DNA of 64,000 nt, from the NCBI RefSeq assembly GCF_964204645.1, contig NC_134035.1:5332001-5396000 (forward strand). Direction: 5' to 3'. The stretch comes from Tubulanus polymorphus. Lineage: Eukaryota > Animalia > Nemertea. Below, piece after piece: positions 1-64,000 of the stretch. The position numbers were made by a program, and so were the translations under genes. Within the stretch, counting starts at the first letter, position 1. Each line of letters opens with the position of its first letter. The notes under the pieces were generated by a model. The model searched no databases. It was not told the origin of the DNA and saw only the letters and a program-made list of their open reading frames with translations.

Positions 1-3000
1 AACCCTTATATGACAATTGAATACAGCATCTTCAGGATGATATGGAGCCTCAAAATTCTGGATCTTTCGACCAATTTATTGAAAATTAGTTCAGTACACC
101 TTACCCTTATATAACAATTGAATACAGCATCTTCAGGGCGATATGAAGCCTATAAAATCTAGATCTTTCAACCAATCTACTGAAAATCAGTGCAGTACAC
201 CCAACCCTTATACGACAATTGAAAAAAGCATCTTCAAACGATATGGAGCCACAAAATTCTGGATCTTTCGACCAATCTATTGAAAATCAGTTCAGTACAC
301 CCTACCCTTATATGACAATTCAATACAGCATCCTCAGGACGATATGATGCCCCAAAATTCTGGATCATTCAACCAATGTATTGAAAATCAGTTCAATACA
401 CCCTACCCATATAGGACAATTGAATACAGCATCTTCAGGACGATATGAAGCCTCAAAAATCTAGATCTTTCAACCAATCTACTGAAAATCAGTGCAGTAC
501 AGCCAACCCTTATAGGACAATTGAAAACAGCATCTTCAGGACGATATGGAGCCATAAAATTCTGGATCTTTCGACCAATCTATTGTAAATTAGTTCAGTA
601 CACCCTACCCTTATATAACAATTGAATACAGCATCTTCAGACGATATGGAGCCACAAAATCCTGGATCTTTTGACCAATCTATTGAAAATCAGTTCATTA
701 CCTCCTACCCATATATGACAATTGAATACAGCATCTTCAGGACAATATGGAGCCACAAAAATCTAGATCTTTCAACCGATCTGCTGAAAATCAGTTCAGT
801 ACACCCAACCTTTATATGACAATTCAATACAGCATCTTCAGGACGATATGATGCCCCAAAATCCTTGATCTTTCAACCAATCTACTGAAAAAAAGTTCAG
901 TACACCCAACCCATATATGACAACTGAATACAGCATCTTCAGGACGATATGGAGCCACAAAATTCTGGATCTTTCGACCAATGCATTGAAAATCAGTTCA
1001 TTACACCCTACCCATATATGACAATTGAATACAGCATCTTCAGGGTGATATTAGGCCTATAAAATCTAGATCTTTCAACCAATCTGCTGAAAATCAGTTC
1101 AGTACACCCAACCCTTATATGACAATTCAATACAGAGTCTTCAGGACGATATGGAGCGACAAAATTCTGGATCTTTCGACCAATCTATTGAAAATTAGTT
1201 CAGTACACCCAACCCTTAATGACAAATGAATACAGCATCTTCAGGACGATATGGAGCCACAAAATTCTGGATCTTTCGACCAATGTATTGAAAATTAGTT
1301 CAGTACACCCAACCCTTATATGACAATTCAATACAGCATCTTCAGGACGATATGATGCCCCAAAATCCTGGATCTTTTGACCAATCTATTGAAAATCAGT
1401 TCAATACACCCTACCCATATATGACAATTGAATACAGCATCTTCAGGACGATATGAAGCCTCAAAAATCTAGATCTTTCAACCAATCTACTGAAAATCAC
1501 TTCAGTACACCCAACCCTTATATGACAATTCAATACAGCATCTTCAGGACAATATGATGCCCCAAAATCCTGGATCTTTCAACCAATCTACTGAAAAACA
1601 GTTCAGTACACCCAACCCTTATATGACAACTGAAAACAGCATCTTCAGGACGATATGGAGCCTCAAAATTCTGGATCTTTCGACCAATGTATTGAAAATC
1701 AGTTCATTACACCCTACCCATATATGACAATTGAATACAGCATCTTCAGGGCCATATGAAGCCTCAAAAATCTAGATCTTTCAACCAATCTGCTGAAAAT
1801 CACTTCAGTACACCCAACCCTTATATGACAATTCAATACAGCATCTTCAGGACGATATGGAGCGACAAAATTATGGATCTTTCGACCAATCTATTGAAAA
1901 TTAGTTCAGTACACCCAACCCTTATATGACAATTGAATACAGCATCTTCAGGACGATATGGAGCCACAAAATTCTGGATCATTCGACCAATGTATTGAAA
2001 ATCACTTCAATACACCCTACCCATATAGGACAATTGAATTCAGCATCTTCAGGACGATATGAAGCCTTAAAAATATAGATCTTTCAACCAATCTACTGAA
2101 AATCAGTTCAGTACACCCAACCCTTATATGACAATTCAATACAGCATCTTCAGGACGAATTGATGCCCCAAAATTCTGGATCTTTCGACCAATCTATTGA
2201 AAATTAGTTAAGTACACCCAACCCTTATATGACAACTGAATACAGCATCTTCAGGACGATATGGAGCCACAAAATTCTGGATCATTCGACCAATGTATTG
2301 AAAATCAGTTCAATACATCCTACCCATATATAGGACAATTGAATTCAGCATCTTCAGAACAATATGAAGCCTCAAAGATCTAGATCTTTTGACCAATCTA
2401 CTGAAAATCAGTTCAGTACACCCAACCCTTGTATGTCAATTCAATACAGCATCTTCAGGATGATTTGATTCCCCAAAATCCTGGATCTTTCGACCAATCT
2501 ATTGAAAATCAGTTCCTTACACTCTACCCATATATGACAATTCAATACAGCATCTTCAGGACGATATGATGCCCCAAAATCCTGGATCTTTTGACCAATC
2601 TATTGAAAATCAGTTCATTACACCCTACCCATATATGACAATTGAATACAGCATCTTCAGGACGATATGAAGCCTAAAAAATCTAAATCTTTCAACCAAT
2701 CTACTGAAAATCAGTTCAGTACACCCAACCCTTATATGACAATTCAATACAGCATCTTCAGGACGATATGATGCCCCAAAATTCTGGATGTTTCGACCAA
2801 TCTATTGAAAATTAGTTAAGTACACCCAACCCTTATATGACAACTGAATACAGCATCTTCAGGACGATATGGAGCCACAAAATTCTGGATCATTCGACCA
2901 ATGTATTGAAAATCAGTTCAATACATCCTACCCATATATAGGACAATAGAATTCAGCATCTTCAGAACGATATGAAGCCTCAAAGATCTAGATCTTTTGA

Positions 3001-6000
3001 CCAATCTACTGAAAATCAGTTCAGTACACCCAACCCTTGTATGTCAATTCAATACAGCATCTTCAGGATGATATGATTCCCCAAAATCCTGGATCTTTCG
3101 ACCAATCTATTGAAAATCAGTTCCTTACACTCTACCCTTATATGACAATTCAATACAGCATCTTCAGGACGATATGATGCCCCAAAATCCTGGATCTTTT
3201 GACCAATCTATTGAAAATCAGTTCATTACACCCTACCCATATATGACAATTGAATACAGCATCTTCAGGATGATATGAAGCCTCAAAAATCTAGATCTTT
3301 CAACCAATGTACTGAAAATCAGTGCAGTACATCCAACCCTTATATGACAATTGAATACAGCATCTTCAGGACGATATGGAGCCACAAAATTCTGGATCTT
3401 TCGACCAATTTATTGAAAATTAGTTCAGTACACCCAAACCTTATATGACAAGTGAACACAGCATCTTCAGGACGATATGGAGCCACAAAATTCTGGATCA
3501 TTCGACCAATGTATCGAAAATCAGTTCAATACACCCTACCCATATAGGACAATTGAATACAGCATCTTCAGGACGATATGGAGCCACAAAATTCTGAATC
3601 ATTCGACCAATCTATTGAAAATCAGTTCAATACACCCTACCCATATAGGACAATTGAATTCAGCATCTTCAGGACGATATGAAGCATCAAAAATCTAGAT
3701 CTTTCAACCAATCTACTGAAAATCACTTCAGTACACCCAACCCTTATATGACAATTCAATACAGCATCTTCAGGACAATATGATGCCCCAAAATCCTGGA
3801 TCTTTCAACCAATCTACTGAAAAACAGTTCAGTACACCCAACCCTTATATGACAACTGAAAACAGCATCTTCAGGACGATATGGAGCCTCAAAATTCTGG
3901 ATCTTTCGACCAATGTATTGAAAATCAGTTCATTACACCCTACCCATATATGACAATTGAATACAGCATCTTCAGGGCCATATGAAGCCTCAAAAATCTA
4001 GATCTTTCAACCAATCTGCTGAAAATCACTTCAGTACACCCAACCCTTATATGACAATTCAATACAGCATCTTCAGGACGATATGGAGCGACAAAATTAT
4101 GGATCTTTCGACCAATCTATTGAAAATTAGTTCAGTACACCCATCCCTTATATGACAATTGAATACAGCATCTTCAGGACGATATGGAGCCACAAAATTC
4201 TGGATCATTCGACCAATGTATTGAAAATCACTTCAATACACCCTACCCATATAGGACAATTGAATTCAGCATCTTCAGGACGATATGAAGCCTAAAAAAT
4301 ATAGATCTTTCAACCAATCTACTGAAAATCAGTTCAGTACACCCAACCCTTATATGACAATTCAATACAGCATCTTCAGGACGATATGATGCCCCAAAAT
4401 TCTGGATCTTTCGACCAATCTATTGAAAATTAGTTAAGTACACCCAACCCTTATATGACAACTGAATACAGCATCTTCAGGACGATATGGAGCCACAAAA
4501 TTCTGGATCATTCGACCAATGTATTGAAAATCAGTTCAATACATCCTACCCATATATAGGACAATTGAATTCAGCATCTTCAGAACGATATGAAGCCTCA
4601 AAGATCTAGATCTTTTGACCAATCTACTGAAAATCAGTTCAGTACACCCAACCCTTGTATGTCAATTCAATACAGCATCTTCAGGATGATTTGATTCCCC
4701 AAAATCCTGGATCTTTCGACCAATCTATTGAAAATCAGTTCCTTACACTCTACACATATATGACAATTCAATACAGCATCTTCAGGACGATATAATGCCC
4801 CAAAATCCTGGATCTTTTGACCAATCTATTGAAAATCAGTTCATTACACCCTACCCATATATGACAATTGAATACAGCATCTTCAGGACGATATGAAGCC
4901 TCAAAAATCTAGATCTTTCAACCAATCTACTGAAAATCAGTGCAGTACATCCAACCCTTATATGACAATTGAATACAGCATCTTCAGGACAATATGGAGC
5001 CACAAAATTCTGGATCTTTCGACCAATTTATTGAAAATTAGTTCAGTACACCCAAACCTTATATGACAAGTGAACACAGCATCTTCAGGACGATAGGGAG
5101 CCACAAAATTCTGGATCATTCGACCAATGTATCGAAAATCAGTTCAATACACCCTACCCATATAGGACAATTGAATACAGCATCTTCAGGACGATATGAA
5201 GCCTGAAAAATCTAGATCTTTCAACCAATCTACTGAAAATCAGGCTACCCTTAAATGACAACTGAATACAGCATCTTCAGGACGATATGGAGCCATAAAA
5301 TTCTGGATCTTTCGACCAATGTATTGTAAATCAGTTCAATACACCCTACCCATATAGGAATATTGAATACAGCATCTTCAGGACGATATGAAGCCTAAAA
5401 ATATATAGATCTTTCAACCAATCTACTGAAAATAAGTTCAGTACACCCAACCCTTATATGACAAATGAATACACCATCTTCAGGAGGATATGGAGCCACA
5501 AAATTCTGGATCATTCAACCAATGTATTGAAAATCAGTTCAATACACCCAACCCATATAGGACAATTGAATTCAGCATCTTCAGGACGATATGAAGCCTC
5601 AAAAATCTAGATCTTTCAACCAATCTACTGAAAATCACTTCAGTACACCCAATCCTTATATGACAATTCAATTCAGCATCTTCAGGACGATATGATGCCC
5701 CAAAATTCTGGATGTTTCGACCAATCTATTGAAAATTAGTTAAGTACACCCAACCCTTATATGACAACTGAATACAGCATCTTCAGGACGATATGGAGCC
5801 ACAAAATTCTGGATCATTCGACCAATGTATTGAAAATCAGTTCAATACATCCTACCCATATATAGGACAATTGAATTCAGCATCTTCAGAACGATATGAA
5901 GCCTCAAAGATCTAGATCTTTTGACCAATCTACTGAAAATCAGTTCAGTACACCCAACCCTTGTATGTCAATTCAATACAGCATCTTCAGGATGATATGA

Positions 6001-9000
6001 TTCCCCAAAATCCTGGATCTTTCGACCAATCTATTGAAAATCAGTTCCTTACACTCTACCCTTATATGACAATTCAATACAGCATCTTCAGGACGATATG
6101 ATGCCCCAAAATCCTGGATCTTTTGACCAATCTATTGAAAATCAGTTCATTACACCCTACCCATATATGACAATTGAATACAGCATCTTCAGGACGATAT
6201 GAAGCCTCAAAAATCTAGATCTTTCAACCAATCTACTGAAAATCAGTGCAGTACATCCAACCCTAATATGACAATTGAATACAGCATCTTCAGGGCGATA
6301 TGGAGCCACAAAATTCTGGATCTTTCGACCAATTTATTGAAAATTAGTTCAGTACACCCAAACCTTATATGACAATTGAATACAGCATCTTCAGGACGAT
6401 ATGGAGCCACAAAATTCTGAATCATTCGACCAATCTATTGAAAATCAGTTCAATACACCCTACCCATATAGGACAATTGAATTCAGCATCTTCAGGACGA
6501 TATGAAGCATCAAAAATCTAGATCTTTCAACCAATCTACTGAAAATCACTTCAGTACACCCAACCCTTATATGACAATTCAATACAGCATCTTCAGGACA
6601 ATATGATGCCCCAAGATCCTGGATCTTTCAACCAATCTATTGAAAATCAGTTCAATACACCCTACCCATATAGGACAATTGAATTCAGCATCTTCAGGAC
6701 GATATGAAGCATCAAAAATCTAGATCTTTCAACCAATCTACTGAAAATCACTTCAGTACACCCAACCCTTATATGACAATTCAATACAGCATCTTCAGGA
6801 CGATATGATGCCCCAAAATCCTGGATGTTTCAACCAATCTACTGAAAATCAGTTCAGTACACCCAACCTTTATATGAAAATTCAATACAGCATCTTCAGG
6901 ACGATATGATGCCCCAAAATTCTGGATGTTTCGACCAATCTATTGAAAATTAGTTAAGTACACCCAACCCTTATATGACAACTGAATACAGCATCTTCAG
7001 GACGATATGGAGCCACAAAATTCTGGATCATTCGACCAATGTATTAAAAATCAGTTCAATACATCCTACCCATATATAGGACAATTGAATTCAGCATCTT
7101 CAGAACGATATGAAGCCTCAAAGATCTAGATCTTTTGACCAATCTACTGAAAATCAGTTCAGTACACCCAACCCTTGTATGTCAATTCAATACAGCATCT
7201 TGAGGATGATATGATTCCCCAAAATCCTGGATCTTTCGACCAATCTATTGAAAATCAGTTCATTACACCCTACCCATATATGACAATTGAATACAGAATC
7301 TTCAGGACAATATGAAGCCTCAAAAATCTAGATCTTTCAACCAATCTACTGAAAATCAGTGCAGTACACCCAACCCATAGAGGAAAATTGAATTCAGCAT
7401 CTTCAGGACGATATGAAGCCTAAAAAATATAGATCTTTCAACCAATCTACTGAAAATCAGTTCAGTACACCCAATCCTTATATGACAATTCAATACAGCA
7501 TCTTCAGGACGATATGATGCCCCAAAATCCTGGATCTTTCAACCAATCTACTGAAAAACAGTTCAGTACACCCAACCCTTATATGACAATTCAATACAGC
7601 GTCTTCAGGACGATATGATGCCCCAAAATCCTGGATCTTTTGACCAATCTATTGAAAATCAGTTCATTACACCCTACCCATATATGACAATTGAATACAG
7701 CATCTTCAGGACGATATGAAGCCTCAAAAATCTAGATCTTTCAACCAATCTACTGAAAATCAGTGCAGTACATCCAACCCTAATATGACAATTGAATACA
7801 GCATCTTCAGGGCGATATGGAGCCACAAAATTCTGGATCTTTCGACCAATTTATTGAAAATTAGTTCAGTACACCCAAACCTTATATGACAATTGAATAC
7901 AGCATCTTCAGGACGATATGGAGCCACAAAATTCTGAATCATTCGACCAATCTATTGAAAATCAGTTCAATACACCCTACCCATATAGGACAATTGAATT
8001 CAGCATCTTCAGGACGATATGAAGCATCAAAAATCTAGATCTTTCAACCAATCTACTGAAAATCACTTCAGTACACCCAACCCTTATATGACAATTCAAT
8101 ACAGCATCTTCAGGACAATATGATGCCCCAAGATCCTGGATCTTTCAACCAATCTATTGAAAATCAGTTCAATACACCCTACCCATATAGGACAATTGAA
8201 TTCAGCATCTTCAGGACGATATGAAGCATCAAAAATCTAGATCTTTCAACCAATCTACTGAAAATCACTTCAGTACACCCAACCCTTATATGACAATTCA
8301 ATACAGCATCTTCAGGACGATATGATGCCCCAAAATCCTGGATGTTTCAACCAATCTACTGAAAATCAGTTCAGTACACCCAACCTTTATATGAAAATTC
8401 AATACAGCATCTTCAGGACGATATGATGCCCCAAAATTCTGGATGTTTCGACCAATCTATTGAAAATTAGTTAAGTACACCCAACCCTTATATGACAACT
8501 GAATACAGCATCTTCAGGACGATATGGAGCCACAAAATTCTGGATCATTCGACCAATGTATTAAAAATCAGTTCAATACATCCTACCCATATATAGGACA
8601 ATTGAATTCAGCATCTTCAGAACGATATGAAGCCTCAAAGATCTAGATCTTTTGACCAATCTACTGAAAATCAGTTCAGTACACCCAACCCTTGTATGTC
8701 AATTCAATACAGCATCTTGAGGATGATATGATTCCCCAAAATCCTGGATCTTTCGACCAATCTATTGAAAATCAGTTCAATACACCCAACCCATATAGGA
8801 CAATTGAATTCAGCATCTTCAGGACGATATGAAGCCTCAAAAATCTAGATCTTTCAACCAATCTACTGAAAATCACTTCAGTACACCCAATCCTTATATG
8901 ACAATTCAATTCAGCATCTTCAGGACGATATGATGCCCCAAAATCCTGGATCTTTCAACCAATCTATTGAAAATCAGTTCATTACCCTCTACCCTTATAT

Positions 9001-12000
9001 GACAATTCAATACAGCATCCTCAGGACGATATGATGCCCCAAAATCCTGGATCTTTCGACCAATCTATTGAAAATCAGTTCATTACACCCTACCCTTATA
9101 TGACAACTGAATACAGCATCTTCAGGGCGATATGGAGCCACAAAATTCTGGATCTTTCAACCAATCTATTGAAAATTAGTTCAGTACACCCAACCCTTAT
9201 ATGACAACTGAATACAGCATCTTCAGGGCGATATGGAGCCACAAAATTCTGGATCTTTCGACCAACATATTGAAAATCAGTTCAATACACCCTACCCATA
9301 TAGGAAAATTGAATTCAGCATCTACAGGGCGATATGGAGCCACAAAATTCTGGATCTTTCGACCAACGTATTGAAAATCAGTTCATTACATCCTACCCAT
9401 ATATGACAATTGACAACAGCATCTTCAGGACGATATGGGGCCACAAAATTCTGGATCATTCGACCAATCTACTGAAAATTAGTTCAGTACACCCAACCCT
9501 TATATGACAACTGAATACAGCATCTTCAGGACGATATGGAGCCACAAAATTCTGGATCTTTCGACCAATCTATTGAAAATCAGTTCATTACACCCTACCC
9601 ATATATGACAATAGAATACAGCATCTTCAGGACGATATGAAGCCTCAAAAATCTAGATCTTTCAACCAATCTACTGAAAATCAGTGCAGTACACCCAACC
9701 CATATAGGAAAATTGAATTCAGCATCTTCAGGACGATATGAAGCCTCAAAAATCTAGACCTTTTGACCAATCTACTGAAAATCAGTTCAGTACAGCCTAC
9801 CCTTATCTGACAATTGAATATAGCATCTTCAGGACAATATGGAGTCACAAAATTCTGGATCTTTCAACCAATCTATTGTAAATCAGTTCATTCACCCTAC
9901 CCTTATATGACAATTCAATACAGCATCATCTGGACGAGATGGAGCCCCAAAATCCTGGATCTTTTGACCAATCTATTGAAAATCAGTTCATTACACCCTA
10001 CCCATATATGACAATTGAATACAGCATCTTCAGGACGATATGAAGCCTCAAAAATCTAGATCTTTCAACCAATCTACTGAAAATCACTTCAGTACACCCA
10101 ATCCTTATATGACAATTGAAAACAGCATCTTCAGGACGATATGGAGCCCCAAAATCCTGGATCTTTCGACCAATGTATTGAAAATCAGTTCAATACACCC
10201 TACCCATATAGGACAATTGAATTCAGCATCTTCAGGACAATATGAAGCCTAAAAAATCTAGATCTTTCAACCAATCTACTGAAAATCACTTCAGTACACC
10301 CAATCCTTATATGACAATTCAATACAGCATCTTCAGGACGATATGATGCCCCAAAATCCTGGATCTTTCAACCAATCTACTGAAAAACAGTTCAGTACAC
10401 CCAACCCTTATATGACAACTGAATACAGCATCTTCAGGACGATATGGAGCCACAAAATTCTGGATCTTTCGACCAATGTATTGAAAATCAGTTCAATACA
10501 CCCTACCCATAAAGGACAATTGAATACAGCATCTTCAGGACGATATGAAGCCTAAAAAATATAGATCTTTCAACCAATCTACTGAAAATCAGTTCAGTAC
10601 ACCCAATCCTTATATGACAATTCAATACAGCATCTTCAGGACGATATGATGCCCCAAAATCCTGGATCTTTCAACCAATCTACTGAAAAACAGTTCAGTA
10701 CACCCAACCCTTATATGACAATTCAATACAGCGTCTTCAGGACGATATGATGCCCCAAAAGCCTGGATCTTTCCACCAATCTAATGAAAATCACTTCATT
10801 ACACCCTACCCATATATGACAATTGAATACAGAATCTTCAGGACAATATGAAGCCTCAAAAATCTAGATCTTTCAACCAATCTACTGAAAATCAGTGCAG
10901 TACACCCAACCCATAGAGGAAAATTGAATTCAGCATCTTCAGGACGATATGAAGCCTAAAAAATCTAGATCTTTTGACCAATCTACTAAAAATCAGTTCA
11001 GTACAGCCTACCCTTATCTGACAATTGAATATAGCATCTTCAGGACAATATGGAGTCACAAAATTCTGGATCTTTCAACCAATCTATTGTAAATCAGTTC
11101 ATTCACCCTACCCTCATATGACAATTCAATACAGCATCATCTGGACGATATGGAGCCACAAAATTCTGGATCATTCTACCAATGTATTGAAAATCAGTTC
11201 AACCCACCCTACCCATATATAGGACAATTGAATTCAGCATCTTCAGGACAATATGAAGCCTAAAAAATCTAGATCTTTCAACCAATCTACTGAAAATCAC
11301 TTCAGTACACCCAATCCTTATATGACAATTCAATACAGCATCTTCAGGACGATATGATGCCCCAAAATCCTGGATCTTTCAACCAATCTACTGAAAAACA
11401 GTTCAGTACACCCAACCCTTATATGACATCTGAATACAGCATCTTCAGGACGATATGGAGCCACCAAATTATGGATCTTTCGACCAATGTATTGAAAATC
11501 AGTTCAATACACCCTACCCATATAGGATAATTGAATACAGCATCTTCAGGACGATATGAAGCCTAAAAAATATAGATCTTCCAACCAATCTACTGAAAAT
11601 CAGTTCAGTACACCCAACCCTTATATGACAATTCAATACAGCATCTTCAGGACGATATGATGCCCCAAAATCCTGGATCTTTTGACCAATCTATTGAAAA
11701 TCAGTTCATTACACCCTACCCTTATATGACAATTCAATACCGCATCCTCAGGACGATATGATACCCCAAAAGCCTGGATCTTTCGACCAATCTATTGAAA
11801 ATAAGTGCATTACACCCTACCCATATATGACAATTGAATACAGCATCTTCAGGACGATATGAAGCCTAAAAAATCTAGATCTTTCAACCAATCTACTGAA
11901 AATCAGTGCAGTACACCCAACCCATATAGTAAAATTGAATTCAGCATCTTCAGGACGATATGAAGCCTTAAAAATCTAGATCTTTTGACCAATCTACTGA

Positions 12001-14950
12001 AAATCAGTTCAGTACAGCCTACCCTTATCTGACAATTGAATATAGCATCTTCAGGACAATATGGAGCCACAAAATTCTGGATCATTCGACCAATGTATTG
12101 AAAATCAGTTCAATACACCCTACCCATATAGGACAATTGAATTCAGCATCTTCAGGACGATATGAAGCCTCAAAATCTAGATCTTTTGACCAATCTACTG
12201 AAAATCAGTTCAGTTCAGCCTACCCTTATCTGACAATTGAATATGCATCTTCAGGACAATATGGAGTCACAAAATTCTGGATCTTTTGACCAATCTATTG
12301 TAAATTAGTTCAGTACACCCTACCCTTATATGAAAATTAAATACAGCATCTTCAGGGCCATATGGAGCCACAAAATTTTGGTTCTTTCGACCAATGTATT
12401 GAAAATCAGTTCAATACACACTACCCAGATAGGACAATTGAATTCAGCATCTTCAGGATGATATGAAGCCTCAAAAATCTAGATCTTTTAACCAATCTAC
12501 TGAAAATCACTTCAGTACACCCAACCCTTATATGACAATTCAATACAGCATCTTCAGGACGATATGATGCCCCAAAATCCTGGATCTTTCAACCAATCTA
12601 CTGAAAAACAGTTCAGTACACCCAACCCTTATATGACAATTGAATACAGCATCTTCAGGATGATATGGAGCCACCAAATTCTCGAACTTTCGACCAATGT
12701 ATTGAAAATCAGTTCATTACACCCTACCCATATATGACAATTGAATACAGCATCTTCAGGGCGATATGAAGCCTAAAAAATATAGATCTTTCAACCAATC
12801 TACTGAAAATCAGTTCAGTACACCCAACCCTTATATGATTATTCAATACAGCATCTTCAGGACGATATGATGCCCCACAATCCTGGATCTTTTGACCAAT
12901 CTATTGAAAATCAGTTCATTACACCCTACCCTTATGTGAATATTCAATACAGCATCCTCAGGACGATATGATGCCCCAAAATCCTGGATCTTTTGACCAA
13001 TCTATTGAAAATCAGTTCATTACACCCTACCCATATATGTCAATTGAATACAGCATCTTCAGGACGATATGAAGCCTAAAAAATCTAGATCTTTCAACCA
13101 ATCTACTGAAAATCAGTTCAGTAGACCCAACCCTTATATGACAATTGAATACAGCATCTTCAGGACGATATGAAGCCTAAAAAATCTAGATCTTTCAACC
13201 AATCTACTGAAAATCACTTCAGTACACCCAACCCTTATATGACAATTCAATACAACATCTTCAGGACGATATGATGCCCCAAAATCCTGGATCTTTCAAC
13301 CAATCTACTGAAAAACAGTTCAGTACACCCAACCCTTATATGACAACTGAATACAGCATCTTCAGGACGATATGGAGTCACAAAATTCTGGATCTTTCGA
13401 CCAATGTATTGAAAATCAGTTCAATACACCCTACCCATATAGGACAAATGAATACAGCATCTTCAGGACAATATGAAGCCTAAAAAATATAGATCTTTCA
13501 ACCAATCTACGGAAAATCAGTTCAGTACACCCAACCCTTATATGACAATTCAATACAGCATCTTCAGGACGATATGATGCCCCAAAATCCTGGATCTTTT
13601 GACCAATCTATTGAAAATCAGTTCATTACACCCTACCCCTATATGACAATTCAATACAGCATCCTCAGGACAATATGATGCCCCAAAATCATGGATCTTT
13701 TGACCAATCTATTGGAAATCACTTCATTACACCCTACCCATATATGACAATTGAATACAGCATCTTCAGGGCGATATGAAGCCTCAAAAATCTAGATCTT
13801 TCAACCAATCTACTGAAAATCAGTGCAGTACACCCAACCCTTATATGACAATTGAAAACAGCATCTTCAGGACGATATGGAGCCACAAAATTCTGGATCT
13901 TTCGACCAATGTATTGAAAATTAGTTCAGTACACCCAACCCTTATATGACAATTGAATACAGCATCTTCAGGACGATATGGAGCCACAAAATTCTGGATC
14001 ATTCGACCAATGTATTGAAAATCACTTCAATACACCCTACCCAAATAGGACAATTGAATTCAGCATCTTCAAGACGATACGAAGGCTAAAAAATATAGAT
14101 CTTTCAACCAATCTACTGAAAATCAGTTCAGTACACCCAACCCTTATATGACAATTCAATACAGCATCTTCAGGACGATATGATGCCCCAAAATCCTGGA
14201 TCTTTTGACCAAACTATTAAAAATCAGTTCATTACACCCTACCCTTATATGACAATTCAATACAGCATCCTCAGGACGATATGATGCCCCACAATCCTGG
14301 ATCTTTTGACCAATCTATTGAAAATCAGTTCATTACACCCTACCCTTATATGACAATTCAATACAGCATCTTCAGGACGATATGAAGCCTAAAAAATCTA
14401 GATCTTTCAACCAATCTACTGAAAATCAGTTCAGTAGACCCAACCCTTATATGACAATTGAATACAGCATCTTCAGGACGATATGAAGCCCCACAAATCT
14501 AGATCTTTCAACCACTCTACTTAAAATCAGTCCAGTATAGCCTACCCTTATATGACAACTGAATACAGCATCTTCAGGACGATATGGAGCCATAAAATTC
14601 TGGATCATTCGACCAATCTATTGAAAATTAGTTCAGTACACCCAACCCTTATATGACAATTCAATACAGCATCTTCAGGACGATATGATGCCCCAAAATC
14701 CTGGATCTTTTGACCAATCTATTGAAAATCAGTTCATTATACCCTACCCTTATATGAAAATTCAATACAGCATCTTCAGGACGATATGATGCCCCAAAAT
14801 CCTGGATCTTTCAACCAATTTATTGGAAATCAGTTCAGTACACCCCTATCCATATGTAGCCAGGAAATCTTGATCTTTCAACCCATCTACTGGAAATCAG
14901 TTAAGTACATCTCTTACCATGTATTACAATTATATACAGTATCTTCGAGG
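1..14950. repeat. 101-bp tandem satellite array (~147 monomers), truncated by the left window edge and degenerating after ~14,840
   Basis: ATACAGCATCTTCAGG recurs at 21, 122 and onward with period 101. Consensus ~AACCCTTATATGACAATTGAATACAGCATCTTCAGGACGATATGGAGCCACAAAATTCTGGATCTTTCGACCAATCTATTGAAAATCAGTTCAGTACACCC. Three subtypes follow GATATG: GAGCCAC, AAGCCTC, ATGCCCC. Confidence 0.99.
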
Positions 14951-15235
14951 CCATATCTAGCCATCATTTTCTGGAGCATCAAAATGACCTCATCAAAACT
15001 TTCAGGAATAAATGGTGACTGTTGTTATTACAGTCACCTGTTGCTAGTTCACAAGTCTCCCATTGTTTGAATCAATATCTATTACGTGTAAAATGATGAA
15101 TTCATAAATTTTGATGTGATTTTCTTTAACAGAAATCGTCAGAAAATGAGGCAGTATATATTGATGTCAGTTTGAGTCTTTCTTTGGCATTATATTTCTG
15201 AAACAATTAACTGGCTAGTGATGTTTTTAGTGATG

Positions 15236-15590
15236 TTAAAAGTTAACACAAGAGCATGAAAAGTTAACAATAATTCATTGATTGAAATGTTAACACAATG
15301 ACCCATTGGATGAAAAGTTAACAAAAGCTTATTGGACGAAAAGTTAACAATAAAATAGGCCTAACTCATTGGATGAAAAGTTAACACAAATGCTCAATGA
15401 AAAGTTAACACAATTGCTCATTGAACGAAAAGTAAACACAACTCATTGCATGAAAAGTGAACACAATAACCCATTACTGATGAAAATAGAATACAATAGT
15501 TCATTGGATGAAAAGTTAACACAAAAGCTCATTGGATGAAAAGTTAATACAACAGCTCATTGGACATAAGTAAACACAATAACTCATTGG
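15236..15590. repeat. Degenerate ~28-bp minisatellite, ~12 copies
   Basis: Unit ~CTCATTGGATGAAAAGTTAACACAA(NNN) repeated head-to-tail. Confidence 0.9.
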
Positions 15591-16363
15591 GACTTTGGGC
15601 TAAACAATGGAGCTTGTTGAAAATGCAGGTTCAAGTATAAGATTTTCTTCACTGTATTCCCCACCACCGACACCCTATCGAGGCATCAATAAATGTTCAA
15701 GTTAGTTTTCTTGTTACCTACTAAGACCTACATTAGGTTTTATTCAGCCCGATTTTCAAAATTTTAGCGACTTAATAGGGCTGCCAATGTCTGAGAAGTA
15801 CTATCAGTAACACGATGAAATATTTTCAGTAACATTTTAATAAAATATTGAAGAAAATGTTCACTTAATGGGTAACCAAGAGTAAGACCCTCGGCCTCAG
15901 CAACATCTTTCCTGTATGCATCCAGTGTTCTCGCTGGTTCGATAGTAAAGCATGGCGGTAAGAGCGCCAAAGGCGCCAGCCCATATCAGGAACGGGGGGT
16001 CCAGTGCTTAGATACGTTTTCCCAGTATTTGGGGGCCATAATTAACTAGTTTTAATTCGGTAATTTTCATGAAGCAGCGATCGTCGGTAGCTACTTCGAG
16101 ATTTATCTCCCTTAAATAAACTCCAATTTCGTTGTGAGAGATTTGTCATACGTAGAGTGATCGATATAGGCTCGTTGGATGCAAAAAGTCTTCTAGTTCC
16201 TATCAAAGCTAATTTTATGTGAATCAGTTGAGGATTTTTGAAAGTAAAGTTGATTCTTCTTCTTCTTCCGATATCTGTCAACATCAACTGGTTGATGAAA
16301 CACAGTGTATAGGTGTGCGCAAATAAATATATACAGACATTACTAATAAATTTAGTATTAACA

Positions 16364-16775
16364 TAATAATAATAATAATAATAATAAGAGTTTTTAAGCT
16401 AAGCGGTGTGGGAGAGAAGAGTCTTAAAGGCTTCGATACTCTCCGCTGACACAGTATCTGCAGGTAGAGCGTTCAAATCCCTAACTGTTCTGGTATAGAA
16501 GGATTGTCGTTTGATTTCAGTACGGGAGAACTTGACTTGAAAAGCTTTCGAGTGCGATTCTCTAGTTGGCGAGTTTATACAATAGTGTGAGTCTGGCCTG
16601 TCTTCTTCTTTCCTGTAGTGACTGCCATTGTAGGTGGGACAACATATCTGTTACACTGGATCTATTGTGGTGACGATTTGTGACATATCTTGCAGCTCGA
16701 TGTTGGATCATCTCCAATCGGTGTATGTCAGTCTGGAGATATGGGTCCCAGATACTACTCGCATATTCTACTACT
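16364..16775 (-). mobile_element. 5'-truncated non-LTR retrotransposon (CR1/L2-like) 3' end with (TTA)n tail
   Basis: Minus-strand translation VEYASSIWDPYLQTDIHRLEMIQHRAARYV...LQWQSLQERR...LLYK, then after a stop SFYTRTVRDLNALP...SIEAFK, is the typical post-RT ORF2 C-terminus. Simple-repeat tail reads (TAA)n at 16364-16386 on +. Confidence 0.88.
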
Positions 16776-17063
16776 ATTGATTGAAGTGGAGAGGTCATTT
16801 TTCGATTGATGATTAGTTGCCACCCTTGTTTTTTTATTACACAGGGATACTGGGGGTTTGTCATTGATACTGGTTATATTCATTCACTTTCATATCAATT
16901 GTGACAAGTCCCTGTGACTTTGCCTTCTTTTAATAATATGCAATAATGCAAACAAAAGCGCAGTAAACTTTTGACGCTTATTGTTGAGATTATGGTGGCA
17001 GACCCCGACTGACACGCCTCAAGTTCCTCGGAATTCATAGAATTACTGACCTGTGATAACTTA

Positions 17064-17400
17064 AGGCCTTTTTATGAACAAGCAAAATCGAAATAGATTA
17101 GCTATTTAGATTATATAGCCGATTACTGTCAATTAGCATAACCGGGTATGTTGGTTGATAAAAACGCCAGGTATAAATTATTCAATTATGGCCTACTCAG
17201 CAGCGACTTCTACCGAGAACACCATATCGGTTGGATTAGATAATCGAATCGGCATACTTGCTCGCCGAGCGAGTATGCTGAGTATGCTAATCGATTATGA
17301 TAACCAATGTTCATAAAAATGACGGATTATGACATAATCCATGCTCATAAAAACGTTTTGCATACTCGAATATACTAATCGAGTGTTCATAAAAAGGCCT
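17064..17400. mobile_element. PIF/Harbinger-type MITE, 337 bp
   Basis: Perfect TIRs AGGCCTTTTTATGAACA (17064-17080) / TGTTCATAAAAAGGCCT (17384-17400), flanked by TTA on both sides (3-bp TSD). Confidence 0.88.
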
Positions 17401-18037
17401 TTAGTCTGAATACCAGTCGTGTTACCGGTTCCCTACAACAACGACGGCTAGGTACTATTTCTAGACAAGTGAAAACTAATCACATCCGCCACGCTGACCC
17501 GCCATGTGCGGATAGGGAATGGAACAATCGCCATATTCAAATTCGAAATGAATTTCGATTCAATTCAATTCAATTCTAGCTTTATTGTTTCAACTGTGTA
17601 GCAACACAGACACGGGTACATACAAAAAATGCGATTAAGATATAACACAGAACACAAACTATAGATAAACAAAAATATCTACAATATCTTTCAACACCAA
17701 TTATTGAAATAATGGGCTTAAATAAAAGTGTTCCATGTAACCAATTCAATTCAATTCAATAACCAACAGATCTGTAAACCGAACCGACGCATACATTTCA
17801 ACATGAATAAGATAGAATATGAAATAAACTGATATAACTTAGGTTATAGACTTATAATTCTACCAAAATATCGACACCAATTACAATAAGAGAATCCGTA
17901 TTAATTGTGAAAAATTGATATTTTGGTTTTCATGTTTTCAGCGGAAAGTCTGGACTGAAGCAGCTGCGGTAATTGAGGATCGTCGTTAATGTAAACAATC
18001 TACACTGTCAGTGTCAAATAGGAAAGAAAACATCAAA

Positions 18038-19480
18038 ATGGAAGGTACGTAGGACGGTTGGCCTACCGTTTTAAGATCAAGTTTTTTACCAAACAGGTCG
18101 ATTTTAATTCCGTCTATTTTTCCAGTTGAAAAGAAGGTAAATGTCGCCTTTATGACGACCCTTGATCGGGAGATGTTTCCGATGAAAATGCCGCAGAATC
18201 GTTTCGGCAATGATTTAAATCCAATACGTGGAGCTCCTCATCGTGGACCTGGATGCTATGATAATGAACCGGTTCGTTCAAAATTCCATTCTTTATTAAC
18301 CAATTGTTGATGGTTCATTTTCAGAAAAGCATAGGGGCTCATATTTGAAATTTGAAGTTCACCCCCTAACTTCAGACATACAAGCCCTTTGGCTTGTGGT
18401 GTGTCAAATTTAAAAGGTCATCTAAATATTTTGTTTTTCTAATAATCAGGTGAGCAACTTCAAATATTTGACCGACCATAAAGTTCAGAGTCAAAAAGGT
18501 TATGTATTGGGTGCTCGAACAGCTCAGAGGTTTCGTGAAAAACTCCAAAATACCCCGGCACCAACGAAATATCAAACCAAGTGTACTGATCCAAAACTAT
18601 TCGATGAGGCATTCAAACCATTCAACGCAGCCTCAGCAAGATTTCCAGTCTATAAGAGAGACCTAGAAGTTGGCCCGGGGTAAGTGATCTTCATAGTTCA
18701 AATTGTGTTTATATTTCATCTGTGGAATTGCTTAAATTCATTAGTAACTGGTCTACAGTTCATGGGTTCGAATCCAGTTGAAGGTCTCCTAATTGCTTGG
18801 AAAGGAATATTGAAATTGCTAACAATGTCCCAAGGGCCAGTTTCTCAAAATTTGTTTGGAGTTAAAACAGTGGATATAGTTGACATAATGACAATCAAAG
18901 TCCATTTTTCGACAGTATTTATCCGCCGGTTATCTTTAACCAATTTCTGAGCAACTGGCCTCTGATGTTTACATTAGTGGTTTAAGCATTTTACTCAGGG
19001 ATGCCCAGGTTATAGTAGAAAAGTCTTGTGGTTCGGGTTTTACCTAATTTTTCTTGGTTTCAGTGCTGGAACATATGAACACAGTATACCACAGAACCGG
19101 CAGGTTTCGTGGCACCAATCATTCGGCGGGGAACCGATCAACTTACCACAAGTTAAAATACAAAGTACAATCAACAGAAATACTGACAAGGTTTGTTAAC
19201 TAACCGTTTTATCGAATTGATATACAGTCAATCCCCGATATACCGCCTGGTTTTCTCAATGTACATCTCAATACAAATACATAGTAAAACAACCCCGACA
19301 TACCGCCAAAATCATTCCGCCCCAATGTGGGCGGTATATCGGGGTTGACTGCATTTCTAAAATGTTCATGTTCAATCAATAATCAAGTAAATTTTGTATT
19401 TGTTTTCTTTCTAGTTGCTGAGTACGAAAGAGGAGAAAAAATACCACAGGAGATTAGCATATCTGAAGCTTTATTATTGA
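18038..19480 (+). CDS. PIFO: Protein pitchfork / ciliary microtubule-associated protein 3, 191 aa, 5 coding exons: 18038-18044, 18126-18271, 18450-18679, 19064-19190, 19415-19480
   Basis: GT-AG, in-phase model of 576 nt. Motifs PIRGAPHRGPGCY, KGYVLGARTAQRF, PFN...RF, GPGAGTYE and C-terminal YHRRLAYLKLYY* match recalled vertebrate PIFO (LRGSPHRGPGCY, KGYTLGARTAVRF, RVAYLSLYY). Confidence 0.93.
18834..18961. mobile_element. ~130-bp MITE family A, copy 1 (PIFO intron 3)
   Basis: Imperfect TIRs GGGCCAGTT(G/T)CTCAAAA...TGAGCAACTGGCC; six related copies in the window. Confidence 0.8.
19225..19351. mobile_element. Tc1/mariner-pogo-type MITE (PIFO intron 4)
   Basis: TIRs CAGTCAATCCCCGATATACCGCC / GGCGGTATATCGGGGTTGACTG. 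TA on the left, CA on the right; internal extra copy of the subterminal motif at ~19291. Confidence 0.8.
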
Positions 19481-19852
19481 AAGACTTTAGTCGCTGTTTC
19501 AACTCGAAAAAATAGATATCGTATCCGAAAAAAAATGCGCAGTACTTTAATGCATCATATTGATGCATCAAATCGTCGTAACTTGTCAACCATTTCTCAA
19601 TTCATATCAAATCAATGATTTCTTGTAAATATAATGAAGATAAAATATACTGTTTGTTACATAAAACAGAGCTGTTCATTTTCCATAATTCCATAGAGAA
19701 AGACTAAGTTCCCTCTAAAATATAACCCCTCCAAATTATTCAGTTCAATAATTTTGATCTAAATTTGGAGGCAGAGTTAAAACTCATTTCATCTTAATAT
19801 CGCTCTATAACAATTGTAATAGTTTATTTTCTGAGCTGCCATCCACATCTTG

Positions 19853-20831
19853 TCAACCGAAGTGACCATTTTTTCGAAGTTGATCGTTAAGTTTGCACAG
19901 CTGTTCTACGAAGCCGTCATTGGGATAGATTTCTCGACCTCGCCTGACGAGGCGAACAGCGTCTCGGATCTGAACGCGACGTTTGATCATCAGAAACGCT
20001 ATGACTAACGTCGCCGAGCGACTGACTCCTTCTCGACAATGAACGAGTAGTTTACCTGGAGAAAACAGATTTACAGTGGAACCTTCTGATAACCAACTCG
20101 AATAATATCACAGTTTTATCGCCAATTAAGACGAGTCTAAGCTTATGGTTCTATAACCAATCTTACAACTTAGGACTAGTCTAAGCTCATTTTGATTCTA
20201 TAGCCAATTTAACTACTTAAGACCAGTCTAACGATTTTAAGAATTCAAATTGAAGAAAATGTATTATACTACATGCTGCGTACCATTTTCTCGAAGGGCA
20301 TTTTCGATGAAATCAGCAGCTTCATAGAAATACTGTGACAAATCAAATGCCGTCGCGTCAATCGCTTCAAATCCAATGAATTCAATTCCTAGATTTTTAT
20401 ATAACGACGGCCCTGTACGAACGCAGTACGGTCCACGGCCGAGCGCTGCATTCATTATATGTGTTATCCCGATACATTTTAATTCACCGTGATTTCTCGC
20501 TATCGATCTGAAAATAAATATTTTAACCGGATTGTTCACACAGGTTTACTGATTGTAGGTTCACTACCGGCAACAGAAATAGTTTTCAACAAAAGGCTTT
20601 TCCAGTATTTCGAAAATATTTCCAGCATAAGTAAGATGTGAAGCATTGCCCTCACAATGCAGGAAATTAGAATACTCACTCCTCCCCTATGTAGACATCT
20701 TTATAAACCTCATCATACGCATTCGAAGGCAATAAAACGAGTCCTCCGGTATCAGCAGTTAAAATATCATGAACTTCGTCAATAGTGCAAGATGGTTCCG
20801 AACCCTCATCGTCATTAATGGAGGAAGCCAT
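19853..20831 (-). CDS. Atypical dual-specificity phosphatase, DUSP3/VHR-like, 192 aa, 3 coding exons: 20831-20680, 20507-20284, 20055-19853
   Basis: In-phase GT-AG model of 579 nt. Contains YDEVYKDVYIGE, GITHIMNAA, general-acid loop EAIDATAFDLSQYFYEAADFI, P-loop VHCREGVSRSATLVIAFLM and IYPNDGFVEQL. Confidence 0.93.
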
Positions 20832-21688
20832 CGCAACCGACCCTACAGAATTAGAAACAGTTCGCTCTGAATTCTGACCAACACTTCAAACCCACATATA
20901 GCGCATCATTACATCAAAATTCATCAAAATCGCTGATGTTAGCATGCATTTGACCATACAAATAAGCATTAGAATTTGGATTAAACTGATCCTCCAGAAT
21001 CAACAGAATTCGAGGTTGAACAGAGAAACTCGGCTACAATAACGATACCAGTACAAGTCAGTTTAATTGCTGTATTTAATGTATTTACATTACTATTTAC
21101 CAGTGATAAGTGTGTCACATATAACAACTAACAACCATCGGGTAGAGTACTTTCTATTTACTTAAACCTTACTACAAAACTATCGTATTGTAATCGTTGA
21201 CAAAGAAAATTCAAAACGGAATTCTTTTCTTTCATCTTTAGAATCAACATAAATATTCTCACGTTAAGAATACGAATTATTACGATTACGAAACTGAATC
21301 CTTTTTTTCTAATGATGAATAAATGCAACATCGGTTTCTACGATGAAAATGAACATGATCTTCGTTTTTTTTGCATATCGGATTCACTGCAAACGAATAA
21401 AATCACGCTAGTTAAAACGATCAAATGCATCCCTTCTACAATAGAATGCTTCTCTTCTTCAGACGTTAAATCAAACTTATATTGAAGTTAGTAAGGATCT
21501 TAAATGAAAGTGTAAATTTTGCGACTTCGACAGATGAACTCCAGTTACAACGATACGAACAAATAAATTATGAGCAACGAAATGTACAGAAGTGAAAACG
21601 CACAATTCAATTCATGACATCATAAACAGTTCAACGATCGCGAGTCTTTAATCCTACGTATACACGCACGTCCGAACGAACTCAATAA

Positions 21689-24600
21689 CTACGCCAGCAT
21701 CTCTTCGATCTCGAGCAGGAAGTCGTCGTCGTTTTGATCGGTCGTCGGGATGAAATCGGTTTCCGCGTCGGAGCCGAGTAGAAGTTCGAGTTCGGCGTTC
21801 AACGTGTCGTCGATGCTCGTACGCTTTTTAAAGGACGGTTCTTCGTGACTGAAAAATAGAACAATTTAGATTTGGTAAATTCCTTCATTTCTGATCGATG
21901 CGGTATTGAGTAAGAGAGGTGACTGGAAGACTGATTATTAATCTCAGCATTTCAGAATTAATGAGCAAAACCCACAGTCGATGACTTGACAATTTATGTT
22001 CGAAGTTTTGACTAAATTTCACGTCAATGATGAAGTTAAGTCAAAACCTCAACACTGTTAGAATAAACCGTTAAATCATCAACTGTGGGTTTTGTTCATT
22101 TAGAGTAACAGTTGAATGCAGAATAAGAAATTAACTAACCACGCTTCAGCTTTCCTCTTCTTTCCGCTGCTCGAATCGTCTTTCTCCGGCACGCCGAGAT
22201 CGGGCGTCACTTTCTCAACCTTTCCATGCATCGTTGCTACGGAAACGGCTGATGCGCTTTGAAGTTCTGGAGAATTCTTGCTCGAACTCGGATTCAAATG
22301 AGCATCAGCTGAAAGTCGCGGAGCACCGGCTGATAGTCGCGTAGCATCGACTGATAGTCGCGTAGCATCGGCTGATAGTTGCGGACTAATGGATGTTAGT
22401 CGCTCACTAGCGGATGTTACGATATCTGGCAAGTCAGTACTAGTACTATTTTTCGAATGAACTCGAGTTTCTGTTTTCTGAGGTGATTTATCGGTAGTCC
22501 TACTCACGCTCATACGCTGCATAAAACTAGGTCGCACGACCTCTTTTTCCGCCGGTTTCCTAGCAACGTTCACATTCCGACCCTTAATAGCGGTGACAGT
22601 TTCCGCCGCTTTTACTGTCGCGTTAGTCCGTCTAGGAGGCGCCACGGGTCTAGGTGGCAGCACTGTGTCGTCGTCGCTATTCAAATCTAAATTATCGTCG
22701 TAATCGGATAAGTCGCTGTCGCTCGGTTTTACCGGATTCACAGTTGCTTTCGGTTTTTTAATTCTCGACGACCACGAGGACATCATACGACTCGTTGAAC
22801 TATCCCGCGGAACACCAAATGTATCTGCGGAAATAAAGCGTACAACGACATCCTTTTTAGCGACTGACCCATAACTAAATGGACAATGCACAATGTTTTC
22901 ACTCAGCGCAATTTCAACATATTTCCCTGACTTTTCCCTATTTTTTTTACTACATTGTATTTCACAAAAATTCCCCAACTATTCCCTGACTTTTTTTAAT
23001 GATAAGAAAATTCCTTAACTTTTCCCTTATCTCCAGGTATGTGGACACTGGTCAACAGTTCTGGTCAATAATTAAGATTAGTTAATTAATTACCTTTATC
23101 ATCTTGAAAGTCATCAAACATTGATGATGAATTCGGTTCGTTCTGTTCTTGTTGTTGTTTGAGTTTTTTCTCGGCCATTATTTGAGCGAATGATTTGATC
23201 TTGACGTCTTTGCGTCGCTCTGAATCGGTCGACGGTTTCGTGTCAGGTTTTTTCGGCGACCCGGCTCGCTGCGGTTCCGGTTCAACCGTCGGCTTATCGG
23301 TGGCGCGCTGGGGAAAATCATGATTCATTGCAAAAATGAAATTCAAATCGAACGAAAGAAGATTTTCGATATTTTTGAGAACGATATGCCTACCACGGGT
23401 TTTCCGAACAGCATGGCCGGCTTAGTAACAGCAGGTTTTTCAGCTTCTACAATTGAAGGACCGGGAATCAGGGCTTCTGAAATAATCGAATAAACAGAAT
23501 AAACATGCGCATGATCGGTAGATAAAATAAGATTTTTAAGACTTTCTAAGCAGGGGTCAGTTACTCAAAAGTTGTTAACCAGTGGATAGAGTTGACAAAA
23601 CTGACAATTAAAAGTCCTCTGTTACTTTTGTATTTATCTGCCACATATCTTTTACCAACTTATGAGTCCCTGGCCCCAGCAAATGTTCTTTCAAATCCTT
23701 TAGAATTTAACGCATACCTCCTTTACGGGAAGGTGGCACGTATAGACGAATAGGAGCTCGTTTGAGCAGACGTTTTTTCTCGGCTTGCTCGGCATCACTG
23801 ACAGCGGTAGAAACGCCGACTCGTTCTAGTTTCTGAGGCTGAGATTTTACCTTCTCATCGTCTGAAAATCAAAAAGAAGTTACTCACCGAAACTCATTCG
23901 CATTGACGAAATCTTAGGTTAGAGAAAGGAATGTAGATGAAATCATACTAACCTTTTTTATTCAACCCCTTGTCTGTCTTTATTTGTGCCAATGATTTGA
24001 TAACGATATTCTTCGCGTTTGGCGGTTCTGAAAATATGACATAAAAAATTTCGATTCAACTCAGTTTTAAAAGCCATTCATCAAGCGAAGTGAGAGCGCT
24101 GGAGAAAATGAGAGACAAACCTGTATTATCAGTGAGTTTTTTATCGACTACCGTCACTCTTCGTTTTAGTTTCAGTTGTTTTTCGACGTCTGCTCGTTTT
24201 TTCTCCGCAGCAGACGGATTTCTCGACGCGGCAACAGTCGCCACCTTCTCCAACTGTGCTTCCTCTGGTTGTGTTTGTTGTTGGTCTCGTTTGACGATGA
24301 TTCGACGTTGAATTTTCTGCAGGACATCGTCGTCGTCGTCGTCGTCATCAGCGGCGACAGACACCTCTTCCTTCATGGCAGCAGCGCGGCGCCAGCCTCG
24401 ACGGCGTTGAGGGGCGGTCGTTTTCGGAGGGTCTTTAATCGTTACGACGACAGTCGGTTCGGAACCATCGCTCTCAGCGACCTTGATTCAAATAGAATAT
24501 GAAAACAAATTCAAAACCCAGATACAAATGAAGCAGGAGCTCTGTCTAATAATCATCAAATCGCAGATTGACTCACATTAGATCGGGTCGTTTCATCAGC

Positions 24601-27600
24601 GAGATCCTTCTTAGTTTTTGTCTGAAATATGGAGAAAGTAAATTGGAATTTTTGTTCAAAACATGCGCCACATCTATTGCAGAGCATAGTGAAGCAGGTC
24701 ACCAAACAGACACACCATTGACAGAGTAGGGGAGACTGAGCCAAGTGACAAGTTTTTCCAGTTTTTTGTTGTCACTGTTTATCAACAACATTGTTGATAA
24801 ACAATGATAGCAAGCAAGTGGAGAGGGAGCGTTGTAGCTGTAGCATAATTTTATTTAGGGATCATTCATTTATTACGTACGCATAAAATTTGACCTTTTC
24901 TACTATTGCACTGACCCCTCCCCCATCCCCTGCGTACGTAATAAATGAATGATCCCTTACCAGAACAGATATTCAATACCTTTTTCGACTTTTTCGGTTT
25001 CTTAGGAGACTTCGTCGTTGACTTTGTTGGGTTAACGATTTCGTTAACGACTTGGTCAACCTCCTCAGCAGTATTCAAGTCTTCATGCTCCGTCGTCGAT
25101 GCGCTGTTTTCATCATTCTCTTCCTTTCCATTTTCATCATCTTCGTCGTCGCTACTACTGCTGCCGCTGTTACTATCGCTGTCTCCGCTCGTGCTTCCGC
25201 TGCTACTCGAGCTCCCGCTGCCTGAACTTCCACCTTCGTCGCTACTCGATTCCGCATCGGTTCCGCTCGCCGACGAGGACCCCGATCCGGACTGTGATCC
25301 AGATGAGGAAAGACCATCGGCGTTTTCCGTTTCCGATTCATTCTCGTCGCTCGGCGCGTCTGCTCGTCGAGGTACGACGACCTGATTCACGGATGACGAC
25401 ACTTTCGGGGCTATCCTCTTCGTAGCCGTTAGAACGCGTTTTTGAATATCGTTCACTTCGATTTTGCGACTGTTGCGATTTTTACGGCTCCGAATTTCGG
25501 CCAAACTTAATCCTTTCGGTTGAGCTTTGACAACCGCGACGTCGCCGGGCTTATGCTTTTTGCGACGAATATCAGCAATACTCATACCAACATTTTCTAT
25601 TTGCAGCGACGCTGGATTCTTCTTGTTCTTCTTGTTCCGAATTTCTGCCAAACTCAAAGATTTTACCGGATTCGTCTCGAGATTCTCTTTCTTCGATTTG
25701 CTACCGCGTTTCGCCGGTGACTTGACGACTGCTAAATTGATTACTCGATTTTTCTCAAGCGGTCCGTCGATCGCCGGTTTGATGCGTTCTTTCTGATTAG
25801 CCGCGGCGACGACTGCCTTCGATTTCTTCTCAGCAACAACTTTCGCATTTTTATCGACTTTCGTTGCTTCGGGTTCTGATAAATATGAGAACGAAATCAA
25901 TTTTGAACATATCAGTAATTCCTGGATATGGAGGGTTTTCAAGGAGGTTTAATTAAAGGGGAAAATTTCAAATTTCATGACCCAATTAGACTCCTTAATC
26001 GGTACTGTTTATCTCTGTAAACCGTTGATTCGGTGGTTTTGTAAGCACATTTTTGCCCTTGATACTGCTGAACTCGTTTTTTTTTTGGTAAATTCCTAAC
26101 TGGGTAAAAAATATCCTGGTCACAACACCACCGATTTAGGTGTAGTCTCACCAGAAATTTGCTTATTTCTCAAAAGTGAAGGAGTTTTGAAGGAGCTTCG
26201 GGCATTTTGCTCATAACAAAGGAGTTTCAAGCACCTTTAAAAGCAGAAATCGATTTCAAAACAAGCGAAATCCTTCCCGTGTAAAAAACTATTCAGCCTA
26301 CGATGCTTACCCTTTTTCGGAACGCCTAGTTTCTGATCCAAACGCTCTTTCATACTGAGTAGTGCTTTATGTCGGACGGCATTCTCTAAACTCATTACAT
26401 CACCGGCCTCTGTACAAAAGAATAATGCAATGACTAGATAGCATTGTGTCGTTTAAGGCAGAGAGGTCGGTTAAGGGTTTATTTTAATACACTTACCCAT
26501 TTCGATCAAAGCTTTTTCAATAGATTGTAATTTCTGTTCGAGTTGTTTTCGCTGCACAGGATCTGCAACCGAACATCAAATATTAATACACGAGTCGCGT
26601 TCTTCGCATTTATGAAATGCCTTCGGTTTAACTTACCGGTGACTATTTCTTCTTTAACAGCCGTTTCTGGTTGTTTCGTTTGAGGTTGTTCGGGGAGTGG
26701 TTTCGTCGCTATGTCCGGTCGACTGCGCGGGCGACCACCGCGTGGCGGACTTCGAAGAGGTCGCACTAAAATACATAAAAACATTTTGATCGAATCAAAT
26801 AATTCTCTGCGAGGGGGATTCTAACTATTTAAGTGCATCTACACGCAGTGCTGCGCATAAATCCGTGATGGACTTTCATATTACTGATGTAATTGGTGCT
26901 TGAAAGATAGCAACACCTATCAATCATAATTAAATATTAGTAACTTATAATACATCGCACTAAAGCAGTATGCCCGTTAAACAACACACTGGAGTGGATG
27001 TTTTTTTAATTTTCAAATTTATCAGCAATACTTTAGGGCATTAATTAGTCAGCAATGAAAGTATTAAGGGGATACCGTAATCAATACCTCTCGCGGGTGG
27101 GCGATCTCTAAAATCAGGAATCCGTAGAGGACTACGAGGACGATCTCTTCTGAACGGTGGTGAACGACTCCTGCGATATCGCGGCGGAGGTGAACATCCT
27201 CGTCTCATCGGACTGAACCGTCGATACGGCGGCGACCGTCGATACGGTGACCGCGATCTCGTCTGTCGTCGCTGCGGCGACCGCGACAAACTACGACTGA
27301 ACGACCGTCGCCGCGGCGACCATGAACGACTGCGATCGCGTCGATTGCGATTACGACCGACGGCGGCCGAATCTCGCGCGACCGGTTTCTCGATCGGCGC
27401 CTCCTCGGGTTCCGGCAGAAAATCCGGATCGACGTCGGCGTGAACGTCTAAAATATCGTGTTCTTCTTCAACATCATCAACCCATTGTTCTTTTTCTTCT
27501 GAAAAATGAAAAATATTCAATATTAATTTCAGAATTTTAAAGTCTTGATTTGTTGACAAATCACAGTGGATTCAACAGAAAACGATGATCACCTGCGACA

Positions 27601-28567
27601 GGTTCATTTTCAGGTCGTTTTCCAGTAAGATTTTCTTCTTCAACGGACTGTTTTTCATTATCTTGTTGTTGTACAATTGGTTGTTTATTCGGTCGAACAC
27701 TTTTCACCGGCGACGACGTAGCACTTTCAGGATCTGACGATTCTACAATCGAACAGCAAATATTGGATATACGGACAATACAGATACCAAATTTTGAAAT
27801 TCTTGTTGCGCAGTTTTATGAGTAGGGGAGATCTGTGAATAAATAGATAGATACCTTCACCCATATGAACGATAACAGGATTGATTCTCGGAGGGGACGG
27901 AATCCTCGGTTCTTCGGGAATCGCAAGTGGAATCTGTACTAAATTACTCGTTACAATCCGTCTTCCGGGGCCTGAAATCAAACATCGAAGACGCGTGTCA
28001 GCAAAATCTACCAAATCTGAAAAGCCTGTATTTTTTTAAATATTTTCAACTGCAATTGATCCTGGGGAGATACCTGATTGAGAAGGAGGCTGCTGCACGC
28101 TCGGTGTATTCTTGTGTTTGTACAGACAATGAGGCCTAAGACAACCGCCGGGCTGCGTTTCCCAGAAACACGCCATTTCACCTCGATTACGATTTATCGG
28201 CTGAAAAACAGTTCAAACAAATCGATAAATACACGTTTGCTCAGATGCTTATTTTTGTGCCGCGATCGCTGTGGAAAATGAAAAGCTCCTCTCACCTGAG
28301 GTGTGTGTATATCAGCGTGTCTGAATGGGCACCTGATTTGATCGCAAATACCCATCTTCCATTGATCGCAAACCATTTCACTTCCGAGAGCTTCGCGACA
28401 ATGCCGATATTGACACGCCGTACCCTGTTAACATAGAACAGCGCGTAAATTTTTTCATCGACACTTTCTATTAGAAGTAATTAGAAGTCGGAAGAATCGA
28501 ATGTCTAATATACCTTCGTGCATTGAGCATTATAGAAGTAATAGCAATCATCTCCGAGTAAAGACAT
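21689..28567 (-). CDS. ZC3H11A: Zinc finger CCCH domain-containing protein 11A orthologue, ~1318 aa, 18 coding exons: 28567-28514, 28424-28296, 28200-28074, 27971-27855, 27742-27593, 27498-27076, 26765-26637, 26562-26497, 26409-26311, 25875-24980, 24621-24577, 24481-24121, 24027-23953, 23861-23718, 23476-23394, 23307-23094, 22824-22140, 21848-21689
   Basis: N-terminal triple CCCH: GDDCYYFYNAQCTKGTACQYRH, VCDQWKMGICDQIRCPFRH, CFWETQPGGCLRPHCLYKH. Also repeated KS(L/F)A(E/Q)I motifs and acidic C-terminus DDDFLLEIEEMLA*. All junctions are GT-AG and phase-consistent; internal boundaries are less certain than the termini. Confidence 0.88.
21960..22100. mobile_element. Palindromic MITE-like element in the last ZC3H11A intron
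   Basis: Arms AATGAGCAAAACCCACAGTCGATGA / TCATCAACTGTGGGTTTTGTTCATT plus inner GTTTTGACT / AGTCAAAAC. Confidence 0.75.
23552..23677. mobile_element. MITE family A, copy 2
   Basis: GGGGTCAGTTACTCAAAAGTTG...CTGGCCCC, similar to 18834-18961. Confidence 0.75.
24858..24956. mobile_element. PIF/Harbinger-type MITE, 99 bp
   Basis: Perfect 26-bp TIRs GGGATCATTCATTTATTACGTACGCA / TGCGTACGTAATAAATGAATGATCCC with TTA on both flanks. Confidence 0.88.
25915..26245 (+). mobile_element. Degraded copy of the 29308-29681 element
   Basis: Shares GGATAT..GGAG(G)TTTTCAAG, AAAATTTCAAATTTC, AAAATATCCTGGTC.CAAC.CCACC and TTTGCTTATTTCTCAAAA in the same order. Confidence 0.7.
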
Positions 28568-28899
28568 CTTTAAAACTGAGATTTAACGTCACATGAACAG
28601 TAATTAAACTAGTAACATTTCACCGCGTTCTTCTTGAGCTGCAGGTTCTTCTACAAATGTATGTATCGTAGCGGGTTCTTCTGTGATGTTCCACTGGTTC
28701 TTCTACGAACGTGTCGTAATTTTCTTCAGCGAATTTTCTCTTATCGACGCGTCAGTAAACCTGGAAACAACAACAATTATCCAAACCAGTTGATGATCTG
28801 AAAAATACATACGAAAATCATAGTCAACTAAAGTCGAATAATGACAGCCTTCTTATTTTCGATGATATCAACAAATCATAATTGATTAACATCAATAAT

Positions 28900-29130
28900 T
28901 AAATAATAAATCAATAATCAAAATAATGATTGGTCATATAAATCTGCCCCCCTTGAGATACAATTTGATTTTAAGATCACAGCACAGCCAGTACATACAT
29001 TACAAATGACAAGCGGCCAATACTACGTCTTCTTCAGCCAATCAGCACCATCTTCAACTATTTCTCTGACGGGGGAGGAATTCCGACGAACAAACAACAC
29101 CCGCGAACTTCTCCACGAACCACCAATTTA
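28900..29130 (-). promoter_or_regulatory. Candidate proximal promoter of ZC3H11A (CCAAT cluster)
   Basis: ATTGG 28929, CCAAT 29017 and 29038, a few hundred bp upstream of the ATG and of a 5'UTR acceptor near 28761. Confidence 0.4.
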
Positions 29131-29307
29131 CAAGATATTATCATTTCTTATTAGATTTTGCAACAATAATAATTTGTATCAATATCTTCGCTATATATAT
29201 AAGAAAATCATAACATTTTCACTTGTAAATATTTGACAGAAAAGGATCTTGTTTTGTTGTTGAAATCGAGATGAATTTAACTTTTATTATAAATTTCTCT
29301 ATACATA

Positions 29308-29681
29308 CAGGGTCCCTACAGATCAGTCATTCTTGGATATAAGGAGTTTTCAAGAAAATTTCAAATTTCCATGAAGTGTCTTCATCACATTAATGGCCCA
29401 ATTACAGTCCTAATTCAGTACTGATTTTTCTGTAAACAGTTCAGTGGGTTTGCAAGCAAATTTTTAAACTTGACACTACTGAACTCGGTTTCTAGTTAAC
29501 TGCCTAATTGGTGAAAAAATATCCTGGTCCCAACGCCACCAATTTAGCTGTAATCTATAACAACTTCTACTGCGGTATTTGCTTATTTCTCAAAATAGAA
29601 GGGGTTTTAAAGGAATTTTCTAACATTAAAGCTCACATTTTGCCCATATTAAAGGAGTTTCAACGAGTTGTAGGGACCCTG
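29308..29681. mobile_element. Non-autonomous TIR element, ~374 bp
   Basis: 13-bp TIRs CAGGGTCCCTACA / TGTAGGGACCCTG; second copy at 25915-26245; no clear TSD. Confidence 0.75.
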
Positions 29682-30522
29682 ATTCTGATATAAGTTTGCT
29701 GATTTTCACCAAACTTTTCGAAATACAAGCAAGTTACACTTTCATGGCATATTGCCCATTCGTCTTAAATTTCTAAGATCAACGTAGGCCCTATAGTAAG
29801 ATTTTCCAGAAATAAAGCGTTGAATTAGTGGACAAAGCAACTGTATTTTTCATCAACCACCTGACCATTGAGAAAATATTCCACTCTAGCTCATCCAACA
29901 ATTGAAAATAAAATGCAATAAGTGGCACCTCATTCCAGTGAAGCTTTAGTTGTGGGTTACCCCACTTGTAGCACATTTGAGAAAGTTTAGTCAAAAGTTT
30001 TAGTCAAAAAAGGGAAATAATTTTTGACCATTCTTTCGTTCTAAGGAATGGGGTTCCACGGTGTAAACTTATTACAGTCGACTACTCTGCCCTACTGGGT
30101 ACCCGTCTACCCCACTCCCGAGTATATGCCAATAAAGATTCATTTGTCTGATATGACTTTCAATATTGCCAACTCTAAAACGAATCCACAGACACGAACG
30201 ACCGAGTGAGGCTTAGTCAACTGTAGGCACTACATTCATAGGAATTACAAATACAAATACATACATTAAATGGACATTTTTTGTTGATATTTTCAGACCT
30301 GTTACCCGACATTTCACGATGAAGATTTAAAATCTGTTTTTTAAACCACACCATATCAACAGATTTCAAATGATCCTTTTGAGTCAAGAAATCCTCAAAA
30401 CCAAGTTCCACAATTCAAATTTGACTTGATTAAAACCATTATAGAATTTAATAGTTCAATACTCAAACATATAGGCCTAAGTGTGGACTCAAACTAACTC
30501 ATAACTGTGGAACTGGGTTTCT

Positions 30523-30651
30523 GCGGCCTGTTGTTCAAAAGTTGGTTAGAGTTAACCAGCAGATAGTTGACATAGTTACAATTGAAAGTTCATTGCTACA
30601 ATGGTATCTATCGGCCGGTTATCTTTAACCAACTTTTGAGCAACTGGCCCC
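30523..30651. mobile_element. MITE family A, copy 3, adjacent to a family-B-like element at ~30402-30517
   Basis: GGCCTGTTGTTCAAAAGTTGGTTAGAG...CTTTAACCAACTTTTGAGCAACTGGCCCC. Confidence 0.8.
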
Positions 30652-31003
30652 TGGTTGTTAAAATTAGTTCTAAAAAAAAGCTCTTTCAAATAATAATTTT
30701 TGAACATTTTTTCAAACTTACACAAACAAGTTTTTTTAAGTTTTTCAAAGATAAGTTCACTTTTGGTAAAGGAAGATTTACTATCACAATTGATTCTCAT
30801 TTTTAATGAATGAAATATTTGTGAAACCTTTTCTTCGATTGGTATGGATTTTACTGACTTATTCATCCTAAGAATCTTTAAGAAGAAACACAACATAGTT
30901 TTTTACAACCTTACAAAAAGATCTGTTCGAATGATTGATACTTTACGCTACCACGACATTAAGACGATGTGAAAAGACATAATTTAGTATTTCTGTTCCC
31001 CGC

Positions 31004-31101
31004 ACAACAATGCAACGGAGAGGAGCAGGTTGGAGTCTTTTTACTTTTTGATACAACAATGCAACGGAGAGGAGCAGGTTGGAGTCTTTTTACTTTTTGA
31101 T
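31004..31101. repeat. Perfect 49-bp tandem duplication
   Basis: ACAACAATGCAACGGAGAGGAGCAGGTTGGAGTCTTTTTACTTTTTGAT at 31004 and 31053. Confidence 0.95.
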
Positions 31102-32439
31102 GGATTTATTCATGGAACAGTGAAAAAGGGGTCAAGCACTGGGGACCTCTTACTCAACTTTCAGAGATATATCCTTATTTTTTCAAAACAGCAACCGACA
31201 CAACGTCCCCACAACAGCAACTGCAACTCTCAGCAGGCCTGCAGTCGGCGTCAGGGATCGTGGAGAGAGAGGAAACGCCAGTCCGCTCCTCCAGTCCCTG
31301 TCCCTCCCATCACACATTCACGACCTGTTTTCACGGCTAATGCCAACTCGACACGTTTCCAATCAAACATATTTACCTTGTACACGTATTACTTTTATCG
31401 GTTATCTATTTCATTAGGCCTTATTACCTCAAAATCGGCGAGAAAAGAGGTTTTATCGGAGACAAAAAAACGCAAAAAAATTGCTGATCGAAGCTCTCAG
31501 AAATCCATTTCCGGCTGGAGTTAAATTCATCACCTGAAACGACGATGTCCACATCTTTTATTCGATGAAGGTTAAAACTGGACCTTTTTACTTGAATTCT
31601 TAGAAGATTCATATACAAACAGCTTTAACCGAACAGGCCTAAGAACAATATCATTATTTATGCGTTTGATGCGCAAGGAATGGAAAACAATCTTTTTTCA
31701 AATCAATGAAAATTTATTTCTGAATGGTCGTTTTGAAATTGTGTTTGTTACATCAAAATCGCATAAGCATTTTTACCTACCTAGATACTAATGATCTTTG
31801 AAAGCGGTCCAAACTGGTGCTGGTTTGATTTTTTAATATTCGGCCGCTGACCACTTAAGTTTCAAAAACCTCAGAAATTCAATTTTCCGGGTGTGCGCTT
31901 TTCACCAAGTTTCGACTATGACATATCAAATATGTAATTTTCAATCTAAAAATCTGACTCTTTATTTCGGTTTATCTATAGTATGGGGCTTTTATTAATT
32001 ATCGACACTATCCTCCAGCGTAGTTTCCGTTACAATAGAGGACTCGTTATTGGATCTTGTACGCGATTGCCAATGACGTCACCTCTACGTCATTGATAAT
32101 AACATGTAGCGCTCTGACTATTCCTCTCGATTTAGCATAAATCTTCAGTTTATGCCTCTCTGGACACAATAGAAGCACACCCCAAAAAATCTATCAAAAA
32201 TTAATTTCATATCATTCATCAAAGAGAAGCCTACTAACTAATTAGCTATCACATCAAAGATGATTTTACAGTAGAATCACGACTATCGGATCGAAGTGGA
32301 TACACACGTTAAATTGTGAAATACCCCGGTACCAGCGTTTTGGGTTTTCTCGGAATGGGAAATTTGGTTTAGAAAAAACCATATAACTAAATATTTCATT
32401 GATCATTTGCCTAGATGTAGCCATTCGAGAGGGAATTTC

Positions 32440-32930
32440 CACGGCCACGTGCTGATATTATTATTTACAAATGACGAGGGCTGACGTCATCGACTGTCGC
32501 GTCTGGTATTTAGTAACGACAAAGAACCGATGGAAACTACCGAGTCCAAGCTCAGTGCGGGCTTCAACTAAATTCACTATTATTATCCATCTTCGTAGTC
32601 GGGTAATTACTCATTTTCGCATTAATTTCTTCGTTAATTTCTCTAGAATTGAATGATATCACCCGTTTCGATAAGCTTCACATAGAAATGGTTTGATTTA
32701 GGGATTTTTGATGGCCGTTGTCGGGCCGCATTGTATTGTAGGACACAAAATGGCGCCGGGCGGCGGCGGCGTCTCCGGCCGGGTAGTGACGTGACGCGCG
32801 CGCGCGAACCATCCTTCTATTTAATTAATTCACGATGGGCCACTTTTATTACATGGTTCTTCTGGTCGAAACTATTTGACTCGTTGGAAGCCAATCAGAA
32901 TCAAACCACCCTATATCTGCCCATAAAATT
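32440..32930. promoter_or_regulatory. GC/CpG-rich promoter-like region upstream of the multi-HTH gene, possibly bidirectional
   Basis: CACGTG ~32446, TGACGTCA 32482 (also 32074), YY1-type CAAAATGGCG 32746, GC-rich run 32750-32810, CCAAT 32891. Confidence 0.55.
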
Positions 32931-33296
32931 TCCCCCTTTCCTATTTATGATGTATTATTATTGACCGATTTATGATTTAAAAATAAAATTTCAAGAAAAT
33001 TAACGCATAAAATACTACAGAAAAAAAAACGTTTAAATTAAAAAATTAGCTTCTTTTTTTCTAAGTCAAATAGTCAATTTTTTGACTGGCCCCAAGTAAA
33101 AGAGACTTTAATTTTTGAGTTAAAGAAGATCGTAGGCTAGTTTTCATGTCATTCAACTAAGAAAATATCTTGAAAAATAATAAACTGGTCAGAACATTTT
33201 GGAGCCATCCTCCCTTATTGGGTGGCTCCAGGTGTAGTTGAAATGTTGATGTTGGATGCCTAAGGTTAATATATAATTCATTTTGTATTTAGAACA

Positions 33297-36200
33297 ATGG
33301 AATCAATGGATCCTGAAAAGACGACAATTTCTGCTGAACCGACTGAAGTCACAGCAGCGCCACCTATTGAACAAAACGAACCTGACAAATTAGAGAGTGC
33401 GTTGGCGGCCATATTCGAAGACAATGTCACGGTTTACGAGGCGGAGGCTTCATTCGGTATTTCGAAAAGCGTCATTTGCGATTGGATCGCCGGTAAATCG
33501 AAACTGTCGGAACCGGTTTTTACCGATGAGGAAGAAATGGCGGTGGTCGAAATCGTCGCGAACGGGCAATTAACGAGTCAACAGATAATACAGTCGGCTC
33601 AAACCAAGGCGACCGAGCTGTCAAAAATACAAACGCCCGGTTATCGGTGGTACGCCACGTTCGTCAATCGATGGCCCGAGTTGAATCTGACGAGACCGAA
33701 AATACGAGTCGTCGTCGACGACGATGGAGTTGAGCAGGTCGTCGAGGGTGATGACGATTCGGCGCTCGTCCCGTCGAATGTAATCGCGCAAGCGTTGATG
33801 GAATCAGGAATCATAGAGGAGGGAGCGTCGACGAGCGGACAAGTCGGCATGGACGCTGCCACCGCAGATGCGCAAACAGCGGAAGAGCAAACGGAACAGA
33901 TATATATAGTATCTGAGGCGACACCGGCGTTACCGACGGAAACGGATGCCGCGGCGACGACGGCTCAGCAACCACCCATCGAAGAGATTCCGGTCGTGGA
34001 ATCGGAGATCCAGGAGAGTGCAGAGAATCAGGGGACGGCAACTGTGGAAAATATCGAGATGACGCCCGTCGAGGCGCAGCAGTATATACAGCTTCCCGAC
34101 GGTACGTTCCAATTACCGGAGGGAGCCATCGAGGTACACGGCGACCAGGCGGTGTTAGTCACCGATCAGCAGCACGAATCTCACGTCAACATGGAGGGAA
34201 TCAATATAGAAGATTCCGTTCCAATTCATGTCGGTCCCGGTACGGATTTATCGCAGTTCGAGGACGGCACGGTGATAGTGGGAGAGGACAACGTCACATA
34301 TATCATCCGTCACGAGCAGGTGCCTGCGGAGACCGAACAGACTGCCGGAGTCGAGATGCCGATCGTTGAAATGCCAATGGAATCGACGCCAGGAATCGTC
34401 GAACCGAATGAATCGACGGTGATCATGACGACCGTAGATAAAGATCATAACGTCAGCATGGAGGGAATCGCTACGAATCAATCGGCAACGGGTCCCGTGA
34501 CGAATATACTGACGGCTACGGACAGCGACGGGGTGACGAAATTCGTTATCAAAATGGACGACACCGGTAACGCCGAGGACAACCAGTCATTCGCGTTACA
34601 GCAACTCGCCGACGCTGTTCTCGAGAATTACCCGACGACGGTGATCAGCTCTCCGTCGTCGTCGAAGATCGAGTCGTCTCGAATCGCGCCAACGATCGTA
34701 ACGCCGGCGCGCACGTTGAGCATGTCAACAACCGTCAGCGGGGCGGGCGCCGCGGTCGTCGTGGGTAAACCGAACATCCTGAAACGCGACGCGATGCCGC
34801 CGGCTCGCGTGGTCGCGTCGGCGCGCGTGGCGACCGTCACGCGTCCGGCGTATAAACCGGTTGCGCGTATGAACAAGAAGGGTTCCGGCGAGCCGTACGT
34901 GCCCGAACCGATACCGTGCGAAGACCCGCAGCCAACGCCCGGCACGCACATCTACGACCCGTTCACGATGGCGCAAGAACGCGCGCTCGTTCAGAAGATC
35001 GTGTCGCGTTGGAATCGTTTGAACATCACCGATCGCGACGTGTTGAACATGGGTAAAGATCTAGCGGTCGAGATGAACTTCGATCCGGAGAGTTTACCGA
35101 CGTGGAAATGGGTCGATAGTTTCATCGATCGTTGGCCGGAAATGATAATCATCGAACGAGTGCCGAAAGATCGTCGATACGTGCGGCCGCCTCCGCCGCA
35201 ACCTCGCGATCGCTCGACGCCGATAATGACGCCGGGCGTGCTGGCGCAGAAAGGTCGCGGGCGCGGTCGACCGACGTCAGCCGGCGGTCCGCAGACGAGC
35301 AAGAAGATATTCACCATGGAAGAGGAGAAACTGTTGACGAATATAATCAAAGCGATGCGCGAGGAAGGCCGCGTGACAATGAGCGATATTCTACGCGCCG
35401 CAGCCGAATTGGCGAAAGAGTTCAATCGACCGGCGCCGAGTCGCGATTGGTATTACCAGTTCGTCGCTCGCTGGCCAGAAATCGGTATGCCGATTTGTAA
35501 GAAATTCGGACTGTGCGACAATCGACGCAAATCGCAAGGGGGCAAAACGGTCGCCGCGACGAAAACCGACCCGAAAACTATGGAAACCGTGTTCGTGAAC
35601 GTTTCGAATAAACTTCAAATCGAACCGAATCAGGAATTGTTGGCCGACATTTCGTCGGACGGCTCACGTAAACGTAAACTCGAAGATCCCGATCTGTTCT
35701 CGCCAGATACGCCCGATTACGACGGCCCACCGATGAAAAGGGGTGTCGGCCGACCGAAGGGTTTCACTACAAAGAGGATGTCGCCAAGAGCTCCATCTCC
35801 ATGTGAGTATTACGACTATTACTTCACACTAATTGATTATTGAAAGTGAAGCTTTAGAATTGAAATACAATTTTGATCTGCTTTGATAAAAGTTCAGTAA
35901 TATTTCTTTGAAATTAAGCATGGTTCCCACAGTGCAGGCAAATTGGGAAATATTTGGGAATTAGAGAAATTTTTCTCTGACCAGAGAAATATTTGGGAAA
36001 TTCATTTTCCTGGTACTGTTCACTTTTGCGGAAATGGAAATATACAATCGAAATTTCGCGGAGTTTAGACTTGACAAATTTCTTAATCTTTGAAACAAAT
36101 GAACAACGATGCAGGGTATGTGAGGTTATTATACTTAAATTTTCAGCGGCCGCTAAACGTCGATGCGCGTGGAGAGACGAACAGCTGGTCGCTGCGGTGA

Positions 36201-39200
36201 ACGCGTTGATGGAAGGAGGACGAATGAAAGAGGTTTCGTTGCGTTTCTGTATCCCGCAATCGACGCTGTTCGATTACGCGCACGAACGCAAGAAATGTTT
36301 GTTCACGCCGAGTCAAGAAACGCAGATCGTGAAATTAGTGTCGGATAAATATAAAACGCAGGATAAGAGATTGACGGTTCAAAAGGTTTGTATTCGAAGA
36401 TAGAGAATCCCTACCACCACACCCCTGCTAAAAACTCTCTTAGATGTTCTCCTGTTCGAGGGATCTGCTTCTGGTTTACTCAGCAGTTGTAATTTAAGTA
36501 CAACTGGGTGGCCGCTTAGCTGACAAAAGTTAGTGAAATTTCTTTACTTAAAAAAAGTCAGGGAATTTGATTTTTAAAAAAGCTCTAAGTCAGGGAAATT
36601 TATTAAAATCAAACAGTTTCCATGTATATCTTCGTATTTGACTGTGTTTATTGATTGGAAAACATGTCCAGGAATTATCCAAAAAAAGTACATCAAATAA
36701 ATGTGGCCACCCTGTCTAAAAACATTGTTTCTTCGGTGGTAAGAACAAAAAAACTGGACTTAAATCTAAATCATAACTCGGTCATCGGTAGGAGGCCAAA
36801 CTAGCGATTCACGTTGAGTTATCGTTTGTTTAATTCCAGGTTTGCGAGCTGGCGTCCACAGTCGGCGAGACCAAGTTCAAAATCGGTCCGCTCTGGTATA
36901 AAAACTTCGCCAAACGAAACGAGGAGGTGAAAAACTACGTGGAAGAAGACGCGCTGGCGAGTGAGGAAGAGGCGGAGAAACGCAAGACGAAAGAGGAGAA
37001 TAATTTTGAATCGGGCGCGGAAGAGGAAGAAGATGATGACGAAGATATGGAAGTTCCGGCTGATGAGGATGGTAAATAGATTTGATTTTTTGAATCACCT
37101 GTCTAACTCCAAGAACAGTTTACGATTCATCAGTTTTACCAATTTGGATAGTAGAAATGTGTCCTGTTTAAGAGATTATATGCGATTATTAACTTGCATC
37201 ATATTTAAGATCAGATAAACATTTCAACAAATACCCGATTATCTCCTTTTAGCGGTGTCTACCATTAAAGCTAATTTTCAACTGTTTTAGGGTCACCTGT
37301 AAACGGTGTATTGTGTATATTTTCAGCTGATAGCGATGATAACGGAGAAATGGATGAAGACTTCCAGTACACTCCCAGACGTAACGCGCGCGGCGCCGGT
37401 AAGAGGAGTATCAAACCTAACAGGGCTTACGGCGACGATTTCATATCAGCTTTATCTACTCCTATCGGACGTAAGTACAATCATTGAAATGGACTGAAAA
37501 TTATTGAATTTTAAGTATGGACCGATTTATGGACCGAGTTTGATTCGTCATAGAGAAATTTGACTTATCGTTTTTGGAATTTATCATTTTCGACAGGAAA
37601 AAATTCGAAAAGCTCCGACGATACTCCCGTCAAAAAACAACATGCCGTCAAAGAGGAGAAAGGTGAAAAATCGGCGACTGATGCTGATCGAAGCGGTAGT
37701 CCCAGTAAGTTCAGATGCACCGCACCTAGAGCGTCCTCTATTGCCGCAGTAGCATTCGCGGTTCCCGTGCACGTTCTACCTTTTACTAGTGAACACATAC
37801 GAACCAAAACTAAAATAGCAGTTAGATTCGAATTCATTGATGAATGAAAACCAAAAAAAAACAATGATTTTCAGGTTTTTGGAAGCGCACGACGTGGACC
37901 CCGTCGAACATGTTGAAAGCGATGGCCGCCGTCGAGAAGCATAAAATGCTGCGGTCGGAGGTGTCGAAAAAATACGGCATCCCGACGTCGACGCTGGGAG
38001 ATTACCTCGAGGGACGGTCGAGTCGGCAGAAACTTCACGACGCCGTGAACAGCTCGAAGAAATCCGGCAAAAAAAGAGATGCCAAACCGAAAGGTAGGTA
38101 ACGAAATTCATGTTGTAATGGTGTTAGTGTAGTGTATAAATGGTTCCATGAAATGTGTTCACTAGTTGAGGTAGATCATTGCTCTGTTAATGGTTCCATG
38201 AAATGTGTTCACAAGTTGCTGTTGATAATTATCGCAGTCATTGAAATTACCAGACCTAGTTCCACAGTTCTGAATATTCCATTTATCGCAACTGATTTTC
38301 GTTGAAACTTATGATTTTTGGGTCGCTGCGGTTAGGATTTGCCCATTGGAACTAGGTTCAAATTAGTGTGCGTAATATCTTGTCGAAAGATGTAAATTGA
38401 TTTACAATAGGAATTAAATTGAAAAAAGGGCTGCATTTGAATGATCTGAGTTTTGAATTTAAATGGACTAATGTGCCAGATTTTCACTCTTGTATCCCAA
38501 ATACTTGGTTCACATTGTAACGCAGTAGTGCGGTGTTCTGGATTTCAGAAGAAAAGAAATGGAAGGACGCCGATTTACAAAAGGCAGAAGACGCCGTGAA
38601 GTTCGATTCAGTACCGCTGAAAGAGGCAGCGAACAAATATTCAGTACCGCTGTCTGTACTTTATGAACGAGTTTCTGGAAAACAGTTGTTTAGTGTGGCT
38701 GAAGAGAGAGAAGTGAGTACCGTGTACTGTAGTCATAGAAATTAATCAATTTAACCCATACTCAATCAGCAGCCATTTTAACTCGAAATCAATGGTTCAA
38801 TAATCCCCTGGGATGAGATTAGTCCAAAAATGATCTTAACTCTTGGGTTGTTAGATACAGAATTCTATGAGCTATGGTCTATAGAGCTAAGTTGGTCATA
38901 GACTATTCTTAGGTCTTAGCCATGACAATGGAACCAACCCCTGGGCTCAGTTTATAGTTGATACTTGCGTCCAAAAATCAGGATCGCAGTCCATTTGTTC
39001 ACTACAGGAAAATTACTTTCAATCCCGATTTCCCGCGAACCGGATGGATTTTATTGGTCTCAGATGATCCGAATTTTGCGGAATCTACGGGGTATAAATG
39101 AATAACGATGTAACGTTTGTCGATTCAGGTTTGCCGATCGATTAAAGAACTGAAAGAACAACTGAAACGCAAAGTCTCCATCGACGAAGTGCTCATGTTC

Positions 39201-42200
39201 GCGCAGGAATTCTGGGAAAAACTCGGCAAGGAGGAATTCAAATTCGACGTGTATTGGCTGAAGCCGTTCATACGACGTACGAAAATGGAGAACCTCGTCG
39301 ATCTGGCCAGCACGAGCGTTGACGATATGGAATCGGAAACGGAGGAAAATGAAGCCGACGATGATGATAACGAGGAAGCGGGCGTCGACGATTTGGAGGA
39401 CGAAGGAACCGCCGACGAATCGCCGAAGAAATCTAAAACTAGTGAGTTATATATGCCGAATGAGGTGGAGGGGATGACCGATTTCATGAAACCAAAAAAT
39501 GATCAAGAATCTTGACAAGCAAAACAGGGAGGCCACTTATCTGCCAATCGGGGAAAATTCTTCTTATTTCTAAAAGAAATAGAAGCTAAAAATCTTGGAA
39601 AGGAGACTGCTAGATCACGCGTATAATAAAACAGTTTCTAAGTTTGACATATTTGACTGGATTCTTAGCAGATCAAGTCCGGGAAAACAACGCATATGTC
39701 AGTCAGGAAATAGTCGGGGGAAAAGATTTGATATGATATCGTTAATTAACAATATTTCCTGTTTAAAATGAACACGAAATGAATTGTTTTTTCAGAGCCT
39801 GTCGGTTATACGGCCGTCGATATCGAGGACGCTTTGAAACTCGTCAAGAAAGGAACGTCGGTGAAACAGGCCGCCGCCAAATACGGAATACCGCACGACG
39901 TACTGGACGACTACAACACCGGTAAAATCAAACGAGTATTCGAATTCAAAGAGGAAAAACAGATCGTACACGGATTGGAAGATCTTCACTCGGAATGCGT
40001 TACGTTAACGAAACAGGACGTGTTCCTCGTCGCGTATAAAGTCGCCGATAAACTCGGTAAAGACGTCACGTTGAACCGAGAGTGGTACGACACGTTGATA
40101 CAAGGCTGGCCGAAACTCGCCGACATCATAGAGGACGAAGAAGACGAAAACGACGAATTCACGATGACCGAAGAGGACGATTTGCCGTCGACGCCGGTGA
40201 AGAAAACCGTCAAGAAAGAGGAGGCCGACGGCGATGACGATGCGGATAAGAAGGATGCCTCGGCGACATCGCACGTCGGTAAAGGAAAGCTAGTCGATAG
40301 TAAGGGGAAGAAAGTCGAACCGAAATCGAGCGCCAAAAAACAGCAGAAAGAAGAAAATAGCGGCGATAAAAAAGAGGCGGATAAGGATGAGACGAAGGAT
40401 GTTTCGTTGGAAGGTCGGAATGAGAAGGAGGTAAAAGACGGCGGCGGCGATAAGGAGGTGAAGGATAGCGAGGAAAGCGTGGTCGGCGATGGTAAAGAAG
40501 GTGAAGATGAAAACAAAGTGGTGAAAGTAGAAGAAACCGAGGAAGGAAATTCTGAAGAAAATGGTGAGTTTTATATATATTGATTATTTAGTAAATTGCA
40601 TCATGAGACTTACAGATTGAACCTGAATTGACATTTTTTCCTCCAGTCGCGAACGAAAAAGAAACTGATTCCACCGCTGCCGATGCTGATGCTGCTGCTG
40701 CTGCTGCAGCTGCAGGTGCGAATGAAAAACAAGATGAAAGTATGGAAGTGGAAGAAGAATTTTCGAATGATGAATTCTTGAAGTCTCTACCGGAGCCACC
40801 ACCTCCAGAGGAAGAGGAAGAGGAAGAGGAAGAGACTACGACTACTATTCCTATGTATTACGAGCTGCCTGTACCAGAGGCACCCGGTATGTAAACAGTG
40901 TAACTTCAAATACCTTTCTCAAACTTCACAGCTCAGATTTTCACAAACCATGAACCCTCTAACTTTAATGGGGGTGGCCAATTGTCTTGAAAACCTGCGA
41001 AACTCAGGAAATCGATGAATGAAAAATGAATAGAGTGTAATATTATTCTAAACCTAGATATTTCTCTGATTCACTCTGGGAATTTGTGTAATCACATGGA
41101 AAATTTTGGGAAAACTCGGGCGATTTGTAAACGGGCGGAAAGTGGCGCCACCCTGATATTGATCACTTCTATAAATTCTGTATCTTGACGCTCTATTTTG
41201 ACTGATGTTTGAAAATGTTTAATTGAAATGCAGTTGTGGCGAGAGCCTCGTGGACGAACGTCGACGTCGCTCAGGCTCTGAAACTCGTCGACGCCGGCAT
41301 GACGATGAAAAATGCCGCCGCACAATTCCACATTCCGTTAGCGACGCTTCACGATCGACATTCCCAACGTCTGCGCGCCGGACTCACCAAAGCGGAAGAG
41401 GTGACCATCGTCAAATCAATCGAAAGGCTTTATCAAGAACTCAAACGAAAGGTTAGTTACGCGAGCCCTCAACGAGCAGAGCGACACTTGGATCGATGAG
41501 AGACTACTCGGCTACTAGTCCTTCAAATAACTTCTAAATCACCCCCCTCCCCTTCCTCTTCTCTAATATAATTAATTAAAACATCATACAAGTTTTTATT
41601 TGTCGTCCTATTAATTTTACAGGTTAGTTTGGCCGAAGTGTTGTATTTGTCTAAAGAGTTGGCGGCGAAATTCGGCAAGAAAGATCAGTTGAATATTCAG
41701 TGGTTCACGGTATTTGCAAAGAAATATCCGCAACTGAAGCCACTCGTTCGTAAAGACCGTAGCAAAGAGAAAACGGCTGAAAGCGTTCAAACTAAGGCAG
41801 CCGGTGAAACGGATGAGATGAGTCTTAGTCCTTCAGGTTCGTTCGATAACTATTATGCCCATTGTCCTGGACCTAGTTAGCTATTCAATTTCATCTGAAT
41901 TTGTTAGTTTTTGAAGTGATGATAGGTACATAATCAGGGTTGCCACTTACCTGGAAATCAGGGAAATTTCTTTTTGAAAAAGTCGGCATTCTGTAAAACA
42001 AAAAAAACCTAAAAATCAGGGAAATATGTTAAGATGCCAGATGCGCGTAAAATCAAACAGTTTCTGTCAATGTCTTACGTATTTGACTGTGTTAACTGAT
42101 CGGATTCTTCACAGATCAAGTCAGGTGAAATAACATACATGTCAGCGAGTAGTCGGGAAAAAGCAAGTCAAATTAAAGTGGTGGCCCTGTTTATGGCTGA

Positions 42201-44228
42201 GAGTCTATATTTCTTGAGGTGGACCATAACTTAGCGATGAGCTAAGTTCTTGACCTTTTATGTCGACGAGGATTTTATTTCCAATGATTAAACCTTGAAG
42301 ATTATCCACTTGTCCAGATATTTAGTAAATGGTCTATATAAATTTACATATTAATGTTTAGTATTTTATTGTAGTGCGTAACTTAAGTGGAGCTGATCGT
42401 CTGACGGTTGCTATCGACGCCGTACGCAGCGGACAGATGAATCTGGGCGAAGCGGCGCGTTATTACGGCGTGGCGCGTACGTCTCTACAGGATGGCGTCG
42501 GTAAATCGACCCACACTCCGACCACCAGCCACGCGGCCATTAAAACTCTATACAAGAAAATCGACGACGTCTTCAACAAAACGGAAGAGGAAATATTCGT
42601 GAAAGCCCTCGGCGGAATCAGCGGACTCGATCGTAAACTGCGTTATGCCGAGGTGTGCGACATCGCGCAGACTCTCGCGCTGGCGTTGCGCCGCGAGTTA
42701 ACGCCGCCCGAGAAGTGGTTAGCCGGATTGTTGGCGCGGTGGCCGGAGATGAAAGACATCGTCGACACGGACGTTTTAAACGTCGGTTTCGTCGCGACCG
42801 ACTGTATCCCGATACAGATGATCGCCGACAGCATCGCCGAGGATATACGTAATTATCATCGTATGGTCGAAGAGGCGAAGCTGGAACTGGCGGCGACGAC
42901 GTCGACGATGATGGGAGAGAAAGCGACGGCGAAAAAACCGGCATTGTTGAGAACGGCTGCGACTAGTGCATTGAAGAAAGGTCAGTTTCACATCAACATA
43001 GTCTTTCTGCACCTTCTCAGATATTAGACATTTTGTCAGATATTCTTCCAGTTGCTGGTTGTCCACATTTAACATACGTTCAACACTTCACCTGAGATAT
43101 TTTTAATCGAAAATGAACTATAAAACCAGACAGACATTTTATCAGCACACTTTCAAAAACTCGTCCACACTCCACGTGCATTCAGTGGTTCGCATGAAAC
43201 ATTTTTCGTTGAAAATGAACTACAAAGATTAGCGATTCAACCCCTTAATAACTTCTTTACTTGTCCCTAGCCACTAGTCCTCAGAAAATGTCTCCGTAGA
43301 ACTTGACCTGAGACATTTTCAATTGTTCTACAAACTCCATACAGATATTTTATCGGCACCCTATTCATCAGTCCAATTGTGTATTTAATGTTATATGTAT
43401 TAATTTCGTGCAGGTTTCACACAGAAGGAAGAATATGAATTCGTAATCGCTCTTCAAGAACTCGATCAGAACGATCAGCTGGTCACGTTGAACACGGTAA
43501 TGACCGCCGCGCTCGGATTGGCCCGTTCCCTGAAACGAGACAAAACGTTCATCAATCAAAAATGGCTGCTCGACTTCGCCAAACGTTGGCCGTCGATTCA
43601 AGAGATGGTTTTCAAGAGTCAGGATAAATTACAAGCGCAGAAGAAAGGCAACGAAGACGAGACGGTCCCGCAGCAGCAGCAGCAGGAAACCGCCGAGATG
43701 GTCTCCATCCCGACGACGTCGAGCGCCGGCGAACAGGTAACGATAATCGACGCGAGCGGAAACGAGGTTCCCGTTATAACGACCGAGCAGACGATCGTCG
43801 AACAACAGCCGCAAATTCTGCATCAAGTCCTCGAAAATCAGGAGATACCGACGACGATCGTGACGTCGGAACAGCAGATCATCAATTTACAACCCGGCGA
43901 CGACGGTCAACAACTCGTTCAACAATCGGCCGACGGCAATTTCGCCGACTTTGAAGGAATGCAGGTCGTGATGACGACGAGCGGCGACGCAGCGATGACG
44001 TCGGCCGACGGCGGCGACGTGACAACGCAAACGATCTACGTGTCGGCCGACTCGCTGTCGATGCTCGGTCAGGACGTCGACATCTCGCAGGCGATCACCG
44101 AGGGACAGATGCTCAGCGACGGTCAGATTCTTCTCACCGGTCAAGACGCCGACGGAAACCCGATCATACTGACGACGTCTGCCGCTGCGTTAGAGGGCGC
44201 CGGCGAGGTCGCCGTCAAGATGGAGTAA
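33297..44228 (+). CDS. Uncharacterised ~2261-aa nuclear protein with 7 psq-type HTH and 9 CENP-B/Tc5-type HTH modules and 2 AT-hook-like motifs; 14 coding exons: 33297-35802, 36147-36385, 36840-37071, 37327-37470, 37597-37704, 37875-38093, 38549-38712, 39129-39441, 39796-40563, 40647-40886, 41234-41451, 41623-41836, 42375-42980, 43414-44228
   Basis: All 13 introns are GT-AG and phases join into one 6786-nt ORF. Recurrent motifs: W...(L/M)..A...V...M...AA.KYGIP.STL.D (psq-like) and F(T/S)..EE..(L/I)V...A..LA...W...F..RWP (Tc5/CENP-B-like). Also GRGRGRP and RGVGRPK. Confidence 0.88.
36505..36714. mobile_element. MITE family C (GGGTGGCC(A/G)C ends); related copies at ~22920-23050, 39527-39725, 40970-41155, 41936-42188 and 57700-57870
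   Basis: GGGTGGCCGC...GTGGCCACCCTG termini. Internal blocks TCAGGGAAA, AAAATCAAACAGTTTC and TATTTGACTG recur among the copies. Confidence 0.7.
43080..43360 (+). repeat. Dispersed repeat with internal duplication; second copy at ~58880-59030
   Basis: GAAAATGAACTA...CCAGAC.AGACATTTTATC.GCAC.CTTTC shared between the two loci. Confidence 0.65.
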
Positions 44229-44854
44229 TCGACCGATAGACTGTGGCAATTCGGATATTCTCGATTAATTGCGATCATATCGAATTACGGATTGTGCTCT
44301 TTTGTTTGCTCTGCACGATATATTGCGTTCGAACAATTTTTTTCTAGAAATATTGGCATGTTTTTTTCTTCGATTCATTATTGTTGAAGAGTAATTTCAC
44401 TAGAGGGAGCTGGTTCCACAGGTGTGCGTTATTGTATAACGATAATACTAGCCGTAATTTGCGAGTTGAATCCGATGCGTGATTTTGGAACTGACTCTAA
44501 CAGAGACAGTTTTGATATCCAGTTGTACATTTGATACGTTTGGCTGTGGTTTCGGACTGGACTCTGTTCTATTTCGGCAATAGTTATGAATGATTCACTC
44601 TTTTCGTTGCGTTTAAATGATCATTTCCGGGAAAAGAAATGGGCGGAGATTTGTTTGTCATATTGTGTATATATGAATCGATATATTATGTGTTCAGTCG
44701 TATTGAGAATATTTTTCATGTTTTTGGAAATGTATATTGTATATTTTATATGTTATTCTAAGTGTTGATAAGTGACAGAGCTGCCCCAGAAAACTGTTTT
44801 TGGGATTTTTTGCTTTTTGGCCCCTGAGAAATATTGGTTTCATTAATTTGATGT

Positions 44855-45030
44855 GTACAGAAATATGAAAGGCGTCACTGAGGGTCTGACCCCTGATAAC
44901 TGAATAGTTTGATCACAATTATGAAAGGTGTTATTGAGGATCTTATGCACCTTTATAACTGATGAAATTGAACAGAAATATGAAAGTTGTCACTGAGGGA
45001 CTTGTCCCCTTTGATTACTGATTAATTTGA
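44855..45030. repeat. ~57-bp degenerate tandem repeat x3, in the presumed 3'UTR of the multi-HTH gene
   Basis: ACAGAAATATGAAAGG.GTCACTGAGGG...CCCCT.GATAACTGA recurs three times. Confidence 0.7.
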
Positions 45031-45319
45031 GGAACATTTTCTTTCAATTTTCAATGAAATATTTCAAATGGTTTTAACTGACGGCATTTCACAGAAGTGA
45101 GCGGCCCGGTTTTGACTTAGGTGGAAAATAAGCGTGAAAAACGTAAATTTGTATTTAGTTGTCGGCAGTTTATATATCGGTTCCTTGTCTAAAATTTCAT
45201 TTAGAACATCATTGAAACTCTCGGCTTGAATGAAAAACAGAATTATAGTAAAATGCTTTTGTATATAAAACAGTATAATAATTGATAAATTGTTTTAATT
45301 AAATAGTGTGCCACGGCCC

Positions 45320-45495
45320 CTCCTCACTATAGTGTGAGCTACTCACTGTCGCTATAGTGTGGACACCCTCACTATAGTGTGGGCTCCTACTCACTATCGA
45401 TATAGTATGGGCTACTCACTATGGAGTGGGCTCCTTCTCACTATCGCTTTAGTGTGGGCTACTCACTATGGAGTGGGCTCCTACTTGCTATAGAT
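45320..45495. repeat. Minisatellite of self-complementary units
   Basis: CTCACTATAGTGTGGGCT(CCT)A variants, ~7 copies; core CACTATAGTG is palindromic. Confidence 0.85.
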
Positions 45496-46288
45496 CAATG
45501 GTGTTCAGATATTTTGTATTTAAATATAATATGATTATAACCGGAAATGGAAATGTAATTAATAAACATATTTTTAATTAAACTCGAAGTCATGTGTTCT
45601 GTTGTAGTTATTTTTCTGCTGTGTGGGATGTTTGTGGGTGGTGAGTATTCAGTAGCCTTGGATTCTACAGTGGGTCTGACAGTTTCGTCGACACCGTCGT
45701 CGATAGAGGAGAAATGCTGACTCAAATTTTATGAGCCACGTAGATGGAAAGTTTAACCCTGCTTCCATGTGCAAAATGGTGCAATTTCCTGCATTTTAGA
45801 ACTAATTTTGATAAGAGTAAGTTAGTAGATTAATGCAAGTGTACACAACTCTGAAGCCGGATACGGCATTTTTCGGTTAAAACCTTTTTACTCGAAACAC
45901 TTACTTTACATTTTACTTAAGTTTACACCACACTAGATCCGCCCACTAGTTGCGTGTACACTCATGCATGGCGTGGACGCTGGAGAAATACTGACAGTTT
46001 CGTGACGTGTTGAGTGTGTTTGGGCCGTTTTGTGTTCGCTCATGTGTGACGGTTCCACAAAACTGCGTGTAGGGTTGACGGAATGGTGGTATTTCTCTTG
46101 TTCCAGCAAGCTTGTCTGGTATGAGCGAGTGCTAAACGGCCAGTATTTCATGGTTACAAAACAAAACACTAACTGATCGCATTTCGATATACATGTATGT
46201 ATTTCACGTAAAGGAATCTGATTATAACAAGTCATCAATGATAAAATGATTTATAAATCTAATCAACTTTTACGCGCGTATTATACCA

Positions 46289-49200
46289 TCAGCAATCGAT
46301 GAATGCCAAAGCGTTTGGGGTCTGCTTCGGCACCGACGAAATTTCATCCATCGTCGCACTGAAATGTGTAAAATAGTATCGGCGAATGTTTGTGTATGAC
46401 CTAGTGAAATCGCGCCCCCGACTTCCGAAAATGTATGGTTTAACATTTAAGTTATAAAAACCATAACTAGTTTCTAGCATTCTAGCTGGGTAGAGCATAA
46501 CTGCTGGGTAGGAAACCAATCTCACAGTCCAGACGGTGCCTCCGGGTAGGATAACACTTTCTCAATCTGGGCGGTGAGACTGTACCCACTTGGTCTGGAC
46601 GGTGTGTGCTGTAGACTATACCTCACAGTCTGAGGTGTCACTCTATCTCCTGTATAGGATACCACTAAATACTGTATCCCTATAATTCAGTAAAAAGTGG
46701 ATGATAACACGAATAAGGACCGGAAAACGGGTAAAAACTAACTTATCCTCGAGCCACTGTATAGCCGCACTTTGACTGACTGGTCCAGGTTGTGAACCGA
46801 TGTATTTCGCTAGGATTCCTGCCTGAAATATACGAGATAGGAAATTAGTTTTTTCCTTCCCAGGGGGAAAGCCACAGAAGGCCGTAAATTTACTTATGAA
46901 AAAACATGAAGTAGAAGATATTGACCGACAAAAATAGTTCCTCAAAATGGGCGTACTCGAGGTCGTACAATGGTCAACTCATCGCGTCGCAACGAGTAGC
47001 TGGCGGTCGCTAGTCGACCTACGCCCATCTCCAAGGCCCATTTTCACTAAAAAGATCAAAAACAACCAATCGAAATACATATAATATACTTACAACATGA
47101 GGTGATGAAAATGACGTACCTGCAAACGAGATAGAAAAAGAACTGATTTTCAGAGAATTGAAGTACCTTGCTTTTTATTACGCAATTATACACATCGTCA
47201 CTTCCTCTTTCTTCTTGATGTAGTTTTCTATGTAAATCTGACGTGGGAAACAGTCGGAAGGAAGGCAGCTATAGGCGTCGTCCATGTCGATCAGCCGGAC
47301 ATGGACGAGGCCTAGAGGACCCTATAGTTGAAGCCCCATGTGCCAGCTATGGCAAAGTTGGTCCAAAAGACCCTAATCATGTATTCATTAAAATATATTT
47401 GTTAAAAAGGAGATGAATAAAGAACTGATTATCATTACTTATGCGACCACTGATGGAAATACTCAGTCCGTGCTGGGGCGATAAAATTCCAGAAATGAAA
47501 ATATTATGTCCGAAATGTTACCTTGAGTTTGCAGTTTATGCAACGTTTCGACTATGTTAACTATACGAACTCAAGGAAACATTTCGGACATTATGATCAT
47601 AATCTATATCAATACTGACCGGATGTCAATATTTCATCGTTGTCGGAACGAATAAATGCCGCTTCGATATCGAATCCTGGCGCCAGAATCGTAACACATC
47701 GACCAAAATTCGAGAAATCGCAGAAAGTATCATTGATTAACGTACAGCCGACTGTAATTCTGAAATAAGAAAATGTAAAAAATGCTCGGAGCCAACATAT
47801 TTTCCTCTTTATCGTTTTCAGTATTTTAATCCGTTAACTTTATACTCAATTTGTTTAATCACTCTCTCATTGTGATCTATCACGAATACAAATTCAAACG
47901 AACGCTTCAACGCTTTTCGATATAGTAAGTAATATATGCGTGGATTATATACGTACGTACCCTCCTTTCGCATTCGCGGGTGAATAGGAGCAGGCCTTAT
48001 CCTGATTATTTCCAGCCGATGAGACGACCAGCACCCCGGCGTCTATAGCTTTCTCAACAGCTTTTCCTATTATTCTCGACCGTGGTCCGACTAACGACAT
48101 GCTAGAAAAATAAATCCTGGATAAACTGGAGAGCGCAAATACTGATGTGACGACTTATTCATGGCGTTATCGATGTTAAAATAGGAATTGATCTTGTTAT
48201 CTATTTGATTGGTAGATTTCTTTTGATTTGGCGTCCCTTTGAAACCCCCGCTGCCGGGAGCGAAACAAGGGGTTTGATTTTGAAATCGGAAATCGAAGTA
48301 TAGATGTGATAGACGGTCGAATTTGCATAATTCACAGTTTAAACTGATTGGAAATTTCGGTTCAGGCTCATTCAAACTATAATCCAACGAGCCTGAACCG
48401 GCAAGCAACTGATTGGGGTTAACTTTGTTGGTTATCTAATTTGATACATCGAGATTTTGGAAATATATACAACACAAGCATTCATTATTTAATATCAAAG
48501 CATCCTTAAATCGCATTTATTATACTTCATGATATCGAATCAATTCAGTTTTAGGGTTTTGGATTTCATGATTTAGAAGAAATTACAGGAAGATATGACT
48601 CATCACTTACTTGATTATCGATTTGGGATCAACTTTCGAATTGTGTTCATCTACGACCCAGCCAATCCCTTCTACCAATGATGACGTTGTACCTATACCT
48701 ACTTCATTAGTCACTCGCACGGCAATTCCGTTCGCTTGTTTGGCTAGACCCAAATCTCTACCCAAAGCAACACCTTAAAATAACGAAAATAATTTCACGA
48801 AAAGCTGAATTATACCGTCCCCTTTTTAAAGCATAGGCCTACTTTAGATGCATACTTGCAACAGAGGTCCCATGTCCGAACACATCCGTTTCCGCTTCCA
48901 GGTAATCGTAGAGATCAAGTCCCTGGAAAAATTATTATGCAAATTCAGAAACATAAATTCGGTTTAAGACGCACATTTCCATCACTTTATATATTTACTA
49001 ACCCATTGGACCCTGCTTGTCGGCGGTCCCGTCAAAGGTTTGAATTCTCTGTGAGTCGATCGTATTCCGCTTACAAATTATATACAATATTCGTTTAAAA
49101 GAGAAATTAGAAAAATGTTTTTAAACTAACCGATTAAATCGACCCGGAACTTTACTTACGAGTCCAGTATATAGATGTCAACTCCTTGCCCGAGATCGGC

Positions 49201-50970
49201 TGAAACAAAACACGATCACAAGTCATTTACCACTACGATATATGCATACCATCTCCAAAAATATGTTTTATTTTGATAGTTCGCATATTGGTCAGATTCC
49301 TGAAATAGCTGATAAAACTCAACCATAGTGGATTTTACGCGGCACGAGGGCTGCCCGGGCGCAAAATTGAAATTAGGGGCGTTCATATCCCATAACTGTA
49401 CGGGCTTCATACCTGCCCAGTTGAGTAAACGATACTTAAAAGAACGTTGAAAATGAGAGAAGATTGTCCGCACAAGTTATATTCACAGATCATCACAGCT
49501 ACGTAGTTTAGATAATTCACTATAACATATATGCAACTGCGAAAAGGGACTAGCTAACTTACTATCAGAATATGTGTAATCTCCATCAATGTCTAGTTCA
49601 CGTTCGGACGTTCTTTCCAGCCCCTGCGAAAAAATAATTCACGCGTATCTTATTTACAAAAACATATATAAGTTAACACGAGGTAAAATTTATACGACTG
49701 TTAAATATGGCGTCTAAATTTAAAATGGCATCAAAACAAAATTTGAAATATACAATTTTGCCAGATCGTGATCGAGGTTTAAGGAGACTGCCACATTTTC
49801 TCAGCGGTTTTCTATTATTTATTACAACCTTACCCAAGGAGCGTTGTTCTGGGTTGTACATCCAGCTGGCAGGTAATTGTGTTCAACTTCAACATCGAAA
49901 ATTTGTTTGTCTTTACCGAGGTCTTTACCAATCCTTGAACATTTTAAATGTCTTTTTCAAATGACGGACCGAAAGGCAGAGACTCTGTCGTTAGAATCTA
50001 AGAAGTTGACTTAAGCTAATCGTGAATTATGAAAATCGTTTTGCATGAATTATTATTATGCGAGGTCGATTCTGGGAATTTACGATACTTACGATTCGGG
50101 TCCAGTTATTCTTAGCACTTTCATATCAGACACGTGCATTTCGGATATTTCGCAATCGCTACATTTATTCTTCAACGAGTTTACAATTCCCTCAACTAGT
50201 AAAAGGTTTAAGAGAAAGTTATGGTAACGAAATCGTAAGAAAGTAGGTACAGTACATACTATGGTGGCAAATCAGGGACATGCACGGCTAGAGGAACGGT
50301 AAAAACATTTTCACATTGGCCCATTTTCTCGCAAAACTTTTTTGAACGAGATTTTGGTGTCTTGCGCGAGAAAACGACGCATTTCTACGAACAAATTGGT
50401 AAATGGCCCACCACATAAATTCCAGAATAAATTTCCATCGGAAACCACGCCCAAGCGACAAAACACGCCGAGATCTATCACCAGGAAAATTTTCAGGGCG
50501 ATACGTCCAGTAACGACGGAGAAGTCGGTACGAAAATTCGGTATTATTATATAAGATATGGCTCGAATCAGCCACCAAAATATAGGCCTACTTAATATTT
50601 ACAGGAACATAATTTGAAATGTATCGTCCTGCGCTGGGAATTTGTCCCCGCAAAACTATGCTTACCTCCGCTCTGATCAACATTTCCTTTTACTTCAGCA
50701 AGAAAACTAACTTTCGCAGCATAGATAAATCCAACTGGAAAAAGATCAATTCATCATTTTTCCCCAGCTAAAAGCTATTACAGTTATTTAACATGTGTAT
50801 ATGTTTCCATTGATTGGCAAGGGCGAAATTCGAATGTGCCCTCCAAAAAGTCTGAAAAATTGCTATTTTTGAATTTTTCATTGAACGAAAATAAGAATAA
50901 TATCACCTTGAAAAGAAAGTGCCGTCAAAACGAGCCGCGATATCAACACTGGTGTTCGAAGAGCGTCCAT
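46289..50970 (-). CDS. Secreted subtilisin-family (S8A, proteinase K/aqualysin-like) serine protease, 396 aa, 14 exons: 50970-50907, 50734-50666, 50195-50093, 49933-49834, 49623-49563, 49199-49160, 49069-49003, 48922-48856, 48773-48611, 48101-47961, 47759-47620, 47119-47094, 46822-46743, 46358-46289
   Basis: In-phase GT-AG model of 1191 nt. Signal-like MDALRTPVLISRLVLTALSFQVGFIYA, a propeptide, then NAPWGLER, GQGVDIYILDSGI (Asp), FGHGTSVAS (His), INMSL, SSAGN (oxyanion Asn), ACSYSPA, FSNFGRCVTILAPG, SGTSFSSPHVAG (Ser) and TPNALAF. The first three exons are less certain. Confidence 0.9.
46945..47044. repeat. ~100-bp inverted-repeat element in a subtilase intron
   Basis: AAAATGGGC / GCCCATTTT ends, with inner ATGGGCGTA...AGGTCG / CGACCTACGCCCAT. 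Confidence 0.55.
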
Positions 50971-52904
50971 GGCGTCGGTTTGAAACGTTCAAAAATAAAC
51001 TCGTCATTTTATACGTGACAGAAGACGCAGTAAAATACGTGTGTGCGTTGCAGAGATGACGCACGGCGAGGAGGCGTGGTCTCTGAACATCCAAACAGTT
51101 TACTTCAGGTACATTCCATCAATCTTAAAATGCATCAATTTCATATTTCATACATACACGTATCTGACATATTGTTGATTTTGAGAAAAAGGCCGAAGGA
51201 ACTTTATTTTGTTATTCGGTTCTGATATCGGTATTGCTTCACGCCTTCAATTAATATTTTAGATGTTTTTTAAAGATCTTTATGTCGAATCGTTCGCAAC
51301 GATAATCAAATCTCATTTCTTCGCTAGAAAATTAACAAATCCTTACATGTTACATATTCTTTTTATATCTTCACCCGCAGTAAAGATGTTGATGGTGCCT
51401 TCGATTAATCTAATTCGATTAATCTAATTGCATACATTAATCGTGAGCACAGATACATTCAAATCCAACAAAAGCCCACTATGTTTTTATCATATAATCG
51501 TTCCCTGAATGTTCTATGAGTTTTTTTTGTCATGGTTATTCAGTCATCCCAACTTCTTAATGTGGGATTAAACTGTGCCGGTCTTTTTACATACTGTCAT
51601 AGAAATCCGCAATAAATCCGCAATTGAAAAATGATAACCATTTTCGAGCAGTTCGTAAATCTGTATTATTCCACAGAAAAACTCGGTGAAAAATGCATAA
51701 ATCTCATTCAAACATGACTGATGGGTGATGCTTATGCGGGTTTGGACAAGATAACAGACTATATCATGATTTATTTCCTAGTGTCGCCGTCGCTTTCTAT
51801 TTCAATTACAATTCGACACAACCTTCAATATATGAAACCTTTTTAACGGCAAAATCATCCAAAAGATACGAATCGCATTCTAGCTCATTTGAAGTCAACG
51901 CACGGTCAAACTCCGTACAACAGCTTGCGATGTTTCTCTGGAACCAGTTAATTTTCTAAAGACGTCAATCCTACTTCATAAATCATAGCGCCGGAGTAGC
52001 GACAACCGGCTAGAATTCGCCGAGCCGCCGTCGTGATAGGCCACGAACCGATAAACGAATCACGCGAAACAGCAATCATTCGATCCAGTTTATAGTTTCT
52101 TTATAGTCGCATACGTTGTAATGAGTTATTTTTTCTCATCCCAGTTTCGTTCCCACTTTTTCAACTGTGGCGTTTGATTGAGTAGAGATGTTATCAATGC
52201 TTATACCTTAAACCGTTGAAGAAACACTCCCGAGTCCGTGCTGTGACTATAGAGAATACCAGACATTAATGAAAATCCGAAATGTTTCCCTTGAGGTAGC
52301 GGTTCAATACGACTAATACAAAAACGTATATATATCCTAATATCCATCTTCAGGGACCGGTTCCATAGTCATGGCTTAGACTTAAGACCAGTAAGCCTTA
52401 ACTATTTAACCGGCCCCCGGTGTATAAAATACTTATACCAGTAAATCCACCTCACTCCCAGATATACACAATGATATTCATGCACTCTAAAATGAATTCA
52501 GAGTCCATGATAATTATACCCAGCGGTCTGTGAAGAAGAGTCAGTCCATGACAAAAGGAAATCTATCAACCCAAGCACTGAATTTGCCAAAAACCTTGTC
52601 ACTACTGTACTTAATGTATAGAATCAACGCGACGAAACCTTCATCGGAAAATAGACTTATTGAGCTACACTGAACTATTGAGAAACAGATGAAAATTCGT
52701 CGAATTAAGCATCCGTCGAGCTATAGACAAACACCTTAAGCCTTCAATTCATCACGTAGAATCCAAAATGAACAACAAAAACAGAAAAACAAGAAACAAC
52801 TTGATATAGTTAACGATCACAAGGCGTTTATCATTACAGTATTTACTGGACAAAAACAACTCTCAGCAGTGAGTGAAATATCACTTATCAATCAGTCAGC
52901 ATAT

Positions 52905-53290
52905 CTATAGATCACAATATCATTACTGAACCTAGATCTATATAGTAGATCACAATATCATTACTGAACCCAGATCTATAGTAGATCACAATAGCATTAC
53001 TGAACCCAGATCTACTGTTGATACAAACTAGTGAACTGGGTCCAGGGATAGTAAATATAGATCACAATTTCATTACAGGACCCAGATCTATTGTTTATAC
53101 TAACTACTGAACTGGGCCCAGGAATAGTTAATATAGATCACAATTACAGAACCCAGATCTATCGTTAGTACTAACTACTGAACTGGGTTCAGAGATAGTT
53201 AATATAGATCACAATATCAATACAGGACCCACATCAATTGTTGATACAACCTACTGAACTTGGTCCAGGGATGGTTAATATAGATAACCA
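52905..53290. repeat. Tandem repeat: ~36-bp units expanding into ~75-bp units
   Basis: TAGATCACAATATCATTACTGAACCCAGATCTA x3, then the same unit extended by TTGATAC.ACTACTGAACTGGGTCCAGGGATAGTTAATA x4. Confidence 0.85.
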
Positions 53291-53517
53291 TTATATAGAA
53301 GTTGTAGAACTCAGTTGTGGGTTAGTTTTAACTCCAAACTTGATAACAAATGTTGAACTGGGTCCATGGATACATTTATAACATTTCAATATACTTCAAT
53401 ACGATATATGATTTATAACGACTAAACATACATATACACCCCTAGTTTATCACACGGCTGTAAGGCCTACAGTTACAATGAATAGGTCTTCAGGTTCTAC
53501 TCAATATAGGAGGACCT

Positions 53518-53654
53518 GGGGCCTGGTTGCTCAAAAGTTGGTTAAAGATAACCAGTGGATAGATAATACCATATCAACAATGACACTTTAATTGTCACTA
53601 TATGTCAACTATCTACCGGTTAATTCTAACCAACATTTGAGCAACAGCAGCCCC
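53518..53654. mobile_element. MITE family A, copy 4
   Basis: GGGGCCTGGTTGCTCAAAAGTTGGTTAAAGATAACC...TTTGAGCAAC...GCCCC. Confidence 0.8.
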
Positions 53655-54324
53655 AGAACTATCATATCAGTTCTAACAAAGACGCGTTATCACCCAGAAC
53701 AAAAAGAATAGAAACAATTTTCTTGTATCCTTTAAATAACGATCAACTCTTCTAACACACATATAGAAATGTTTTGTCAACAACAATCTTATCAACAATC
53801 TGGACGGAGTTTGAAAGATAGATTATTCGTTCGCAATCATTATTTTCTATCTACTATATACATGTATGTAAATAAAAATACCATAAACCTCGCAATTCTT
53901 GAGACTTGTCTGATATCTGGTGAGGAATGATGTCATTTCCTAGGGAAAATAATTGGCAATGTTTGGATTTTTCGCAGACTTTAGTCTCAGCACGCGATAT
54001 TCCGACACCTACCATACATATAATATCCAATTAACTGAACAATATTAGTGCACTTGCACTGATGAACATATTAGCCTCATTATACAGTAGAATGCATATT
54101 ACTTGGGAGCCCATTGCCTCGATTAACGCGTGCGTGCCTCATGGGCAGATCCAGGGAGTTCATAGCCGAGCGTTCATAGTTAACCCCCGCAAAAACCTCC
54201 AAAAAAAATTGGGATCTATCTTTCCAGGATAAGGGGGTAAGAATTGAACTTATTGTATAAGCCTAGCGACCCACTGTAAATACTTCAGCAAATTATACGT
54301 AGCCCCATCGATACACATCAGGAT

Positions 54325-54425
54325 CCAGTTCCACAGTTCTGAGTTAGGGTAAACTCTGAGTTAAAATTAGTTCATTTTCATTGTTTTAACTCAGTCAAAA
54401 CTCAACTCACAGCTGTGGAACTGGG
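54325..54425. mobile_element. MITE family B
   Basis: TIRs CCAGTTCCACAGTTCTGAGTT / AACTCACAGCTGTGGAACTGG; related copies at ~30402-30517, 38256-38357 and 44410-44495. Confidence 0.7.
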
Positions 54426-56166
54426 CCCAGAATGCTTCTCAGAAAGCCCAATTCTGAACATTGTCAACAATTTGTATAAGTGTGACGTTAAATTCCTGGA
54501 TTCGTCCCTACGCCTGACCATATATTTTCTAATTTTCTCGCTTAAATTCATCACGACCCATCCCTGCTCAAACTGCCCAGGAAATCATAGGTCCCTCCGG
54601 GTCCGAGCCGAGTGCAGTACACAGTATACAGTGTCACCTTAACAGTTTCGTTCTATACATCGTCGCGTACGTAATTTTTACATCGTATTCATTGATTGAG
54701 ATCACACAAAATAAATATATCATAAATACATAACACCTTCAACACCTGCAACGTGACTGTAATTGCTATATCTATGGTTGAAGGCTGAACAATATTTTTG
54801 ATTTTTAAAACATTAAAAGAAAATGAAAATGTTTCATCAATAAACTGGACCGGTATAAGTCCATATAGTACATATAACACAAAACATTTCATAGACACAG
54901 AGATCATAGTTGTTTAGAACTGAAAATGCACACAGCCTGTTCAACATTACAAGAGTGTAAAGATAATGAACTGAAAACTTCAAGGCAATCTGAGGCACTT
55001 GAAAAAAGGCTCTTTCGACAAAAACTCCTCAACTCTAGAACCATTTCTACAGTTATTGGCGAGTCAAGAGACACATTCTAACTCACAACTATAGAACTGT
55101 AGTCTATATATAAGGCTTATTTACCTTTTTTTATCATCGTAAAGTCAGAGAAGGAAAGGCCATTTTACGAAGCTTTCAGAAAATTTGTCATGTGTCAAGT
55201 TAATATTGCTATAAATTCTCTAAGACTTGATTTGCATAAATTCACATCATAAACGTGTGGCACCGCGAATTAATATATGAATAGGATTGTGTAAATACAT
55301 TGTCATATAGTTTATCTAAAAATCTTCAGCACTTTAATATATAATCAATGGACGGACTTCTCTTTAAAGTTTTTCTAAATAAATGCATAAAATACAGTTT
55401 TAAAATAAAATAATGGACGGATTATTGTTAAATGAAACAAAATACATTAAAGTTATTGATAAGTTAATTACAGATAAATTCGATGCTAGTGCGATGACAA
55501 ACAGCACCAACTTAAGCCTTTAAACTCATTGTGATTAAATAATTCATTGAGTACATTAAGAGGAATGCACCAAAAAAACAAGGCATGATGATATTCTCAA
55601 TGAGTTGCTGCCAAGCAGTCTATTGTTTTTTATTGGAAAATTTTCAACACGTTTCGACCAAATGACAGTGGAAAAAATATACAGAAAATTCAATATCCGA
55701 TGACTGGAAATCTGTTAAAATAATCTTATATTGCTTATGATAGTAACTGTAATATTGCTTTCAAACCCGATAATTTGGGTCAAAGTTTAGATACGTTTGA
55801 TAAATCCCTCGCATAGTGTAACACATGTTATATCTCCTTAGCAGTAAAGCGGCCAAAGTATAAGGCTTCAAATTATGGAGCCAGTGGAGTTAAATTAGTC
55901 CATTTTCAATAAGTTAACTCTGAACTCACTAGTGTAAAACATTGTCCCTGATCTTTGAATGAATATATTTACATCCAGCAGAATTAAAGCCACAAATCTA
56001 ACACAACTGCCGAACTGAGATCTGGGGTCGTTTCAGATTATTCATGGGTCATAGTAACGCAATACTATTGAAACGAATTATCTTGCAAAACGGCCCCGAC
56101 TTCAGAGAGAGAGTGGGAGAGAGATCACTAGACAACGATTGACGCCATCGGAAAAACTGGAGCATT

Positions 56167-59100
56167 TCAAAACACTCCCTCCAAATCAGCCGGCGGCGAC
56201 TTTTTCTTCTTCTTCTTCGACGCCGAAGTTTGCGGAGTCGCCAGCGAAGTCAAACGCGCCGGTTTACGAATCGGTAAATCTTCGAGCGTGTTAATCTGTC
56301 CATGTACGTGCGCCGCTCGCAGCTTCTCGTTCGACATTGAACCATTGTGTTCGCCGCCATTGGCAACGGTGCCGTTTTGTTGCCACGATAACGCAGTACG
56401 ACTGCCGTTCATGTTGAAATTTGACGGTGGTGGCCCGGCACCAGCTGATAGAGTCTCACCTGAAATATAAACAGCAGAAAAAGTTATTAATCAATTCAAA
56501 ATAAGTGATGAATTTCATAAATCAATATGATTTTAAATTATGAAGACATAATAAATCAAAATCAACTTCAATATGACCCTCTCATATAAATACGGGTAGA
56601 AATTGCAAAATCAAATGATATGAAATCTAGTTAGATCTTTGATGACTACATAAATAGATAGAGTTCAACACGATTATTTCTATTCGTACAATTAACGCCA
56701 GTTCTTGTTGTCAGACACTTTCAATGCGATTCACATTTGTCTAAATTTCTAAACTACATGTACAAAGGATTGTGTTCTTGTAAAATTCAACAGTTTCCAC
56801 AATTCAAATTTTCTAAATACTCATAAATTTTGTGGGTAGCATCGTTAATAACAAACCACGAGTTCCGTATTGTTGGGTGAGAATTTGATTCGAACGGCGA
56901 CTCTGGAAATAGTTGGTAGCGACGTCGTCGTTTTTCTGACTGAGTATCTACAAACGAACAGACAGAATTTCTAAGTAAAGCATTTAGGTGGTGCTAATCC
57001 AAATCAAAAAGGATTTTATTCGGGGGGGCAATTGTCCTGGGGGCAATTGAACATATTGAATTACCACAGCTTACTAAAAATCACTGAGTCCGAATTCTTA
57101 CAAGCCGGGGAGCTGCAGTTGCTCAAAAGTTGGTTAGAGTTAACCATTGGATAGTTGACATAGTGACAATTAAAACGGCATTGTAACCATGGTACTAATC
57201 CGCAGGTTATGTTTAACCAACTTTTTAGTAGCAGCTGCAGCCCCTGAATGTGTGTTTTACGTACCATACGATAACGATCATTTTCATGATACTCTCCGTT
57301 CTGTTTCAGACGTTTATCATTTGTTCGTCCGCCGGGCACCGGCATCCCTGATAAGAGTAATCAAATAAAACTAGTTAATGATAAACAAATAGGTTTTGAG
57401 ATTCGATCTGAAACGTCCATCAGTGGACTAGACTTGCTTTTTCCCAGACTATTCACTGACATGCGCGTAGTTTTCCCTGACTTGATCGACAGGCGCGGAT
57501 CCAAATTTTTAATCGTTTTCTTGAAGGAATGTACTCAAGACAAAGCGGGCGAACAGTACTACATAATCGGTACCATATCATCTTATGTTTGGCCAAACAA
57601 TTAGCCGTATAGGCCCCCTAACAGAGATTTTAGTCGGCAGTTTAACATTTACATTCTTTATGAACTCCTCCTGGAAAAAATCCTGGATCCTGGATCCTGA
57701 TCTGCTAAAAATCCAATCCATCAATTAACACAGTCAAATATGTACGTACAACATAGATGGAAACTGTTTGATTTTAGCAATCTCGACAAATTTACTTTGA
57801 AAAAATTCCTTTGCTTTGAAAATTCCTTGACTTTTCCCTGATTTCCAATAAACCGGTAAATGACCACCCCATTATTTTTCAACAAATTAACTGATATAAT
57901 TTCACTGACCTGTTGGTAAAGCTGTTTTCTCGACGATCAACTGTGGCACGCGCCATCGTTCATTCTCCTCGTCCCAGACGCACTCTGTTTTCACGCGATC
58001 CAGGTTGCTATAGTTACAATCTCGACGGATGCACGGATGAATTTTATCGATGATCGATTGTAATAACTTGATCTGTTTGTCTTGTCGACGAATCGAGTCA
58101 AGGTAGTCGATTCGATCGAATTCGAATTCCGATTGTAAATCGACGATTTCTCGACGTAAAGATTCCGTCTGCCAAAAACACATAATATTCTCAGATTAAC
58201 TTCGTGTAACAGAACTATCTTAAAACTGGTATCAAGATTTTAGATTGGTTATAGAACTAGAATCCGCTTAGCCTTAAAAAGAAGTCTTCATTACTCGAGA
58301 AACCAATGACTCGTACCCTTTGTTTTTCTTTATCGAGAAGTTTATTTTTGATTTTAAGCTCGTCTTGAATAGAGTCGAATATTCCTTCCATAATACCGTC
58401 GTCTTCTAGATGACTATTGGCCGCTGAAAAAACCATAACAAACATCATCATCGTTGTCAGAGTTTAAACTGAAGAAGGCACTGAGCAAAATGATTCATTG
58501 AGAAAGTATTGAAAATTTCAGAAAGCTTTGTGGAGATTCCAGGGAAATTCGCTTCCGTGTAACAAGCCTTTAATGGAATAAATCATTATATAAAACTCAA
58601 GCGATTACAGTAAACCGGTTACAAGAATGGTCAGTATTTACCGGCTAGTTTGATTTTGCGCTCTTCAGCGTGTTTGCGTTTAACTCTGCGACGTTCTTTC
58701 ACTTCCAGATTGTTCGCCGCTTCTCCACCAACCATTTGACTCTGAAGTTCTTGCAGTCTACAAACAATTACAGTTTACAGTTCAAATGACAGTGACCTTC
58801 ATATTACCAACTCGGATATAAAGATTGAGATATTCATTCTTCCAAGTTTTGATCGTCCACACTTTGCCTGTGTCCAGGACATCGACTGAGACATTTCTAA
58901 TTGAAAATGAACTACGAACACCAGACTAGACATTTTATCGGCACGCTTTCGAAGCTAAACATTCACACTTCAGATATCGTTTCAATCGAAAATGAACTAA
59001 AAACAACACCAGACATTAGACATTTCAAGAAGGGACCAAAATCTCTACAACAAAAGTGAAATTTGAAATTGGAATCTTTCATGGTGTGGTAGGTATGTGA

Positions 59101-62100
59101 ATTGCTTCAAACAATTTTCAACCAGGACACAAGCATGAACAAAAACATAACTCAGGGTCTAAAATGTGTGCTTCACAACAATGAAGGTGCTGTAATTAGA
59201 AGATTGAAATTGTGTTTTTTTTTAGTGCTGACAATCTCAACATGCTGACAAAATTACGGTTATCACTGGAAACATTTTATTAGTCTGTTATAAAAAAACC
59301 ACCCTTCACCAGGAAAAATATCAAGCGTATTTTTTCTATCATTGAGAATATTCAGTAAATCATGGCATATATATTTTGACATTCTCAAACAAAGACTCAA
59401 TAAACAGACATTGAGGGATATAGGGTGAAAAAAACATATACTAAAAAGGAATACATAAAACAGTGATGACATCGGATCCCGAGTATTTTATTTCAATATG
59501 GCAGCCTCCAGCGAAAAAGAGGTCTCGTGAATTTGCCCTACATTGAGACAATTGCATTGGAACCGTACCCAAATCATACCCGCAGAACAGCTGGGGTATA
59601 TGATTTAGGGCACAGTTCCAAGGAAATTGTCACCTTACTGCAGTTGCTCAAAAGTTGGTTAAAGATAACCAGCGGATAAATACCTTAATAACAAAGAACT
59701 TTCATATGTTACTCTGTCAGCTATCTGCTGGTTAACTCTGACATTTGAGCAACTGCAGCCACAGATGGGGGCTATACATTTTAAGGTACTGTTCCATGGT
59801 TTCAGTACATATAATGTCACCTTATATCCCTTTTGGGAGAGCAATCAGTGAGTGTGCATTGAATGAACATAGGTGGACAAAAAGTACGACATTCTTCAAA
59901 TATACAGTCATCGGTTACCTTAATAAAGCCTCATCTTTACTAGCTACATTGCCTTCATTCCTACATTCATACATATATGTTTATTCTTAATACATCGGAA
60001 AACATTTTTGCTAAATTTCTTGAAGAAACTTCTTCTATCGATTCATTCGGTGCTTGTTCTAGATATTATTGTCAAAGTCAGAGTGAACCATTAAGTATCA
60101 GTGTGAAATGCAGTTAACATACGTGATACACATATCCACATTAGTATCAAAAGCATTCACAAGTTACGCAGGCCTGAAAATCATATCCCAGTCGTACAGT
60201 CGTGACTTCGGTCCAGAAATTGAAATACAGCTAATATCAATACACTTGCTATAACCCATATGAAAGCAAAGGTGACTTAGTCCGGTATTACATACCATAA
60301 CTAATGAAATTGGCTGTAGAACCAAAATCAGCTAAAACTGTCGATATGATAAGATTGTCACAAATTCTTTTAAGATTTGGTCCTAAAAATACTGACTACA
60401 GAACCAAAATGTCTTTTCCACATATCAAACACAATAAGTGATTTACATGACAGAAAAGATTTAAAATCCTCTGATATTCTTTTGCCGGTATGTTCGGCAA
60501 ATCTCCGGCACTTGTCGGTAAACTAACAAAAAACCTCTAAACCTAAGCCTTGACTGTGCAACTGATCGCTTAAAATCACGTTCTTAATCTGCAATATTCA
60601 TCATATGAAAACTCACTTTTTCAAAGCCTCCTCGTGTTGATGAATGATAGCCGTCTGCTCGGGAGTCGCCGTCGATGAACTGGTAGCGAGGATTGGAGCG
60701 AGATCGACGTCGTGTTTCGTCGTACCGAGGTGAACAGCGTGCTGTCGCGCCGCTGCTGGTGCCGGTGACTGCGGTGAATACGTCTCCCCTTGACGATCCT
60801 GAAACATACCGGTTCTATAATTGAGGAGTATTTCGAATATTTCAGGAACGTGGAAATTTTACCAAAAAAACCTCGGGCTTAGTTTCCGAATTCTAAAATT
60901 GTAAACAGAATTGATGGAGAGATTGGTATTTTTCAGTAAAGATGGGCCAAAGATTTTTTTGGCAATTTTTACACCCAAAAGGAGGGACTTTTTGACTGAG
61001 AAAGAAGTTCTTTCCAATAAAATGAGCACCCGTGAGGAAGCATTTTCGCAATACCTTCACCAAGAAAAATACATATTGCAGCCCAATTATTCCCATTCAA
61101 AATTGTGCGCAAAAAATCAAATTTGGGGTGGAAGGACTTATTCATCAAAGAAAGGACTAAGAGTCAAAAAGAAGGACAAAGATGACGTTTGTCCAAACTT
61201 TTTCCAAAAGAAAGACAAAGAAGGACTTAAAGGCTTGGACTGGTCGTGAGTCGAAACCTTGATAGACAAGTTTTACAATACTACAATACTTACAGCCATA
61301 CTCAAAACACTATCAACTCCACGTCCGACTTCGTCTGTAAATATATACAAATACATACACTTCAGACGCTGCTATGCTTCGAAAATTCAGAATTTATTTG
61401 TCGAGTAAGAAACTGGGAATCTGGATTATTGTAAACACACTCACGTCCCCCGTCATCCCCTTCAACGATTACGACGGAATGTTCTTCAATTTCCGGCGCC
61501 GATGAGACTTCTGAATTAACGCTCTGCACGGTCATCGCTCGCGGCGCAACTGAAGAAGAAAAAATACAATGAACTCGTCGACGAAATACGTGACCGACGT
61601 GGAGGCATCGGACAGCGGAGTCGAGCTTTAGTCGTAGAATACACGACGATTTAGTTTTAATGCTGTCCATATCGGAAATTAGGTGAAATGAATATCAATT
61701 GCAACTGATACTTGAAGAGTCGAAAAACCACAATAAGTAACTGTATAATGAATACAAATTATGTGCAGATTATACACAGTGAGGTATACGCCTTTAAATG
61801 ATAAATGAAAATAAAATAAAATCAGGCAAGAATGTCACACACAGGAGTCGTTTGAAATATAAAACAAGCAAAGGAAAAGTTCAGTGGCGTTGGAATCGTA
61901 GCGACTGCAGCGGAAAAAGCCTTTTTTTTCTATACTATTTGACAAAATTGAAGTAAATTCGACGCAGCAATATCAGAACCTGTCAAAAATCGGCAATTGG
62001 CTGCGGCAATCAACAATTGCTTCCAACGCGCCTGAAGTTGAAATCAATTCAATGGCAACTCTGGCCCACAGAACAGGTCCGGCAATATAAAATCATAGCC

Positions 62101-63610
62101 AGAAAAAAAACTCTTAATTCTAAACGTGGTAACAGTGAATGAATGAGGGTGGATATGTAAGGAAGGCTTAATATGAATAGAGATTTCAGTGAATATTCGA
62201 CGCAGATGAAATAATATGAACAAGCAAAAACAAATGATAAAACAAAACAGTTCACCATTATTTTCATAACGTTCATCATCGGCCGGTTGAAACAAGTCGT
62301 AACCATCTTCACCTAACACTTCATAGATAAATAGAGTTAGACACACCGGGGTTAGCAAGCTATTATTATCTAACACCTCAGACGCCTATTCATCGTGAAT
62401 TAGTTAAGTATGTAGGCGTAAGGTATATCGAGTCTATACCCGTAATTAGTTGTGTAGACCCAGTTCCCGAGGCTACTATAAGGCCTATACGGGCTAACGT
62501 GCTAAATATGTCATATTTAAAAGAAAACGCAAAACTGGTTAAAACTAAATTATATACCACATAAACGAATGGAGTTCATTTCACAATTAAAGCTCACATT
62601 TATAGCTCAAACAATTACGCATGTTAATACGACCACATTGAGAGGCAATCGCTCACTCTTAATCGATCGTTAAAACTAATTGTTATAAGGATCTCTTAGG
62701 AATGAATCTGCAGCCTGGACCCGGTACCTCATCTGAATATCTATACTCGCCTTACTTAACTATACAATGGTACAATGGTGAATGTCTGAAAGGGTGTAGT
62801 GGTTCCAGGCTGGAGGTTTATACCCGCATGAATTCTTACATTAAACATAAGTAACGAAGAAAGTTGTGTATTTCTTTAAGTTTATTACCTGCAGCGGTAG
62901 GGGGCAGGTCAGTATATTTGCCTTCGACGAGTGACAGTTTCGAGTCGTAAAATTGCCGTAGTTTTGACATGTCCTCTTGAAGTTTAGCCTTCGATACTTT
63001 CTCTTCTTCGTATTTGCCTTGCATCGACGCCAATTGTAATTCATATTCCTTCATTATCAAAATTCAGAAATGAATTCATGTTCAATAAGACATTTGCAAT
63101 TGCTAGTTTAGAATTTTCTAATTATGAGCTTAGATTTCATGCGTTTGAGGCAAAAGTGTCAAGAACGAATGCTTAACTCAACTAGTTAATATATAACCAG
63201 CAAAGATTGAAAACCGATTGTACCTTTCTGATTCGTAATTTCTCTGCTTCGATCTCAGCGCTGTGGTCGACAACGACGACTTTTTCGATGACCTCAGGTG
63301 CAGGCACAGGTGCGGGTGGTGGTGGCGCTGGAGCAGCAGCTGCGGGAACTGTTGAGAAAATTAGAACCGAGGAGTGAACTGACATACCAGTAGCTGGCTG
63401 TTTTAATGCCATGATTAAATACTACAAGATAATCTAAACATAATAAAAACTAACGTACCTCCGGTAAGACCGCCTTGAGGTAAAGGTATCTGACCCATCA
63501 ACATCGCTTTCAACTTCTGAATCTCCTCTTGATACTCGCGCAAAAGCGCGTCTTTTGGGTCTTCATTTATCTTCGGCTTGTTCTTGATATTCTTGGCGCG
63601 GTTCGCGTAT
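56167..63610 (-). CDS. KIF17: Homodimeric kinesin-2 KIF17/OSM-3, 3' portion (motor exons lie beyond the window); exons 63610-63459, 63348-63224, 63048-62889, 62312-62256, 61549-61445, 61334-61294, 60798-60617, 58757-58642, 58423-58317, 58168-57910, 57347-57265, 56947-56857, 56459-56167
   Basis: Neck [33 protein letters not shown]17-type blocks [10 protein letters not shown]...[46 protein letters not shown]...[27 protein letters not shown] and a basic tail. Phases are consistent. Confidence 0.93.
57107..57244. mobile_element. MITE family A, copy 5
   Basis: CTGCAGTTGCTCAAAAGTTGGTTAGAG...TTTAACCAACTTTT...GCAGCTGCAG. Confidence 0.8.
59639..59760. mobile_element. MITE family A, copy 6
   Basis: TGCAGTTGCTCAAAAGTTGGTTAAAGATAACC...TTTGAGCAACTGCA. 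Confidence 0.8.
61881..62037. mobile_element. Small TIR element in a KIF17 intron
   Basis: TTCAGTGGCGTTGGAA / TTCCAACGCGCCTGAA imperfect inverted ends. Confidence 0.5.
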
Positions 63611-64000
63611 CTAACATCGCGAAAAAGCAAATATTACAAAATCATTCAACGTAAGTACAGTAGACTGAATGCTGATTGCCTTTGACTATCATCATGTGCC
63701 CCGGACAAAATAAAAGACTTTTTTATACGGCATTTTATGTTATGATGTCCCTAGAATTTCTGCCCTTGGATTAGCAAATGATTCAACATGCAGCACACTG
63801 CTACAGGGCCCAATGCCTTCATGAAAATCTCCAAGAGGAGGCATTCTACCCAAAACTTCAGTTTAACTTATTTTAGTTACGAATCACTCATAGAGATTTT
63901 GCATAAACTCAAATGTAGAAGCAACCGACCTCAGCGTACTGAGAGTTTCATCGTAATTATTATCAGCCGGTGACAGACAGGCGACCATCAGAGTTTTAGT

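Follow-up and report, generated by a model that had tools for sequence, protein, structure and literature searches.

A giant Tubulanus polymorphus gene with sixteen helix-turn-helix units, probably domesticated from a Fot-like pogo transposase

A psq helix-turn-helix (HTH) followed by a Tc5 HTH is the signature of Fot and Fot-like transposases, whereas CENP-B, JRK and TIGD carry CENP-B_N and Tc5 (PMC7386202). In the domesticated pogo-superfamily genes CENP-B, JRK, TIGD1-7, POGK and POGZ, the first HTH is CENP-B_N or BrkDBD and is absent in POGZ; these genes have all kept the DDE domain and possess one module (PMC7386202). CAG lacks DDE (PMC4231638). Drosophila Dan is largely disordered, binds widely across the genome and forms condensates (PMC11178893), and Ebd1 is a transcription cofactor that bridges beta-catenin and TCF (PMC5510812).

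The window (the whole 64-kb stretch of DNA analysed, from contig NC_134035.1 of Tubulanus polymorphus) contains a gene whose predicted product combines 16 HTH units of the psq and Tc5 types. No paper describing a multi-HTH array without DDE was found in literature searches.

Gene model and HTH units

The gene occupies 33297-44228 on the + strand, and translation of the model with predicted splicing yielded a single frame of 2,261 amino acids plus a stop. Its exons, all from predicted splicing, are as follows.

33297-35802, +, exon 1
36147-36385, +, exon 2
36840-37071, +, exon 3
37327-37470, +, exon 4
37597-37704, +, exon 5
37875-38093, +, exon 6
38549-38712, +, exon 7
39129-39441, +, exon 8
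39796-40563, +, exon 9
40647-40886, +, exon 10
41234-41451, +, exon 11
41623-41836, +, exon 12
42375-42980, +, exon 13
43414-44228, +, exon 14

All 13 introns are GT-AG and 83-538 nt long. Their donors have G at +5 (12 of 13) and T at +6 (13 of 13), both of which occur together at 3.5% of the other intronic GTs. Ten of the 13 introns are in phase 1, and each of the nine inner cassettes has a length divisible by 3. The intact 14-exon reading frame of about 2261 residues proposed by the first-pass annotation was thus confirmed, with consensus splice sites and 2,261 codons without a stop, and the 14 exons probably form one transcript. An additional coding exon upstream, near 32750, was considered and rejected since the ATG there is out of frame and lacks a consensus donor.

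The HTH content was scored with module profiles for which outside transposases and resident elements were the sole source, with decoys scored alongside. All seven psq units matched (E 1.7e-12 to 4.9e-4; best decoy 6.4), as did six whole Tc5 units (E 2.3e-12 to 3.5e-7; best decoy 0.44). For the Tc5 units split between exons, the halves of T7 and T4 gave E values of 4.6e-4 and 0.03, respectively, against the same best decoy of 0.44; T5 was weak on the module profile (E 1.3) and matched Pfam HTH_Tnp_Tc5 (E 0.0018). The curated Pfam cut-offs were passed only by P3, P5, P7 and T3 among the 16 units. The inventory given earlier, seven psq-type and nine Tc5/CENP-B-type HTHs arranged as six psq+Tc5 pairs, three unpaired Tc5 units and one unpaired psq unit, agreed with the profile scores against decoys and, for T5, with Pfam.

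33372..33686, +, Pair 1 in exon 1, psq P1 (33372-33497) and Tc5 T1 (33516-33686); module profiles
34962..35144, +, unpaired Tc5 T2; module profile E 6.9e-9
35310..35483, +, unpaired Tc5 T3; Pfam PF03221 above cut-off, module profile
36167..36929, +, Pair 2, psq P2 (36167-36292) and Tc5 T4, the latter split by phase-0 intron 2
37892..38017, +, unpaired psq P3 in exon 6; PF05225 above cut-off
38560..39287, +, Pair 3, psq P4 (38560-38685) and Tc5 T5, the latter split by phase-0 intron 7
39807..40121, +, Pair 4 in exon 9, psq P5 and Tc5 T6; Pfam, structure model
41251..41739, +, Pair 5, psq P6 (41251-41373) and Tc5 T7, the latter split by phase-0 intron 11
42386..42751, +, Pair 6 in exon 13, psq P7 and Tc5 T8 with a long linker; Pfam, module profiles
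43416..43601, +, unpaired Tc5 T9 at the start of exon 14; module profile

The cassettes of Pairs 2, 3 and 5 correspond to exons 2-3, 7-8 and 11-12, respectively. Transposases have a further helix after Tc5; a possible remnant of it in exon 13 was unsupported when checked.

The exon-9 pair (P5 and T6) was modelled by AlphaFold with a pLDDT of 92, and its best PDB match was CENP-B (1hlv; Z 8.5, rmsd 2.6 over 61 residues); the psq half matched LCoR (2cob). The psq/Tc5 fold attributed to the modules was thereby verified for this pair, the only one to be modelled confidently; for exon 13, a single-sequence model (pLDDT 42) was unusable.

Transposon hallmarks, donor family and origin of the array

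The absence of a DDE domain and of flanking TIRs, as previously reported, was upheld. A subfamily DDE profile run in six frames detected no DDE remnant in the 64-kb window (best E 0.53; controls to 1e-49), Pfam revealed no DDE_1 domain in any exon, and no convincing inverted repeats flank the gene. No second copy of the gene was found, all listed DNA matches being to repeats within introns; module profiles found no other HTH array. DDE_1, flanking TIRs and multiple copies, which characterize an active or autonomous Fot-like pogo transposon and had been named in advance as contrary observations, were thus all missing. Among the properties of a domesticated gene according to Feschotte and Pritham (PMC4231638), which also comprise purifying selection, conserved synteny, expression and a mutant phenotype, this gene has the lack of transposon hallmarks, the similarity to transposases and the intact frame; its host-like codon make-up is an indirect sign of purifying selection.

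The composition of the exons (GC3 0.59-0.71; CpG o/e 1.7-1.9) has the CpG level of the neighbouring host gene and differs from that of the resident pogo ORFs (GC3 0.35-0.42; CpG o/e 0.6-0.85), many psq+Tc5 pogo copies being present in the genome. Chance joining in frame of several small genes or transposon fragments is highly improbable considering this host-like composition, the 13 short consensus introns, the 2,261 codons without a stop and the linker-only exons without transposon similarity. Domestication of pogo-superfamily DNA-binding domains into what would be a host nuclear protein is well supported by these sequence features.

Pfam, the module profiles and a profile-profile match all identified the psq+Tc5 N-terminal DNA-binding domain of Fot-like transposons. 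Compared with N-termini of "RWP" transposases, the module profile gave a probability of 99.8% (E 1.9e-27), and the match stopped at the RWP motif; these relatives, from abalone, mussel and sea star, carry DDE_1. In trees of about 77 columns with long branches, the Tc5 units and the RWP subfamily clustered together, separate from the RHP elements resident in the genome (92/86), a grouping that is partly by construction because the outside sequences were retrieved with a profile of the giant gene. Apparently, the modules stem from a Fot-like psq+Tc5+DDE_1 subfamily that has the RWP motif, and not from the Tigger line of CENP-B, JRK and TIGD. The first-pass annotation had assigned the psq+Tc5 pair to pogo/Tigger/Fot1 transposases and to CENP-B, JRK and TIGD alike; the Fot-type assignment stood, whereas the latter proteins carry CENP-B_N+Tc5 (PMC7386202).

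The psq-Tc5 spacing is 10, 12, 12, 12 and 15 residues in five pairs and 29 in the remaining one, compared with 20-24 in transposases, so that the linker is 5-12 residues shorter in five of the six pairs. Phase-1 exon cassettes and the common short linker fit one capture followed by duplication, and the modules probably have a single origin. The psq+Tc5 end of one Fot-like RWP transposase would have been captured long ago, probably via splicing to an acceptor immediately 5' of the psq helix; after loss of the DDE domain, the module would have multiplied within the gene as phase-1 exon cassettes, with the copies diverging to about 25% identity.

Serial capture, in which the modules came from several Fot-like insertions, each through its own acceptor, is considered quite improbable. 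P2-P7 each begin 4-8 codons past an acceptor, and splicing of transposase domains into host genes through an acceptor is the pattern expected of splice capture (10.1101/2020.05.07.082677); moreover, the unconstrained trees did not return the modules as one clade. However, one clade of the seven own units was not rejected (constrained tree 2.7 lnL better, p-AU 0.545), the short linker is common, the cassette introns are identical in phase, and DDE remnants between modules are absent. Serial capture would alter the origin of the array, not its function.

DNA-contact features, flanking regions and probable function

The regions outside the HTHs and upstream of the gene are listed below.

32000..32820, no strand, CpG-rich probable promoter (function inferred) between the giant gene and a ZC3H11A-like gene
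33699..34646, +, acidic (net -55), Ile/Val/Leu-rich region, aa 135-450; composition
35250..35276, +, AT-hook-like motif 1 with GRP core in a basic stretch, aa 652-660; motif, composition
35736..35765, +, AT-hook-like motif 2 with GRP core, aa 814-823; motif
40122..40886, +, long acidic low-complexity linker of exons 9-10, Asp/Glu about 33%; composition
43602..44225, +, C-terminal tail, Gln-rich (14%), hydrophobic and acidic; composition

Both AT-hook-like motifs and the acidic and Gln/Ile/Val-rich composition noted earlier were recovered; by composition, aa 135-450 and the C-terminal tail may be activation domains. The giant gene and the ZC3H11A-like gene are head-to-head, and the region between them holds two TGACGTCA sites (32074 and 32482), CCAAT boxes and a YY1-like AAAATGGC (32747).

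Folded HTHs make up 37% of the 2,261-residue chain, and the net charge of the whole protein is -126. The psq units have a median charge of 0 versus +4 in transposases, and only two of the seven retain the Arg of the recognition helix that does not vary across the donor subfamily; the Gly-Pro motif of the inter-HTH linker is lost. Considering the net charge, the low psq charge and the altered recognition helices, many HTH units may no longer bind DNA.

We favour, with moderate confidence, the reading that this is a host gene, present as a single copy, whose product is a multivalent nuclear regulator of chromatin or transcription derived from one captured and multiplied Fot-like module. The HTHs would be attached to long acidic linkers, probably disordered, with the two AT-hook-like motifs and the two activation-like regions flanking them. 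The giant protein, with its presumed DNA-binding and regulatory role, would most likely touch several separate DNA or chromatin sites simultaneously, with a weak contact and a distinct preference at each, and would recruit or bridge transcription machinery in the way that Dan and Ebd1 of the fly do with a smaller number of domains.

It is unlikely that the modules recognise different transposon ends or satellites, one per module, and that the protein silences or organises them, in the manner of the CENP-B homologues of fission yeast or as an invertebrate analogue of the KRAB zinc-finger arrays. The transposase origin, the diverged recognition helices and the abundance of psq+Tc5 pogo copies speak for such a role, as do, circumstantially, a 38-kb array of a 101-bp satellite lying 18 kb upstream and a satellite relic in intron 13. 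On the other hand, five of the six pairs have a short linker, so that the geometry with which two HTHs engage TIRs is lost; the resident elements examined are of the other (RHP) subfamily, the flanking regions look activating rather than repressive, and the satellite is almost restricted to contig NC_134035.1. A centromere link through this satellite was unsupported for the same restriction. Since the shortened linker argues against TIR binding in the transposase manner, transposon ends are probably not bound in the ancestral geometry. In the earlier proposal of a host chromatin or transcription factor that reads repeats or TIRs multivalently, domestication is well supported, but TIR reading is weakened by the short linker, the lost Gly-Pro, the less basic psq units and the rarity of the Arg (2/7).

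It is likewise unlikely that most HTHs have become protein-interaction modules that do not bind DNA, in the manner of Ebd1, with the AT-hooks, plus one or two units that stayed intact, providing the contact with chromatin. Retained structural core residues alongside variable DNA-contact positions, the low charge and the Ebd1 precedent (PMC5510812) are consistent with this scaffold role. However, P3, P7 and T3 still score well on profiles of DNA-binding families, and residues other than Arg occur at the same recognition-helix position in other transposases.

Comparison with known systems

Databases were searched exon by exon. These protein searches found no orthologue of the giant gene, and no homologous proteins for exon 1 (aa 540-835) or exon 14, in a length-limited search that hides full-length kin. 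Of two ESM Atlas feature queries, one returned a weak Tc5 cluster (0.76) and the other was blank.

Unnamed proteins of similar design, with many paired HTHs and no DDE match, were found in Magallana gigas (A0A8W8HXK3; 2,283 aa, 9 BrkDBD and 8 Tc5), in Sphagnum (CAK9198581.1; 5 psq+Tc5 pairs), and in the mayfly Ephemera (KAF4531325.1; 4 psq and 6 Tc5), along with P0010/P0017 (2.6-2.7 kaa, 11 Tc5). The best BLAST score to any exon of the giant gene was 55 bits, and the modules of these arrays clustered by their own protein or family, not with those of Tubulanus. The arrays are apparently convergent with the giant gene, built independently and not orthologous. The statement that no named gene has 16 such HTHs still holds in that similar arrays are unnamed, but the oyster protein, with at least 17 HTHs, has as many. 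With low confidence, the giant gene may be placed in a so far undescribed class of "poly-DBD" proteins that are empty of catalysis and evolved repeatedly; in the giant gene, the frame-preserving phase-1 cassettes would be alternatively spliced into isoforms with different DNA-recognition sets, making it an invertebrate counterpart of zinc-finger arrays that would read repeats or organise chromatin.

The locus is less surprising than originally held because its architecture is not unique and its function is inferred only. Known domesticated pogo genes have one DNA-binding module, and the vertebrate ones keep DDE; the giant gene would represent another route, in which the enzyme was discarded and the DNA-binding end was multiplied by exon cassettes. 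The oyster, mayfly and moss proteins suggest that this design arose several times. It offers a testable case for how transposons give rise to new multi-domain transcription factors, and for the question whether HTH arrays can act as zinc-finger arrays do.

The Fot-like RWP transposases (Haliotis XP_046560004.1, Patiria XP_038059040.1 and Mytilus XP_076107558.1) share the bipartite psq+Tc5 and the RWP motif, but have one module and DDE, whereas the giant gene has 16 HTHs, 13 introns, a shortened linker and a single copy without DDE or TIRs. CENP-B, JRK, TIGD1-7, POGK and POGZ are likewise domesticated pogo-superfamily genes, and the Tc5 HTH of the exon-9 pair, the one module modelled, superposes on CENP-B 1hlv (Z 8.5). 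However, the CENP-B_N+Tc5 with DDE_1 of CENP-B, JRK and TIGD was not found here, the first HTH being psq (best CENP-B_N E 0.063). Pipsqueak and LCoR share the psq HTH, which in LCoR (2cob) matches the psq half of the exon-9 pair, and lack the Tc5 partner; in Pipsqueak, psq repeats are closely spaced and a BTB domain is usual. Dan, Ebd1/Ebd2 and CAG are, like the giant protein, host proteins with CENP-B-like HTH DNA-binding domains. They have far fewer domains, one or two pairs, and CAG, unlike the giant gene, derives from the pogo/CENP-B_N line.

Gene model and helix-turn-helix (HTH) modules

The gene, located within G000:C11:5332001-5396000 of a 267.8-Mb animal genome, was rebuilt from splice sites and six-frame translations. 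Predicted splicing of 14 exons (33297-44228) gave a single frame of 2,261 aa, as the first-pass annotation had read it. The introns were 83-538 nt long with GT-AG borders in 13/13 cases; donors carried +5G in 12/13 and +6T in 13/13, and both together occurred at 3.5% of the other GTs in introns. Database searches were run with single exons as queries, and the joined protein was used in local scripts only.

Phase-1 introns made up 10/13 of the total. Assuming a general background share of 28-33% for such introns, the chance of 10/13 was 0.0004-0.0015. Each of the psq-type units P2-P7 started 4-8 codons downstream of a phase-1 acceptor, and the last Tc5/CENP-B-type unit, T9, started at one. All three phase-0 introns interrupted Tc5 units, each at another position, as expected for later intron gains. 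Because the lengths of the inner cassettes (9/9) were divisible by 3, cassettes could in principle be skipped without a frameshift.

According to Pfam, exons 1, 6, 7, 9, 11 and 13 contain HTH_psq, and exons 1 and 8 contain HTH_Tnp_Tc5. To avoid circularity, the module profiles drew solely on resident elements and on transposases from outside, and every open stretch of the window (1,542 in all) was searched with them. The 7 psq units took the top ranks (E 1.7e-12 to 4.9e-4; next-best stretch 6.4), and 6 whole Tc5 units scored at E 2.3e-12 to 3.5e-7. The exon halves of T7 and T4 gave E 4.6e-4 and 0.03, and T5 was weak with these profiles (E 0.0018 in Pfam). Only 4 units passed the Pfam curated cut-offs. 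The earlier count of 7 psq-like and 9 Tc5-like HTHs, with six pairs among them, stands. The fold was checked on the exon-9 pair, which was predicted as two three-helix units (pLDDT 92) with the CENP-B DNA-binding domain as top structural match (1hlv, Z 8.5, rmsd 2.6 over 61 residues); its psq half matched LCoR.

HTH units occupied 37% of the chain, and the remainder was mostly acidic and low-complexity, with a net charge of -126. Composition analysis also recovered the two AT-hook-like motifs noted before, which have a GRP core and sit in two basic stretches, together with the acidic linkers and two acidic, hydrophobic and partly Gln-rich regions.

Probable host gene status and surroundings

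The gene appears to be a host gene, not a transposon. No DDE domain was found in the window with the DDE profile of the closest subfamily (best E 0.53; controls to 1e-49), and no convincing inverted repeats were found around the gene, in agreement with the first reading. Nor was a second copy found: the DNA matches listed elsewhere were intronic repeats, and the module profiles found no second array. The gene exons had GC3 of 0.59-0.71 and CpG o/e of 1.7-1.9; the values were 0.43-0.61 and 1.6-1.9 for the neighbouring host gene and 0.35-0.42 and 0.6-0.85 for resident pogo ORFs.

This neighbour, a ZC3H11A-like CCCH zinc-finger gene (PF15663; ~21650-28570, minus strand, start near 28567), lies head-to-head with the gene, and the CpG-rich DNA between them contains two CRE sites. 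Mammalian ZC3H11A hosts ZBED6, another domesticated transposon gene of a different superfamily; the presence of such genes at both loci is probably a coincidence.

Other features of the window
1-14845: 101-bp satellite array, ~38 kb in all (G000:C11 about 5309255-5346845), 18 kb upstream of the gene
19856-20107, minus: exon of a dual-specificity phosphatase gene (PF00782)
36581-36660, 39539-39702, 41935-42181: short dispersed repeat, present as related copies in introns 2, 8 and 12
43018-43226: decayed dimer, in intron 13, of a 109-bp satellite that is abundant

The 101-bp satellite was almost restricted to contig C11, with a second array at 4.51-4.54 Mb; arrays of the 109-bp satellite were found on C6, C8, C9, C10 and C12, many near contig ends.

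Origin of the modules and related arrays

A module profile run against 1.84 billion representatives gave 4,998 matches, and the top single-module matches were psq+Tc5+DDE_1 transposases and derivatives; those with a named source came from abalone, mussel and sea star. The RWP motif common to those transposases was complete in 5/9 Tc5 units of the gene, and its W was present in 6/9. Profile-profile comparison of the gene modules with RWP transposases gave E 1.9e-27, with an alignment that stopped just past this motif. The psq+Tc5 combination had been ascribed to pogo/Tigger/Fot1 transposases and to CENP-B, JRK and TIGD; it is a Fot/Fot-like signature, whereas CENP-B, JRK and TIGD carry CENP-B_N+Tc5 and retain the DDE (PMC7386202), unlike the gene, which has psq as first HTH and no DDE found.

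In trees, the Tc5 units grouped with the RWP subfamily, the proposed donor side, apart from the RHP elements now resident in the genome (92/86). A single clade for 7 Tc5 units was not rejected (p-AU 0.545), the constrained tree being slightly better than the free one. Because the trees had few columns, long branches and outside sequences selected with the profile of the gene itself, they are consistent with, but no proof of, a single origin of the Tc5 units. The phase-1 cassettes and acceptor-adjacent psq starts fit capture by splicing followed by cassette duplication: a module may have been captured via splicing to an acceptor upstream of a transposase frame, a route that has been described (10.1101/2020.05.07.082677), and would then have multiplied as a cassette.

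Other pogo-type loci were seen in the genome. At least 8 near-identical transposase copies (L042-L049, e.g. G000:C12:10201268-10202929), most with a ~740-aa open frame, form a recently active family that is not the donor of the gene. In the multi-copy psq+Tc5 elements L028, L035 and L039, the frame stops partway through Tc5, where there appears to be an intron. One locus (L055:906-2261, minus strand; G000:C5:4149405-4150760) encodes Tc5, a degenerate DDE and a C-terminal PHD-like finger; it has host-like codon make-up (GC3 0.58, CpG o/e 2.0) and no flanking TIRs, and is a probable second domesticate from the Fot-like lineage of the gene.

The first-pass annotation could name no gene with 16 such HTHs. 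The design also occurs in moss (Sphagnum, 5 psq+Tc5 pairs, 1,534 aa), mayfly (Ephemera, 4 psq + 6 Tc5) and oyster (Magallana, 9 BrkDBD + 8 Tc5, 2,283 aa), and a further DDE-less family comprises 2.6-2.7-kaa proteins with 11 Tc5 units. These arrays resemble the gene in having many HTHs without a DDE, and their modules grouped by their own protein or family. No orthologue was found among them (best BLAST 55 bits), homologue searches with exon 14 and part of exon 1 were blank, and no paper on giant HTH arrays of this kind was found in the literature searched. In another organism (clusters P0001, P0005 and P0011; ENA contigs, L010), several large proteins had dispersed psq units, up to 9-11 of them; P0001 was a single unbroken frame, and some contigs carried members of more than one of the three clusters. 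Psq and CENP-B-type factors were domesticated independently across lophotrochozoans (PMC10027918). The gene is apparently a pogo domestication of a lineage-restricted kind with a clean exon-cassette structure.

Predicted DNA-binding geometry and function

The distance between the psq recognition helix and the Tc5 start was 10, 12, 12, 12, 15 and 29 residues in the gene versus 20-24 in 18 transposase-type modules, and profile-profile alignment placed the missing residues in a linker that includes a Gly-Pro motif. In related bipartite domains (CENP-B, Tc3 and Pax structures), the linker follows the minor groove. The median charge of the psq units was 0 versus +4 in transposases, and an Arg invariant in the donor subfamily was kept in 2/7 units; core residues were largely kept. 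Because the spacing was shortened in 5/6 pairs, the linker lost, the psq charge lowered and the Arg mostly replaced, it is unlikely, judging from the sequence, that the pairs bind transposon ends in the ancestral manner, which speaks against the earlier idea of a TIR reader. A reader of repeats, also suggested earlier, is a possible but less likely reading of the product, as is a mostly protein-binding scaffold.

The gene product is most likely a multivalent chromatin and transcription regulator. Its HTH units, held on flexible acidic tethers, would make several weak, differing DNA contacts, the AT-hook-like motifs may contact AT-rich DNA, and the activation-like ends could act in transcription regulation. 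Two fly proteins serve as working models: Dan, with wide genome binding, condensates and a role in nuclear architecture (PMC11178893), and Ebd1, a bridging cofactor (PMC5510812).
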